A DNA stretch of 63,996 nucleotides, filler included, from a bacterium (GTDB lineage: Bacteria > UBA9089 > CG2-30-40-21 > SBAY01), in the NCBI GenBank assembly GCA_040757115.1. It is 12 parts of 12 records of this genome, joined end to end, with 100 filler letters (N's around TTAATTAATTAA, not from the genome) between each part and the next. Parts side by side here need not be neighbours in the genome. Positions count along the whole stretch, not along the records: positions 1 to 25,869 come from JBFLYA010000032.1; 11 more parts are not named here. The stretch is one strand, 5' to 3'. Positions within the stretch are counted from its first letter, which is position 1; each line of letters starts with the position of its first letter. The notes under the pieces were generated by a model. That model saw nothing but the letters and a program-made list of their open reading frames with translations, ran no database searches and was not told where the DNA came from. Below, piece after piece: positions 1 through 63,996 of this stretch. The position numbers were made by a program, and so were the translations under genes.

Positions 1-294
1 TAGCAGGGTTTCTCAAAGAGTTGGAGGAATTTGGTAATATCTTTGCTTCAAGTATTTTAACGCTGAAAGGAAAGAGATAATTTTACTGAACTTTGGCAAA
101 GATAGTTGATAGTTTATAGTTGATAGTAGATAGTTGAAGGACTATAGACTATAAACTATAAACCATAAACTATAAACTATACACTATACACTATAAACTA
201 TAAACGAGTTTTGCATTTTGCTCTTTGGAGGAAATCCCTTTTGGACACCAAATCTGCATAGATTTCACTATTAGAGTTATTTTCAGACACCACC
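1..294 (+). repeat. Composite repeat: 3' end of a four-helix-bundle gene remnant, low-complexity palindrome and IS1-like terminal sequence
   Basis: 1-80 reads AGFLKELEEFGNIFASSILTLKGKR*. Near-identical sequence occurs at 54969-55168 and, reversed, at 51038-51210. Ends in TTCAGACACCACC, like the IS1 remnant end at 40874-40886. Confidence 0.7.
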
Positions 295-598
295 CAGACT
301 TTTGAGCCTAATTTTGCCATCTTTGAGCAAAATAAACAGATTGATAAGGATAAAGAGAACTTTAGATAGCCTCAATAGTAGCATAAAATTTACGAAAGTC
401 CAGTTCATAAAATCCAGTTTTTAAGTTGTCGGACTTCTTATGTTAAAAATTAAAGTCAAAACCGATAAGAAAAAAAGGTAGATTTTATGTCAACAGCCTG
501 TCAAGGGGCAAGGTAGAAAATAAGTGGCAGTGCTTCTTGTTCCTTGCTTGTTGAACCTACTACCTGAGTAAATAATTACAAATAAAGGAGCTCTCATT

Positions 599-1528
599 AT
601 GCGAATCCTTTTTATGGGCACACCTGACTTTGCCCTTCCTTCATTAGAAAAAATAGCCAGAAGTGAATATGAATTAATTGGCGTCATTACCCAACCTGAT
701 AAACCTACTGGCAGAAGTTATAAAATCACTCCACCAAAAGTGAAAGAATTAGCCCAAAAGTTAAATCTTAAAGTCTGGCAACCAACCTCATTAAAAAATA
801 AAGAAGGATTGGAGCTCGTTAAACGACTTGAACCTGATTTAGTTATAGTCGTTGCCTTTGGCAAAATTCTATCACCCGAATTTTTGCACATACCTAAACT
901 CGGAAGTATAAATTTGCATGCCTCTTTATTACCAAAATATCGTGGTTCAGCACCAATTCAACGGGCAATAATTCAAGGAGAAACTAAAACAGGTGTTACC
1001 GTTATGTGGATAAGTGAAGAATTAGACGCAGGAGATATTATCTTACAACAAGAAGTAGAAATCTCATTTCTTGACACCGCCGGAACATTATCACAAAAGA
1101 TAGCTTCTACTGGCGCCGAACTCTTATTAAAGGCGATTAAACTAATTAAGGAAGAAAAAGCACCGCGGATAAAACAAGATACTTCTCAGGTAAGTTACGC
1201 TCCAAAATTAAACAAAGAAGATGGCTTGATTAATTGGAAAAAAACTAATCTGGAGATTTATAATCTTATCAGAGGTCTAAATCCATTCCCTGGAACACAT
1301 ATCTACTATAAAAATCAATTATTAAAGGTTTGGGAAACCGCAATAATAAATGAAGAAGGGTTACCTGGTCAGGTATTAAAGATTCTTAAAGATAAAGGAC
1401 CTGTAATTGGAACAGGTAAAGGTTGCCTCTTGATAAAACAAATTCAGCCTGCTAATAAAAAAAGGTTATCAGGGATTGAATTTGTCAATGGCTATAGAAT
1501 AAAAGAGGGGCAGATAATCGGTTATTAA
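599..1528 (+). CDS. fmt: Methionyl-tRNA formyltransferase
   Basis: MRILFMGTPDFA N-terminus and NLHASLLPKYRGSAPIQRAI motif; 309 aa. Confidence 0.97.
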   Translation: MRILFMGTPDFALPSLEKIARSEYELIGVITQPDKPTGRSYKITPPKVKELAQKLNLKVWQPTSLKNKEGLELVKRLEPDLVIVVAFGKILSPEFLHIPKLGSINLHASLLPKYRGSAPIQRAIIQGETKTGVTVMWISEELDAGDIILQQEVEISFLDTAGTLSQKIASTGAELLLKAIKLIKEEKAPRIKQDTSQVSYAPKLNKEDGLINWKKTNLEIYNLIRGLNPFPGTHIYYKNQLLKVWETAIINEEGLPGQVLKILKDKGPVIGTGKGCLLIKQIQPANKKRLSGIEFVNGYRIKEGQIIGY

Positions 1529-1583
1529 TCAACACGACACTCTTGATTCTTACTAATTACCGGTTACTTGCTTACTGATTACC

Positions 1584-1826
1584 TTATTTTTCAAGTGGAA
1601 CAATAATTGCCGTTTGAGTTCTTCGGATACCATTTACGGTTTGAATCTTGGATACAACCATCTCACCTAATTTTTCTAAGTTTTCTGCTTCTAATAAGGC
1701 AATAATATCATAAACCCCGGTCACGGCATTAGCACTTTTAACCCCAGTAATATTTCTGATGGTAAGACAGGCATTTCCCACTTTTCCACCTTCTGCTTCA
1801 ATTAAAATATAAGCATTGACGGCCAT
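1584..1826 (-). CDS. Lrp/AsnC ligand-binding (RAM) domain protein
   Basis: AYILI...VTGVYDIIA...GIRRTQTAI pattern. GGAGG RBS places the start at 1826 (80 aa). Confidence 0.85.
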   Translation of the reverse strand: MAVNAYILIEAEGGKVGNACLTIRNITGVKSANAVTGVYDIIALLEAENLEKLGEMVVSKIQTVNGIRRTQTAIIVPLEK

Positions 1827-1908
1827 TTTTTTACCTCCTGAAAACAATGAGCAGTCATCAGTATGCAAAAATCAGTCCCTTTGCTCTCTGATGGCTGAAC
1901 GCTTACTA

Positions 1909-2634
1909 TTACTTGAGTGTAATTTCATATTTTTCTCTTAAAAGGGAAACTAATTGCATCATATCACGAATAACCGCATGAGGTTTGGTATTTCCTTCAT
2001 TAAAGGCATATTTGCCACCTCGCTGGTAAAAAACAGTAATTAATCCAGCTTCATTTGCCGGGTCAATGTCATTTGTCGGATGGTCACCAACATACATTGC
2101 TTCTTGCGGTGCAATTTCAAGCATTTCACAGGCGCGGCTAAAAAGTAATGGGTCGGGTTTACGAATACCCATTTCTTCGACAAAAAACATCGCCTTTTTA
2201 TCAAAATATTTCAATAATCCAAGCCGAATAATCTTCTCTATCTGCTTCAAGGTGATACCATTAGAAATAATCCCTAATTTTATTTCCTCGCACTTTGATA
2301 ACACATCTAATGCCCATTCTACATCCGGAAAAGGTTTTAATTCTCTTACCTTAGCGTCATGATAGGCAACTATACCTGTGGCAATAATAATAGATTTATT
2401 CACATCTAATTTTATATTTAAACGAGCAATAAGTTCATCGTAGTGCCGTTCATAGTTAGCCCCAAAATCTTTAGTCACCTTCTCTAATTCTTCAAATGCC
2501 TTAAACTCATCTACTCTTAAACCTGCATCTACCATAGCTCTAATCGCACTCATTCGAGCTAAACGAGTGAATTCCGTCGTGGAATAAAGTGTATCATCTA
2601 TATCAAAAAATATAACTTTTAAATTTGTTCCCAT
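1909..2634 (-). CDS. HAD-superfamily hydrolase (TIGR02253-like)
   Basis: Motif I FFDIDDTLY, motif II ISNG, motif III RKP, motif IV YVGDHPTND. Confidence 0.9.
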   Translation of the reverse strand: MGTNLKVIFFDIDDTLYSTTEFTRLARMSAIRAMVDAGLRVDEFKAFEELEKVTKDFGANYERHYDELIARLNIKLDVNKSIIIATGIVAYHDAKVRELKPFPDVEWALDVLSKCEEIKLGIISNGITLKQIEKIIRLGLLKYFDKKAMFFVEEMGIRKPDPLLFSRACEMLEIAPQEAMYVGDHPTNDIDPANEAGLITVFYQRGGKYAFNEGNTKPHAVIRDMMQLVSLLREKYEITLK

Positions 2635-2838
2635 CTTTAATTATACCTTCCTTGACTGATAGAAAATTGCTTTTTGAACATTTTGGATGTTACCTTCTCT
2701 TTTGCCTCGTTAGATAATTTTTTTATCTAACGGATTTTGTTGGGGATATTTTACCAAAAATTTTACCCTGTGTCAACAAAAATTTCGACCTGTGTGTAAT
2801 GCGTCAGTGAGAGCGTTGCGTAGGACTTAAAGCTATAT

Positions 2839-3684
2839 CTACGGTCCCAGGTATTGCTTTACCTCATTTTTTGCCATCTTTTTGTTTCTCTTGACATTTT
2901 GAAGTCCCAAAAGACAACCCAAAGGGTCATTAACCAGTCGATAAAAGGGCATATCTTTAACTTCTGGCATAATTATCTCCAGTGGAGCCTTCCCGCTACC
3001 TGGTTGTTGCAAAAACAGATACATTACCAGAAAACACAAAAGTCCTCTCCTGGCACTCCCTACTGAAAAAAACCCACATCTTTTCTTGTAGAATTGGTTG
3101 AAATCCCTAAAAAACCGCTCTATGACATTGTTTGTCTTTGGAAACTTCTTACTCCCTATAGCAGGCAGAAGATTTGGCAATATCTTCTCTGTGTTCTCTA
3201 TCCAGCCTTGAATACCTAATTCCTTTCCATTCTCCTTCAGTCTTCCCAATCTCCTCTTTGCTGTCCGTTTATCATTAGTTTGCAATACCTTCTTTAGTTC
3301 CTTCTTCCGCTCTTTGATTACTTCCTTTTCCTCTTCACCACCATTATCAAATTGTTTTTTTACCCACCGACTCATAGCTTCCTGATGATGAAAATGACAT
3401 AACAAATGCTTTATACATTTCCCTAACGCTTCTCTGATATATACGTATCCCGCCATCCCATCCGTAATAAATACGCTGGGTATTTGTCCCAACATCTTTA
3501 GTTGATACCCTATCCACCAACATGCCCATTTCCCTCTCGACTCCAAAAGTGATGTCAGTATTGGTAACCCTGCCCTCGCCTCTAATACTACAAACCAATA
3601 ATACCATTTCCCTTGTATCTTTAGCCACTTCTCATCTATATACACCATAGTTGCCTTTACCTGCTTCTTTATCCACTCAGACAC
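2839..3684 (-). mobile_element. DDE transposase (IS6/ISH6-like), 5'-truncated
   Basis: YIDEKWLKIQGKWYY, FITDGMAGY, LCHFHH and TNNVIERFFR give a DDE triad. Confidence 0.75.
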
Positions 3685-3834
3685 TAATGGTCAAATCTCC
3701 AAACCTAATCCAACTATCCATCGTCCTACCGTAAATGGATTTTTTTAAAAAACTTATTTGGGTCTCTCTATATATTAAAACGGATTTATAATCATAAATC
3801 GGACATAATCTAAAAAAATTTATAAAGGGAAGTT

Positions 3835-4035
3835 ATGCACAATATTCACGATAGAACACAAGACCTCATTATGAAAGCCAAATCAGGTAACAGAGAGGCA
3901 CTAAATGCTCTCTTAATTCGATACCAGGAGAGGATACTTCGTATTGTACGATTACGGCTTAATCCTAAACTTCGGCAATGGCTACAGTCAGTAGATATTC
4001 TCCAGGAGGCACTTATTTCAGCTTCAAGAGGTTAG
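3835..4035 (+). pseudogene. ECF sigma factor N-terminal fragment
   Basis: AKSGNREALNALLIRYQERILRIVRLRL...SVDILQEA is sigma region 2; the ORF stops after 66 aa. Confidence 0.75.
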
Positions 4036-4349
4036 TGAACAAGAAAACACCCATTATATTGCTATGGAATATATCCCTGGTGTGTCACTCGATAAACTCA
4101 TCAGTGCCCTGTCATTGCAAAAGAAGAAAAATCCTACCATAGAAGAAATAAACTCTCTCTTTACAGAGATTTTTATCTCTTTTGTCCCTTTAGATAAAAA
4201 AGAGGAGTTCAATCTATCAAAATTTGGAGATTCATATAGTCACTTTGTATCGGCACTGATAACAGAAGTTGCTGAGGTTTTGGATTATGCCCATCAAAGA
4301 GAGGTGTATCATCGAGATATAAAACCATCTAATATTATCCTGAGACTAG
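4034..4349 (+). pseudogene. Ser/Thr protein kinase internal fragment
   Basis: HYIAMEYIPG...LDYAHQREVYHRDIKPSNII, with no N-lobe and no DFG. Cut by an inserted element at 4350. Confidence 0.8.
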
Positions 4350-4732
4350 TGCTCTGTCACAGAAATTTCTGATAGATTGGTAGCCGCAGGTTTCAGCCTG
4401 CGATCATTTCGCAACCTAATTGCTTTTTCATAAATAGGTTCCTCTTTTGGGGAGAGCGATAGCAAGAAGAACTTTAATGTAAATATCAAAATGCAAATAT
4501 CAAAATTACAATGCAAAATGCAAAAATACTTGTAAATTAACAAAGTAGCTGGAGAATATTTTGATTTTTGATTTGTAATTTTACATTTTGATGTTTGATT
4601 TTTAATTTATTTTATGGTATTCCAGAAAAGTGGAAGTTAATTTTGCAAAAACCATAAGGTTGCGGCTACCACTGAAGCAAGAACAGATAGTCGCACAGGA
4701 AGCAGACTATTAAAAACTTATGTGACAGTGCA
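4350..4732. mobile_element. Non-autonomous element (MITE) with CTAG flanks
   Basis: TIRs TGCTCTGTCACAGAAATTT / AAACTTATGTGACAGTGCA, with CTAG at 4346-4349 and 4733-4736. Nested internal inverted repeats GGTAGCCGCA...TGCGGCTACC. Confidence 0.7.
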
Positions 4733-5050
4733 CTAGAAGTGAGGAAGGGACACGGAGTTGGGAGACATTTTTCTCAATTAAGGATACATGTCGAAAGCTT
4801 GGAGTGAATTTTCGTAACTATCTGTACGATAGACTTTCTGGAGAATACAGGCTGCCATCCTTGGCAGAAATGATTGGAAAGGCAAGTACAGTTTGTTGTC
4901 CATGTGGCCCTTCGCCATAAAAAACGGTTCTTTAGATATTATGTGGCTGTTGAAGCTGTAAGGTGCAGATTGCCACTTGATGGTGAGCAGTTACCTAAAA
5001 ATGTAGAAAAATGCTAAAAAAAAAAACAGAAAAATGCTACAATTTTTAAC

Positions 5051-5079
5051 TTGACATATAGATGATTACAATGTATATT
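5051..5079 (+). promoter_or_regulatory. Sigma70-type promoter upstream of the response regulator
   Basis: TTGACA-17 bp-TATATT. Confidence 0.6.
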
Positions 5080-5175
5080 TAAATAAGTTAGAATACAGAA
5101 TTGGACAGATTTAAGGACACGGATAAACAGATTTTTTAATTTAGGATTTATTATCCTTAAAATGAGAAAGCAAAT

Positions 5176-5855
5176 ATGAAACCTGCAATTTCTAAAAATA
5201 TACTAATAGTAGATGATGACAAGACTTTCTTAGAGAGTCTAACAACTGGTTTAGGTGAGGAATATCCAGTAGTGGATGGAGGGGAAGGAAAAGAGGCAAT
5301 TGATGTAGTAAGAAAAAGTGCAATAGATGTAGCCAGAGGGGATATAAAATTACTTGATATAGACGGACTTGAGGTACTTCAAGAAATAAAAGAAATAAAT
5401 AATAAGATAGGAGTTATTTTAATTTTTGATAAGCCAAATGATATAAAAAACCTGAAAACAAGGATAAAAAGTCTATTAAAATTAAGGAGAGATAACACTT
5501 ATAATTTTAGAGAATATCCATTAGATTTAGAGAATCGGATTGATAGAGTAAAAGATTGCTTAAGACAAATAATGGTAAATATAAATTATACGAGGTCGCC
5601 CATGAGATAGGATTAAGTCCAAAACACCTGAGTAGAATATTTAGGGAAAATAATGGTAAAAGTTTTACGCAACTACGAATAGAAATAAAAATGGAATATG
5701 CAAAACACCTACTAAAAAATACCAACTTAACTATAGACCAGATAACTTACGAACTTGGCTATTCACACTGGAGTTCTTTTACGAGAATGTTTAAAAAGAA
5801 GAATGGAGGTTCACCGACTTCATATCGTAAGACAAATAAAATGGTTGCTACTTAA
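5176..5855 (+). pseudogene. Response regulator, receiver plus AraC HTH (YesN-like), frameshifted
   Basis: ILIVDDD receiver in 5176-5610 and AraC HTH (LYEVAHEIGLSPKHLSRIF...LGYSHWSSFTRMFKK) in another frame at 5556-5855. The receiver also appears internally deleted before KP. Confidence 0.8.
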
Positions 5856-5879
5856 AGTTTTATTAGTAATCCTTTAAGA

Positions 5880-5993
5880 AAATAAAAAAATAGAGGGCAG
5901 GACAAAGAAAATTTAGACTCCGCACAAGTCTGATAGAGCAATCCCCAAAAATTAATTTTCGGGAGAATGCCTTCTTTGTCTTGTGCCCTCTTC
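5880..5993 (-). ncRNA. Candidate small structured RNA (three-way junction)
   Basis: Minus-strand TTGACA(6027-6022)-17-TATCAT(6004-5999), followed by a self-complementary ~110 nt sequence with two inner hairpins and a U-tract. Confidence 0.4.
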
Positions 5994-6096
5994 TATAAAT
6001 GATACACTATTTTAATAGAGATGTCAAGAAAAATGCATTTTTTTCCAGAATGAACAAAGTAAATTCTTATCAGACACTTATAAGGAGACACTATAT

Positions 6097-8436
6097 ATGA
6101 AAAAAATTATTGAATCTTGGGCTAATTTTGTAGTTAAACATCGTATATTCGTAATTTTAGGTACTATAATTTTAGTAGGCACCTTATTTCTACCTATGAA
6201 AGGACTTTTTTTTAATAATTCCGATGAACTATGGTTTGTGACTAATGATCCGGATCTGGTTAATTATAGAGTGTTCAAAGAACGTTTTGGTGCAGATGAT
6301 TATATTGTAGTTGGCTTAGAAGGCAAAAAGCAGGATAAAAATATATTTAATGCAGAAACATTAAAGGTTATTTCTGAAATCAGTACTTTTCTGGAAGATC
6401 ATAAAGATATTGATAAGGTAGTGTCAATTAGTAACTATCAGTATATTCATGCAGATGAAGATGTCTTGCAGGTGGACAGAATTGTGCCGGAAGAATTAGA
6501 AGATTTATCTTCATTTCAAATAGAGGAAATGTTGCAAATTATGCAAAAAGAAACCATAATTCATGATAGGATCATTGCTAAAGATTTTCGTCATACTTTG
6601 ATTTTAGGTCGGTTAGTTAAAATAAGCGAAGATAATAGCAATTATGTACGACTGGTACATGATCTAAAAAAATTTATTGCAGATCAAAAATACCAACAAA
6701 AAGGCTGGATTTTTCACTATTTCGGAAATCCAGCTGTTTCAGAAGCTCTTTTTACCCTAAGCATGCATGACTCTAATAAAATTCATCCTTTAATGTTTTT
6801 AATGCTGATCATTTTACTCTTGCTTTTTTTCCGAACCATAACCGGACTTTTCATGCCCTTAATCGTAGTTGCTGGTGCGATTATTACTACTTTTGGCATA
6901 TTAGGCCTTTCAGGCTGGGGGTTAAATCCTCTAACCATATCCTTGAATTTACTAATTATAGCAGTGGGTATTGGTGATGCGATTCATATTATTACAAAGT
7001 TTTATAAATTTCGTGCTCAGGGATTAGAATCAAAGGCAGCAGCAGTAGAATCGCTTAAACATTTATTTATACCCTGTTTTTATACCTCGTTAACCACGGT
7101 TTTTGGTTTTATGGCTATTAGTGTCAGCAGTCATATAGCAGCTATCAGAGAATTTGGGATACTGGCAATGATAGGTATTACTATGGCCTTTATTTTATCT
7201 GTGACAATAATGCCAGCACTTTTAAGTTTAATACCTGGAAAGGATACAGGAGCACTCAGAATAGTGGAAAATAGTATTGTTACCCGTTTAACTGCTAAGT
7301 TACTTGCTTTCAATGTTAAAAACCATAAAAGTATTATAGTAGTAGCTTTAATATTTATTCTGGCTTCTCTGTTAATGACGACTACTATTTCATTAGATAC
7401 AGGTATAGAGAGTTACTTTAAACCACAGGATAAAATTCGGATGGACTTGGATTATGCTGATAAAATCTATAAAGCCGGTAGTAGGTTAGAGATTATGTTG
7501 GACAGTGGCAAGGGAAATGGCTTAAAAGATCCTGACTATTTAAACCATGCCTTAGAGTTTCAAAATTATCTGGAACAAAAAATCCACATGGGTAAAGTCA
7601 ATTCCTATCTTAATTATCTTTGTAAGATGAATCAGACTATGCATAATAATGATCCTGCCTACTATAAAATTCCCTTAAGCTCAGAATTAATTGCGCAGTA
7701 TTTGTTGCTCTATACCAGTTCCGGGCCAAATGAAGATTTATCTGATTTAAAAACTTTTGATAATCGATATATGCGGATTTCCGTCAACATGAAAATGCTG
7801 ACTTCATTTAAGACAAATAAGGAAATTAAAGCAATCCGAGATATATTGCAAAAGGATTTCAAAAATTTAAATGGAGTTGTCACCGGAACAACTGTTTTAG
7901 ATAGTGGTCGGGATAAATATGTTCTAACCGGCTTACTGAAATCATTCTCTTTAGCTGTAATTTTAATTACTCTCTGTTTCTTAGTGATTTTCCGTTCAAT
8001 TAAATACGGAATATTAGTTCTGTTGCCCAGTTTATTTCCTATTGTTTTTGCTGGAGGGATTATGGGAATCAGTGGAATAAATTTAGATCTACCCAATATG
8101 ATTATTGCTGCTATTATTTTTGGAATCACAGTGGATGATTCCATTCATTTTATGACACATTATCTTAACTCTCGACGTCAGGGAGATAGTATAGAAGTGG
8201 CCATTCAGGCATCTATCCGGGAATCAGGACAAGCTATAATTTTTACATCCCTGATTTTATTCTTAAGCTTTAGTATTTTAGCGCTATCTGCTTTTGTGCC
8301 TAATGTTCATATGGGAGTATTCTCCGCCCTGATAGTTTTAGTGGCTTTGTTTGCTACCCTGATATTATTACCGGCAATTCTATTAGGTATAGGTAAAAGG
8401 GCTCAACGTGGATGCGTGGGGGTAGATGTTGAATAA
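6097..8436 (+). CDS. MMPL/RND family transporter
   Basis: Two repeats of TM plus periplasmic domain; GIGDAIH and GITVDDSIH motifs; 779 aa. Confidence 0.92.
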   Translation: MKKIIESWANFVVKHRIFVILGTIILVGTLFLPMKGLFFNNSDELWFVTNDPDLVNYRVFKERFGADDYIVVGLEGKKQDKNIFNAETLKVISEISTFLEDHKDIDKVVSISNYQYIHADEDVLQVDRIVPEELEDLSSFQIEEMLQIMQKETIIHDRIIAKDFRHTLILGRLVKISEDNSNYVRLVHDLKKFIADQKYQQKGWIFHYFGNPAVSEALFTLSMHDSNKIHPLMFLMLIILLLLFFRTITGLFMPLIVVAGAIITTFGILGLSGWGLNPLTISLNLLIIAVGIGDAIHIITKFYKFRAQGLESKAAAVESLKHLFIPCFYTSLTTVFGFMAISVSSHIAAIREFGILAMIGITMAFILSVTIMPALLSLIPGKDTGALRIVENSIVTRLTAKLLAFNVKNHKSIIVVALIFILASLLMTTTISLDTGIESYFKPQDKIRMDLDYADKIYKAGSRLEIMLDSGKGNGLKDPDYLNHALEFQNYLEQKIHMGKVNSYLNYLCKMNQTMHNNDPAYYKIPLSSELIAQYLLLYTSSGPNEDLSDLKTFDNRYMRISVNMKMLTSFKTNKEIKAIRDILQKDFKNLNGVVTGTTVLDSGRDKYVLTGLLKSFSLAVILITLCFLVIFRSIKYGILVLLPSLFPIVFAGGIMGISGINLDLPNMIIAAIIFGITVDDSIHFMTHYLNSRRQGDSIEVAIQASIRESGQAIIFTSLILFLSFSILALSAFVPNVHMGVFSALIVLVALFATLILLPAILLGIGKRAQRGCVGVDVE

Positions 8437-8577
8437 CTGTCATTCTGAGCAGATATCGGTAAAATACTCAGGTCTCCCAAGTGAGTCATTGTGTCATGTA
8501 TTTGTATAAACCGGAGACATAGGTAACACTTTATAATTAGCTTTGACAATATGAAGTCGGTATAAGGGAGTTTAAAA

Positions 8578-9432
8578 ATGTACAAATTATATCATCGTAG
8601 ACAGCTATTTATATTTACTATAATTTTAGTTTTTATTTTTATATGCCCAGGAATAATGGCTGTCAGTCAGGATAGCGATGATGACATAGATGCTGATTAT
8701 ATAATGTATAAAATGGATAATCTTGAAGATGGTGATACTGCTATTATGGATTTAACTATGGTGCTGATCAATAGGGCAGGTAATAAAAAAATTAGAAAAT
8801 TAAAAGCTTTTAGAAAAGACTATGGAAAAGATTCAAAATCTTTAGCCTTTTTTCTCACACCAGCAGATGTTAAAAACACAGCGTTTTTAGGATTTAATTG
8901 GGATGATCTGAAAAAAGAAGATGATATCTGGATATACTTGCCAGCTTTACATAAAGCTAAGCGGATTGCTTCCAGTAATAAGAAAGATGCCTATATGGGA
9001 AGTGATTTTAGCTATGCAGATATAAATGGTTTAGACATCAGAAATTGGCAACATAGTATAAAAGAAAGCACAGATGAAGTGGATGGTTATGCCTGCTGGG
9101 TTATTGAATCAGTACCTAAAGATAATATAAAAGAAAAAGTGATAAATGAGACAGGGTATATTAAAACTCTGACATGGGTAAGAAAAGACAACTTTATTAT
9201 GGTACAAAGAAAGATATGGGTTAAGCAAGGTAATAGGGTTAAATATCTCAAAGCTTCAGATATAGAAAAAATACAGGATATATGGACAACTAAAAAAATG
9301 AAAATGATTACCACCAAAAATAACCGCAAAGAACATGAATCAATCTTTATCATAGACAAGATTTCCTACAATCAGGAAATGAATGATAATATTTTTACCT
9401 TACAGCATATGGAAAGAGGTTTAAATGAATAA
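8578..9432 (+). CDS. Outer-membrane lipoprotein-sorting (LolA-like) protein
   Basis: Signal peptide; FLTPADVKNTAFL, WIYLPALHKAKRI and MGSDFSYAD motifs. Confidence 0.88.
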   Translation: MYKLYHRRQLFIFTIILVFIFICPGIMAVSQDSDDDIDADYIMYKMDNLEDGDTAIMDLTMVLINRAGNKKIRKLKAFRKDYGKDSKSLAFFLTPADVKNTAFLGFNWDDLKKEDDIWIYLPALHKAKRIASSNKKDAYMGSDFSYADINGLDIRNWQHSIKESTDEVDGYACWVIESVPKDNIKEKVINETGYIKTLTWVRKDNFIMVQRKIWVKQGNRVKYLKASDIEKIQDIWTTKKMKMITTKNNRKEHESIFIIDKISYNQEMNDNIFTLQHMERGLNE

Positions 9433-10780
9433 AAATTACGTGCCCCTCATTTTTGGCTGGGTGGGTATGTTGATAAGTACTATAGTTTTTGCTCAAGATA
9501 GTAATGATTTTTTCTCTGATTTTTTGCAAGAAGATACTTATTTTTTTAATTCGTCAGGGGGGGTTGCCTTAAGTGGTTTTTATAAGCAGGAAATCGCTTA
9601 TAGTTATAATTCTTCAGACTCAAACTTTAATTTTGTGCGACAACAGCCTGAAATATCTAAAATTAAATCAATCTTAGATATTACTTTGGATGCTAAAATC
9701 TTAAATCAGATTAAATTAAAATTAAATGGAAGATTTTTTTATGATAGCTATTATCTGCTCAAAGGCCGAGAAAAATTTTCCAGCCAATTATTAGAAGCAC
9801 ATGAAAGAGAAATAGATGTTGGGGAAAGTTTTATAGAAGCAAGTATCACAGATTATATGTGGTTAAAATCCGGTCGTCAGATAATTGCCTGGGGAGAATC
9901 TGATATCTATCAGAATACCAATGTTATTAATCCCCAGGACAATCGGGAATTAGGTCAGGAGGATATAACAGACAGATATATTCCTGCTTTGGCTACTAAA
10001 CTTACTTATCTGGCAAACACTGGGGAAATAAATCTGGCAGTTATTCATGAAGTAAGAGCCAACAAATATGGTGCCAGCGGGTCAGACTATGATCCCTATA
10101 TCAGACTTAGAAGTGAAGAAGATATAATTATCAGAGAAAAACTTCCCCCAAGTACTCTGGATAACACTCAGTGGGGATTTCGGTTACGAAAAGCTTTGCA
10201 TAGCGGAGATGTTAGCTTAATTTACGCTGATGTATTTGACAAAAATCCATACTTATATTTTGATGATGAAAATGTTACCCTCAATCTCAATCGTATTCAG
10301 GTATATGGAATAGCCGGTAATTATGTGTTAGGGCAGTGGTTATATAAATTTGATATTGCCAGAAAAATTAAAAGTATATTAATGCATAAAGACATGACTG
10401 AATTTAGCCATAAGAATATAATCCAGGGCATGATAGGCATTGATTTTACTGGAATAACCGATTTAAGATTAACTTTAGAAATTAACCACACCCTAATTGA
10501 AGCATATAAAAAAAATTTACAAGATGATGAATTATCAAGAGAATGGTTGATTACAGCTACATATAATATGTTTAATAATTGTTTACATCACAATTTATTT
10601 TGGACACACTTATCTAACAATAATGGTGATATTTTTGAATTGGAAACAGTATATGCTTATTCGGATGATATTCAAATTTCTATAGGAACCATATTTTATA
10701 TGGCCTCTGATAAAAAAGGGTTCATTTATCCATACAGAAACAATAATCGGATTTTTGCTGGGGTTAAATATAGTTTTTGA
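9425..10780 (+). CDS. Outer-membrane beta-barrel protein (DUF1302-like)
   Basis: Signal peptide, GRQIIAWGESD motif, C-terminal YSF. Follows the MMPL and LolA-like genes. Confidence 0.75.
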   Translation: MNKNYVPLIFGWVGMLISTIVFAQDSNDFFSDFLQEDTYFFNSSGGVALSGFYKQEIAYSYNSSDSNFNFVRQQPEISKIKSILDITLDAKILNQIKLKLNGRFFYDSYYLLKGREKFSSQLLEAHEREIDVGESFIEASITDYMWLKSGRQIIAWGESDIYQNTNVINPQDNRELGQEDITDRYIPALATKLTYLANTGEINLAVIHEVRANKYGASGSDYDPYIRLRSEEDIIIREKLPPSTLDNTQWGFRLRKALHSGDVSLIYADVFDKNPYLYFDDENVTLNLNRIQVYGIAGNYVLGQWLYKFDIARKIKSILMHKDMTEFSHKNIIQGMIGIDFTGITDLRLTLEINHTLIEAYKKNLQDDELSREWLITATYNMFNNCLHHNLFWTHLSNNNGDIFELETVYAYSDDIQISIGTIFYMASDKKGFIYPYRNNNRIFAGVKYSF

Positions 10781-10962
10781 TGATTTAAGTGACATATTAA
10801 CAAATCAGGAGCTGTATTGTGTGAACTATCATATCTTTTATTTTTAGACTCCAACGGTCACAATAGGTATAATTAGGAAAGAAAGTTTGGCTCTACGCGG
10901 ATTCTCAGATGGGACAGATTCTGGTTCATCAATTCTTTTAATTCAGAAAGAAGGTAAAAGAA

Positions 10963-11346
10963 ATGACATATTTGCAAAAGGAGGAAAATCTAAATATGGA
11001 TGAAAATTTAGAAACTCTAAGTTCAAATTGGATAAGAGGTAAGAATAAATTAATAGGTGAAAAAGCTGTTATTGATACAGTAAGCGGGAACAATATGAGT
11101 GTTGCAAGGTATACGATGCATGAAAAAATGAATGTGGCAAAACATTCTCATGGATATGAGCAGATTGTTTATGTTTTAAAAGGAAAGATGATTTTGACTA
11201 TTGAAGATAAAGATTTCACAATGAAAAGTGGAGATATTCAAGTTATTTTAAGTGAACAAGAACATTCTGCCAGTATAGTTGATGTGCCATATCAATGTAT
11301 CGAGTTTTATAGTCCTAAAAGAAATGATATGCAATTGAATAAATAA
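10963..11346 (+). CDS. Cupin domain protein
   Basis: HSHGYEQIVYVLKG and EHS cupin metal-binding motifs. Confidence 0.88.
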   Translation: MTYLQKEENLNMDENLETLSSNWIRGKNKLIGEKAVIDTVSGNNMSVARYTMHEKMNVAKHSHGYEQIVYVLKGKMILTIEDKDFTMKSGDIQVILSEQEHSASIVDVPYQCIEFYSPKRNDMQLNK

Positions 11347-11378
11347 TTTATAACAATAAAAAACTAAGGAGTATATTT

Positions 11379-12353
11379 ATGTTTAAAGAAGGATATGAAA
11401 AATTTAAAGAAAGTGTTATTGAACTAGATATTATACCAAAGGAAACTAAAAAAATAATTATAGGGATGTCTGGTGGAAAAGATACAGTAGTTATGACTCA
11501 TTTTTTATTGGAATACAAAAAACATGAACGCCCAGACATTGAATTAGAGATGTGGACTGCTCCAGTTCCACACTGGGAACAAATGCCAGAAAAGTTATTT
11601 AATACATCACTTGATGAAAATCAAAAAGCATTACTTATTAAGCAGAAAAAAGTGATGGATGATTTTAAAGCATACTGGGCTAATTTACTTGAATGCAAAA
11701 TCATTCCTGTGCAACAAGAACTTTATGAAGATCGCATTTTTAATATGGATTGGGGATGTATGATGTGTTTTAGTACAAAAATGAAAGCATTCCATAAATA
11801 TCTATTAGAGCAACTGTATGAAGATAATACCCTCTTCGCATTTGGGTGGACCAAATGGGATGCTCATTATACCTTACTTTCACATATGATGAAATCTGAT
11901 GGTTCAAAGTGGTTTGATGTAAAAAAGAATCAGATTCAAAAGTATAAATCTGATTGTGTGTTTTTAGCTTCATTTTCTGCATATCCTCGTGTAAATATAG
12001 GTATTCCAGGGAAAAAGATATTTAGAATTAATCCAATTATAGAATTTGATGATGGAGAGACATTTGTGATATCAAGAGAGTTTAAAATTCCAATTGTTAT
12101 TGATATTTGCAAAGAATTGTATGGTGAAATGTTTGATCAGGATAGAAGATATTTATCAAAGTATCTGGAAATATATTCTAGAAATCAATCTCGATTAAAA
12201 CTTTCTAATGATTCATTGTTATACAGTTATAGAAATTTAGTAAAGTTTTTAAGAGATACAGAAATACTTCCACCTCTTGAAGAAATTGAAGGGATAATGT
12301 ATAACGCGTACAATTCTAATTTTGATGAAGTATTTGAGTTGCTAAAAAAATAA
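11379..12353 (+). CDS. PP-loop (TtcA/TilS-fold) adenylating enzyme, divergent
   Basis: IIGMSGGKD PP-loop, CMMC motif, RINPI. Confidence 0.7.
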   Translation: MFKEGYEKFKESVIELDIIPKETKKIIIGMSGGKDTVVMTHFLLEYKKHERPDIELEMWTAPVPHWEQMPEKLFNTSLDENQKALLIKQKKVMDDFKAYWANLLECKIIPVQQELYEDRIFNMDWGCMMCFSTKMKAFHKYLLEQLYEDNTLFAFGWTKWDAHYTLLSHMMKSDGSKWFDVKKNQIQKYKSDCVFLASFSAYPRVNIGIPGKKIFRINPIIEFDDGETFVISREFKIPIVIDICKELYGEMFDQDRRYLSKYLEIYSRNQSRLKLSNDSLLYSYRNLVKFLRDTEILPPLEEIEGIMYNAYNSNFDEVFELLKK

Positions 12354-12426
12354 AATTTATAGTCAGAAAAATGAGAATACTTTTATAATATTTAATATCT
12401 TCGAATTATCGTTAAGGAGATAAGAA

Positions 12427-13938
12427 ATGACATGTTTGCAAAAGGATGTTCTTTTAATTGGTGATACCTTTGTTGCCAATTTGCTAGCTAAAAAAAATCA
12501 AGATAATGGTATTGAACACATGGATAATACGACAAAACAATTCTTACCAAGTGCAGCATTTGAAGATTCGTTTTTTAACGCTTTAAGGGAAGACTTTCAA
12601 CAAATCACTCTATCTGATACCATAGAAGATTTGTTAAATAACTCAATTAATCCAGCAGGACTACATCTTTCATCAATTCTTGAGAAGGAAGGCTTTTCAT
12701 ATGATGTAATTAATTGTTCATTAAAACATCATGAAAAATTAGTTAGCTTTTTAAAAAGTACAAAATATAGAGTAATTGGAATATCAACTACATTCACATT
12801 AGATAGAGCATATATTCTTAATTTAATAGATTTGATAAAGAGAAATGCACCTACATCTAAAATAATAGTTGGGGGCATATTTATTGTTAAATTATTTAAA
12901 CTGCAAAAAAAAGAAATATTGCAAAAAGAGTTATCGTTATTAAATGCTGACTACTTTGTATTTAACGAGATAGGAGAGCAATCATTAATCGATATTCTAA
13001 ATTATGAGCAATACTCTAAACCTGATATTCAGAAGGTATTAAACATTGCATATAAAACTGAAAGTGGTTTTATAATTAATTCATATAAAACAAATGATAT
13101 TGATACCTCTATTAGCAACTGGATATTATCAAATAACACAAACTATGCTTTTTTACGCACATCGATATCTTGTTTGTTTAAGTGCAAGTTTTGTGATTTC
13201 CCTCTTATAGCAGATAAGTATAAATCAAAATCAATTGAGGTTATACAACAAGAGTTTAAAAATATTGAAAAGGCTGGTATTAAATACATTCATTTTTTAG
13301 ACGACACCTTTAATATACCAAAGCAACATTTTTATACCATATTAAATGAGCTTGCTATCAAAGGTTATAATTTTGAATGGGTTGCCTATATTAGATGTCA
13401 GCATCTTGATAATGAGACAGTTAGCTTAATGAAAGAAACTGGATGTATTGGCGTTTTTTTAGGGCTTGAGTCAGGTAATAATGATGTGTTAAAAAACATG
13501 AATAAAGGTGCAACTGTAGAAAAATATCTTGATGGGATTTCATTTTTACATAAGTATGAAATTCCGACTTACGGTGCTTTTATTATCGGATTTCCTGGAG
13601 AAACTAATAAAAGTATTGAGGATACAATTAGGTTCATAAAACAAGCTAGGTTACAATATTATCGATTATTTTTGTGGTTTTATGATCTTCGATGTCCAAT
13701 AGCACATGAAGCTGTAAAATATTCACTTGAAGGTTCAGGATATAAGTGGAAACATTCAACAATGACATCAGATGAGGCTGTAGAAAAATGTAAATTTATA
13801 TGGAAAGAAGTAAATAATTCTATCCATTGTACAATTCCCTTTGATTACACCTTTTATTTAAATAGAAATGTCAACACTAAAGATATCTTCAATGAGTGCT
13901 TAAGGCGTTTTAATGAACGGAATGCAAGCCAATTCTAA
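12427..13938 (+). CDS. Cobalamin-dependent radical SAM methyltransferase, PhpK-like
   Basis: B12-binding domain (IGISTTF, KIIVGG), RTSISCLFKCKFCDFP (CxxxCxxC), FLDDTFNIP, GVFLGLESG, FIIGFPGET and WKHSTMTSDEA. Confidence 0.8.
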   Translation: MTCLQKDVLLIGDTFVANLLAKKNQDNGIEHMDNTTKQFLPSAAFEDSFFNALREDFQQITLSDTIEDLLNNSINPAGLHLSSILEKEGFSYDVINCSLKHHEKLVSFLKSTKYRVIGISTTFTLDRAYILNLIDLIKRNAPTSKIIVGGIFIVKLFKLQKKEILQKELSLLNADYFVFNEIGEQSLIDILNYEQYSKPDIQKVLNIAYKTESGFIINSYKTNDIDTSISNWILSNNTNYAFLRTSISCLFKCKFCDFPLIADKYKSKSIEVIQQEFKNIEKAGIKYIHFLDDTFNIPKQHFYTILNELAIKGYNFEWVAYIRCQHLDNETVSLMKETGCIGVFLGLESGNNDVLKNMNKGATVEKYLDGISFLHKYEIPTYGAFIIGFPGETNKSIEDTIRFIKQARLQYYRLFLWFYDLRCPIAHEAVKYSLEGSGYKWKHSTMTSDEAVEKCKFIWKEVNNSIHCTIPFDYTFYLNRNVNTKDIFNECLRRFNERNASQF

Positions 13939-14021
13939 AGGGTACGACATCTCGGGGCATCCATATAAAATATCTTTCGATGTTACGTCTAATTTCGACA
14001 AACGAAAGATATTAAAAAAAT

Positions 14022-14213
14022 GTAACTGTTCAGGTAGTATGGGAAAGTACATAACTATAATGTAACCTAAAGGTTAAGTGTTTACTTACTCTTAACAATG
14101 GTCCAAAAATTGACTAAAAATAGTTAAAAAACCGATGGATTTAACCTTCATGAAACACAAGATGTAGTGGAATTAGCATAATTAATCCATCTATACAGTG
14201 GCTGAACGGTTAC
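14022..14213. mobile_element. IS66-type MITE
   Basis: GTAACTGTTCAG ... CTGAACGGTTAC, with AAAAAAT duplicated on both sides. Confidence 0.75.
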
Positions 14214-14218
14214 AAAAA

Positions 14219-15034
14219 ATGATGGAAGTTAAAAGAGAATTAAAAAATAATTTTGATGTTAAGGGCGGCTTTGATGAATTATCTGAATTCTACGATTCAG
14301 ATGAATTGCGCTTCTTTTTAGACAGCTCCAAACTAATGGTTAAGGAACTTGACCTGACGGGTGTTAAAAATATTTTAGATGTAGCAACAGGTACAGGTCA
14401 TACTGCCATTGAAATGGCAAAAATTATACCCTACGGTAGTATAACTGGAATTGATATTTCTCGTTCTATGCTTGAAAAAGCAGAATTTAAAAGGGGCAAT
14501 TTATCTAATGTTGAGTTTAAGCAGCATGATATGACGTTTTTAGAATTGCTATATGGTAAATATGATCTTATTACTTGTTCGTTTGGGACATACTTTGCTA
14601 AGGACATGGTTCAATTCTTCAAAAGTGTATTCGATAAATTAACTGAAGATGGGAAAATTGTATTACTTAACTTTGCAGAGGAATCATTTATGCCATACGG
14701 TATGTTGTTTGTTAAAGATTTAGGGAAAATGGGTTTTTTCAAAGAATTTCCACCGTCATTTTCTATTCAAAATCGTAGATGTTTAGATAGTTTGAATATG
14801 GCGAAATTCGAAAATGTCAAAATAATAGAAAAACAATTGCAATATACAATAAAAAATCCGGCAGAATGGTGGAAAATTATATGGGGTACAGCATGCAGGA
14901 GTTTTTTAGCAGATTTATCACTTCAAGATATAGAAGTCTTTAAAGATTATCATCTAAAAAAAATAAAAACAATGATTGATGAAGGTATAAATACATATAA
15001 GGTCAATATATTAATTATAATTGGAACCAAATAG
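14219..15034 (+). CDS. Class I SAM-dependent methyltransferase (UbiE-like)
   Basis: ILDVATGTG, GIDISRSML and YDLITC motifs. True start is probably ATG 14219, because the upstream codons lie in the MITE. Confidence 0.88.
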   Translation: MMEVKRELKNNFDVKGGFDELSEFYDSDELRFFLDSSKLMVKELDLTGVKNILDVATGTGHTAIEMAKIIPYGSITGIDISRSMLEKAEFKRGNLSNVEFKQHDMTFLELLYGKYDLITCSFGTYFAKDMVQFFKSVFDKLTEDGKIVLLNFAEESFMPYGMLFVKDLGKMGFFKEFPPSFSIQNRRCLDSLNMAKFENVKIIEKQLQYTIKNPAEWWKIIWGTACRSFLADLSLQDIEVFKDYHLKKIKTMIDEGINTYKVNILIIIGTK

Positions 15035-15052
15035 GAAGTATAGGAAGATAAA

Positions 15053-16039
15053 ATGAAACTAAATACCAGTGTAAAATATATGGATTATTATATCCCAGAA
15101 AAAACTGTTTCTGTTGATGAAATATTATCGATGAATAAAAACATTTCAATTGATTCTGTTAATAACTATGACGAGTTTGTTCAACAATTTAGAAAACAAA
15201 GTGGACTGGACAGGATTGCTGTTTTAGATTCAAAAGATAATTTGGCTAACATAGCATCTGATATGGTAGATAAGCTTTTTCAAAATACAGACATAAAACC
15301 ATCAGAGATAAAGTATTTAGTCTGCGGAAATCGTGTTTTAATGGATGATAATATCTCTACGATACATTATATACAAAAGAAATTTAATCTTGAAAATGCG
15401 GTTATTTTGCCTATATTTCAAGACTGTGCCTCAACACTAATTGCGATGGGAATATCTGAGAAATTATTAAATAAAAGTGCTAAAGAATATATGCTCGTTT
15501 TAACAGCAAGAAAATGTCCAGATATCAAAGGTAGGTATGTTGGTTTTACGGTAATGGGTGACGGGCTATCACTAGTATTGATTGAAAACAAACCAGGTAG
15601 GATTAACATAACAAACTGGTGTTCATATAATAATGGGGTAAGTAGTTATAGCAAAATGGAAGGTTCGGCTAAGAGTTTAAGTGTAATTAATTTACAGATG
15701 AATATTATCACCAGTGGTGTTTCATTTTTACAAAGGTCTATGAAAAAAATTGATATTATGATGGAAAATATAGATAAAATTATTCATCCAAATACTAATT
15801 ATGATGTATTTCATGAACTTTATAGTAATTTACTAAATATTGAACCAACAAAGTTTTACCTTGACAATATACGAAATGGCGGCCATATTAATGATGTGGA
15901 TCTTGTTAGAAATACTAAGGATTATATATATAAAAACAAATCCCAAAAAAAAAGAATGAATGTGTTAATTTATGGTATAGATCTTGTTCAATCACTTGAT
16001 ATAAATTACCATATCATAACTCTGGAAATCAGTTTATAA
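15053..16039 (+). CDS. 3-oxoacyl-ACP synthase III (KASIII/FabH)-like enzyme
   Basis: QDCAS catalytic Cys, MGDG, IIHPN and GHINDVD. Confidence 0.75.
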   Translation: MKLNTSVKYMDYYIPEKTVSVDEILSMNKNISIDSVNNYDEFVQQFRKQSGLDRIAVLDSKDNLANIASDMVDKLFQNTDIKPSEIKYLVCGNRVLMDDNISTIHYIQKKFNLENAVILPIFQDCASTLIAMGISEKLLNKSAKEYMLVLTARKCPDIKGRYVGFTVMGDGLSLVLIENKPGRINITNWCSYNNGVSSYSKMEGSAKSLSVINLQMNIITSGVSFLQRSMKKIDIMMENIDKIIHPNTNYDVFHELYSNLLNIEPTKFYLDNIRNGGHINDVDLVRNTKDYIYKNKSQKKRMNVLIYGIDLVQSLDINYHIITLEISL

Positions 16040-16073
16040 GGTAACTGCAAAAATCTAATAAGGAGGATATGAT

Positions 16074-16736
16074 ATGAACATGTTTAAAAAATTAGTTGAT
16101 TTTTATCTTCAACAAGATGAAGTAGAAGTATTATTAAGGCACTGTGACGTTGAAGAAATAATATTTTTTGTTTTAGGTCCTAATGGAACACATATAAATA
16201 TGGCAGCTAATGAATGGGCAAAAAAAATAAATGTTTTTAATAAATCAGTTTTTCATTTTGTAGAAACACTAGAAATAGCTGTATTAAAGGCAAAAGAAGT
16301 AGTTGATGTCCATAGACTTCCTATTTTTGTAACGTGTGCCGTTTATGATAAATTAAACAAACTATTTTTTGGAAATCCTGATTGTTACTTTTTTCTACAT
16401 CACCATTACATGCGATTAGATAATATACAGCTATCTGCTAGAAAAAAGGTTGATATTATACCACCAGAATGGATAATCGCATCTCACCCGTCACCAAAAT
16501 TTCTAGTTACCCACCTACCAAATAGAATCATAGAAACCTCATCAAATTCAAAGGCAGCAATACTATGTGCCGAAGGGAAAGTCGATTGCTGTATTACAAA
16601 CGAGACATCAAAAAATCTCTATAACTTGGAGACGATTTTTCATTTTGGGAAGCCAATATTACCATTTTATTTTTCAACCACATTATCTGGCATAAAGATT
16701 CTTAAAAAAATAAAGGCTCTGCAAAAAAAATCATGA
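16074..16736 (+). CDS. BacA/AerD-like prephenate decarboxylase (prephenate dehydratase fold)
   Basis: LGPNGT, CAVY, ASHPSP, SNSKAA and CITNE motifs; 220 aa with no ACT domain. Confidence 0.6.
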   Translation: MNMFKKLVDFYLQQDEVEVLLRHCDVEEIIFFVLGPNGTHINMAANEWAKKINVFNKSVFHFVETLEIAVLKAKEVVDVHRLPIFVTCAVYDKLNKLFFGNPDCYFFLHHHYMRLDNIQLSARKKVDIIPPEWIIASHPSPKFLVTHLPNRIIETSSNSKAAILCAEGKVDCCITNETSKNLYNLETIFHFGKPILPFYFSTTLSGIKILKKIKALQKKS

Positions 16737-16777
16737 TTTTCTGGGGAGCAGATGCTATTATACTGAGGGAATAAATT

Positions 16778-18353
16778 ATGAATAGGTTGGATGAAATAAT
16801 TAATATCAGAAAAGAGTCTAATGAAATAGCTATTATCCATAAGAATAAATTTATTAGCTATAAAGAGTTATTTATTTATGCATCTAATTTAAGTAATATC
16901 ATATGTGAGAATAAAACTGGAGTATCCCCAAATATAGTTATTTATCTTGAAAAATCAATAGAATATATTATCAGTATTTTCGGCATATTAAAGTCTGGGG
17001 CTACTTATATACCAATAGATTATCAAATTCCGCTTGAGCGTTTGAACTATATTATTAAGAACTGTAATTCATCCTTTATCATTACTAATAGCAATGGAGT
17101 TAAAAAGTTAAGAAATCAAATATATAGTAATATGAAATTTATTATTATTGATGATTTCAAGAATGATACACAACCAGAATTAAATAATAATCCAAATTTA
17201 ATTTATTGGTATAACAAGGACAAAAAAGATTATTTCGATAATAAAAACTACAATGCGGAGATTGCCTATATAATTTACACTTCTGGTTCAACGGGACATC
17301 CGAAAGGAGTAATGATAAAAAATGAAAGTGTAGTAGCTTTTATTTTATCTATAATAGAATTAGTTTCTTATAATAGTGAGACACGATATTTAAATGTTTC
17401 TCCATTACATTTTGATGCTTCAGTTGTTGATATTTTTTGCACATTATATGCTGGTGGAACTCTTATTTTAATGGATAATTTTGTTTTACCAAATAGTCTC
17501 TTAGCAACTATGCAAGATCAAAGGATTACTGATACTCTTTTAGTGTCCTCAATTCTTAAATTACTCACTAGCAGATACAGTAAGTTGGAATCATTTGACT
17601 TAACCCATTTAAAAACTATTTGGTATGGAGCTGAGTCATGTCCAGTGAAAGTAATAAAGGAAATCAAGAAAAAACTACCAAATATTAGATTTATACATGG
17701 ATATGGGCCTACAGAGGCCACTCATACCACAACTTTATATATTTTTGATGAAATTGATAATAATTAATGAAGACTTTATGCCTATAGGAAAACCATTACC
17801 AAATGTAGAAGTATTTGCTCTTAATGATGTTGGAAATGAAATCATGCCTGGAGAAGTTGGAGAGTTGTATATTGGAGGTGTTCAACTATTTGCAGGTTAT
17901 TGTAATGATATTCAAAAAACAGAATCAGTAATAGTAAATAAGATTTTAGAGAAGAAGGGCAGATTTTACAAGACAGGTGATTATGTAACTATTGATAGTG
18001 AGGGCAATTATATTTTTAAAGGTAGAAAAGATGATATGATTAAAATTGCTGGACAACTAATATATTTAAAAGAAATTGAGAAAGTTTTGTTGTCATATAA
18101 CAAAATAATAGATTCATTTGTATATCATATTGATGATGAATTATTTAATTCCAAAATTATTGCTTTTATTGTAAGTCAATCAACTGATGCCATTCTTGAA
18201 TCAGAATTAATCAATTATCTAACAAATAAACTACCTAAATACATGATTCCAGCAAAATTTCATTTTTTAAATGCTGAAGAAATCCCTAAATCATCTACTG
18301 GTAAAATTGATAGACAATCCCTTATCGATTTAGCAAAACAAATAATTAATTAG
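16778..18353 (+). pseudogene. Stand-alone amino acid adenylation (NRPS A) domain, frameshifted near 17760
   Basis: YIIYTSGSTGHPKG, FDAS and YGPTE in 16778-17767; GELYIGG, YKTGD, GRKDD and PKSSTGKIDR in 17697-18353. Confidence 0.85.
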
Positions 18354-18362
18354 GAGGCAATA

Positions 18363-18656
18363 ATGGACTTAGAACAATTTTTTGAAGTGAATAAAAGAGT
18401 TAATTTAACCTGGTTTTATCCAAAGATATGTAAGTTTCAAGATCAAAAAGAAGAAGATTCCGTTTTTTTTCAATTTTTAGAAACTGATAAACCCAAAGCT
18501 CCTTTTCTTTTATATATACATATACCATTTTGCGAATCTTTTTGTGCTTACTGCGCTTGCTTTAAAGAAAATGTTTATAAATATAGTAGAGAAGAAAGAG
18601 TCCAATTTGTTAATGCAATGATTAAAGAATTACAAAAATATGCAAGCACTCCTTGA
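18363..18656 (+). pseudogene. HemN-like (class C) radical SAM enzyme, 3'-truncated
   Basis: LYIHIPFCESFCAYC motif; fused directly to IS1634 sequence at ~18652. Confidence 0.8.
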
Positions 18657-19432
18657 TTGTCATTCTACCGCTAAAGAGAAGAAAGAGGGGGGATAAAGGA
18701 TTTATTCAGGCAACGGTTTGAAGAAGGATTAAAGAATATCCAGGCAGGTCTTTGTAAAAGGAATGGCACCAAGAAATATGAAAAGGTTATTGAAAGAATA
18801 GGACGGTTGAAAGAGAAGTTCAAGCAGGTAGCCCATTATTATGAGATTAGTATTGAGACAGATAGTAAGATGAAGAAGATTGTTGCCATTAGCTGGTATG
18901 AAAAGGAAAGAGAAGGTAATGAGGGTGTGTATTGTATACGAACCAACATAAATGGTTTCAATGAGCAAGAGATGTGGAATATTTGGACAATGCTTACCGA
19001 TGTAGAGGATGCTTTTAGATGTATGAAATCTGAATTGGGGTTAAGACCTGTCAATCACCAGAGAGAAGATAGAGTAGATGGGCATCTTTTTATTACGGTT
19101 CTTGCTTATCATATTGGACACACTATTCGTTTTAAATTACGTCAACAGGGCACACATTATAATGGGGCAACTATTCGTCAGTTATTGTCTACCCATGTAA
19201 GGATACCTACAACGATGAAGAGAAAAGATGGTAAGTTAATTCAGATAAGGAAGTCTTCAGTATCTGAATTATCTCACAAAGAAATCTACGAGGCTTTAAA
19301 TTTATCTTATCAACTGGGTAAAACTATTAAATTGATTTTGTGAGCATACAAACTATAGTGTCAAAACTCAATTTCTCTATTCTGTAACCTATTGATAATA
19401 CAAGACTTATTTTTTGAAAGTATGAAGTTGGG
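18652..19432 (+). mobile_element. IS1634-family transposase 3' remnant with right end
   Basis: CHSTAKEKKE, EGVYCIRTN and VEDAFRCMKSELGLRPVNHQREDRVDGHLFITVLAY; ends AAGTTGGG. Confidence 0.85.
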
Positions 19433-19439
19433 TTAAAGA

Positions 19440-19575
19440 TAATAAAGGTGCTAAAAAATGGATTCAAAGGACCCCACTGATGGCTGTGGGGAAGACTGAC
19501 CATAGATGGACTCTTTTAGAGTTAGTGACTTATAAAATACCACCTGTTTCTCGTTGTTAATTGTATTAGGACACG
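19440..19575 (+). mobile_element. IS1-family transposase C-terminal remnant
   Basis: KWIQRTPLMAVGKTDHRWTLLEL, matching the TPAMAAGLTDHxW pattern. Confidence 0.6.
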
Positions 19576-19806
19576 GAGGGAAATTGGAACTTGGAATTTA
19601 TTTGAGATTTGGTGCTTGAAATTTGGAATTTTTGCATTGAAGTACATCTGTTTCTTCAAATGGCTAAAGTGTTACAATTTTCCCCATTTTCCCACAGAAA
19701 GTGGGAGAGGTAAACCAAATTTTCATAACTATGTGAAAAATAGAGACTTAAAAGAAATTTGAATAAAAATTTTTGACAATACCAAAAATATAAAAGGGTA
19801 ATTTGT

Positions 19807-21189
19807 ATGATTCAAGAATTATTTAACAATTCATTTATCGTTTCAACCAGAAAACTAACAATTCAAAGATTTAAAAACTGGATGTGTAAAAAAAATGGCT
19901 ATTACATTACTGTTTTTAATGAGGCATTAGTATCTCAAATTAAAAAAAATGATTTATATATTAATTTTGATACAATGCAAATCATGAGCAAAGAAAAAAA
20001 TCAATATGGACTAAGGATCGATGGGAATGTTTTATTATTGAGTAATAATGAAATGAATACTAGAGATCTTTATTATATTTATGATAAAAATGCTAATTTA
20101 TTTATAATATTTAATAATTTACTTTTGGCAAAAGAAATTTTATTGAAATCCGGACTGTCTTTAGAATATGATTATAATAAAATTTATGAGAATGGAAGTT
20201 ATTTTAAGCATATACAATTGCTTGAACATTCCGAAGTGATAACAATTAACAATCAAAACGGAACAATAACATTAACCAAAACAAAATTAGAAGATGTGTT
20301 AATTCAAATTAAAGTTAATAATCTATATACCATAGAAGCTGTTAATCAAAAATTATTAAATATATTAATTGAAACTACAGAAATACTAACCCGAAATTAT
20401 GATAATGTTTCAATTCTTTTATCCGGAGGTTTGGATTCTGCAACTATTGCCTATATTTTAAAAAAATTGAATAAGAATGTAACAGCATATACAGTAGGTA
20501 CAGAGTGGGATAATGAATATGAAGATGCAGCAAAGATTGCTAAGTATATTAATATAAACCTTAACAAAATATTTCTATCCAAAGAAGAGATGTTAAGAGA
20601 AATCCCTTATATTATTGCTTTTTTAGGGTTTAACAATGATGAGAACATAGAAATTTCATTAGTTCCGCAGTGTCTATTTAGAAAAATCAGCGAGCTCTAT
20701 CCAGATCGAAAAATACTTTTTGCCACCGGTTTTGGTGCTGATCTCATTAATGCCGGTATTTATCATGAATTTAATGATTATGATGCATTAAAGGAGCAAT
20801 TAATTCAAGTATTATATAAGACTAGAATGAGTAATGAGTTATATAGTAATTTGTTTTTCAACAATAACAGTTATTTTCCTAATATAAATGTTGTGCATCC
20901 GTTTTGGAATATTGAGGTTATAAAGGAATCTTTAAGGATTCCAACTGAATTTAAAATACAAAACAATATTGGCAAATACTTCTTTAGAAAAATGATGGAA
21001 GAGCATTTGGGGAAAGAAAATGCTTGGAGGTCTAAACAGGCTATACATCAGGGGACAGGTATAAGTGCAAATTTGAAAACAATAATATTAGATAAGAATG
21101 AAATTTTACAGAATGATGATTATAAATTATATTATAAGGACTTACATAAAAAACTATTTTTTGAAAATGATTTTTCACTGTTAAAATAG
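19807..21189 (+). CDS. Beta-lactam synthetase/CarA-like enzyme (asparagine synthase superfamily)
   Basis: LSGGLDS, VGTEWDNEY, TGFGADL, KTRMSNEL, HPFW and WRSKQAIHQG; no N-terminal Cys1. Confidence 0.75.
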   Translation: MIQELFNNSFIVSTRKLTIQRFKNWMCKKNGYYITVFNEALVSQIKKNDLYINFDTMQIMSKEKNQYGLRIDGNVLLLSNNEMNTRDLYYIYDKNANLFIIFNNLLLAKEILLKSGLSLEYDYNKIYENGSYFKHIQLLEHSEVITINNQNGTITLTKTKLEDVLIQIKVNNLYTIEAVNQKLLNILIETTEILTRNYDNVSILLSGGLDSATIAYILKKLNKNVTAYTVGTEWDNEYEDAAKIAKYININLNKIFLSKEEMLREIPYIIAFLGFNNDENIEISLVPQCLFRKISELYPDRKILFATGFGADLINAGIYHEFNDYDALKEQLIQVLYKTRMSNELYSNLFFNNNSYFPNINVVHPFWNIEVIKESLRIPTEFKIQNNIGKYFFRKMMEEHLGKENAWRSKQAIHQGTGISANLKTIILDKNEILQNDDYKLYYKDLHKKLFFENDFSLLK

Positions 21190-21211
21190 TTATAAAAAGT
21201 GGATTATAAAA

Positions 21212-22207
21212 ATGAAAAACTGTATTTATTTTAATATTGCTGATTATGATATATGCAAATCCAGTTATACGATTGAACCTGTTTTTCAGAATTATCTTAA
21301 GACTAAAATAGATTATATATTATCAAATAATCCTGTTAATAGCATAAAATCGGATGATATTCCTTCGGATTTCTTTAAAATTATCACACATAGGGAATTT
21401 AATTGCCAGTTAGCAAATAAAATAGTACAATGGAAAGAGACGGTAGTTCGTGAGGCTGGGATGTACGTGTCAAAAAATGAACCTATAAAAATTTATTTTG
21501 CATTAGGCGGCGGATATAAAGCTTCACTCGATGTACTTAATTTTAATACATTGAATTATTCTATTGGTCTGGGGGAATTGCTCGTTATTTATCAAATTAA
21601 AAAACTGGATGAAAAGATAAAACAAATATATAAACCAGGTATTACATTCAATATCGTAATAGATAATGGCGTTGCTAATTATGTGAATAACATACCCCGA
21701 GAGAAAACATTACACTACTGTAATTTGTTAAAAAAATTAATTGTAAAATTAAGAATGGATCATTGTATTAATCTTATAATTCAAACTGAAAATCTGAATT
21801 GGGATGAAAATATCAAAAAAATAAGTTATACTCCATTAAAATTAAAAGAAATCTCTGAAAGGCAACATGCTAATGTTATGCGATTTTTGGGTAGGAAATG
21901 TACATATGAGGAAGCATTAATGCTACAGAATAAGTATAATGCCTGCATGTTAATTTCCGGGCAAATAATAAAACAGGCTAGAGAAAACGATTTATGGTTT
22001 CTGCAATACAGCAACAACGGCGAGTTAACTTTCAGATCATTTCCTGGTGGAGTGTGTAGAATACAAGTGGGTGATATTGCATTGGTGAATAATCATAAAG
22101 TAATCCCATTTTCACTTTCAACTGAAAATATAAAGAATTATAATCCTTTTTGCTATAAAATTAATTTTGAAAACTTTTTCAAATTAATGCATATCATGAA
22201 TATCTGA
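21212..22207 (+). CDS. Hypothetical protein, distant DIT1/PvcA (isonitrile synthase)-like
   Basis: PIKIYF..GGYK...GELLVIYQIKKLDEKIKQIYKPGITFNIVID resembles the PvcA N-terminal pattern. Confidence 0.45.
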   Translation: MKNCIYFNIADYDICKSSYTIEPVFQNYLKTKIDYILSNNPVNSIKSDDIPSDFFKIITHREFNCQLANKIVQWKETVVREAGMYVSKNEPIKIYFALGGGYKASLDVLNFNTLNYSIGLGELLVIYQIKKLDEKIKQIYKPGITFNIVIDNGVANYVNNIPREKTLHYCNLLKKLIVKLRMDHCINLIIQTENLNWDENIKKISYTPLKLKEISERQHANVMRFLGRKCTYEEALMLQNKYNACMLISGQIIKQARENDLWFLQYSNNGELTFRSFPGGVCRIQVGDIALVNNHKVIPFSLSTENIKNYNPFCYKINFENFFKLMHIMNI

Positions 22208-22220
22208 AAGCTATAGTCAT

Positions 22221-22688
22221 ATGGTAGAACTATTATTAAGCGAATTAATTAAAAAAGGATATGATTTTTATACAGGAGTACCTTGTTCATTACTCATCTC
22301 CTTTTTTAATTATATCTACGCGAATCCCAGTAAACTTACATATGTTAGTGGATTAAGAGAGGATACAGCAGTGGGTATATCAGCAGGTGCTTATTTAGCA
22401 GGGAAAAAACCTGCAATTTTAATGCAAAATTCGGGATTTGGTTCATCCATTAATGCAATCACCTCATTATTATTACCTTATGATATACCAGTCTTTTTTA
22501 TCATCGGATACAGAGGATATCAAGGTAAGGATACGGAAGAGAATAAAGGTATGGGAGCATTAACCGAGAAATTATTAGCTGATTTGGATATTCCCTATTT
22601 ATTTTTACAAAAGAGTTCAGTTAATGAAATAATGGATTTTCTTATTGTTAATTCAAGTAAGAGCAGGGCATTATTAATTACAGAGTAA
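22221..22688 (+). CDS. Phosphonopyruvate/sulfopyruvate decarboxylase alpha subunit (TPP enzyme PYR domain)
   Basis: FYTGVPCS, REDTAVGISAGAYLAGK, MQNSGFG and IGYRG. Confidence 0.85.
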   Translation: MVELLLSELIKKGYDFYTGVPCSLLISFFNYIYANPSKLTYVSGLREDTAVGISAGAYLAGKKPAILMQNSGFGSSINAITSLLLPYDIPVFFIIGYRGYQGKDTEENKGMGALTEKLLADLDIPYLFLQKSSVNEIMDFLIVNSSKSRALLITE

Positions 22689-23534
22689 CAACTCAGCTTT
22701 GGTTAAAGTGATGGTAAATTTCTTCTTAATTTTTTTCTCAAAAATGCCGATAAATATAATAGAATGGGAAATAAATACCCGAAGAAAACAAAAACAAAAG
22801 AATCACTGTACTTGGATTGCAAAATAGTTAAAGAGATGGAATTAAAGATAGAAAGACAAGAGCATTGATAGAGAAATTAGAGAAGGATATAAAAGCCTTA
22901 CAAAACAGACTTTCCTTAGACAGCCGTAATAGTCACAAACCCCCATCTTTTGATGGATTTAAGAAGAAGGTCATTAAAGGTTTGCGTAAACTCATGGGAA
23001 GAAATTCGGGTGAACAACCTGACTATAGGGGAGAAACATTAAAGATGGTAGATAACCACCGAAGGATAATTAGACATGGTGTAGAGAGATGCAAGGGGTG
23101 TCAAAGAGATATACAAGATGCAAAGCCAATAGATATAAAGAAAAGACAGGTTTTTAGATATACCTCTAGAGGGTATAGAAGTAATTGAGCATCAAGCGGA
23201 GGTAAAGAGAGGTAATAATTGTGGAGTAGTAAATGAAGCAAATTTTTCAGAAGATGAAAATACCCTATCCAGTACGGGAAGAGGCTAAAATCATTAGCGG
23301 TTTATTTTATTAATTGTAATTTTGGTCAATAATTTTCCCTTAATTTTGAGGAATAAATTGGCCTAAAAAAGACAGTTAAGAGAGGGGGTAAGTAGGATTA
23401 AATAATCCTGAGAGGGTGATATTTAAAGGAATATTTTGGTCTATTTTGGGATTTTGGCAAGCAAAGGGGAGGGAGGAGTTGCCAGAGCTGGTCTTCTGGC
23501 AAATCCTGGGGTTGGATATAGAGATGAGTTATTT

Positions 23535-23945
23535 TCAGGGAAGAGGCAGGTCATCCTGATTTAAGTCAAAGAGACGGAAGGAGGAAGCGAGGAAATACTC
23601 TGGTTGATCAAAGAAGGTGGGGATATCCTGTGTCATAAGCCAATCTTTAATAACACAAAGGATATCAGGTATTTTTCGGTGAGGGATGAATAAGATTTTG
23701 TCAGGATGATTGATGTTGCTGAAGAAGTGATGGGCAGAGGTAGAGGAATTGAACTGGAGTTGGTCAAAGAAGAAGATAGAGGGTTCAAATTGATGTTGTT
23801 TAAAGGGATCAATCCAGTTAAGGAAGAGGGAATTAGAAGGTAAGTCTTTAAGGTAGAAGTTTTTGCTGTCTAAGAGAGCAAAGGAGTGGGAAAGGATGAC
23901 CGCCTGGAAGGAAGTTGATGAGAGATTAACGCCGACATACAACAT
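23535..23945 (-). CDS. Hypothetical protein of the nested ExeA-ATPase transposon remnant
   Basis: ORF with GGAGG RBS directly after the ExeA-like fragment. Confidence 0.5.
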   Translation of the reverse strand: MLYVGVNLSSTSFQAVILSHSFALLDSKNFYLKDLPSNSLFLNWIDPFKQHQFEPSIFFFDQLQFNSSTSAHHFFSNINHPDKILFIPHRKIPDILCVIKDWLMTQDIPTFFDQPEYFLASSFRLFDLNQDDLPLP

Positions 23946-23958
23946 AATTACACCTCCA

Positions 23959-24347
23959 TTAGATTTCCTGATTGGCAGCAAAGACATGCTCTTGGGTTAA
24001 GGTTTGAGTCTTGTCGTGGAAGCCAGCGGTCATAATTTTAAGGGCTAAGGAGTCGATGAGACGAGGGATACCAGCGGTATGTTTGAAGATAGCCTCTATA
24101 GATGCTGGAGAGAATGGGGATTTTTGGCAGCCTTTGATCGAGAGGTGGTGGGAGATATAAGGTTCGATCTCATCCTTTGTCAGAGGGATAAGGTGATATT
24201 TGAGATGAATACGCTGATTAAAGGAGCTAAGGATAGAGCGAGCAAGCCTATCGCGGAGATGGGAGTGAGCAACTAAGATAAAGAGAGCAGGGTCAGTAGA
24301 GTCCATATTGAAGTTGGAAACAATTTGGAGTTCATAGAAGTTTTCAT
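23959..24347 (-). pseudogene. ExeA-like AAA transposition ATPase, C-terminal fragment
   Basis: LQIVSNFNMDS, FNQRI, YISHHL and GIPRLIDSLA. Confidence 0.75.
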
Positions 24348-24379
24348 CCTAAAATCGGCAAGTTCACAGCTGCAAATAG

Positions 24380-24714
24380 TTCGACCTGTGAAATAGGTTT
24401 CGACCTGTGTGGTTAGGTTTATACTACTGTATTTTCTCCTTCGCCCCTGCGGGGCTTAATTGATTTTTAATCTAATCTTCCGTAGGTTAAAACCTATGGC
24501 TAATATACTGCAACCCTTCGGGTTTTAATAATGATTTTATTAATTATCCTATTTAGACACCGAAGGTGTCGAGGAATTTAGCCGCAGATTTTAATCTACG
24601 GAATAATAGTGCTCCATAAGGCAAGCCTTGACAGGGCGTAGGAAAGATTTCAACACATTCGTATTTTATCGGAAGTTTTTCTATTTTTCTTTAAAACCTA
24701 TTTCACAGGTCGAA
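24380..24714. repeat. Element bounded by a perfect 21-bp inverted repeat, containing REP-like hairpins
   Basis: TTCGACCTGTGAAATAGGTTT ... AAACCTATTTCACAGGTCGAA; internal CCGTAGGTTAAAACCTATGG and GCCCCTGCGGGGC hairpins. Confidence 0.7.
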
Positions 24715-25624
24715 AAAGTGTGCTAATGAGAGAAACATAATTGTCTCAAAAGCAATTTGTTTCTTTTGGTGAAACTTTTCCTGAAATGTAACAAAAAACC
24801 AGGTAAAATTGTCACTTAAACACTCTTTAAGATAATAAGTTGATTCTTTACTCCTGTGCATATTTCTTTGCCTCCTCCCTGTTTTTTTGGATAGTTTTGT
24901 TATCCTTTATCCATTATAACATAGGAGGCAAAGAGTTACAACTACTTTAGTTATAAATGGTTATACCCTTGTTTCTCAATAGTTAAGCATTTTCATTTGA
25001 GTTAATCTTTAACTCTATATGTTTCAATCTGTTTTGTAAATTTAGGAATTATCAGTCTACAATATAAATCAGACTTATGAAGAAGAAAAGGCAGAATGGG
25101 CAGAAAAGATGATAAGATGTTTGCTTGATATAAAAGAAAAGACTGATAATGCAAAAGAGAATGATAAACAAGCATTAGAACCTAAAGTGATAGAGTTTTT
25201 TGATCAAAGATATGAAACAATATTAGAAGAAGGAGAGAAGATGTACTCAGCTAATCACAATAAAGAATCAGGAAGAAGGGGAAGAAAAATCAGAGCAAGA
25301 ACAAGAATCTACTGGATAGATTAAAGAAATACAAGAGACAAGTATTGCATTTATGTATAATCTTTCTATCCCTTTTGACAATAATCTTGTGGAAAGAGAC
25401 ATAAGGATCATGGAGATAAAACAAAAGATATCAGGATGTTTCAGGAGTGAAGAAGGTGCAAGATTCTTTTGCAGAATAAGGAGTTATATTTCTACCAAAC
25501 AAGGACAAAACATTATTGATGCACTATCTTTTGTTTTTATTGGTAAGCCCTTTGTACCTATTAGAGTTGAAGATGGGTAGGCTGAGGAGTTATTTTACAG
25601 AATAATATGTTAGGAGATAATTAA

Positions 25625-25747
25625 GTGAATACAATTGAGTGTATTGAAGTAATAATTAGAAACTTAGACGAGATGCCAATTTTATTTTCTAATGGTTTTA
25701 TAAGCAGGTATGGATATAAACTTTTGGACCGTAAGTGCCACTTTTAT
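25625..25747 (+). pseudogene. Phosphono/sulfopyruvate decarboxylase beta subunit, N-terminal fragment (not in the ORF track)
   Basis: AGGAG RBS, GTG start, MNTIECIEVIIRNLDEMPILFSNGFISRYGYKLLDRKCHFY. Interrupted by an IS end at 25748. Confidence 0.75.
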
Positions 25748-25869
25748 CCTGAAATCGGCAAGTAGTTGAGTAAAAAGGGGGGAGTGGGGTAAAAAAGAAG
25801 GCTATTTTGACAAATTGGGGAGAGAATTAAGGAAAAGATGAAGGGAATTAGATAACAGATAGGATTAAG
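25748..25869 (+). mobile_element. Multi-copy IS end (family unassigned)
   Basis: Identical to 61620-61741 (CCTGAAATCGGCAAGTAG...). Both copies terminate contigs. Confidence 0.75.
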
Positions 25870-25969
25870 NNNNNNNNNNNNNNNNNNNNNNNNNNNNNNN
25901 NNNNNNNNNNNNNTTAATTAATTAANNNNNNNNNNNNNNNNNNNNNNNNNNNNNNNNNNNNNNNNNNNN
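25870..25969. other. Artificial contig linker (also 29591-29690, 33273-33372, 36954-37053, 40548-40647, 44133-44232, 47706-47805, 51258-51357, 54773-54872, 58263-58362, 61747-61846)
   Basis: 100-nt N-run/TTAATTAATTAA/N-run with stops in all six frames. Confidence 0.99.
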
Positions 25970-26091
25970 TCTCTATGGTCATTAATTCCCCCGTGTTTTT
26001 ATTCGCTTATATTACTTATATCGGAACACGAGGAACAAAACTTAAATCTTATCTATAATCTTTCTCCATCATCCTTCTTTTTGCTGAATAG

Positions 26092-26643
26092 TTACCTTTT
26101 ACCTATCATTACAAAAGCAATTTTAGCCACCCTATCAATAGCAGTGTAAATATAGTTTCTTCCCTTGTTAATCTTTGGAGCATAAAGTAAATCCATCTGA
26201 AGGTATCCCATAGTATATTTGCGAAACTTCTTAATCTTTCTTTCAGCATTAATAAACTCTTCAGGCACGATATTCAAATTATGCCTTTTTAAACAACGGT
26301 AAATCTTCATTGGATAAAGATTGGGTATTTTATCTTCTAAAGTAAAAAAGATGTCTTCAATTGTCTTCTTAAATTGCTTTCTTTCAAAACAAATTAAATC
26401 TTCTTGTTCTTTTGTTAAATCGGTACGAAGTCTATGTGGACGAGAGGATTTATCTTCAAGGCTTTCAGCCTTTTTCCATCTTTGAGCCATAGTTTGAGTA
26501 ATGCCATACTTTTTAGCCAAAGCATAAGCAGAAAGAGGGCTTTCTTTAATAATTTGTCTTATTGCTAAAGTTGTAGCAGCTTTTTTGTGTAACTTTATTT
26601 CCATACGCTAAGATTATACACCTTAACGTATCGTTAGTCAACA
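26092..26643 (-). mobile_element. IS481-family transposase, 3'-truncated
   Basis: LHKKAATT, LEDKSSRPHR, GYLQMD and YTAIDR. Left end starts TGT at 26643; cut by a GTAACTATTCAG end. Confidence 0.85.
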
Positions 26644-26880
26644 TATATGTACCATCGGATAAAGTAATTCTCGGATGCCCCTTTGCAACAAAAAAGACTT
26701 GCAAGCCATGTCAAAAGTATGGGGGACAAGTTTTTTTTCACCATACTCCCTCATGATAGCAATTTATATTCATCTTTGCGGATGAATTTCATTAATCAAT
26801 TCTCCCTACGTCGTTTGAAAGCAGTTTTCTAAGAATACGTTCGGATGTTTATAATATCTTGTAAAGTTGACAATAAATTC

Positions 26881-27552
26881 TCACTTAACAAGTACTCCAT
26901 CATGTATTTTTTCTACTCGTGAGGCATGTTTCATTATCATTGGATCATGAGTGGAAAAGAGGAAAGTAACTCCTTTTTCAGTGTTAAATCGTCTCATTAA
27001 CTCAATAATAGCATGTCCTGTGAATGAATCCAAATTTGCTGTTGGTTCATCTGCTATTATAATTATTGGGTCAATTACAAGGGCTCTTGCTATACTCACC
27101 CTCTGTTGTTGCCCACCACTTAATTCATTTGGACGGCTATTCTTAACTTCAGTTAATCCAATCTCATCAAATAAATGAAGAATCTTCCTTTGCCTTTCCT
27201 TTTTATTAGTTTTTTGCAATAATAAAGGAAACTCTACATTCTCATATGCAGTAAAGACAGGAATTAAATTGAAAGTTTGAAATATAAAACCAATTTTTTC
27301 TTTTCTAAGTCGTGATAGGTGAGTCATACTTAGCTTGGAAATATTCTTTTCACAAATGAATATATTACCTGCTGTTGGTATATCTAGACAACCGACTAAG
27401 TTTAGAAGTGTCGTTTTCCCAGAACCAGAAGGACCGGCTATCACCACAAATTCTCCCTTTTTAACTTTCAAATTTACACCTCGTAATACCTTATAAATTA
27501 CATTTCCTTGATAGTAATTCTTTATTAAATCCTCAGTCTTTATAATCTCCAT
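26881..27552 (-). CDS. ABC transporter ATP-binding protein (LolD/MacB type)
   Basis: GPSGSGKT, LSGGQQQRV and ADEPTANLD. Confidence 0.93.
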   Translation of the reverse strand: MEIIKTEDLIKNYYQGNVIYKVLRGVNLKVKKGEFVVIAGPSGSGKTTLLNLVGCLDIPTAGNIFICEKNISKLSMTHLSRLRKEKIGFIFQTFNLIPVFTAYENVEFPLLLQKTNKKERQRKILHLFDEIGLTEVKNSRPNELSGGQQQRVSIARALVIDPIIIIADEPTANLDSFTGHAIIELMRRFNTEKGVTFLFSTHDPMIMKHASRVEKIHDGVLVK

Positions 27553-27577
27553 ATTTCCTTCTTTTAAAAAATCTCCA

Positions 27578-28708
27578 TTAAAAATATACTATTAACTTTC
27601 CAGTCAATTTATATTTGCTTGTATCCATCCTATATTCACTTCCTCTTTTTCCACCTTTAATATCTGCTTTTAAAGATAAAGTTGTATTATCATATATGAA
27701 GAAATTAAGTTGTGGTACTATTATAAAACTTCCATCATCTAAGTTCCAAATAAAATCAGTTAGATTTAATATTTCATCAGTAAAATTATAATTTATTCCT
27801 ATGTACATGTAATTCTTCATTATTTCTCCTAATATGAAAGGGTTACCAAAATTATAATACTTAAGGTATTCATCCATATTAATATAACCTTTACTATTAT
27901 GGTAGTATTCTAACTTTATCACCCCATAGTTTTCAGGAAATATTCTATAATCTGCACCTAAAATAACATTGGAGAAGTTTCCTTGTGTAAAGGAAACTTC
28001 TCCATGAATATTGGATAAATCTAAGATATTTCCACTAAAGGCACAACCTAATATACCCTTTTTCCCTCCTTTTGTATATCCGCTCAAGGAAACATCATAG
28101 TTAGATAAACATATTTTTATTCTGGCTGCTACTTCTGACTCTTCTATATTTTTCTTTGGAACCAATATTCCACTTATTGCTGTTCTCTTAAATAAAACTT
28201 CCGCCTTTATAGCATTTATTCCTTTACTTTCGAAACTTGGATCTCTTGAATCTAAAGGATTCTCTGAGGAACTTATATAATTTGTTGGATTCCAGAGGAA
28301 ACCATTTCCCCACGTAATATTTTGTTTGCCACAAAGTAAATAAAAAGACTTTTTCTTTAAAGAGATATACCCTCTATATAGATTCAATGTAGTCTTTGAC
28401 TCTATTGTATCATAGTAGAGTGAAACCTTTATAGAAGTTTTAGGAGTATTATCTCTTTTTGTATTTAAGTTAAGGGTGAGTTTAATTGTATTGTTAAGTT
28501 CTGGAGGCAGAAAATATTGAGTTATAGTTGATAAGGAATTAGATTGAGTATAAGTAAGATTATTTTCAATATCCCCACTAAATTCAAAAGATTCTGCATA
28601 TACCAGATTAATTAAATTACCCAGAGTTAAAAATGTCAAGATTAACACTATAATATTCCATTCTATCCTTGATATGTTAATTCTCTTCGATATGTTAATT
28701 CTCTTCAC
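27578..28708 (-). CDS. Outer-membrane beta-barrel protein
   Basis: Signal peptide, GKQNITWGNG motif, C-terminal YF. Confidence 0.7.
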   Translation of the reverse strand: MKRINISKRINISRIEWNIIVLILTFLTLGNLINLVYAESFEFSGDIENNLTYTQSNSLSTITQYFLPPELNNTIKLTLNLNTKRDNTPKTSIKVSLYYDTIESKTTLNLYRGYISLKKKSFYLLCGKQNITWGNGFLWNPTNYISSSENPLDSRDPSFESKGINAIKAEVLFKRTAISGILVPKKNIEESEVAARIKICLSNYDVSLSGYTKGGKKGILGCAFSGNILDLSNIHGEVSFTQGNFSNVILGADYRIFPENYGVIKLEYYHNSKGYINMDEYLKYYNFGNPFILGEIMKNYMYIGINYNFTDEILNLTDFIWNLDDGSFIIVPQLNFFIYDNTTLSLKADIKGGKRGSEYRMDTSKYKLTGKLIVYF

Positions 28709-29450
28709 TTTTCAATCCTCTATCAAGATACTCTTGAGTAAAGAAATAATCAGGAATCTTTGTTTCATAATCAGCCGTTGTTAAAGACATAATACTTTTG
28801 TACCCAACATTTATCATACTCTCCATAGTTAGTTTAATGGGTCTTGTTCTCCCACCAATATTTTTCACCTCAGAATATGTAAGGATTTTTAATAGTTTCC
28901 CCGAAATTGTATAAAACTCCATTTTTATTGGAATAAATCCATCTTTTTTTATCCAGTATTTTATTTCATTATATGCTGCATTATTTGATTTTGCTTTTAA
29001 TTCAAGGGAATAAACTGGAATTCCATCTAATTCTTCCATGCTAAGTAGTATAGCATCATAATCTTCTGCTAATCTGACTTTTAATATATCAGCAGTAGAA
29101 AAGTCTGTTCCCATTATTGTTTGGCTACTACTTATTCTTACTGATCTTTCCACAGATGGGAAATACATCCACATGTTATTATCATCTAATAAGTATCCTG
29201 TGCCTCTCTCTCGTGGGGGTGAAAGATACCATACAAGTGCGTGGTCTTTTCCCGAAACATAAATCTTGAGTTGAAATAATTTCTTTTCTCCATTTTGTTT
29301 TATTGTTATCATATCAGCAGCGTAGATTGCATAATCTGGATGTAGTACTTGATCAGCTTTTTTCACAATCTCTTTCCCTGTAAGTTCACTATTAGTTACT
29401 TTACCATCAATTAAAATTAATAGAAATAAAAATATTATTAGTTTCTTCAT
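28695..29450 (-). CDS. Outer-membrane lipoprotein-sorting (LolA-like) protein
   Basis: SPPRERGTGYL, MWMYFPS and MGTDFS motifs. Confidence 0.88.
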   Translation of the reverse strand: MKKLIIFLFLLILIDGKVTNSELTGKEIVKKADQVLHPDYAIYAADMITIKQNGEKKLFQLKIYVSGKDHALVWYLSPPRERGTGYLLDDNNMWMYFPSVERSVRISSSQTIMGTDFSTADILKVRLAEDYDAILLSMEELDGIPVYSLELKAKSNNAAYNEIKYWIKKDGFIPIKMEFYTISGKLLKILTYSEVKNIGGRTRPIKLTMESMINVGYKSIMSLTTADYETKIPDYFFTQEYLDRGLKSEEN

Positions 29451-29722
29451 GAATTCTTCCTCCTATAATATGTTTAATATAGTTATTAATTAATTTATAA
29501 TTAATATTTAATAATATTTCTCTCCTCATGGGAGAGTTTATGAAATCTTTGATTGTGAACAAAAAGAAACTTGACTTTTATGACCGGATCNNNNNNNNNN
29601 NNNNNNNNNNNNNNNNNNNNNNNNNNNNNNNNNNTTAATTAATTAANNNNNNNNNNNNNNNNNNNNNNNNNNNNNNNNNNNNNNNNNNNNCTGGAAACAA
29701 AAATTACCAGAGGTGTAAGACT

Positions 29723-30559
29723 ATGGAATTATTGGACTTAGAAACTCTGATTGATACCGCTATTAAGGAAGATATAGGGAAAGGGGACATAACCACAGCC
29801 CTATGTCTGGTAAAAAAACCTGTAATTGAGGCTCAAATTATTACCAATGAAGAGGGTATTATTGCTGGTGTAGATATAGCTTGCATCGTCTTTAAAAAGA
29901 TAAATGAAAAGACCAGATTTAAGAAAAAGGTAGAAGATGGACAGTGGATTAAAAAAGGAGATGTCATTACTTCTATCAAAGGAAAGGCACAGGATATTTT
30001 AGCTGGAGAAAGGGTGGCATTAAATTTTTTACAACACCTCTCCGGGATAGCCACATCAACCTTTAAATTTGTTGAGGCAGTAAAACCTTATCCGGCAAAA
30101 ATCTATGATACGCGGAAAACTCATCCCGGTTTGAGAGCGATTGAAAAATATGCTGTCAAAATAGGGGGGGGAAATAATCACCGTTTTGGATTATATGATG
30201 GCATATTAATTAAAGATAATCATCTCAAAATCGCTGGCGGCGTTACAGCCGCTATCAAACAGGTTCAACTTAACCCACCTCGTGGAATGAAGATAGAGGT
30301 AGAGACTAAAAATTTAGATGAGGTAAAAGAGGCAGTTGCACTGGGAGTAGATGTAATTATGCTGGACAATATGAGTTTTGAGATGATTCGGGAGGCAGTC
30401 AAAATCATTAAGGCGGGCAATAAGAATATTTTGATTGAGGTCTCAGGCGGGGTCAGTCTAAAGAATGTCCATCAAATAGCCTCTACTGGGGTGGATATTA
30501 TCTCGATTGGTGCTTTGACACACTCTTCTAAGGCATTGGATTTAAGTCTGGAGATATAG
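29723..30559 (+). CDS. nadC: Nicotinate-nucleotide diphosphorylase (quinolinate phosphoribosyltransferase)
   Basis: DTRKT, HRFGLYD, IKDNH and IMLDN motifs. Confidence 0.96.
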   Translation: MELLDLETLIDTAIKEDIGKGDITTALCLVKKPVIEAQIITNEEGIIAGVDIACIVFKKINEKTRFKKKVEDGQWIKKGDVITSIKGKAQDILAGERVALNFLQHLSGIATSTFKFVEAVKPYPAKIYDTRKTHPGLRAIEKYAVKIGGGNNHRFGLYDGILIKDNHLKIAGGVTAAIKQVQLNPPRGMKIEVETKNLDEVKEAVALGVDVIMLDNMSFEMIREAVKIIKAGNKNILIEVSGGVSLKNVHQIASTGVDIISIGALTHSSKALDLSLEI

Positions 30560-30774
30560 CAGTTATTAGTCAAAATTTTACTCAGAGTGAATAAGTAAAA
30601 AATCCCAAATCCCAAGCACCAAATCTCAAATAAGCACCAAATTTCAAGTACTAAATACCAAACTATGGGGGGTAATGTTTTGAATTTTGGTCATTCGAAT
30701 TTGTTTGGAATTTGGAATTTGTGATTTGGAATTTCCTAGCTACATCTGGGTCAAATTTCGATTAATAAGTGCTA
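30557..30774 (+). mobile_element. IS630/Tc1-type MITE with TA flanks (copies at 55636-55872 and, reversed, 60401-60627)
   Basis: TIRs TAGCAGTTATTAGTCAAAATTT / AAATTTCGATTAATAAGTGCTA, with TA on both sides in all three copies. Confidence 0.75.
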
Positions 30775-30895
30775 TAGTAAGCGTTTAACCATCGGGTATC
30801 AGCAAAGAGGTAGAAAATGTCGAAGTATCACAGGTATCTATATCATCCTGTATCTAAATAGTGCTGGCTAAAAGATGACACCTGAATACTTAAAA

Positions 30896-31220
30896 GGAGA
30901 AACGGTCATGAGCCTGGGGCTCACAAAGGGGGATGAAAATTAAGGGACTCGGGACTCGGGGCTCGGGGCTCGGGAATAAAAGAATCCCCTAACCCCTTAA
31001 TCCCCCCAGCGGGGAGATAAAAAATTAAAAATCTGTGTAATCTGCGAAATCTGCGGATATTTTCAGGGGAAACGGCCATGTCCACAGGGTGGACACAAAG
31101 GAGGATGAAAATAGTAGGTAGGAGATAGAAGGTGGGAGATAGGAAGATAAGCGTGAGGAGTGATGTTTTCTTTACTTTCTACTTTCTACTCTCTACTTTC
31201 TACTTCCTTTTTTCAGGAGA
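30896..31220 (+). repeat. Tandem 'GGAGAAACGG-hairpin-CACAAAGGGGGATGAAAAT' units with palindromic spacers
   Basis: Units at ~30896 and ~31067; related units at 36218 and 36392. Confidence 0.65.
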
Positions 31221-32171
31221 ATGACTATGCCAAAACAATTTATCAGGGACTTAAAAGACCATGATGTAGTAAATAGTCAATTTATGGTTTATAAAAAGCA
31301 ACTTCGGGATTTCAAAAATAAGCCAGGTAAGTTTCTAATGCTTGTCATTGGAGATAAAACCGGGCAGATGGAGGCAAAGGTCTGGGATAATGCCGAGAAG
31401 GTTGCCTTAAGGTTTGAAGAAGAAGATGTTGTTTTATTAGAAGGTCGAATTGAATTATTCAACGATAAATTGCAATTAAATGTAAGTAAGCTCTATAAGG
31501 TAGATGTGTATGACATCGGTAATTTCCTGCCTGAAACCTCAAAAGATGTGGATAAGTTATTTGATTATATTAAGTCTATTGATATTCAAAACAAATATTT
31601 AAAATCCCTGCTTGACTCATTTCTTAACGATGAAGGATTTGTTTCTTTATTAAAAAAAACTCCTGCCGCTAAATCGCTTCATCACGCCTACTTAGGTGGT
31701 CTCATCGAACATATTTATGAGGTAATTAAAATATGTGAGGTAGTTTGCCAATTATTCCCCCAGATAGATAGAGACCTGTTATTTACAGGAGCTATATTGC
31801 ATGACCTTGGTAAGATGGAGGAGTTGAAATGGACAAAGGGGATTGATTACACAGATGAAGGGAGATTAATTGGACATATTGTTATGGGAGAGAAAATAGT
31901 TAGTCAAAGAATGGATAAAATCGAAGGATTTCCCAAAGAGCTTAAAATGCGTATGTCCCATTTACTCATAAGTCATCATGGAGAATACGAATGGGGTAGC
32001 CCTAAAAAGCCAAAGACACTGGAGGCATGCACTCTCCATTATGCTGAACATCTTGATGCCCAGGTTAATAGATTCATCCAGTTGATTGAAAAGGGAAAAG
32101 ATAAAACATGGGCTGATTATGATAAATTGCTGGAAAGATATATCTACATTGGGGAACAGATGGAGGAATAG
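31221..32171 (+). CDS. yhaM: 3'-5' exoribonuclease YhaM (OB fold plus HD domain)
   Basis: DKTGQMEAKVWD, HHAYLGGLIEH, LHDLGK and SHHGEYEWGSP. Confidence 0.88.
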   Translation: MTMPKQFIRDLKDHDVVNSQFMVYKKQLRDFKNKPGKFLMLVIGDKTGQMEAKVWDNAEKVALRFEEEDVVLLEGRIELFNDKLQLNVSKLYKVDVYDIGNFLPETSKDVDKLFDYIKSIDIQNKYLKSLLDSFLNDEGFVSLLKKTPAAKSLHHAYLGGLIEHIYEVIKICEVVCQLFPQIDRDLLFTGAILHDLGKMEELKWTKGIDYTDEGRLIGHIVMGEKIVSQRMDKIEGFPKELKMRMSHLLISHHGEYEWGSPKKPKTLEACTLHYAEHLDAQVNRFIQLIEKGKDKTWADYDKLLERYIYIGEQMEE

Positions 32172-32375
32172 AACAAAAGGCAAGAATTACCCTTGCCATT
32201 TTAATATACCATTTTTGTTGACAAATTAGTTTGCTTATGTTACCTTATATTTGGTCGAAGTAAAACAAAACTGCTAATAGGCAGGATAATCTGAAGGCTA
32301 GGTGTAACAATCTCTCTATTTGGAATAGAAGAAAATGACGGCTTAATAATAAAAAGGTTAAGGAGAATAAACAGT

Positions 32376-32606
32376 ATGAAAAATCTGACACGGATTACTT
32401 TTGATGCTAATGTCATGGGGGGTAAACCCTGTATTCGTGGATTGCGTGTCACTGTGGGAACTATTGTTGGACTGGTTGCTGCAGGATACTCCACCACCGA
32501 CATTCTAAAAGCATACCCCTATTTAGAAGATGAAGATATTCGTGAAGCCCTTGCCTATGCAGCCTGGCGAGCTGAAGAAATAGAATTGCCGTTGGTGTCC
32601 GCATGA
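32376..32606 (+). CDS. DUF433 antitoxin
   Basis: MGGKPCIRGLRVTV...YPYLEDEDIREALAYAA. Confidence 0.92.
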   Translation: MKNLTRITFDANVMGGKPCIRGLRVTVGTIVGLVAAGYSTTDILKAYPYLEDEDIREALAYAAWRAEEIELPLVSA

Positions 32607-32968
32607 GACTACTGATTGATATGAACCTTTCTCCTGACTGGGTTGAAGTATTTGAGAAAGAAGGGTGGCAAACGCTTCATTGGTCGACAGTGGGAGAGCG
32701 TGGCGCTACGGATTATGTGATTATGAAGTGGGCATGCGAAAATGGTTATGTTGTATTTACCCATGATCTTGATTTTGGAGCGATATTAGCAACCACTCGG
32801 GCACAAGGACCAAGTGTTATTCAGGTTCGTACGCAAGATGTGATGCCTCGGAATTTAAGGTATGGGTTGGTGCAGATATTCCGGCAATACGAATCGGTGC
32901 TTGAAAGGGGAGCATTACTCACTATAAACGAAAACAAATCCAGAGTGCATATTTTGCCTTTTCAGTAA
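32603..32968 (+). CDS. DUF5615 PIN-like toxin (VapC45-like)
   Basis: LLIDMNLSP and FTHDLDFG; overlaps the antitoxin by ATGA. Confidence 0.9.
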   Translation: MRLLIDMNLSPDWVEVFEKEGWQTLHWSTVGERGATDYVIMKWACENGYVVFTHDLDFGAILATTRAQGPSVIQVRTQDVMPRNLRYGLVQIFRQYESVLERGALLTINENKSRVHILPFQ

Positions 32969-33372
32969 GGTAATTACACCTAAGAACTCGCTCCAGCCGA
33001 CCACCAATAGCGAAGTAAAATAAAACTGCTAATAGGCAGGATAATCTAAGGTTAGAATAATAAAAATAATCACACAGAGACACAAAGTCACAAAGGAATT
33101 GAATAAAACAATAAACCTTTGTGTTCTTTGTGGCTTTGTGTGAGAAAATAAAAAGGAGATATTTTAGGGTTAACCGTGAATGTGGAATGCACAATAATTC
33201 GGTGAGGCAGAGGAAAAGGAAAAGACAGCGAATCAAAGCTTTTGTCTAACCCTGCGTTGCAGTTGACGGCGGNNNNNNNNNNNNNNNNNNNNNNNNNNNN
33301 NNNNNNNNNNNNNNNNTTAATTAATTAANNNNNNNNNNNNNNNNNNNNNNNNNNNNNNNNNNNNNNNNNNNN

Positions 33373-33494
33373 TTCCACAATCAATTTCTACCTATTTCTA
33401 TAAATTTCAATCTATTTCTATTATCTTATCTCCATATCACTCTTATCTCCTTATCCCCTTTCTTACACTTTTGATATATAGCCTGAACGGTTAC
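33373..33494 (-). mobile_element. Partial copy of the 240-bp IS66-type MITE
   Basis: Reverse complement of 46797-46918; ends CTGAACGGTTAC. Confidence 0.8.
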
Positions 33495-33506
33495 AGAAAC
33501 TTCAGG

Positions 33507-33863
33507 TTACTCGAAATTTCCTTTGTATTTAAAAGTAGGATATTTAGCTTTATTCTTTTCTATCTTCTCTAAAATTGCCTGATTTAAGTCAATATTAAGA
33601 ATATTGCTTAAACTCAAACAATAGATAATTATATCTGCTACTTCTTCCTTAATCTGCTCAAATTTTTCTTTATTATCTTTTAATCCAATAGATTCCTCTA
33701 AAGTTAGCCATTGAAAAATCTCCATTAATTCTGCCGACTCAATGGAAATAGACATAGCTAAGTTTTTCGGGTTATGGTATTTTTGCCAATTCCGTTCTGC
33801 GATGAATTCTTCTACCAGTTTCTTAAGTGTTTCAAAGGTAACATTCATAAAATCATTCTCCAA
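33507..33863 (-). CDS. MazG-like (dCTP) nucleotide pyrophosphohydrolase
   Basis: [30 protein letters not shown] and EEVAD. Confidence 0.9.
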
Positions 33864-34272
33864 TAATTTTTACCAGAACCCGTTTTTTTCTCTGGCCATC
33901 AAACTCGCCATAAAATATTTGTTCCCAGGTCCCAAAATCTAACTTACCATTTGTTATTGCCACCACTACTTCTCTTCCCATTATCTGGCGTTTTATGTGG
34001 GCATCAGCATTATCCTCACCAGTGCGATTATGTCGATATTGCGATGTCGGGTTATGAGGGGCAATTTTCTCTAACCAGTCATCATAATCCTGTATCAATC
34101 CTCGTTCATCATCGTTTATAAAAACACTGGCAGTGATGTGCATAGCATTTACCAGACATAACCCTTCCTTAACCCCACTTTTCCTCACTAATTCTTCTAC
34201 TTGAGGTGTAATGTTGATATACGCCCGTTTAGTCTGAGTATCAAACCATAGATATTCTGTAACTGATTTCAT
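33853..34272 (-). CDS. yjbQ: YjbQ (UPF0047) family protein
   Basis: HITAS, NADAHIK and [13 protein letters not shown]. Confidence 0.9.
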
Positions 34273-34391
34273 CTTTCACCCCGGTTTTGGGTATTATAAC
34301 ATTTATAGTATAATTTTTCAAGAGAAATTTTTCGACCTGTGTAAGGCATTAATTATAACTAACTCATTACTAAGTTTCAGTTATTTTTTTA

Positions 34392-34420
34392 TTGACATAA
34401 AATAAAATTTTTGATAAAAT
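34392..34420 (+). promoter_or_regulatory. Sigma70-type promoter
   Basis: TTGACA-17-TAAAAT with a TGn extension. Confidence 0.6.
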
Positions 34421-34459
34421 AGGTAATGTCTTGAAAAAGAACAAGGAGGAAAGAAAAAA

Positions 34460-34900
34460 ATGGAGAATCTTCAACCAATCGATATCCTTTTAGTGGAGGA
34501 CAACGAGGATGATATTATTATCATCAATCGCACCTTTAAAAAGCTAAAGTTGACAAATAACATCTACACGGTTCGAGATGGTCAGGAAGCATTAGACTTT
34601 GTTTTTAAAGAGGGTAAATATGCCCTATCACCTACACCAGGACTAATCCTTTTAGACATCAATATGCCCAAACTAAGTGGTTTTGATGTCCTGGAACGAC
34701 TTAAGGCACATCCAGTCTACAAAATTATACCCGTGATTATGCTTACTGTTTCAGATAGAGAGGAAGATATTGTCAGAAGTTATAAGAATGGTGCGGTATC
34801 TTATATTACCAAATCAATGAAATTTGATGATTTTGTCACGGTTATGGAGCATTTTGAACTTTACTGGACATTGGTCTCAAAGGTGCCAAGAGTAAGATAA
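34460..34900 (+). CDS. Single-domain response regulator (Rcp1-like)
   Basis: ILLVEDNEDD, LILLDINMP, IPVIMLT and a C-terminal YW. Confidence 0.9.
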   Translation: MENLQPIDILLVEDNEDDIIIINRTFKKLKLTNNIYTVRDGQEALDFVFKEGKYALSPTPGLILLDINMPKLSGFDVLERLKAHPVYKIIPVIMLTVSDREEDIVRSYKNGAVSYITKSMKFDDFVTVMEHFELYWTLVSKVPRVR

Positions 34901-34962
34901 AAGGTTAAGGTTGAAGTTAAGATATAACCGATTACCAAAATTTCATACAAAGGAGGAATAAA

Positions 34963-36126
34963 ATGAAAAAGTGGATATATGGGTTAATTTTTACAGGGAT
35001 GCTGTCAGCACCAGCAATTGCACTTGCAGAAGAAAAGGGGTATGGGGCTGCGGAGAGTTTGCCTGAAATACACCTGTTTTTGACAGGTCAATTCTTAGAC
35101 TATGGCACACACACCTTTGGTAAGTATGCCAATGTAGGGGATGCGAAACTCGCGGGTCATAGTGTTTTTGTCCCAATGAGTGGCTATATCGACATCAGCG
35201 CCTATCTTAAACCAGAATTGAAGGCAGAGGCAGAATTCGAGCTTTATAAAGGTGAAAGTGTCAAAATATGCAAACTGCGTGGATTATGGACGCCTGATGA
35301 ACGATTTCATCTCTCCTTAGGCAGGGACTTCGTCCCCATTGGCGTGCAGGACAAAAATTATTATCCGACATCAATCTTCAGAATGTTCACCCTCGCACCT
35401 TTCCTTTACTCAAATGTAATGCGTTCTTCGGGTTGGTGGGATACCGGTATATTTATTTCTGGCAAATTGCCTGTTCAAAACCAGGTTGTATTACTTTATA
35501 ATCTCTCGATAAGTAACGGCCCCGGGGATTCTCATCAAGATTCAAACAATAAACTTGCAATTAAAATGGCAACCAATACCGCAGGCTATATGTATGAACA
35601 TTTTCATACCGATGCTCGACAATCCCTGGATAATAATAATGATAAGCCTATTTGCATAAGATTAGCTCTATCTCCTGTCAAAGGTTTAGAGTTTGGGGGC
35701 TCTTATTTTGGCGCCAAATACGATAAAGATGAAAAATACAGTAGTGAGTATAAATTTTACCATTTATTATACAACTCAGAACGATGGACAATAGATTGTG
35801 AGTCTGGTAGAATAGGTGTGGATGTTGACCCCGCAAAAAATTACCGGCAAGATAAAAAGATTCATCAATCCTCTTTCTTTATTGCCGCCAGTTACAAGAT
35901 ATTAAAAGAAAAATATGTTGAATTTTTTGCCCCAGCGATTAGATATGAAAGATTTGACCCGTGGGAAGAAGATGATACCAACAAAGGTGACCGTAAATCT
36001 ATCAGTATTGGTTTTAACCTTTCACCAGTAGAACATTTTCTCATCAGAGCCGCATACCAGCGAACTACAGAAAGCCCAAAACTTGATAATAGTGGTGTAA
36101 GTTTAGAGACGGTATTGGATTTTTAA
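34963..36126 (+). CDS. Outer-membrane porin-like beta-barrel
   Basis: Signal peptide, DNNNDK motif, RYERFD, C-terminal F. Confidence 0.65.
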   Translation: MKKWIYGLIFTGMLSAPAIALAEEKGYGAAESLPEIHLFLTGQFLDYGTHTFGKYANVGDAKLAGHSVFVPMSGYIDISAYLKPELKAEAEFELYKGESVKICKLRGLWTPDERFHLSLGRDFVPIGVQDKNYYPTSIFRMFTLAPFLYSNVMRSSGWWDTGIFISGKLPVQNQVVLLYNLSISNGPGDSHQDSNNKLAIKMATNTAGYMYEHFHTDARQSLDNNNDKPICIRLALSPVKGLEFGGSYFGAKYDKDEKYSSEYKFYHLLYNSERWTIDCESGRIGVDVDPAKNYRQDKKIHQSSFFIAASYKILKEKYVEFFAPAIRYERFDPWEEDDTNKGDRKSISIGFNLSPVEHFLIRAAYQRTTESPKLDNSGVSLETVLDF

Positions 36127-36502
36127 ATAATACCAGTGAAGATAGAGAAAATAATTCGACCTGCGCAGGTAGAAAATTAAGAAAGATGTTCTAATTGCAC
36201 AGGTGGAAATAATTTAAGGAGAAACGGTCATATCCCTGCGGGGCACAAAGGGGGATGAAAATGGGGAGGGAACACACCCCTAACCCCTCTCAAGAGAGGA
36301 ATACAACCCCCTAACCCCCTTTGTTAAGGGGAAATAAACTTGCTTTTCATCGTTCCTTGGTCTATGGTCTATGGTCTGGAGTCTATTTTCAGGAGAACGC
36401 TAATGAGCCTATGGCACAATAACAGGGATGAAAATAAAGGGATTCGGGAATAAAAGAATCCCCGAACCCCAAAATCCAAACCCCGATTTTCAAGGAAAAT
36501 TA

Positions 36503-36953
36503 ATGATGCAAAAGATATTTTATATTATTAGTGCAATTATTGTTTTAATCTGTATCTTTTCTATCTCTTACCTTGAAGCCAAACCTTATCTTGCAGAAGT
36601 CAAAATTGCCCCGGTTAAAGTTTATAAATCAATGTTAGAAAACTACCAGCAAAAACAGTATGAAAAGGTTAATACCTCCCTTGGTTATGTAAAACCGATT
36701 ATAGATACCATCAAATTAGAATTTGAGATAGACTTAAACACGGAATTTCAAACAACCTTGAAACAAAAAGATAATACCTTCTATACCACCTTAAACAGAT
36801 TAATCTTCTATGACATCCAGGTTATATTTAACTCAATACAGGAAGAAGGAAAAACACAATCACCGGTTATATTGAAAAACTGGTTTCGGATGGCTTATGC
36901 CAATTATTTACTACTTTCTTCTACATTAAAAGAAAATAAGGAAACCTTTATTG
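36503..36953 (+). CDS. Hypothetical exported protein, cut by contig end
   Basis: N-terminal hydrophobic segment; ORF runs into the linker. Confidence 0.55.
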
Positions 36954-37559
36954 NNNNNNNNNNNNNNNNNNNNNNNNNNNNNNNNNNNNNNNNNNNNTTA
37001 ATTAATTAANNNNNNNNNNNNNNNNNNNNNNNNNNNNNNNNNNNNNNNNNNNNAATATAAATTCCAAATTTCAAATAACAAATTCCAAATAAATTCCAAG
37101 CACCAAATTCCAAAACCTATTGCTTTATCAATTTTGTTAAAGGGAGTTGAATATTTTGCTCAATAATGTCAGATTTAGGTTTTTCAATAATTGAAGGACA
37201 CACCTCTAACCCCTCTCAAGAGGGGAATATAACTCTTCTTTAATTCTATTGCCTCATTGAAAAGCACTTTTCCTTCTTTTGTTTGGAATTTTGATTTTTG
37301 GTCATTGGAATTTATTTGTCCTTTGGAATTTGTGATTTGAAATTTTGTAATTCACTACACTATTTTTTGCAACTCATGGTTTAGCCATAACTTTGCAATA
37401 ATTCCTCTTCCTTGTGTTTTCAGGGGATTTCAATCTTCTAAAAATCACGAAACTATAGAATAATATATCTCATCAATATTATTTATACCATAATTATTCC
37501 TAATTGTCAATCAAAGAAATTTGAGTTATTCACCCAAAAAACAGATATAGCATACAAAG

Positions 37560-37762
37560 GTAACTGTTCACACCGTAGAGACACAGAGACGCAGAGAAAA
37601 AAAATTAAAATCTATGGACGCTGGTTTGCCTGCTGAATATTCGGCAAGCAGGTCATAAGTGTTTCTATGTCTGCACCAACAATCTTTTCGGTTATCTGAT
37701 TTATTTCTATGTCTTCTCTGTTCCTCTGCGTCTCTGCGGTAAAGGACTACCTGAACGGTTAC
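37560..37762. mobile_element. IS66-type MITE (sibling at 38682-38975)
   Basis: GTAACTGTTCA...CTGAACGGTTAC with an internal CAGAGACGCAGAG / CTCTGCGTCTCTG inverted repeat. Confidence 0.7.
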
Positions 37763-38648
37763 ACGGAATCCAATTATGCCAATTGTTTCCTATCCTCTCT
37801 TTATATCTTGCCATTAATTGATTGCAATTGCAATTTCTATCTTTAAATAATAATCTTTTATAAAATTCTTTAATAATTTCAGGAAATTGTTGAACGGATT
37901 TATCTACCTTTTTCATCGCCTCTTTAGTTATCAATCCATCAAAGAGTGTTGCTTTTTTATAACCTTTTTTTTCTTTTATTCCTTCGGCATAATTAGTAAT
38001 ATAACATAAGGCTACATAGCACATTTCAAGTTCTCGGGCTAAAAATACCTCTGGAATAAGTGTCATTCCTACGACATCAGCACCTAATAGTTTAAACTTT
38101 TTAATTTCAGCCTTAGTTTCAAGTCGAGGACCTTCCGTGCAAACATAAACTCCTCCCTTGTTACCCTTAAATCCAAGTTCATTCAAAAGTATTTCCATTT
38201 CATTGCTTAACTGAGGGCAGAAAACAGGACTTGAGCGGATAAATCCAATGCCACTATTTTTGCCATAAAAACTTAATACTCTACTTTTAGTTTCATCAAT
38301 TAAATCATCTGGTAATAAATATTGTCCCGGTTTTAAATCTTCATTTATGGCTCCGGGTCCACTCCAGGCTAAAATTCGTTCAACGCCTAATTCTTTTAAG
38401 GCATAAATATTTGCCTGGTAATTTACCGATGAGGCATTTAATTCATACCCCTTCTCGCCATGCCTTGTCAAAAATAAAAACTCAATATCCTTATCTTTGA
38501 CTAAAAATATAGGTTGGCTCTTACCAAAAGGGGTCTGTATCTCCCCTACTCTCTCACCAACTACTTTTCCCTCATTAAGTAATGTATATGCCTTACTTCC
38601 GCCAATAACCGCATTTTTTACCTTTATTTGCATCTCTAACACATCCAT
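37707..38648 (-). CDS. mtnP: S-methyl-5'-thioadenosine/purine nucleoside phosphorylase
   Basis: IGGS, RHG, NIYALKELGV, EGPRLETKAE and VGMT. The C-terminal tail reads into the MITE. Confidence 0.85.
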   Translation of the reverse strand: MDVLEMQIKVKNAVIGGSKAYTLLNEGKVVGERVGEIQTPFGKSQPIFLVKDKDIEFLFLTRHGEKGYELNASSVNYQANIYALKELGVERILAWSGPGAINEDLKPGQYLLPDDLIDETKSRVLSFYGKNSGIGFIRSSPVFCPQLSNEMEILLNELGFKGNKGGVYVCTEGPRLETKAEIKKFKLLGADVVGMTLIPEVFLARELEMCYVALCYITNYAEGIKEKKGYKKATLFDGLITKEAMKKVDKSVQQFPEIIKEFYKRLLFKDRNCNCNQLMARYKERIGNNWHNWIPCNRSGSPLPQRRRGTEKT

Positions 38649-38681
38649 TAATCTTTTCTACCTGCACAGGTCGAAGATTTT

Positions 38682-38975
38682 GTAACTGTTCACCGCAGAG
38701 ACACAGAGACGCAGAGAAGAAAATTAAAATTTATGGACGATACGCTTAACATCCCTGATTTTCATCAGTGCAAGCTCTTGAGTCCAACAACATTAAACTT
38801 GCCCTGATGAAAATCAGGGATGGATTAACAAATCTGGCTTGCCGGCTGAACATTCGGCAAGCAGGTCATAAGTATTTCAATGGCTACACCAATAATCTTT
38901 TCTGTTATCTGATTTATTTCCATATCTTCTCTGTTCCTCTGCGTCTCTGCGGTAAATTACCACCTGAACGGTTAC
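38682..38975. mobile_element. IS66-type MITE with a nested hairpin (38750-38821)
   Basis: Same ends as the 37560 copy, plus ATCCCTGATTTTCATCAG...CTGATGAAAATCAGGGAT. Confidence 0.7.
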
Positions 38976-38990
38976 CTGCCATAATTAGAA

Positions 38991-40547
38991 TTACTGACCT
39001 TTACGAATGACTTTGCCGGATAAGGTGCTGGTATGATTTCCTTGTTCAATAACTATTTGACCATTGATAATGACATATTCAATACCCGCCGGATAGCGAA
39101 GTGGTGATTCAAAGGTAGCTAAATCCTTTATCTTTTCTGGATTAAATACAACAATGTCCGCAAAATTACCTTCTTTTAGCCTGCCGCGGTTTTTAATGCC
39201 AAGTAGATATGCAGGTTGATAAGTCATTTTATAAATTGCTTCCTCCAGAGATAAAACCTTTTCTTCATAGACATACTTAGCCAGAGTTCGGGGAAATGTT
39301 CCAAAAGCCCTTGGATGAGGTCTTGTTGTAGATAACATCCCATAATCTGCTCGGGCGGATGCGTCTGAACCTATCATTGTGTATGGTTTTTTTAAGATTT
39401 TTTTCAGATTATCCTCACTCATATCAAAAAGTATTACCTCTACCTTTCCTTCCTCTTCGATTAAAAGTGAAAATATCAAGTCAATTGGATTTGAGATTTT
39501 TTTTGTTTGGGCAATCTCTGAGATTCTTTTACCCTCCATCCATCTATTCGCCTGAGTTTTCACCGCAGAAATCATAATTGAGTCAAAATCAGGCTGTTGA
39601 TTTAATATTTGTTTAGAGATTTTATTGCGTGTTTGTTCGTCTTTAAGTCTTTCAATTTCTTTTTCCATTCCACCTTCATAAGCCCAGGACGGCAGAATAA
39701 CATCCAGGTCTGTGCTGGCGGCAGTATAGGGGTATCTATCGCAGGTTACACTTAAACCTAATTCCCTTGTTTTTTCAATCTCTGCAAATACTGAGTCTAA
39801 TTTATTCCAATTTGCCCGACCAGCAGTTTTAAGATGAGAAATATGCACCTTTAAAACACCAGCCATACCACCAATATCTATTGCCTCTTGAACTGCTTCT
39901 TCTAACCTATCCCCTTCACTTCGCAAATGAGTGACATACATCCCTCCAGATTCTGCAACGATTTTACATATTTCAATTAATTCATCTGTTTGAGTAAAAC
40001 AACCGGGCGGGTAAATCAACCCTGTTGACAATCCAAAGGCACCTTCTTCCATACATTTAGAAATAAGTTTCTTCATCTTCTCTACTTCTTTTAGTGTTGG
40101 CCGTCTATTCTCATAACCCACAATTGATGCCCGAATATTCCCCTGTCCTATGAGTGGCACAAAATTTACTCCAATCCCCATTTCCTTAAGTATCTCAAGA
40201 TATTCTTTTAGAGAACTCCATTGATAATTTATCTCAAATTCTTCACAAATCTTTTTAATTCTTTCCTTTGATTGATTATATTGTGGAGCGGCTGAAAAAC
40301 CACAATTACCACATACCTCAGTTGTAACCCCTTGTCGAACTTTACTCTCTGCCTTTGGATTAACCAGGATGGTAAAATCAGAATGGGAATGAATATCAAT
40401 AAATCCAGGACAAACAACTTTATCTTTTGCCTCAATAAGTTTTGTTTGTGATGAGCCTGAGCGTAAATTACCAATAGCCACGATTCGTTCATCCTTAATC
40501 CCAACATCTGCCTTAAATGAAGGGACATTAAAACCATCTACAACCTG
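38991..40547 (-). CDS. N-acyl-D-amino-acid deacylase (amidohydrolase), 5' end lost at contig edge
   Basis: PGFIDIHSHSD, GNCGFS, HISHLK and HPRAFGTFPR. Confidence 0.9.
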   Translation of the reverse strand, partial: QVVDGFNVPSFKADVGIKDERIVAIGNLRSGSSQTKLIEAKDKVVCPGFIDIHSHSDFTILVNPKAESKVRQGVTTEVCGNCGFSAAPQYNQSKERIKKICEEFEINYQWSSLKEYLEILKEMGIGVNFVPLIGQGNIRASIVGYENRRPTLKEVEKMKKLISKCMEEGAFGLSTGLIYPPGCFTQTDELIEICKIVAESGGMYVTHLRSEGDRLEEAVQEAIDIGGMAGVLKVHISHLKTAGRANWNKLDSVFAEIEKTRELGLSVTCDRYPYTAASTDLDVILPSWAYEGGMEKEIERLKDEQTRNKISKQILNQQPDFDSIMISAVKTQANRWMEGKRISEIAQTKKISNPIDLIFSLLIEEEGKVEVILFDMSEDNLKKILKKPYTMIGSDASARADYGMLSTTRPHPRAFGTFPRTLAKYVYEEKVLSLEEAIYKMTYQPAYLLGIKNRGRLKEGNFADIVVFNPEKIKDLATFESPLRYPAGIEYVIINGQIVIEQGNHTSTLSGKVIRKGQ

Positions 40548-40647
40548 NNNNNNNNNNNNNNNNNNNNNNNNNNNNNNNNNNNNNNNNNNNNTTAATTAAT
40601 TAANNNNNNNNNNNNNNNNNNNNNNNNNNNNNNNNNNNNNNNNNNNN

Positions 40648-40886
40648 AGAAGCGTAAGAGTTATTGCTTTTCGAAGGAGTGGAATCTGCATAATGCAATC
40701 TCTTACTTCATTGGATTCAGCTACAATTTTTGTTGGATAGTGCGAACATTACGAATAAAAGACATAGAGGAATGTTGGCAGAAGCGAACTTCGGCCATGG
40801 CTGCTGGACTAACTGACCATGTTTGGAGTATAGAGGAATGGCTTACCTATCCAGTTAGAGGAGATTAGCTATTTTCAGACACCACC
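40648..40886 (+). mobile_element. IS1-family transposase 3' end and right TIR
   Basis: WQKRTSAMAAGLTDHVWSIEEWL; ends TTCAGACACCACC. Confidence 0.75.
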
Positions 40887-41061
40887 TATTTTACGAGGAG
40901 GACTAATCAATTTCTGGGCCTTTAGTGGCCATACTTTTTGTGAGACTCTCCTCGAATACCTTCATCAGTTTTGATCTTTGAAAATTATATATCAAAAAGA
41001 GTCATCCTGAAACGAATATCATTTGAGATAAAGAATCCTTTGATAATGTAATCAAGAAAGT

Positions 41062-42075
41062 TTATTCTTCTACATAATCTTCTCCTGTTTTCCATAAGGT
41101 AACCATAGTGGTAAAGATATTTCTGGCGATTGTTCTTTGGGCATTAGCCGGAGAAGTTCCCTGGCTGATTAACTGAAAATACTTTTTGCTAAATTTATTA
41201 TCCATATTCTTTTTTTGTGGCATTTTTAGCTGCCTCCATACCCATATATTTAAGAAGTCTGTTGCCATTATTAGATGCTCCTTTATGGAGAATTTTACCC
41301 GCAGATTCCTTTTCTGATTTACCCAGGCTGCAATAACACCAGGGCTTTCGCTTATGAGCAAATCTATCCGGCGTATCAATAATGGCAAAGAAGGTAGCCG
41401 CAATAATGAAACCAACCCCTGGAAGTTTCTGGAACTTCTTTATGGGAGGATATTTTTTGGCTAGCTTGCGTAATTCTCTGAGATTTTGAGCCTGTTCATT
41501 CCTTAATGTATCTAATGTGTCATAGAGATTTTTCAGGATAAACACGGTTGTAGGTCTTTTCAATTTTTTTAGCCAGTCCAGTCGGTTTTGGGGATAATAG
41601 ACTGTTGAGCCTTTAGCATGAATACCCTTTTGTCTAAATCTGGCTTTTATTTTATTCTTAAATCTGGTTATCTGTTTGCTGGTATCATGATAGTGTCCAA
41701 TTAACTCTTTGAAATCCTGTTGGTCGTCATTGTCAGTGTGATATACTTCTTTGATGAAACCACCTCTTAGAAGTTTGGCCAGACGAATAGTATCATTAGG
41801 ATCATTTTTATCTTCGGCTTTGGATATCCAGGTATTTTGTCTTGGTTCTGCGACAATAAGTTTGTTCACATAAGGTTTTAAGATTCTCCTTATCCAATGG
41901 GCTAATGGTGATTCTTCTACTACGAGTGTTTTGGTTCCAGAAACACTTTGGACAGTATTAATCAGATTCATCTCACTTGTTTCAATATCGATGCAGGTAA
42001 GAATCTTATTGTCCTCTAGACTGGACACTAAATGAACAAAAGTTGCTATTGTTGGTCTAAAGCAAGATATTTCAT
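41062..42075 (-). mobile_element. IS110-family transposase pseudogene
   Basis: MKYLALD, VVEE, KNDPND..RLA, LPGVGFIIAA, ESAG and GNRLLK, with stops and frameshifts. Confidence 0.85.
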
Positions 42076-42399
42076 GATGGGCCTCCTTTTATTTTAGATT
42101 TTGTTATATCAGTATAACATACCTGTCAATCTATTAAAGGATGCCCGTCTTTACATATTATCAATTTCCTAGCAGTTAAAAATGTTATTTTCTTAGTGGA
42201 TGAGTGCGGAATGTGGATTGGTATATTAATCATGCAGAATTATCCTATTTTCTGTATATCATGTAAAAAGTAATGATAACCAGTTAGAATTATACAGAAT
42301 TTATTTGTTTTTGTCAAATTTTTTCTTGACTTTTTGAGGCTATTGTGTTAGAGTAAAGAAAACTATATAATAACTTGTTATCAGATATAGGAGTCAGCC

Positions 42400-42885
42400 A
42401 TGAAAGAGTATATCCTTAAGGGTACAAACGAAAGAGAAAGTGTTGACCGAAGAATATCTCTATTAACCACTCTCCTCAATGATGCGAACCAAAAGTGCGA
42501 GCACATTAGTGAACTACGACAAAGGAGTTTGAACTACGCACTGATTATATTCGCTGGTGTGTTTACTTTCACTATGAAATTTTCCACTGCACTGTATTCT
42601 CTTTTCGTATCTATCGTTCTTTTATCCCTAATGACTGTATTCTGCTTATTGGATCGAAGATTCCACAAATACATTCATGGATGGCGAAAGACGGCGAGAA
42701 TGTTTATAGAAAAGGCAAGCACTGTAATTAACGATCCAACACAAGAGATTTCATTCCCAAGATATTTGGAAGAAGGTGAGAAGACAGCTGAGGTTTTTGC
42801 ATTTCAGCCGATCATCTTTTATTTTCTGGTCTTAGGAGGATTTGGTCATCTAGTTTACTTTATCATTTCTGCAATAACAAAGTGA
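42400..42885 (+). CDS. Integron cassette gene, hypothetical 3-TM membrane protein
   Basis: Three hydrophobic segments; bounded by GTTATCA (42377) and an attC site. Confidence 0.7.
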   Translation: MKEYILKGTNERESVDRRISLLTTLLNDANQKCEHISELRQRSLNYALIIFAGVFTFTMKFSTALYSLFVSIVLLSLMTVFCLLDRRFHKYIHGWRKTARMFIEKASTVINDPTQEISFPRYLEEGEKTAEVFAFQPIIFYFLVLGGFGHLVYFIISAITK

Positions 42886-42888
42886 TGA

Positions 42889-42949
42889 AGATAACAACTT
42901 GCTGCAGCCGACCTCGCTTACGCTCGGCGGCTGAGCTCAATCGTTAGGC
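42889..42949 (+). other. attC recombination site
   Basis: AGATAAC...CAGCCGA..TCGGCGGCTG...GTTAGGC; 61-bp imperfect palindrome. Confidence 0.85.
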
Positions 42950-42959
42950 TACTGAATTA

Positions 42960-43856
42960 TTGAGGATTATCATGAAAACAACTTTAGATCATCTTCCTTT
43001 CAGAAAACAGAGGGAATTGGAGACTATTACTAAGCTCATCTCTCATGCCACCAAGGTAGAGATGATTATTCTGTTTGGAAGCTATGCCAGGGGAGACTTT
43101 GTTGACTCTGACTTTCGCTATGATAGAGAAGAGGGGCACTTCACCAGCTATGAGTCTGACTTTGACATTATGGTGATTGTAAAAGATGAGAGAAAGCCTG
43201 AGGATTTTAAGATCTGGGGCAAGGTAGAGAATCAGATCAGCCGTAAAATCCCTACCCCTGTAAGCTTAATCATTGAGGATATTGAGCATGTCAATGAACA
43301 ACTCTCTGTTGGCCGATACTTCTATGCTGACATCAAAAAAGAAGGCATCTTACTCTATGACTCAAAGAGATTTCAATTAGCCAGGGCAAGGAAGCTCACT
43401 CCTGGAATAAAGAAGAAGCTGGCAGAGGAGGATTTTGATCTTTGGTTTCCAAAGGCGAAGGATAAATTTGAATTTTATGAATTTGGCATTTCACGAGAAA
43501 AATGGAACGAAGCTGCTTTCATGCTTCACCAGACTGCCGAAGCCCTATACACGGGTACCTCCCTTGTCCTTACCTCCTACAAACCCAGAACCCATGATTT
43601 AGAGAAACTGACTAAGCGAATGGAGAAGATTGACCAGGATTTCTGTAAGATCTTTCCAAGAAAAGAAGGAGAAGAAAAGAGATTGTTTGAACTTCTTAAG
43701 AAGGCTTATGTTGATGCAAGATACAGCAAGAATTATAAAATAACAAAACAAGAACTTGAATACCTTGCTGAGCGAGTGAAAAAACTACGCAGATTATCAT
43801 TGAAAAAATGTCGTGAGAAGTTTAAGCAATTTGAACAGGAAATTAAAAAAGCCTAA
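42960..43856 (+). CDS. Fused nucleotidyltransferase (MNT)-HEPN protein (cassette gene)
   Basis: ILFGSYARG, SDFDIM, AAFMLHQTAE, THDL and AYVDARY. Confidence 0.88.
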   Translation: MRIIMKTTLDHLPFRKQRELETITKLISHATKVEMIILFGSYARGDFVDSDFRYDREEGHFTSYESDFDIMVIVKDERKPEDFKIWGKVENQISRKIPTPVSLIIEDIEHVNEQLSVGRYFYADIKKEGILLYDSKRFQLARARKLTPGIKKKLAEEDFDLWFPKAKDKFEFYEFGISREKWNEAAFMLHQTAEALYTGTSLVLTSYKPRTHDLEKLTKRMEKIDQDFCKIFPRKEGEEKRLFELLKKAYVDARYSKNYKITKQELEYLAERVKKLRRLSLKKCREKFKQFEQEIKKA

Positions 43857-43913
43857 CCAATCGCTGAAGCTGACGGCGGGCAAACCCGCCGCAACTTAGC
43901 TCAGCCGTTAGGC
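43851..43913 (+). other. attC recombination site
   Basis: GCCTAAC...GGCGGG/CCCGCC...GTTAGGC; R'' is exactly complementary to the preceding core GTTAGGC. Confidence 0.88.
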
Positions 43914-44005
43914 TCCAATTTGCCAAAGAGGAGGTGATGGATTAAAAGGCGGGAGCTATTAAATATAAATATCAATGGAATGAAGCTCATTCCTAAATTT
44001 GATTG

Positions 44006-44132
44006 AGATGTGCGGTATAATGTCAAGTAAAAAAAGACAGACTATCCCCCAGCAAGATATAACTAAATTTAAAAAAACTAAAATTTGAGATAAATCTTGT
44101 TAACATAATCTGCTCTTTGATAATTTATTTAA
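44006..44132 (+). mobile_element. Multi-copy IS end (identical at 63874-63996)
   Basis: Exact ~120-bp repeat AGATGTGCGGTATAATGTCAAG... at a contig end. Confidence 0.7.
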
Positions 44133-44232
44133 NNNNNNNNNNNNNNNNNNNNNNNNNNNNNNNNNNNNNNNNNNNNTTAATTAATTAANNNNNNNNNNNN
44201 NNNNNNNNNNNNNNNNNNNNNNNNNNNNNNNN

Positions 44233-44728
44233 AGCTCATATCATTTGGTTCAAAGGTTGTTTTTGCCTCTACAACTAAGGCTGTTTTCTTATTCTTTCTT
44301 TCACCCACAATGATTATATCTATCTCCCTTGATTCCTCTGTGCCATTTACAGAATAAAAGCCCTTTACCCTACGACGAATTTCACTTATCTTTATATTCA
44401 GAGTCTTTGCCAACCTTATTGTTCTTGGTTCAACAAGCCCTTCTACAAACTTGCCCAACCCACCTGTCATTTCTCCTACCATTTTGGAAACATTCTTTAT
44501 CTCTTTGGAAAGCTGAGAATCTGTCTTTCCCAGACCGCCTGTTACTTCTTCTACCATCTTAGAAACATTCTTTATTTCTTTGGAAAGGTCAGCATGTATT
44601 TTTTTCCACTCAATCTCTGTTCTCTGTAGCTGGGCATCTCTTCTGTCAAGTTGAGCATCTGTCTTCTTTTGAGACTCAACCAATTCAACTAAACTTTTCT
44701 CTATCCTGTCTAATCTATCATTCTTCAT
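44233..44728 (-). CDS. Coiled-coil plus PD-(D/E)xK protein (DUF3782-like), copy 1, cut by contig end
   Basis: KTDAQL heptads, LGKFVEGLV and EIDII...VEAK. Confidence 0.7.
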
Positions 44729-44786
44729 AATAATTATATTATACATCAATAGTTTTAAAAAAGTCAAGTATTTTTTTTCTGCTTCC

Positions 44787-45089
44787 TTAAAAATTTTGAC
44801 CTATGCAATTTGCTACAATAAACTTGTCAAATTCATTTGCAGAATTGCCACCAATGTAAATGTATAGGTTTGTGTATTGGTTAAACTTGACCACAACCCC
44901 TGGCTCAATGATTAAACAGGGTGCGACTGCTCCTTTGACATAGACATCGCCGGTAACGATGTAAGGGCTTCCTGTTAGAGTCCAGGTGGTATCAGTGGCA
45001 ATGGTAGTAGTAGTAATTGTTGTTTGAGCGGCAACCTCACCTATGCCCAGAACCATCCCTAAAGTTACTAAACACAAAGTCTTTTTCAT
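44787..45089 (-). pseudogene. Secreted beta-helix-type surface protein, N-terminal fragment
   Basis: Signal peptide and WTLTGSPYIVTGDVYV...LIIEPGVVVKF; stops at 100 aa. Confidence 0.55.
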
Positions 45090-45491
45090 CTTATTTTACC
45101 TCCATTTTCAAAACACGAATAATATTTCTCGCAAAGACGCAAAGGTTACAATATTTTTGACAGGATGAACAGGATTAACGAGATTTTCATCTTGTAAATC
45201 CTCTAAATACATTTTTCCTCCAAATAGGGATTAGGAATTGAAGTGATATAAATTCAAATCCCAAATCATAAATCCCAAATCCGAAATCATAAATTCCTTT
45301 CTTTATCCAATCTTTTCAATAAAGGTTTTTGCTGATTTTAATGTAGCCTTTTTATTTTACAGAAAACACAGATTATTTTTAGTAATCGGATTAAGCGGAT
45401 TAAGCGGATTATTTTTTTATTTTTTATCCGTTTAATCCGTTCAATCCGCTTACTATAATTTAATCCTGTTAATCCTGTCAGAAAAAACAAA

Positions 45492-45520
45492 AAAGCACAG
45501 TAAAATTAATTACTGTGCTT
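45492..45520 (-). terminator. Rho-independent terminator
   Basis: AAGCACAGTAAT/TTACTGTGCTT stem followed by a T-run on the minus strand. Confidence 0.55.
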
Positions 45521-45686
45521 ATATTCTCCTAACTCTATGTCCTGCAACAGGTTAGAATGATTCTCTCTCTGTGTGTATGTATGTTCTGTTAGCGTTATCC
45601 ATCTCTTCTCCTTTAACAAATTCTACATCTTAATCTCTTTTTACCTTGATTCGGTTCATCATTATTTAAGTAGCTGACCCCTTACC

Positions 45687-46337
45687 CTAATTATATCTCA
45701 ATATAGTTGGCTCAAAATCTTTTTTGTTTAATACCCTCATTATGCCATGTGAAGGCATAAGGACAAACAACCCATTTCTTTGGGCATTTAGTTCAACACC
45801 TTCACCAAACCTTCCACCTGCTACTGCTCCAATTATTTCATAGTCCTGATAGAATTCAAAGAAGTCAAAGAATCTTTTATACCACTCCAGAAAATAGCTC
45901 ATATCATTTGGTTCAAAGGTTGTTTTTGCCTCTACAACTAAGGCTGTTTTCTTATTCTTTCTTTCACCCACAATGATTATATCTATCTCCCTTGATTCCT
46001 CTGTGCCATTTACAGAATAGAAACCCTTTACCCTGCGACGAATTTCAGTTATCTTTATATTCAGAGTCTTTGCCAACCTTATTGTTCTCGGTTCAACAAG
46101 CCCTTCTACAAACTTGCCCAATCCACCTGTCATTTCTCCTACCATCTTAGAAACATCGGCTATCTTTTTTGATAGTTGAGCATCTGTCTTCTGAAGTTGA
46201 GCGTCTGTCTTCTGAAGTTGAGCGTCTGTCTTCTGAAGTTGAGCGTCTGTTTTCTGAAGTTGAGCATCTGTCTTCTTTTGAGACTCAACCAATTCAACTA
46301 AACTTTTCTCTATCCTGTCTAATCTATCATTCTTCAT
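45687..46337 (-). CDS. Coiled-coil plus PD-(D/E)xK protein (DUF3782-like), copy 2
   Basis: Five KTDAQL(Q) repeats (21-nt tandem repeat, 46174-46275), EIDII..VEAK and AQRNGLFVL. Confidence 0.75.
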   Translation of the reverse strand: MKNDRLDRIEKSLVELVESQKKTDAQLQKTDAQLQKTDAQLQKTDAQLQKTDAQLSKKIADVSKMVGEMTGGLGKFVEGLVEPRTIRLAKTLNIKITEIRRRVKGFYSVNGTEESREIDIIIVGERKNKKTALVVEAKTTFEPNDMSYFLEWYKRFFDFFEFYQDYEIIGAVAGGRFGEGVELNAQRNGLFVLMPSHGIMRVLNKKDFEPTILRYN

Positions 46338-46490
46338 AATAATTATATTATACATCAATAGTTTTAAAAAAGTCAAGTATTTTTTTTGGATTCTGGCAAA
46401 ATAATGCCACCTGTGCGGTTAGATTAACCTTCCTCACATCTTTTAAAACCACGAAGGACACGAAATGGAATTTAATGTCTTGTAATTTTC

Positions 46491-46640
46491 GGTAGTGGCT
46501 GACAATAACTACAATTTTTTTTAACCACAAAGATTACAAAGAGTTTCACAAAAGAGTCAAAGATTTTTGAGAGAATAAATTTTTCCCTTTATTTCTTTGT
46601 GTATTCTTTGTGTACTTTGTGGTTAATTTCAGAGACCATC
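46491..46640. mobile_element. IS1-type MITE with 8-bp TSD
   Basis: GGTAGTGGCTGAC...TTCAGAGACCATC flanked by TAATTTTC on both sides. Confidence 0.7.
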
Positions 46641-46796
46641 TAATTTTCTTCGTGTCCTTCGTAGTGAATAGTTACCAAAAAAAACGTTTCATTCGCTTTT
46701 AATTCACGACTGAAACGCTTTTTGTGATTGGTCAATATTGTTGTAATATGTTGAAACTAAAGGAGTTAAGCGGAAGCCCCCCCCCCCTAAAAATTC

Positions 46797-47036
46797 GTAA
46801 CAGTTCAGGCTATATATCAAAAGTGTAAGAAAGGGGATAAGGAGATAAGAGTGATATGGAGATAAGATAATAGAAATAGATTGAAATTTATAGAAATAGG
46901 TAGAAATTGATTGTGGAAAACAACAAATTTCCATAAATTTCTATTAGTTTCTATTAATAATTTCAATTTTTTTAATAATATCTCCCTATCTCCTTAATCT
47001 CCACATCTCCTTTTGTTACACCACCTGAACGCTTAC
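46797..47036 (+). mobile_element. Complete 240-bp IS66-type MITE
   Basis: GTAACAGTTCAG...CTGAACGCTTAC with perfect 8-bp TSD AAAAATTC. Further copies at 47811-48047, 51369-51540, 54356-54772 and 58140-58262. Confidence 0.88.
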
Positions 47037-47117
47037 AAAAATTCTATGGTATATCTTTGGTTATTGGTTAGATTAGAAACTTTTGGAATGAGAATCATAA
47101 TTTCTTACCTCACATCT

Positions 47118-47477
47118 TTATCCAATCTTTTCTATAAAATCCTTTGTGGCTTTTAAATAAGATTTAACCGCATTGGTATCATAAATAAGTCCTCTGTAAT
47201 ATCCTGCTATATGCAAGCCATCATAAAGTTTTTCAAACTCCTTCATTAGTTTTCCATTATGAATAGATAGATACTTTTTCAACGCATTTCTGTAAGCATC
47301 TATTGATTTTGGGAGTTCTTTTTTGGTTAAGCCCTTCTTTAAAAGATATTCATTTATTGCCTCTAAAATAGCCAGATAAGCTGTTCCAAATACCTCTCGG
47401 ACAGACTTAACAAGTTTATAGCTAGAATATTGTGTATTATTCTTTTTATTTCTATGGGAGACCTGTCGGATGAACAT
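47118..47477 (-). pseudogene. Chimera: IS1634 transposase N-terminus fused to a DUF5618 (HEPN-like) C-terminal part
   Basis: MFIRQVSHRNKK..Y..YKLVKSVR followed by GTAYLAILEAI...LHIAGYYRG. Confidence 0.6.
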
Positions 47478-48126
47478 AATAAAAATATAGCACAGAGGTA
47501 TTTTCAAGTCAAGGAAAATTTTATGCTTCCCACAAGATTTTGCCACTACAAATGGATTTTTTAAATATTTAATTTTCTAACTAAACTTTTGCGTTTTTTA
47601 GAGAGTTGTCAACACAGAATCAATAGATTTTCCGGTTTTGCCTTGTTGATAACTCCAGATTAAAAGCTCTTTGAAAAACAGTTGTCTGACCCAATTGCAA
47701 ATTTCNNNNNNNNNNNNNNNNNNNNNNNNNNNNNNNNNNNNNNNNNNNNTTAATTAATTAANNNNNNNNNNNNNNNNNNNNNNNNNNNNNNNNNNNNNNN
47801 NNNNNTATTTGTAACCGTTCAGGCTATATATCAAAAGTGTAAGAAAGGGGATAAGGAGATAAGAGTGATATGGAGATAAGATAATAGAAATAGATTGAAA
47901 TTTATAGAAATAGGTAGAAATTGATTGTGGAAAACAACAAATTTCCATAAATTTCTATTAGTTTCTATTAATTTCAATTTTTTTAATAATATCTCCCTAT
48001 CTCCTTAATCTCCACATCTCCTTTTGTTACACCACCTGAACGGTTCCTAAAAGTCCAAATGTAATGGTTGAACGGTTACCAAATTATTAGCGACAGAGCA
48101 TTAGCTGCCGGTTACCATTTAACCGC

Positions 48127-48342
48127 TTACTTGCTTTTTTTACATTCATCTACTAACTCATTGAGCAATTTGATAGTTTTATCTATATTAATTTTGGCAA
48201 CGGTTAATATTTCTCGCCTATCCTTTACCGGAAATGAATCATCCATTAATAAAAGGTCAACGGCTCCTTTAATCGCAGTCATTGCACCTTTTATTTTATG
48301 AGAGAGATTTGATATTGGGTCTTTTTCTTCGTTGTTTTTCAT
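48127..48342 (-). CDS. Small HisKA-like dimerisation-domain protein
   Basis: ISNLSHKIKGAMTAIKG...LLNELVD. Confidence 0.55.
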   Translation of the reverse strand: MKNNEEKDPISNLSHKIKGAMTAIKGAVDLLLMDDSFPVKDRREILTVAKINIDKTIKLLNELVDECKKSK

Positions 48343-48581
48343 GTTTTCCCCTTTAAAAATCTGCCCCAAAGGCAGGAAAATTGGTAATCGTTGAGCGGTT
48401 ATCACTGTCCTCTATCTGTAATTATTTACCCAAATGAAGTGCAAGGTAATCGGTAATCGGTAACAACCAATTGATCTTTTCCCTTTACCGATAACCTGAT
48501 TTACCGATAACTGATTACCTGAATTTCACTTCGGATGGCTAAATAGTTACCTTCTCTTGCCTCATTAGTGATTACCCTTCC

Positions 48582-48666
48582 TGGTGGAGAGGGGAGGGTT
48601 CGAACCTCCGAAGGCATAGCCAACAGATTTACAGTCTGCCCCCTTTGTCCACTTGGGTACCTCTCC
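48582..48666 (-). tRNA. tRNA-Tyr(GTA)
   Basis: GGAGAGG acceptor stem, GCAGA-CTGTAAA-TCTGT anticodon arm, long variable arm, TTCGAA, CCA. Confidence 0.96.
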
Positions 48667-48707
48667 ACATTAGTAAGCAGGGATTGACAATAATTGTTAA
48701 ATTCTCA

Positions 48708-48824
48708 GTAACCGTTCAGCCACAGAGGCACAGAGTTCACAGAGAATTAAGGAAAGTAGCCACAAATGGTTATATATTCCCTCTGTGTTCTCTGTGACTC
48801 TGTGGCTACATCCTGAACGGTTAC
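48708..48824. mobile_element. Short IS66-type MITE in the tRNA spacer
   Basis: GTAACCGTTCAG...CTGAACGGTTAC with an internal AGCCACAGAG/CTCTGTGGCT inverted repeat. Confidence 0.7.
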
Positions 48825-48842
48825 CTTTTTTCTCTATTTTTC

Positions 48843-48917
48843 TGGAGCTGGCGATGGGACTTGAACCCGCAACCTGCTGATTACAAATCAGCTGCTCTGC
48901 CATTGAGCTACGCCAGC
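48843..48917 (-). tRNA. tRNA-Thr(TGT)
   Basis: GCTGGCG acceptor stem, CTGA-TTTGTAA-TCAG anticodon arm, TTCAA, CCA. Confidence 0.96.
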
Positions 48918-48936
48918 ATTTATAATATTGGTTATT

Positions 48937-48965
48937 ATTATAAACTATTTTTTATTAAATGTCAA
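48937..48965 (-). promoter_or_regulatory. Consensus sigma70 promoter of the tRNA-Thr-Tyr operon
   Basis: TTGACA-17-TATAAT on the minus strand. Confidence 0.8.
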
Positions 48966-49098
48966 GATTTTTCTTGACATAAATTAAAAAGATGATATAT
49001 TTTAAAGAAGGTTGAGGTTAAGGAAGAGAAAACTTCTCCTTTTTCTCCTCTTCAACCTGAATCTCAACCGCAACTTTTTTCCTGATGGGGTGAGAATA

Positions 49099-49503
49099 AT
49101 GCAAGAACAAGGTAAGGTCATTTCAAAAGAAGATAATAAGGCTTATGTCCAGATTGATATTGGCAAAGCCTGCCATGAATGTAAATTGTGCGATAGAGGT
49201 ACACCAATTATCTTAGTTGCAGATAATTCCTTAGGCGCTGATGTCGGAGAAACGGTAAAATTGGAAACCGCAATGATAAGTAAGGTTAAAGGAATTATTT
49301 TTTATTTAACCTTACCTCCACTGGCTTTAGTCTCTGGAATAATTGGTGGGGATTTAATTGCAACACATTTCAAATTTGACCGTGCCAATGAAATTATTGG
49401 TTTAATCTCAGGTTTATTCCTTTTTGCTTTATCCCTTTTATTTGCATGGTGGCTTGATAAGAAGAATAAAACACTTTCTTCTAAAATAGTTGAGATTTAC
49501 TGA
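49099..49503 (+). CDS. RseC/MucC family protein
   Basis: QEQGKV, ACHECKLC, NSLGADVGETV and two TM helices. Confidence 0.8.
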   Translation: MQEQGKVISKEDNKAYVQIDIGKACHECKLCDRGTPIILVADNSLGADVGETVKLETAMISKVKGIIFYLTLPPLALVSGIIGGDLIATHFKFDRANEIIGLISGLFLFALSLLFAWWLDKKNKTLSSKIVEIY

Positions 49504-49784
49504 TAACTGCATCCACTTATGGGTAAGCGTTCAGGCTACACATCCGGTGTGTAAAAAGGGGGATAAGGAGATAAAGGAGATGTGGAGATTATAAATTAAA
49601 AGATTATGGTTATGAAGTTGGTATGGAAGTCTGCTCCTGACAGGCTCAGGAGTTAGGTCAGGATGGTTCTAACTTCATAACCCCTAAACCAAACCAGCCT
49701 CCTAACCCGAACCCTTTCACCAAAAAACTCCTAAATATATCCCCTTATCTCCATATCTCCTTTTTCTTACACTACCTAAAACAC

Positions 49785-50942
49785 TTATGGAGTAATGGTA
49801 GAGTGGTAAATGGGTTTTCCTTCTTCTATCTTGAGAATAACTGCACTTTTAACCGGATTGCGGTTTTCGTCAAAGGTAATTTTCCCGGAAAGCACCTGTA
49901 AATCTTTTGTTTGAGCCAATGCATCACGGATGGCATTTTTATCTGTTGTCTGTGCTCTTTTTAAAGCATCGATGAGAATAAGTGTAGCATCGTATCCGAG
50001 AGCCGCCAGGGCATCAGGTGCACAACCATATTTTGTTTGATATCCCTTGACAAATTTCTGAATTTCCTGGTCAGGTGAATCTTTTGAAAAGTGTGTTGAA
50101 AAATATCCATCCTCAACCGCTTTTCCACCTAAATTAACTAATTCAGGAGAATCCCAGCCATCACCACCTAAAAGAGGAATTTCAATTCCCATTGTTTTTG
50201 CCTGCTTGGCGACTAATGCCACTGAGGAGTAGTAATTAGGAAGAAACAGCACATCCGGAGAAGCCGCTTTTATCTTGGTTAGTTGGGGTGTAAAGTCTTG
50301 AGTTTTATCTTCATCTGTGAATGCCTCATACGCCACTATCTTTCCCCCGGATTTTTCAAATTGTGCCTTAAAGAATTCTGCTAATCCTTTATTGTAATCA
50401 TTGCCGTTATCGAATAAGACAGATGCTTTTCTCTTAGCGAGTGTGTTATAGGCAAAATTAGCCATTACTGTTCCTTGAAATGGGTCAATAAAGCAGGCAC
50501 GAAAGATATAGTCTCCAACAAGTGTGACTTGAGGGTTAGTTGAAGTGGGTGAAATCATCACGACACCGGCAGATTGGGCAATTGGTGCCCCGGCTAATGA
50601 ACATTTACTCATTACGGTGCCAATTATTGCGACAACCTTATCCTGGTCAATGAGTTTACGGTAGGCATTAGCGGCTGATTCCGGTCTTCCTTCGTCATCT
50701 TCGCACATACATTCTATCTTTTGATTGACGCCATTAATAGAAATTCCTCCTTCGTTGTTTATCATTTCAATAGCCATCATCGCACCATTTTTTGTAGAGA
50801 CACCGTAAGTTGCCGCTCCACCGGTCATAGGTGCCACCAAACCTATCTTTAGTCCTTTTTCTTTCTCACTAATCTCTTTCTTCCCACAGCCACTAAAAAA
50901 TACCCCAACTATCCCAAACATTATCAACATTTTTTTGAACAT
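49785..50942 (-). CDS. Branched-chain amino acid ABC transporter substrate-binding lipoprotein (LivK-like)
   Basis: FSGC lipobox, KIGLVAPMTG, FRACFIDPFQG and LGGDGWDS. Confidence 0.9.
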   Translation of the reverse strand: MFKKMLIMFGIVGVFFSGCGKKEISEKEKGLKIGLVAPMTGGAATYGVSTKNGAMMAIEMINNEGGISINGVNQKIECMCEDDEGRPESAANAYRKLIDQDKVVAIIGTVMSKCSLAGAPIAQSAGVVMISPTSTNPQVTLVGDYIFRACFIDPFQGTVMANFAYNTLAKRKASVLFDNGNDYNKGLAEFFKAQFEKSGGKIVAYEAFTDEDKTQDFTPQLTKIKAASPDVLFLPNYYSSVALVAKQAKTMGIEIPLLGGDGWDSPELVNLGGKAVEDGYFSTHFSKDSPDQEIQKFVKGYQTKYGCAPDALAALGYDATLILIDALKRAQTTDKNAIRDALAQTKDLQVLSGKITFDENRNPVKSAVILKIEEGKPIYHSTITP

Positions 50943-52088
50943 CTCTTTATACCTCCTTGCTTTTGGTAATTGTAGAGTCCTGCAAAACTAAGAAACTGTA
51001 GTTTTTAAGCGGGTATTTAAAACCTCTATTTTTATCAATTTCCTCCAAAGAGCAAAATGCAAAACTCGTTTATCGTTTATGGTTTATAGTGTATAGTGTA
51101 TAGTTTATAGTGTATAGTTTATAGTCCTTCAACTATCAACTATAAACTATCAACTATCTTTGCCAAAGTTCAGTAAAATTATCTCTTTCCTTTCAGCGTT
51201 AAAATACTTGTAACTGTTCAGATAGTAATTCACCGCAGAGACGCAGAGAAACAGAAANNNNNNNNNNNNNNNNNNNNNNNNNNNNNNNNNNNNNNNNNNN
51301 NTTAATTAATTAANNNNNNNNNNNNNNNNNNNNNNNNNNNNNNNNNNNNNNNNNNNNTGAATAGTTACAAAAATTGAAATTAATAGAAACTAATAGAAAT
51401 TTATGGAAATTTGTTGTTTTCCACAATCAATTTCTACCTATTTCTATAAATTTCAATCTATTTCTATTATCTTATCTCCATATCTTCCTTATCTCCTTAT
51501 CCCCTTTCTTACACTTTTGATATATAGCCTGAACGGTTACGAAAATTTCTATCTAATTTCACACCGATAGTTAAACTATTACCTTTAAAATTTTGTAAGG
51601 GTTCAGGTAGGATAAAAATAAGGAGAAAGGGAGAAGATGGAGAAGTGGAGAAAAGAAGAGTTAACTGATAGAATTATTGTAAGCATTCAGGTCATTGCAA
51701 AATATCTAATAATAATGTAAAATGAAAATGTATAAGTGAAAAGTAATGAGTCTTGCGAAGTAGTAAAATTTCCCATTTTTCATTTCCTATTTTACATTTA
51801 TTTTTCCTTTGCGTCTCTGCAATGAATTAGTCTAATCGCACAGGTGGAAAAGTTTGAGCCATTTCTCCAATTCTCCCTTTTCCCCATTTCTCCTTGTTTA
51901 CACTTCTAATGTATAGCCCTGAATGAAAGTCTACATTTTTTCTCCGCGACTCTACCTCTGTGCGGTATCCAATCCCTTTATATTTCATAGCATTCCAGAA
52001 ATATGGGTAAATTTCACTTTAAAATTACTTGACATTTTAAAAAGTTTATGGTAGACTTACTCAACCTTTGAATTAAAACAAGGAGAAG

Positions 52089-52904
52089 ATGATGACGATT
52101 TATCTAAAAAGAAAATGGATGCTAATATTAATTATTTTCACATTTGCTATTGTTGGCTATGCAAAAAGTTTTGTCAATGTAACTATTTATGTTGATAATA
52201 ATTTTCTACAACTAAAAACTAATAAAAATACAGTTCTGGATGTATTAAACTCTACTAACATTGGTTTGGATAAAAATGATATTGTTCGACCGGGGATTGA
52301 GACTAAATTACGAAATAAGATGTTTATTCGTGTTTATCGCCTGGCAAAAGAAGAAATAAAGGAGAAAAAAACTATCCCCTACCCTACCCAATATCAATAC
52401 ACCTCTCAACTTCTATTGGGTAAAACACTTGTGAAACAATATGGAAAACAAGGATTAAAAGAAATCATTACTCAAAAAACCTCTATTGATGGCGTCAATA
52501 TAAAAGAAAAAATTATCGAAGAAAAGATTTTGAACAAACCTGTAAGTTGCATTATAGTTAAAGGAACAAGAAGATATGTGCCACCTCCTCTTCTAAATGC
52601 AAAAGCAAGTATAAAAAAAGTATTAAATATGGTTGCCACAGCTTATTCTGATTCTAAAATATCCTGCGGTAAATGGGCAGGGTGTGTAACCTCTATTGGA
52701 TTAAAAGCAAGATATGGTATCATTGCGGTTGACCCAGGGGTTATCCCTTTGAGAACTAAATTATATGTTGAAGGATATGGCTATGGTATTGCGGGAGATA
52801 CTGGCAGTGCCATTAAAGGAAATCGAATAGATTTATGTTTTAATACCCATCAGGAAGCAATAAGATATGGAAAAAAGAATGTAAAAGTTTATATCCTGGA
52901 ATAA
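52089..52904 (+). CDS. YabE-like cell-wall protein (DUF348, G5 and 3D domains)
   Basis: ATAYS, IAVDPGVIPL and AGDTGSAIKGNRID. Confidence 0.88.
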   Translation: MMTIYLKRKWMLILIIFTFAIVGYAKSFVNVTIYVDNNFLQLKTNKNTVLDVLNSTNIGLDKNDIVRPGIETKLRNKMFIRVYRLAKEEIKEKKTIPYPTQYQYTSQLLLGKTLVKQYGKQGLKEIITQKTSIDGVNIKEKIIEEKILNKPVSCIIVKGTRRYVPPPLLNAKASIKKVLNMVATAYSDSKISCGKWAGCVTSIGLKARYGIIAVDPGVIPLRTKLYVEGYGYGIAGDTGSAIKGNRIDLCFNTHQEAIRYGKKNVKVYILE

Positions 52905-52908
52905 TTTA

Positions 52909-54333
52909 ATGACTTATCCAATAATTAAAGAAATCCCAACAATTGAGCCGCTAAAACTCTTCAGTATCTTCAAAGAACATAATTACCCATTCTTCCTTGA
53001 TAGTGGAATGAATAAATATAGTTTAGGTAGATATTCCTTCATTGGTTTTAACCCATTCCTTGTTTTTAAAAGTAAAAGTAAACAGATTCAATACGAAATT
53101 CGGAATAATATAGATACTCAACAAATCCAAAATCCAATATCCAATATCCAAAATTTTATAAATGACCCATTTGAAGTATTAAGGGAACTTGTTAATCAAT
53201 ATCCACTACAACAGATCTCAAATTTTCCTTCTTTTATAGGGGGAGCAGTTGGTTACTTCAGTTATGAAATGCGGCATTTAATTGAAAATGTTCCTGGAAA
53301 AGGAATTGATGACCTGATGATACCGGATTGTATCTTCTGCTTTTATGATTTAATTTTCATCTTTGACCACTTGAAACAAAAGGCTTATATTTCATCAAGC
53401 GGGTTTCCTGAAAATGGAAGATTAAGAGAGAAAAAGGCTGAAAACAGACTAAACGAAACGCTGAATAAATTATCAAAATCCAGCCCCCAGAACCCAAAAC
53501 CCAAAACCCAAAATGTGGAAATAGTTTCTAATTTTACTCATCAAGAATATTTAGAGGCAGTGAGAAAGGCTAAGGAATATATTAGTGCCGGTGATATTTA
53601 TCAGGTTAATTTATCACAAAGACTCTCGGCTAATCTTTGTATGTCGGCGTTTGAACTCTATAAACGGCTAAGGAGGTCAAATCCGGCACCATTTGCTTGC
53701 TTTTTAGACTTAAAGGATGTCATTATTGCCAGTGCATCGCCAGAGCGATTTTTACAGGTAGAGGGTAAAAATGTTGTCACCAGACCAATTAAAGGAACAA
53801 GACCCAGAGGAAAGACCAAAAAAGAGGATTTGAAATTAAAAAATGAATTGAAAATAAGCCAGAAGGATAGAGCAGAACTAATAATGATAGTTGATCTTTT
53901 GCGAAATGATTTAGGTCGAGTATGTAAATTTGGGTCTGTGAAAGTTAATGAGTTGATAAAATTAGAAACGCATCCAACAGTATTTCATACAGTAGGTATT
54001 ATCTCTGGTGAATTAAAACCAGATAAGGATAGATTTGATTTATTAAAGGCATGTTTTCCCGGCGGTTCAATTACCGGCGCTCCAAAAATTCGGGCAATGG
54101 AAATAATTGATGAATTAGAACCAACAAAAAGGCATATTTATACAGGGTCTATTGGATACTTAAGTTTCACCCAAAGTATGGACTTAAATATTGCAATTCG
54201 CACCTTTGTTATCAAAAACAACAAAACTTACTTCCATGTAGGTGGTGGAATAGTCGCAGATTCTATACCAGAAGAAGAGTATAATGAAACCCTTTATAAA
54301 GGAAAGGCAATGATTGAAGCAATTATGGGATAA
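52909..54333 (+). CDS. pabB: Aminodeoxychorismate synthase component I
   Basis: GDIYQVNLSQR, SPERF, TRPIKGTRPRG and FPGGSITGAPKIRAMEII. Confidence 0.88.
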   Translation: MTYPIIKEIPTIEPLKLFSIFKEHNYPFFLDSGMNKYSLGRYSFIGFNPFLVFKSKSKQIQYEIRNNIDTQQIQNPISNIQNFINDPFEVLRELVNQYPLQQISNFPSFIGGAVGYFSYEMRHLIENVPGKGIDDLMIPDCIFCFYDLIFIFDHLKQKAYISSSGFPENGRLREKKAENRLNETLNKLSKSSPQNPKPKTQNVEIVSNFTHQEYLEAVRKAKEYISAGDIYQVNLSQRLSANLCMSAFELYKRLRRSNPAPFACFLDLKDVIIASASPERFLQVEGKNVVTRPIKGTRPRGKTKKEDLKLKNELKISQKDRAELIMIVDLLRNDLGRVCKFGSVKVNELIKLETHPTVFHTVGIISGELKPDKDRFDLLKACFPGGSITGAPKIRAMEIIDELEPTKRHIYTGSIGYLSFTQSMDLNIAIRTFVIKNNKTYFHVGGGIVADSIPEEEYNETLYKGKAMIEAIMG

Positions 54334-54427
54334 AAAACTTAGCCTGTCCCACAAGGTAAGCGTTCAGGTGGTGTAACAAAAGGAGATGTGGAGATTAAAG
54401 AGATAGGGAGATATTATTAAAAAATTG

Positions 54428-54656
54428 GTAACTATTCACCATTCACCATTCACAATTCACAATTTCTTCCCTAAATTTCCTTAATAATGGTGAATGGTGA
54501 ATTGTCAATTGTGAATTGTGAATTATCACTCTTCACGGTGTCAAGCAAACCTGGCCCAAGAGTTCGATGCACCGCTATAGCGCATCCAATGACTCTATTC
54601 GATAATTCATCAAATTTCACTTCGTGCTCTCCGTACCCTTCGTGCTGAATAGTTAC
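54428..54656 (-). mobile_element. IS66-type MITE nested in the 240-bp MITE, carrying a GxxExxY gene 5' fragment
   Basis: GTAACTATTCA...TGAATAGTTAC with perfect TSD AAAAATTG. Minus strand encodes VKFDELSNRVIGCAIAVHRTLGPGLL. Confidence 0.8.
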
Positions 54657-54934
54657 AAAAATTGAAATTAATAGAAACTAATAGAAATTTATGGAAATTT
54701 GTTGTTTTCCACAATCAATTTCTACCTATTTCTATAAATTTCAATCTATTTCTATTATCTTATCTCCATATCNNNNNNNNNNNNNNNNNNNNNNNNNNNN
54801 NNNNNNNNNNNNNNNNTTAATTAATTAANNNNNNNNNNNNNNNNNNNNNNNNNNNNNNNNNNNNNNNNNNNNTTCAGGAAGACAACAAATAAATATTAAA
54901 TATCAAATATTAAATATCAAATATAAATATCAAA

Positions 54935-55048
54935 ATGCAAAATTACAAATCAAATTTCAAAGAGGAAGTAGCAGGGTTTCTCAAAGAGTTGGAGGAATTT
55001 AGTAATATCTTTGCTTCAAGTATTTTAACGCTGAAAGGAAAGAGATAA
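54935..55048 (+). pseudogene. Internally deleted four-helix-bundle (23S rRNA IVP-like) minigene
   Basis: MQNYKSNFKEEVAGFLKELEEFSNIFASSILTLKGKR* (37 aa), flanked by AAATATC / TTTTG low-complexity arms. Confidence 0.6.
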
Positions 55049-55204
55049 TTTTACATTTTGATATGTAATTTTTATATTTGCTTTTTGCATTTTGCTCTTT
55101 GGAGGAAATCCCTTTTGGACACCAAATCTGCATAGATTTCACTATTAGAGTTATTGTCAGACACTACCGAAATTTTTTACTTAACCTTAACCTTTAATTC
55201 AATA

Positions 55205-55280
55205 GGCGGGATAGCTCAGACGGTAGAGCGACGGACTGAAAATCCGTGCGTCCCCAGTTCGATTCTGGGTCCCGCCACCA
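55205..55280 (+). tRNA. tRNA-Phe(GAA)
   Basis: GGCGGGA acceptor stem, ACGGA-CTGAAAA-TCCGT anticodon arm, TTCGA, CCA. Confidence 0.96.
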
Positions 55281-55902
55281 TTTGAAAAAAATCGGCACTC
55301 TCCCCCATTTCACTGGCCCATTACCCAATGGTTGGACAGCAATTCTCATTATGACAGAAATTGTGTAAAAAAGGGGAAAGGGAGAAAATGGAGAAGGAGA
55401 AATGGAGAAAGTGATTAAAATTAGTCACGAATAGACCGAATTAATCCTAATAATCCTATGTTTCGTGCTTATTCGTGTCCTATTAGTGGTTATATTTTCT
55501 CCCTATTCTCCAATTCTCCTTGCTTACACATTTTCATAATTAGAATTGCTGATGGTTGGAAATTTTTCTTGACTTTTTTTCCCCTTAATGGTATCATTTT
55601 AAAACTATCTATAATAAAAGCCACAAATTGGTCTATAGCAGTTATTAGTCAAAATTTTACTCAGAGTGGATAAGGGAAAAATCCCAAATCCCAAGCACCA
55701 AATCTCAAATAAACACCAAATTCCACATACCAAAAAGCGAATTAGAGATTAGTGAATTAGAGATTAGATTTTACTAATTCGCTTAATTCACTAATTCACT
55801 AAATAGAATTTGGAATTTGTGATTTGGAATTTCATAGCCATATCTATGTCAAATTTCGATTAATAAGTGCTATATTTACCAAAAAAGGAGGATTATTAAC
55901 CT

Positions 55903-56799
55903 ATGTCAGCCAAAATAATAGATGGCAATGCCATTGCCGAACAAATTCGACAAGAGGTAACTCAAGAAGTAGCAGAATTAAAATTAAAGGGAATTACCCC
56001 GGGATTAGCGACTGTTCTGGTTGGAGAAGACCCGGCATCACAGGTTTATGTGCGAAATAAAGGTAAGGCGTGTGAAAAGGTAGGAATTTACTCTGAACAA
56101 CATACACTCCCTGCCACGATAAAAGAAGATGAATTACTAAAATTGATTGAGACACTCAATAACAACCCTAAGATAAATGGTATCCTGGTCCAATTACCCC
56201 TTCCAAAACATATTAACGAAATTTTGGTATTGAATGCTATCTCTCCAGATAAAGATGTTGATGGTTTTCATCCAGTAAATGTGGGGAAATTCTTTACCGT
56301 GAAGGATTTTGAGGAAATGGTTAGACAAGGATTATTTCTCCCCTGTACACCACATGGGGTGATAGAATTATTAATCAGGAGTGGTGTTAATTTAAGTGGA
56401 CTGGAGGCTGTAGTCGTGGGAAGAAGTAATATTGTTGGGAAGCCGGTGGCGATGTTACTCCTGGCTAATAATGCTACCGTAACTATATGTCATTCACGCA
56501 CTAAAGATTTAACAGAGGTCTGCCAAAGGGCAGATGTCTTAGTCGCCGCTATTGGCAAACCTCAATTTATTAAAGCAGATATGGTCAAAGAAGGTGTCGT
56601 GCTAATTGATGTTGGCGTCAACCGTATCCCGGATTCTACTTCAGAAAAAGGATTCAGATTAGTTGGTGATGTCGATTTTGAGCAGGTAAAAGAAAAAGCC
56701 TCGATGATTACACCTGTGCCAGGCGGCGTAGGACCAATGACAATTACGATGCTTTTAGTTAATACAGTTAAATCAGCGAAAAATCAAGCTGAAATGTAA
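55903..56799 (+). CDS. folD: Bifunctional methylenetetrahydrofolate dehydrogenase/cyclohydrolase
   Basis: [26 protein letters not shown] and [11 protein letters not shown]. Confidence 0.97.
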
Positions 56800-56820
56800 C
56801 AAAGGAGTAAAAAAGGAAAT

Positions 56821-58134
56821 ATGGGAAGTAATGGTGGTATTCTTAACGGTATGATTAAGCGAGCGATGGAAGAAGTTATCCGTAAGGAATCTGTGATACC
56901 CTCAGAATTTCAAGAAAAACCTGAAATTGAATCAACACAAAAAGAAGAAATGATAGAAGAAGTTGGGGATATAGAAAGATTTTATGAAGAAAGTATTAAA
57001 TCAATTAAAGATGGAATGATTCTCGATGGCTATGTTGTTCAGGTAGATAACGAAGGGGCATTAATTTCAGTTGGTGGTAAAACAGAGGGGTTTATTCCAA
57101 AAGAAGAATTATCAACAAGGCGTTTTTCTCATCCATCAGAAGTAATCTCAGTTGGAGACCAGGTTAAAGTTTATGTTCTTACCACAGATGATGGACAGGG
57201 AAACTTAATTCTATCTAAAAAATGGGTTGATATAGAACAAGCCTGGAGTAATGTAACTACCGCTTTTAAAGAGAATAAAATAATAAATGGTAAAGTAGTA
57301 AAACGAGTAAAAGGAGGATTGATTGTTGATATTGGCATTAGAGGTTTTATCCCAATGTCAGAACTTGATGTTATCCCTAAAAGGGGCATAGATGGATATT
57401 TGAATAAAACTTTAAGGTTAAAGGTAATAGACTGTAATCAAGAAGAGAGAAAACTTATCTTCTCTCATAAAGCGGCAGTAGAAGAGGAACTTCAAAGGGA
57501 AAAGCAAGCAGTCCTTGACTCTTTACATCCAGGGAAAATATGCCAGGGGAAGGTAGTTAAACTTACAGGATTTGGTGCGTTTGTCAATATAGGAGGAGCG
57601 GATGGCTTAATTCATCTCTCAGAATTATCTTATCGAAGAATAAAACACCCACGAGAAATAGTGAAGGTAGGAGATAAAATTGAGGTTATGGTCTTAGATG
57701 TGGATAAGGAGAAAGGAAAGGTTTCATTAAGCCTGAAACAAACTCAGGTTGATCCGTGGAAAGAAATCTCTAAAAAGTTTGAGATTGGCTCAATTGTCAC
57801 CGGAACGGTCTCGAAGATAACTAAATCCTATATCTTTGTCCATTTTGGTGATGGGATAGAAGGATTAGTTCCATTTTCAGAATTATCGGTCAAAAAAATT
57901 TCCTCCCCTTCAGAAGCAGTTAAAGAAGGAGAGCAGGTTAAAGTAAAGGTGTTAGATGTTAAGCCATTAGAACGAAGGATAAGTTTGAGTTTAAAACGGG
58001 TTTATCAGGAAGAAGAAAAACAAAAAATCCAGGACTACCTGAAAAATCAAAAAGAGGGACTTGGCGTTACTCTTGGAGATGTTTTTAAAGAGAAATTTGG
58101 TGATAAGTTGCAATTAATTGGTACCTCTGAATAA
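56821..58134 (+). CDS. rpsA: 30S ribosomal protein S1 (four S1 domains)
   Basis: Four S1 repeats, e.g. FGAFVNIGGADGLIHLSELS; C-terminal TLGD. Confidence 0.9.
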   Translation: MGSNGGILNGMIKRAMEEVIRKESVIPSEFQEKPEIESTQKEEMIEEVGDIERFYEESIKSIKDGMILDGYVVQVDNEGALISVGGKTEGFIPKEELSTRRFSHPSEVISVGDQVKVYVLTTDDGQGNLILSKKWVDIEQAWSNVTTAFKENKIINGKVVKRVKGGLIVDIGIRGFIPMSELDVIPKRGIDGYLNKTLRLKVIDCNQEERKLIFSHKAAVEEELQREKQAVLDSLHPGKICQGKVVKLTGFGAFVNIGGADGLIHLSELSYRRIKHPREIVKVGDKIEVMVLDVDKEKGKVSLSLKQTQVDPWKEISKKFEIGSIVTGTVSKITKSYIFVHFGDGIEGLVPFSELSVKKISSPSEAVKEGEQVKVKVLDVKPLERRISLSLKRVYQEEEKQKIQDYLKNQKEGLGVTLGDVFKEKFGDKLQLIGTSE

Positions 58135-58362
58135 AATTTGTAACCGTTCAGGCTATATATCAAAAGTGTAAGAAAGGGGATAAGGAGATAAGAGTGATAT
58201 GGAGATAAGATAATAGAAATAGATTGAAATTTATAGAAATAGGTAGAAATTGATTGTGGAAANNNNNNNNNNNNNNNNNNNNNNNNNNNNNNNNNNNNNN
58301 NNNNNNTTAATTAATTAANNNNNNNNNNNNNNNNNNNNNNNNNNNNNNNNNNNNNNNNNNNN

Positions 58363-58714
58363 AAGATGTGAGTCCTCCTTTGGTCATATGGATTACCCAT
58401 TTTCCTTCCGTGATGTATGTTCAAACGCATTACCCAGAGATGCTTTAACCTAACCTATTTATTCATCTCCGACAAGGACATTGCCAGTGCTTCGCTGAGA
58501 AAGGGCAGTTGGCACGAGTTAATACGCCATAGTCATACACCCCAATAGGTCATCTGTCCTTCGTCACTCCATCATATCACCTCACGATGATACCCTGTCT
58601 TTCTGTAGATACAGATTGTTCCTTTATCTACATAATTACAAACTTCTATACAAGGATTAGGCTTGCATAGGTGGTTTTCCCAACCACTCGGGTATCCCAT
58701 ACTTCAAAGCACAC
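58363..58714 (-). ncRNA. Possible group II intron 5' part (domain I to start of domain IV)
   Basis: Starts GTGTG (GUGYG consensus), is non-coding and GC-richer than its flanks, and ends with an AAAGGAGG RBS at the contig break. Confidence 0.4.
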
Positions 58715-58996
58715 CTACTCTCTACTTTCTACTTCCTATTTTCAGAAAAACCTGCTTTTTATTAGTTTCTTGGTCTATAGTCTATGGTCTTCGGTTTGTA
58801 GTCTAATTTTTTTTCTTGACGATAATGATATAATAGTGTAAAATAATTACTGAATGGAAATTAGATATTGGGTAAGTGAAGCGAGAACATTAATCTCAAA
58901 GAGGGCTTCACGAAATTAAAAGTAAGTAATCGGTTAATTGGTAACTAATTACCATTCACCAGTTACCATTTACCAAGTACAAGGAGGTAAAAAATA

Positions 58997-60358
58997 ATGT
59001 TTAAAAAATGTATTTTCTTGATTTTAATTAGTTTGAGTCTTATTGGTGAAATAAGGGCTGAAAGCAAAGAAGGAGTTGAAATTACTGTCTATAATCAGGA
59101 TTTAGGGTTAGTTAAGGATAACAGATGGATAGAGTTTAAAAAGGGTGAAAATATCATAAGATTTACTGATGTTGCTTCATTAATCGACCCAACATCAGTC
59201 CACTTTAAAGCCACAAAATATGAAGATAAGGTTAAGATTCAAGAACAAAATTATGAATATGATTTAGTCAGTGCAAATAAACTGTTAGAAAAATATGTAG
59301 ATAAGTCAATTCAAATAATTACAAAGGACAATCAGCTCTACGAAGGTTCGTTATTAAGTTTTGATGATAAGCACATCATTTTGACCAGGGATAAGACAAA
59401 AGGACCTGTGGTGATGGTTAATCTTGAGAATGTAAATGATATAAAATTCCCTGAATTACCTGAAGGATTAATGACCAGACCTACACTTATGTGGGGAATA
59501 ATTTCGGATATTGGTGATAAAGATTTATGTGAATTGACTTACCTCACCAAAGGGATGAAGTGGTATGCAGATTATGTGGCAATTGTTGATGATAAAGATG
59601 CAAGTTTAGACTTGACGGGCTGGGTAACTATTGATAATCAAAGCGGCACGACTTATAGAAATGCCAAGTTAAAACTTATTGCTGGAGATATTCATTTATT
59701 AAAGCCAAAAGAACCAACAAGGGAGATAATGTATGCGGCGGCAAAAGCCGCAGAAGAAGGATTTAAAGAAGAATCTCTATTTGAGTATCATATTTATACC
59801 CTTACCAGACTGACAACTTTAAAAGATAAGCAAACTAAACAAATTAACCTTTTATCCACTAATAACCTTTCTTGCCAGAAGACTTTTATTTATAATGGCG
59901 CCCGATATGGGAAAAAAGTTCAAGTGAATTTAGAATTTGTGAATTCACAGAATTATGGATTGGGAATACCACTCCCTAAAGGTAAATTCAGGGTATATAA
60001 AGCAGATAAAGAAGGTGCCTTGCAGTTCATCGGTGAAGATGAGATTGACCATACCCCAAAGGATGAAGATGTTAGAATTTCCATCGGAGAGGCATTTGAT
60101 GTGGTTGGAGAACGAAAGATTATCAGCCGTCAAAAAATAACCTCGCAAATCCGTGAGGATACTTATGAAATAGAAGTAAAAAACCATAAAGACGAAGATA
60201 TTGAAGTTTCAGTCATAGAATCACAATACGGCACCTGGAGTGTAATAAAAACTACCCATGATTACAAAATTAAAGATGCCAATACATTAGAATTTAAAAT
60301 TAAGGTTAGAAAAAATGATAAGGAAACAATAAGATATACAGTTAGATGTGAGTGGTAA
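58997..60358 (+). CDS. DUF4139 domain secreted protein
   Basis: ITVYNQDLGLVKD, EQNYEYDL and LGIPLPKGKFRVY. Confidence 0.85.
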   Translation: MFKKCIFLILISLSLIGEIRAESKEGVEITVYNQDLGLVKDNRWIEFKKGENIIRFTDVASLIDPTSVHFKATKYEDKVKIQEQNYEYDLVSANKLLEKYVDKSIQIITKDNQLYEGSLLSFDDKHIILTRDKTKGPVVMVNLENVNDIKFPELPEGLMTRPTLMWGIISDIGDKDLCELTYLTKGMKWYADYVAIVDDKDASLDLTGWVTIDNQSGTTYRNAKLKLIAGDIHLLKPKEPTREIMYAAAKAAEEGFKEESLFEYHIYTLTRLTTLKDKQTKQINLLSTNNLSCQKTFIYNGARYGKKVQVNLEFVNSQNYGLGIPLPKGKFRVYKADKEGALQFIGEDEIDHTPKDEDVRISIGEAFDVVGERKIISRQKITSQIREDTYEIEVKNHKDEDIEVSVIESQYGTWSVIKTTHDYKIKDANTLEFKIKVRKNDKETIRYTVRCEW

Positions 60359-60753
60359 AATATCCGGGACGGTTCACTTTTGTTTGAAAGCGTGCGGTTA
60401 TAGCACTTATTAATCGAAATTTGACCCAGATATGGCTATGAAATTCCAAATCACAAATTCCAAATTCCATTTAGTGAATTAGTGAATTAAGCGAATTAGC
60501 GAATTAGTAAAATCTAATCTCTAATTCACTAATCTCTAATTCGCTTTTTGGTATGTGGAATTTGGTGCTTGGGATTTGGGATTTTTTACTTATCCACCCT
60601 GAGTAAAATTTTGACTAATAACTGCTATAGAAAATGGAGTTGAAATTAGAAATTAGGGGGAGAAATAAAAGCCCAATTTCTAATTTCCAATTTCAACTTT
60701 CTGTGAATATTTACAAATGTATATCCAAAATAAATCATAGGGAAAACGATAAA

Positions 60754-61542
60754 ATGAACTGTCCCAAATATCCTGATTTATTAGTCTATGTCGATGGTAA
60801 ATTTATCCCGGAAGTAAATGTGCTCAATATAATTGAGCCAGATGGCTTATTTGAGAGTTTAATCTTTAAAGAAGGTAAGATATTTAAGTTAGAAGAACAT
60901 TTACAAAGATTATATGATGGGGCGAAAGTTATAAAAATTCCTTTAGACAAAGATAAATTAATCCTGGCGATTCATCAGACGATTAAGAAGAATAATCTTA
61001 CTAATGGTTATATTCGAATTAGTGTTTTTAAATCCAGCCTTCAGATAATCGTTAGACCTCTACCACAATATCCTGAAGAAATATATACTCAAGGAGTTTC
61101 AATCATTACTGTTCCTACCAGAAGACACTTTATAGAATCAACTAATCCGCAGGTAAAATCATCTAATTTTGCGGCGAATATTATGGCTAAAATAGAGGCA
61201 ACATCCCATTTTGAGGCAATAATGTTCAATGAAAATGGCTATGTGACCGAAGGAACAATAAGTAATATATTTGTTTGTAAAAAAGGGAAATTAGTCACTC
61301 CTCCGATTTATTTAGGGTTATTAAAGGGTATAACCCGAGATTTTGTCATAGAATTAGCCCAAAAAGAGCAAATTGAGGTAAAAGAAGAACCAATTACCCG
61401 ATTTGACCTTTATTGTAGTGATGAGGTGTTTTTAACCTTTACATCAGCAGGAATTGTGCCAGTAATCCAAATAGATGGACGAATTATAGGAAATGGACAC
61501 CCGGGTATCCTCACTCAAAAATTAGGTGGTGTCTTAATCTAG
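60754..61542 (+). CDS. Class IV PLP aminotransferase (IlvE/PabC-like)
   Basis: DGLFE, HLQRL, VKS, EGTISNIF, LKGITR and DEVFLT. Confidence 0.88.
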   Translation: MNCPKYPDLLVYVDGKFIPEVNVLNIIEPDGLFESLIFKEGKIFKLEEHLQRLYDGAKVIKIPLDKDKLILAIHQTIKKNNLTNGYIRISVFKSSLQIIVRPLPQYPEEIYTQGVSIITVPTRRHFIESTNPQVKSSNFAANIMAKIEATSHFEAIMFNENGYVTEGTISNIFVCKKGKLVTPPIYLGLLKGITRDFVIELAQKEQIEVKEEPITRFDLYCSDEVFLTFTSAGIVPVIQIDGRIIGNGHPGILTQKLGGVLI

Positions 61543-61619
61543 CATAAAGGTTAAAATAGTGTATAGGGTTCTGCAAAATAGGATTTGAGGAAGACAACAA
61601 ATAAATATCAAATATTAAA

Positions 61620-61746
61620 CCTGAAATCGGCAAGTAGTTGAGTAAAAAGGGGGGAGTGGGGTAAAAAAGAAGGCTATTTTGACAAATTGGGGAGAGAATT
61701 AAGGAAAAGATGAAGGGAATTAGATAACAGATAGGATTAAGATGGG
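61620..61746 (+). mobile_element. Second copy of the IS end that interrupts the decarboxylase beta gene
   Basis: Identical to 25748-25869. Confidence 0.75.
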
Positions 61747-61846
61747 NNNNNNNNNNNNNNNNNNNNNNNNNNNNNNNNNNNNNNNNNNNNTTAATTAATT
61801 AANNNNNNNNNNNNNNNNNNNNNNNNNNNNNNNNNNNNNNNNNNNN

Positions 61847-62157
61847 ACTTTAAGCGAGTTTTAACAGAAACCTTCTATAGAGATTCTAAACAACATATAG
61901 GATTAGGCCAATATCAAATGCGTAAGTTTAATGGTATCATTAGACACTGGCACCTTGTATTTACAGCATATATTTTACTAATCTTAGTAAATCTCCAATC
62001 TGAAGGTAATAAAGAACGTAAAACCATTGGAGAAATTTGCAATTGGGTCAGACAACTGTTTTTCAAAGAGCTTTTAATTTGGAGTTATCAACAAGGCAAA
62101 ACCGGAAAATCTATTGATTCTGTATTGACAACTCTCTAAAAAACGCAAAAGTTTAGT
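61847..62157 (+). mobile_element. IS701-like transposase 3' remnant
   Basis: ETFYRDSKQHIGLGQYQMRKFNGIIRHWHLVFTAY. Confidence 0.75.
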
Positions 62158-62193
62158 TACTTTAATAAACTTGACAAGGCACTACCTTTTATA

Positions 62194-63765
62194 TCAAATT
62201 GTTAAAGGAGCCCCATCTTTACATATTATTAAATTCCTATCAGTAAATAGATGCGTAACTTCTCTACGTATTATTTTACCACTAATAGTTTTGGGCAAGG
62301 AATCGAATATTTTAATTTGAGCTGGAATCATGTAATATGGTATATGTTTTTTGCAGAGTTCTATAATTTCTTTAATTAGCCGTTGTTCAACAACATGATT
62401 ATTGGGAACAACAGCTGCCACAATAATAAAATCCTGGGTACCATCACTAATACTGGTAACTGAAACTTCCTTAACATTCTCATGTTTAGCAATAATCTTT
62501 TCAATCTCAACAGGACTTATTTTATTCCCTCCAATTATTAGAAACTCGGATTTGCGGGATACAAAATACACATAGCCATCTTCGTCCATTTTAACGATAT
62601 CCTGGGTATGCATCCATCCATCCCGAAACATAATTGCATTCTCAGAAGAATTGTTATAATAACCACGTACCATCATACCTCGTTCTTTGTAACTGTCCTT
62701 TACAATCAATTCTCCGGGCTCATTGGCTTTACAGAGCTCACCATTATCATTAATAATTTTAAAATCAATACCAGGTAAAATATTCCCCATCGAATTTATT
62801 TTTGTTTTATTTTTATTAAATGTAATATAACCTACTTCTGTAAGACCATACACTTGGTTAATGTACACATCATATTTGCTTTTAAATTTTTCTATTATTG
62901 CTTCATCTAAAGGAGATCCGCCACAAATATAATAGCGTAGAGAGGATAAGTCAATTTTAGTCTTTAGATTAACAGAATTGAATAATTCGCATAGAAAAGG
63001 TAAGGATGCATAAAATGTAATTTTTTCCGTAGATAATATATTGAGGATTTTTCTAGGATTCAAGGTAGTCGTATTTTCTAGATATAGTGTAGCGCCCACG
63101 AATAAAGTTGTAAAGGATAGATCAAGAATACCTAGGCTGTGTGCAAAAACAACTGTACATAGTATTTTATCGGCAGGATTTATTTCAAATATATTAATCA
63201 TATTCCATACTTGATTTATAAGTATATCCTGTGAAAAAATAATTTTCTTGGCAGACCCTGTGGAACCAGAGGAAAAAATAATAGTAAAATCTTCCTTTAA
63301 AAATTCATTTGGAGTATAGATATAATTTTCATTTTTTATCCAATGAGTTTGAGCCCAAAAAGGAATTTCAATTGTTTTTAGTTTGGATGTTGGAAATGCT
63401 TCTTGTATTACAGAAACCAAAATAGCACTGAGCTGTTTTGAACAGGCCACTATTTTCGGATTGAATTCCTTAATAATATTATGGTAGTTGTCTTTTGACA
63501 ACCTAACATCGATAGGAATGATCCGAATATTGCTTAAAGAGGCAGATATATAATGTGCAAGATAATCAACGGAATTTTCAAAGCAAATACATATAATATC
63601 ATTTTCTACCACACCATGAATTGATAATGCGTCGGCTAAATCCTGAATAATCTTGTTTAGTTCACAATAAGTAACCTCAATGTCCGGAGTGATAATTGCC
63701 TTTTTATGAAAATCCAGATTTTTATTTTTGAATATTTCTTTATAAATTGTGCGTCCTATTGCCAT
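62194..63765 (-). CDS. Class I adenylate-forming enzyme (acyl-CoA/acyl-AMP ligase)
   Basis: FSSGSTGSAK, YGLTE, HTQD, IGGNKISPVEIE and LPKTISGKI. Confidence 0.9.
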   Translation of the reverse strand: MAIGRTIYKEIFKNKNLDFHKKAIITPDIEVTYCELNKIIQDLADALSIHGVVENDIICICFENSVDYLAHYISASLSNIRIIPIDVRLSKDNYHNIIKEFNPKIVACSKQLSAILVSVIQEAFPTSKLKTIEIPFWAQTHWIKNENYIYTPNEFLKEDFTIIFSSGSTGSAKKIIFSQDILINQVWNMINIFEINPADKILCTVVFAHSLGILDLSFTTLFVGATLYLENTTTLNPRKILNILSTEKITFYASLPFLCELFNSVNLKTKIDLSSLRYYICGGSPLDEAIIEKFKSKYDVYINQVYGLTEVGYITFNKNKTKINSMGNILPGIDFKIINDNGELCKANEPGELIVKDSYKERGMMVRGYYNNSSENAIMFRDGWMHTQDIVKMDEDGYVYFVSRKSEFLIIGGNKISPVEIEKIIAKHENVKEVSVTSISDGTQDFIIVAAVVPNNHVVEQRLIKEIIELCKKHIPYYMIPAQIKIFDSLPKTISGKIIRREVTHLFTDRNLIICKDGAPLTI

Positions 63766-63996
63766 AATATTATCCTTTATAAAATGCTCTATAGTTTCGT
63801 CATTTTTTACTAAAAATTAAAGAAAATCTCTTCTCCTGCCGATTTAAAGATAATAGGAAAATAAATCTCTAAAAGATGTGCGGTATAATGTCAAGTAAAA
63901 AAAGACAGACTATCCCCCAGCAAGATATAACTAAATTTAAAAAAACTAAAATTTGAGATAAATCTTGTTAACATAATCTGCTCTTTGATAATTTAT

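What the first reader, a model, noticed from the sequence alone, without database searches (positions are those of the whole stretch)
19807..21189. CarA/beta-lactam-synthetase-like enzyme with Phe at the catalytic Tyr position
Seen: no glutaminase Cys1, and motifs GTEWDNEY, TGFGADL, TRMSNEL, HPFW and WRSKQAIHQG. Known: CarA and beta-LS have TGYG(S/A)D, HP(F/Y)W and KxGxHEG, with a Tyr-Glu dyad and a catalytic Lys, whereas asparagine synthetase B has SGEGADE. Here the Glu and Lys appear retained but the Tyr is Phe (TTT at 20731-20733). Inference: a lactam-forming or amide-ligating enzyme with an altered mechanism or ring size. Decay to an inactive allele is also possible.
Basis: partly seen in the sequence, partly recalled or inferred. 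Interest (0 to 1): 0.8.

Follow-up and report, generated by a model that had tools for sequence, protein, structure and literature searches.

The report
Lactam-synthetase relative with Phe for Tyr
An intact gene from an uncultivated groundwater bacterium encodes a relative of the enzymes that close the beta-lactam ring, and a catalytic tyrosine of those enzymes is replaced by phenylalanine in it and in its seven closest relatives, so this is a small new enzyme subfamily and not a broken gene.

Summary
ORF 19807-21189 (+) encodes 460 aa with every quoted motif. TTT at 20731-20733 (Phe309) aligns with the dyad Tyr of CarA and beta-lactam synthetase (beta-LS); Glu344 and Lys410 align with their Glu and Lys.

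The Phe is not decay or error. All 7 close homologues (46-52% identity, 459-461 aa) have ATGFG, with the PP-loop, Glu344, Lys390 and Lys410 invariant.

In trees the protein lies inside the glutaminase-less group that holds beta-LS, CarA and ThnM, away from AsnB-like rows. It is in none of those three clades. It sits in a fourth clade with the Rhodococcus fascians att-locus enzyme and two other genes flanked by crotonase and TauD genes.

The nearest sisters keep Tyr. Tyr was lost at least 4 times in the group, and those three flanked relatives have Leu, Met or Val.

The Phe clade also has a Glu loop five residues longer, with a new invariant Tyr346.

The substrate is unknown. The locus is cut by IS fragments and has no crotonase or TauD gene. 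The genes just downstream are an orphan Dit1/PvcA-like gene and a truncated ThDP decarboxylase. I rate it a new variant of a known kind, of moderate interest.

The parts
19807..21189 (+). Intact 460-aa ORF: glutaminase-less asparagine-synthetase-B-fold enzyme related to CarA, beta-LS and ThnM (protein P0001)
   Evidence: AF2 model pLDDT 94.7, pTM 0.93; Foldseek best matches beta-LS and CarA, TM 0.71-0.74
20422..20439 (+). PP-loop S206-G-G-L-D-S211 (ATP pyrophosphatase motif)
   Evidence: S206, G208 and D210 are invariant in 122 aligned relatives. S206, G207, G208, D210 and S211 are invariant in the 8-member clade.
20731..20733 (+). TTT = Phe309, at the position of the dyad Tyr of CarA, beta-LS and ThnM
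20836..20871 (+). Remodelled Glu loop E344-L-Y346-S-N-L-F-F-N-N-N-S355: Glu retained, five residues longer than in sister clades, with a clade-invariant Tyr346
   Evidence: lowest-confidence block of the model (residues 341-350, mean pLDDT 71)
20974..20976 (+). Lys390, invariant in all 122 aligned relatives
21034..21036 (+). Lys410, which aligns with the catalytic Lys of the CarA/beta-LS K-x-G-x-H-E-G motif; here K-Q-A-I-H-Q-G
21212..22207 (+). Next gene, 22 nt downstream: 331-aa orphan with a Dit1/PvcA-like (isonitrile-synthase family) fold
   Evidence: Pfam PF05141 28.1 bits against a cut-off of 26.4; Atlas feature score 0.95 and structural TM 0.73 to Dit1 clusters; no homologue other than itself in the word-based search
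22221..22688 (+). 155-aa ThDP-enzyme N-terminal subunit, like sulfopyruvate or phosphonopyruvate decarboxylase alpha. No partner subunit follows; IS fragments come next.
   Evidence: PF02776; TIGR03845 113.9 bits and TIGR03297 112.9 bits, both below their cut-offs
18675..19343 (+). Open frame that I read as a transposase fragment (no family match) between a truncated HemN-like radical-SAM gene (18363-18656) and the synthetase gene
   Evidence: no Pfam hit; HemN-like fragment TIGR00538 E 1e-12
22832..23188 (+). DUF6444 fragment (which I recall as an IS66-family N-terminal domain) that ends the operon; the contig ends in N-runs at 25870

Best explanation
The ORF encodes a functional member of a small, previously undescribed subfamily: 8 sequence clusters, found only in metagenomes and MAGs. 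The subfamily belongs to a fourth, uncharacterised lineage of glutaminase-less asparagine-synthetase-B-fold enzymes, the group that also holds beta-lactam synthetase, CarA and ThnM.

Shown: the two-domain fold, the intact PP-loop, the conserved Asp312, Lys390 and Lys410, the retained Glu344, and the fixed Phe309.

Inferred: the enzyme uses ATP/Mg to adenylate a substrate carboxylate. An amine, most likely one carried by the same substrate, then attacks to form an amide (a lactam), and no glutamine is used.

The Tyr hydroxyl that relays the proton in CarA and beta-LS is absent. The base is then Glu344 itself, possibly helped by the clade-specific Tyr346 two residues on in the lengthened loop. 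The Tyr-to-Phe change is a lineage trait under selection, in a clade where the dyad is labile. It is not a lesion.

In this genome the surrounding pathway may no longer work, because IS fragments cut the genes on both sides.
For: Family and fold:
- The best solved relatives by sequence are CarA and beta-LS.
- They are also best by fold, at TM 0.71-0.74 against 0.67-0.70 for AsnB/ASNS.

Purifying selection:
- 7 of 7 close homologues at 46-52% identity have the same length.
- Mean column identity is 73%, with ATGFG, S206-S211, E344, Y346, K390, K410 and H414 invariant.
- S206, G208, D210, G308, G310, K390 and K410 are invariant in 122 relatives.

Placement:
- The Phe clade has 8 rows (SH-aLRT 100).
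- It lies in a 17-row clade (99-100) whose other 9 rows have Tyr.
- That clade lies in a 33-44-row clade (99-100) separate from the clades of the annotated S. clavuligerus beta-LS, the Pantoea CarA in a carABCDE-type locus, and the S. cattleya ThnM identified by context.
- FastTree recovers the same nested groups.

Dyad lability:
- At least 4 Tyr/non-Tyr changes are needed among 67 ingroup rows.
- The R. fascians att enzyme has Leu and no Glu, the Acinetobacter plasmid enzyme has Met and no Glu, and the S. decoyicus enzyme has Val with Glu. All three are flanked by crotonase and TauD genes.

Loop remodelling:
- 22 positions separate the Phe clade from its sisters.
- They include F309 (Tyr in 9 of 9 sisters), F291 (Tyr in 8 of 9), and Y346, N348 and L349 in an insertion.
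Against: - No biochemical data exist for any member of the fourth clade, so lactam formation is extrapolated from the three characterised lineages.
- I could not obtain model coordinates, so whether the Tyr346 hydroxyl can reach Glu344 or the substrate is untested. The other non-Tyr relatives show no consistent compensating Tyr.
- The window has no crotonase or TauD partner among the 40 neighbour and other ORFs scanned.
- Neighbourhoods of the 7 homologues could not be fetched.
- The two neighbours tested give no sign of conserved linkage. The Dit1-like gene has no detectable homologue. Close homologues of the upstream B12 radical-SAM gene lie on contigs whose lengths differ from those carrying the synthetase homologues.
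- P0001 has 4 unique changes at 54 deeply conserved columns, against 0-2 in each of 16 relatives. This small excess would fit slightly relaxed constraint, or simply its basal position.
- In the AS-like nitrile synthetase PesC, a Tyr-to-Phe change at a different dyad abolished activity (PMC13060819, passages read).
Confidence: 0.6

Rival explanations
1. Same chemistry, neutral substitution. The enzyme is an ordinary carbapenam-type or other lactam synthetase. In this fourth clade the Tyr is simply dispensable, Glu or water does the deprotonation, and Phe309 and Tyr346 carry no mechanistic meaning.
For: Tyr was lost at least 4 times. 3 of 3 relatives inspected that sit in CarB/CarC-like (crotonase + TauD) contexts have Leu, Met or Val there. 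There is no consistent compensating Tyr in other non-Tyr rows.
Against: The Phe is invariant across 8 sequences that are only 46-52% identical, and the immediate sisters are 9 of 9 Tyr. The switch also coincides with a fixed 5-residue loop expansion around the partner Glu, which looks like a coordinated active-site change. No crotonase or TauD gene lies near this gene.
Confidence: 0.25
2. Intermolecular ligase. The enzyme adenylates a carboxylate and transfers it to an external nucleophile (ammonia, an amine, hydroxylamine or hydrazine, or a peptide C-terminus) instead of closing a ring. Recently described AS-like tailoring enzymes do this.
For: AS-like enzymes are reported to catalyse amidation, hydroxylamine transfer, hydrazine transfer and nitrile formation (PMC13622209 and PMC13060819, passages read). 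An external or alpha-effect nucleophile would need less help from a Tyr base. The neighbouring Dit1/PvcA-like and ThDP genes point to amino-acid or keto-acid tailoring.
Against: The enzymes in those papers are described as glutamine- or glutamyl-donor-using AS-like proteins, whereas this protein has no N-terminal Cys. Every named relative inside the glutaminase-less group in my trees is a ring-closing enzyme. No precursor-peptide gene was evident in the small frames listed between 18300 and 19900.
Confidence: 0.12
3. Decaying or inactive allele. The gene is a relic in an IS-ridden, dying gene cluster, and Phe309 is part of its loss of function.
For: A transposase-like fragment lies directly upstream and a DUF6444 fragment ends the operon. 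The adenylation-domain gene upstream is split by a frameshift, the HemN-like gene is truncated, and the ThDP enzyme lacks its second subunit. There is a small excess of unique changes in P0001.
Against: The ORF is full length with all ATP-site residues intact. The Phe is shared by all 7 homologues from other assemblies, so it long predates any decay in this genome. The frameshift and the contig end may be assembly artefacts of a draft metagenome bin (N-runs at 25870-25969).
Confidence: 0.05

Closest known systems
Carbapenam synthetase CarA (PDB 1q15/1q19; Pantoea sp. At-9b orthologue in a carABCDE-type locus, L032)
   Same: Best sequence match among solved structures (E 1.9e-20) and TM 0.74. 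Shares the two-domain AS-B fold without Cys1, the PP-loop, and the HPFW, Glu and K-x-x-x-H-x-G Lys motifs.
   Different: Phe replaces the dyad Tyr and the Glu loop is longer with a new Tyr346. It lies in a different clade. There are no CarB crotonase or CarC dioxygenase neighbours.
[quoted passage not shown]
   Same: Top Foldseek hits (E 5.5e-22, TM 0.71-0.73). Shares the ATP-site residues, Glu and Lys. In both loci a ThDP-dependent enzyme gene lies close by.
   Different: Phe replaces Tyr and it lies in a separate clade. The ThDP gene here is a sulfo/phosphonopyruvate-decarboxylase-type small subunit, not the 555-aa thiamine-pyrophosphate-binding protein gene that precedes bls (recalled as CeaS).
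ThnM of the thienamycin cluster (S. cattleya pSCATT, L034 11539-12915; identified here by context, with gene names recalled from the literature)
   Same: Glutaminase-less. Its clade is sister to the fourth clade (SH-aLRT 91). Both loci hold B12 radical-SAM genes.
   Different: ThnM keeps Tyr and Glu. The window's B12 radical-SAM gene is only 18-22% identical to those beside ThnM and is separated from the synthetase gene by the transposase-like fragment.
AS-like enzyme of the Rhodococcus fascians att locus (pFiD188, L035) and its Acinetobacter and S. decoyicus plasmid relatives (L031, L030)
   Same: Same fourth clade (99), and they also lack the dyad Tyr. No product or activity for these enzymes is known to me (recalled).
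   Different: They are flanked by crotonase and TauD genes and two of them also lack the Glu. The window protein keeps Glu and has other neighbours.
Asparagine synthetase B (E. coli 1ct9, human ASNS)
   Same: Same overall fold (TM 0.67-0.70) and Pfam PF00733.
   Different: No Cys1 or glutaminase function. TIGR01536 scores 82.4 bits against a cut-off of 267.1. AsnB-like rows carry SGEGADE-type motifs and form the outgroup.

Membership tests
Glutaminase-less AS-B-fold lactam synthetases (beta-LS/CarA/ThnM assemblage) | Two-domain asparagine-synthetase-B fold with no N-terminal Cys nucleophile | tested here: met
   Sequence starts M-I-Q; AF2 pLDDT 94.7; Foldseek TM 0.71-0.74 to beta-LS and CarA over both domains
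Glutaminase-less AS-B-fold lactam synthetases (beta-LS/CarA/ThnM assemblage) | PP-loop SGGxDS and conserved ATP/Mg-site Asp and Lys residues | tested here: met
   S206-S211 and K390 are conserved and K410 is invariant; D312 is nearly invariant
Glutaminase-less AS-B-fold lactam synthetases (beta-LS/CarA/ThnM assemblage) | Groups with beta-LS, CarA and ThnM and away from glutamine-dependent AsnB-like proteins in a tree | tested here: met
   Ingroup of 54-67 rows with SH-aLRT 99-100 against 6-8 AsnB-like rows. No lasso cyclase or TblS row was available.
Glutaminase-less AS-B-fold lactam synthetases (beta-LS/CarA/ThnM assemblage) | Tyr-Glu catalytic dyad (paper title seen in reference lists; details recalled) | tested here: not met
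   Glu344 is present but the Tyr position is Phe309 in 8 of 8 clade members
Glutaminase-less AS-B-fold lactam synthetases (beta-LS/CarA/ThnM assemblage) | ATP-dependent ring closure of a beta-amino acid | not testable with these tools
   Needs an enzyme assay
Carbapenam synthetase CarA (orthologue group) | Falls in the CarA clade | tested here: not met
   The CarA clade (Pantoea L032 with P0183; 98-99) excludes it
Carbapenam synthetase CarA (orthologue group) | Adjacent CarB (crotonase) and CarC (2OG/TauD-type oxygenase) genes | tested here: not met
   Neither is among the ORFs from 8578 to 29450 scanned with Pfam; both are present in the Pantoea locus
Beta-lactam synthetase (clavam pathway) | Falls in the beta-LS clade and sits next to the large ThDP enzyme gene (recalled as CeaS) | tested here: not met
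   The beta-LS clade (L033, P0173, P0144; 99-100) excludes it. The nearby ThDP gene is of the Ppd/ComD small-subunit type.
Asparagine synthetase B (glutamine-hydrolysing) | N-terminal Cys glutaminase and a score above the equivalog cut-off | tested here: not met
   No Cys1. TIGR01536 scores 82.4 against 267.1; NF006949 scores 66.5 against 499.
Lasso peptide cyclase | Score above the NF033535 cut-off; precursor and B-protein genes nearby | tested here: not met
   37.8 bits against 525. No lasso-type neighbours are among the annotated ORFs. Small frames were only listed, not modelled.

The most novel reading that the evidence does not exclude
The Phe clade is a new kind of ring-closing or ligating enzyme. 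Its active site has moved the proton-relay Tyr from the TGYG strand onto the lengthened Glu loop (Glu344-x-Tyr346). It works with the adjacent orphan Dit1/PvcA-like enzyme and a ThDP decarboxylase on an amino-acid-derived intermediate, giving an unprecedented lactam (possibly one that bears an isonitrile or has a different ring size) in uncultivated anaerobes.
Probability: 0.12. Interest if true: 0.75.

Novelty: new variant of a known kind. Interest (0 to 1): 0.42.

Why it matters
Beta-lactam synthetase, CarA and ThnM are the only characterised ATP-dependent beta-lactam ring-closing enzymes I know of. As I recall the literature, their Tyr-Glu dyad is treated as a conserved mechanistic feature.

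This work shows that a fourth, uncharacterised lineage of the same enzyme group treats the dyad as optional. That lineage includes the R. fascians att-locus enzyme, whose product is, as far as I recall, still unknown. One rare subclade has fixed Phe together with a remodelled Glu loop.

If its members are active, they are natural experiments on how much of the dyad is needed for ring closure. They are also entry points to unknown lactam or amide natural products of uncultivated bacteria. If the substitution is neutral, the result still corrects the assumption that the Tyr is diagnostic of the family.

Tried and rejected
Searches for homologue neighbourhoods:
- Two genome-contig scans (alignment A1, then P0005) found no relative.
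- The first metagenome-contig scan found none.
tblastn of 14 window proteins against them showed no shared neighbourhood: single hits of the LolA-like, B12 radical-SAM and adenylation-domain proteins in three different loci.
- No whole genome is held for the window. A search through a plasmid handle gave no genome handles.

- The Dit1-like neighbour found only itself.
- The 12 closest homologues of the B12 radical-SAM gene (48-72% identity) lie on contigs of 2656-45360 bases. None matches the contig lengths of the synthetase homologues (5384-335926). This test is weak because only the longest contig is shown.
- The phosphonate-cluster idea was therefore dropped as unsupported. It rested on a PhpK-family radical-SAM hit of 393 bits against a cut-off of 600 and on a Ppd-like subunit. 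No PEP mutase was found among the 40 scanned ORFs.

Sequencing runs:
- One DNA holder was found, a groundwater metagenome that may be the source.

Literature:
- Raber et al. 2009 (both papers) and Miller et al. 2002 are not held.
- A search for Y348F/Y345F found nothing relevant.
- A search for lactam-synthetase-like terms returned mostly noise, with 30 of 641 papers listed.
- A search on phosphonate and AS-like terms listed 9 papers, of which one was read in passages.

Earlier notes of this scan: nothing near this place or like this sequence.

Full report
**Observation.** The ORF at 19807-21189 (+) is real and translates to 460 residues without stops.
- All quoted motifs are present: GTEWDNEY (231-238), TGFGADL (307-313), TRMSNEL (339-345), HPFW (364-367) and WRSKQAIHQG (407-416), plus a PP-loop SGGLDS (206-211).
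- Residue 2 is Ile, so there is no N-terminal Cys.
- Bases 20731-20733 are ttt.
- Pfam gives only Asn_synthase (88.2 bits). All NCBIfam matches are far below their cut-offs: AsnB equivalog 82.4 against 267.1, lasso cyclase 37.8 against 525.
- Against solved structures the order is CarA (E 1.9e-20), beta-LS (2e-15), human ASNS (2.8e-07) and E. coli AsnB (0.0043).
- In the printed alignments Phe309 lies under the Tyr of tgYgsdl and tgYgadi, Glu344 under their Glu, and Lys410 under the Lys of K-x-G-x-HEG.

**Is the Phe an error or decay?** No.
- The word-based search of 5.8 billion clusters found 7 full-length relatives (459-461 aa, 46-52% identity, 100% coverage). The next hit has 27% identity.
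- In the 8-row alignment the stretch A306-T-G-F-G310 is invariant, as are S206, G207, G208, D210, S211, E344, Y346, K390, K410 and H414. Mean column identity is 73%.
- One member of the P0008 cluster is named by its source 'MAG: Carbapenam-3-carboxylate synthase [Firmicutes bacterium ADurb.Bin419]'.
- P0001 shows 4 unique changes at 54 columns that are identical in the other 16 members of the wider clade, against 0-2 for each of the others. This is a small excess. None of the changes touches the ATP-site residues.

**Where it belongs.**
- The exhaustive profile-free search gave 1683 relatives at E <= 1e-3 and 264 at E <= 1e-10.
- In an alignment of 157 sequences (150 of the 150 listed rows, which include P0001, plus P0002-P0008) the dyad column reads Y 103, L 16, Q 12, F 10, E 5, M 2, S 2, I 2, and W, N, V, T, R once each. 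By inspection of the motif table, most of the L, Q and E rows carry AsnB-type (GxEE/GADE) motifs.
- I anchored the trees with named sequences:
  - P0183 is the CarA-like representative (472 bits to 1q15) and P0173 the beta-LS-like one (392 bits to 1jgt).
  - From annotated plasmids I took the S. clavuligerus gene annotated beta-lactam synthetase, which sits next to a ThDP enzyme gene, and the Pantoea sp. At-9b gene in a locus with crotonase, TauD-type dioxygenase, proline dehydrogenase and 2Fe-2S ferredoxin genes, i.e. a carABCDE-type locus.
  - I also took the S. cattleya pSCATT gene flanked by three B12 radical-SAM genes, a Nudix gene, an aldehyde dehydrogenase gene and an MFS gene. I take this gene to be ThnM; the gene names are recalled.
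- Three IQ-TREE runs were made: 75, 60 and 60 rows, a subset of the 157, chosen for full length plus landmarks. They agree on these points:
  - The glutaminase-less proteins separate from the AsnB-like rows (SH-aLRT 99-100).
  - Beta-LS, CarA and ThnM each head their own clade.
  - The window protein sits in a fourth clade (33-44 rows, 99-100).
  - Inside that clade, a 17-row clade (99-100) holds the 8-row Phe clade (100). Its nearest sister is P0042 of Pelosinus fermentans, which has Tyr (support 88-96).
- FastTree on the same columns recovers the 8-, 9-, 17- and 44-row groups (1.0, 0.96, 0.999, 0.87).
- These are quick searches, and many rows deviate in composition, so deep branch order among the four clades is not firm. 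TblS and lasso cyclases were not available as rows.

**How special is the Phe?**
- Among 67 ingroup rows, 53 have Tyr and 14 do not. At least 4 changes are needed on the tree.
- The fourth clade also holds three plasmid genes, each flanked by crotonase and TauD genes: the R. fascians att locus, an Acinetobacter indicus plasmid and an S. decoyicus plasmid.
- Their dyad positions read Leu (no Glu), Met (no Glu) and Val (Glu kept). CarA, beta-LS and ThnM all read Tyr plus Glu.
- So the dyad is conserved in the three studied lineages but labile in the fourth.

**What distinguishes the Phe clade.** 22 columns are fixed in it and differ from a residue or gap shared by at least 8 of its 9 sisters.
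- F309 replaces Tyr (9 of 9 sisters) and F291 replaces Tyr (8 of 9).
- R340 replaces Gln.
- The loop after Glu344 is five residues longer, N-E-[T/L]-Y-S-N-L-F-F-x-N-N-S, and carries an invariant Tyr346. The sisters and CarA have N/G-E-F-S.

**Structure.**
- With a 122-row alignment, AlphaFold2 gives mean pLDDT 94.7 and pTM 0.93. The least confident block is residues 341-350 (mean 71), which is the Glu loop.
- Foldseek against the PDB ranks beta-LS (1mc1, 1mbz; TM 0.71-0.73) and CarA (1q19, 0.74) first. ASNS/AsnB follow (0.67-0.70), then TsnB9 (0.55).
- Coordinates are not returned, so the geometry of Phe309, Glu344 and Tyr346 could not be measured.

**Surroundings.** The window is chromosomal DNA (fmt, nadC, rpsA, trpE) of an uncultivated bacterium. 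One groundwater-metagenome run holds it.
- Upstream on the same strand:

| Position | Gene |
|---|---|
| 10963-11346 | cupin |
| 11379-12353 | PP-loop-like protein |
| 12427-13938 | B12 radical-SAM; best model is the PhpK family, 393 bits against a cut-off of 600 |
| 14198-15034 | methyltransferase |
| 15053-16039 | KAS-III-like protein |
| 16074-16736 | weakly prephenate-dehydratase-like protein |
| 16778-18353 | adenylation-domain gene, split by a frameshift near 17.75 kb |
| 18363-18656 | 97-aa HemN-like radical-SAM stub |

- Then comes an open frame that I read as a transposase fragment (18675-19343; no family match) and about 460 bases with no long open frame. The synthetase gene follows.
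- Downstream, 22 nt on, is an orphan Dit1/PvcA-like gene. 13 nt further is a 155-aa ThDP N-terminal subunit of the sulfo/phosphonopyruvate-decarboxylase type. Then come a DUF6444 fragment, which I recall as IS66-family, and N-runs at 25870-25913 and 25926-25969.
- No crotonase, TauD or PEP mutase gene was found among the 40 ORFs scanned. Five ORFs of 150 aa or more were not scanned.
- Whether the upstream genes belong with the synthetase is open. The only tests I could run, the homologue search for the Dit1-like gene and contig-length matching for the radical-SAM gene, give no support.

**Mechanism.**
- Shown: the fold, an intact nucleotide site, no glutaminase nucleophile, Glu and Lys retained, Tyr replaced, and the clade conserved.
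- Inferred from the family: Mg-ATP adenylates a substrate carboxylate, and an amine attacks the acyl-adenylate to give an amide. The ring-closing activities of CarA, beta-LS and ThnM are recalled; the paper titles were seen in reference lists.
- Because every named relative inside the glutaminase-less group closes a ring, an intramolecular reaction (a lactam) is the most likely. I put this at about one in two.
- Without the Tyr hydroxyl, the proton must leave through Glu344 directly, through water, or through Tyr346 on the remodelled loop. The last is an untested idea, at about one in four.
- Recent papers show that AS-like enzymes also transfer hydrazine or hydroxylamine and make nitriles (PMC13622209 and PMC13060819; abstracts and passages read). 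An intermolecular reaction therefore remains a rival.

**Verdict.** This is a new, rare subfamily within a known enzyme kind. It is interesting mainly because it, and the wider fourth clade, show that the textbook dyad is not obligatory. The substrate and product are unknown.

Noticed in passing
L035 7632-8792 (R. fascians pFiD188), L031 9521-10711 (Acinetobacter indicus pB18-1), L030 11437-12813 (S. decoyicus plasmid): Three AS-like genes flanked by crotonase and TauD genes (a CarB/CarC-like trio) fall in the same fourth clade. All lack the dyad Tyr (Leu, Met, Val), and two also lack the Glu. The R. fascians and Acinetobacter loci share the order crotonase, AS-like, TauD, adenylate-forming enzyme, with argJ nearby.
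   Followed up: partly
window 16778-18353: A stand-alone amino-acid adenylation domain is split into two overlapping frames by a one-base shift in an A/T-rich run near 17745-17770. This is either a real frameshift or an assembly error.
   Followed up: partly
window 12427-13938: The B12-binding radical-SAM protein scores best with the PhpK P-methyltransferase family (393 bits, below the 600 cut-off). It has about a dozen close homologues (48-72% identity), all from unnamed assemblies. More distant ones are named PhpK family in Clostridium, Aminicenantes and Desulfobacterales.
   Followed up: partly
window 18363-18656 and 18675-19343: A 97-aa N-terminal stub of a HemN-like radical-SAM protein, with the CxxxCxxC motif present, is followed directly by an open frame that I read as a transposase fragment (no family match). 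I read this as gene truncation by an insertion.
   Followed up: partly
window 25870-25913 and 25926-25969: Two N-runs mark a scaffold gap. The first contig ends at 25869, which is the contig length on record for the window's own proteins. The joins across this point are therefore not verified.
   Followed up: yes
window 30555-30776, 33273-33503, 46789-48055, 49518-49601, 51358-51549, 54356-54772, 55632-55874, 58135-58361, 60399-60631: Several families of 70-220-nt dispersed direct and inverted repeats (76-100% identical) sit in intergenic DNA. They look like miniature mobile elements or regulatory repeats. A GAATTTGGAATTT-type stretch also lies upstream of the synthetase gene at about 19620.
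   Followed up: no
window 6097-10780 (+) and 26881-29450 (-): There are two modules with an outer-membrane-type LolA-like protein. One has an HAE3/MMPL transporter, a LolA-like protein and a DUF1302 protein. The other has a LolA-like protein, a 376-aa protein with no family match, and an ORF that looks like an ABC ATPase from its sequence motifs (not scanned). This suggests a diderm envelope, although the S1 protein resembles the Firmicute type.
   Followed up: no
window 42960-43856 (+): A 298-aa protein combines a nucleotidyltransferase domain and a HEPN domain (toxin-antitoxin or defence type). It lies next to an IS110-family transposase gene at 41198-42028.
   Followed up: no
window 2839-3684, 22832-26607, 41198-42028: There are many transposase genes and fragments: a weak IS240-type DDE match (just below the Pfam cut-off), DUF6444 (recalled as IS66-type), IS110, and others without a family match. 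The genome appears rich in insertion sequences.
   Followed up: no
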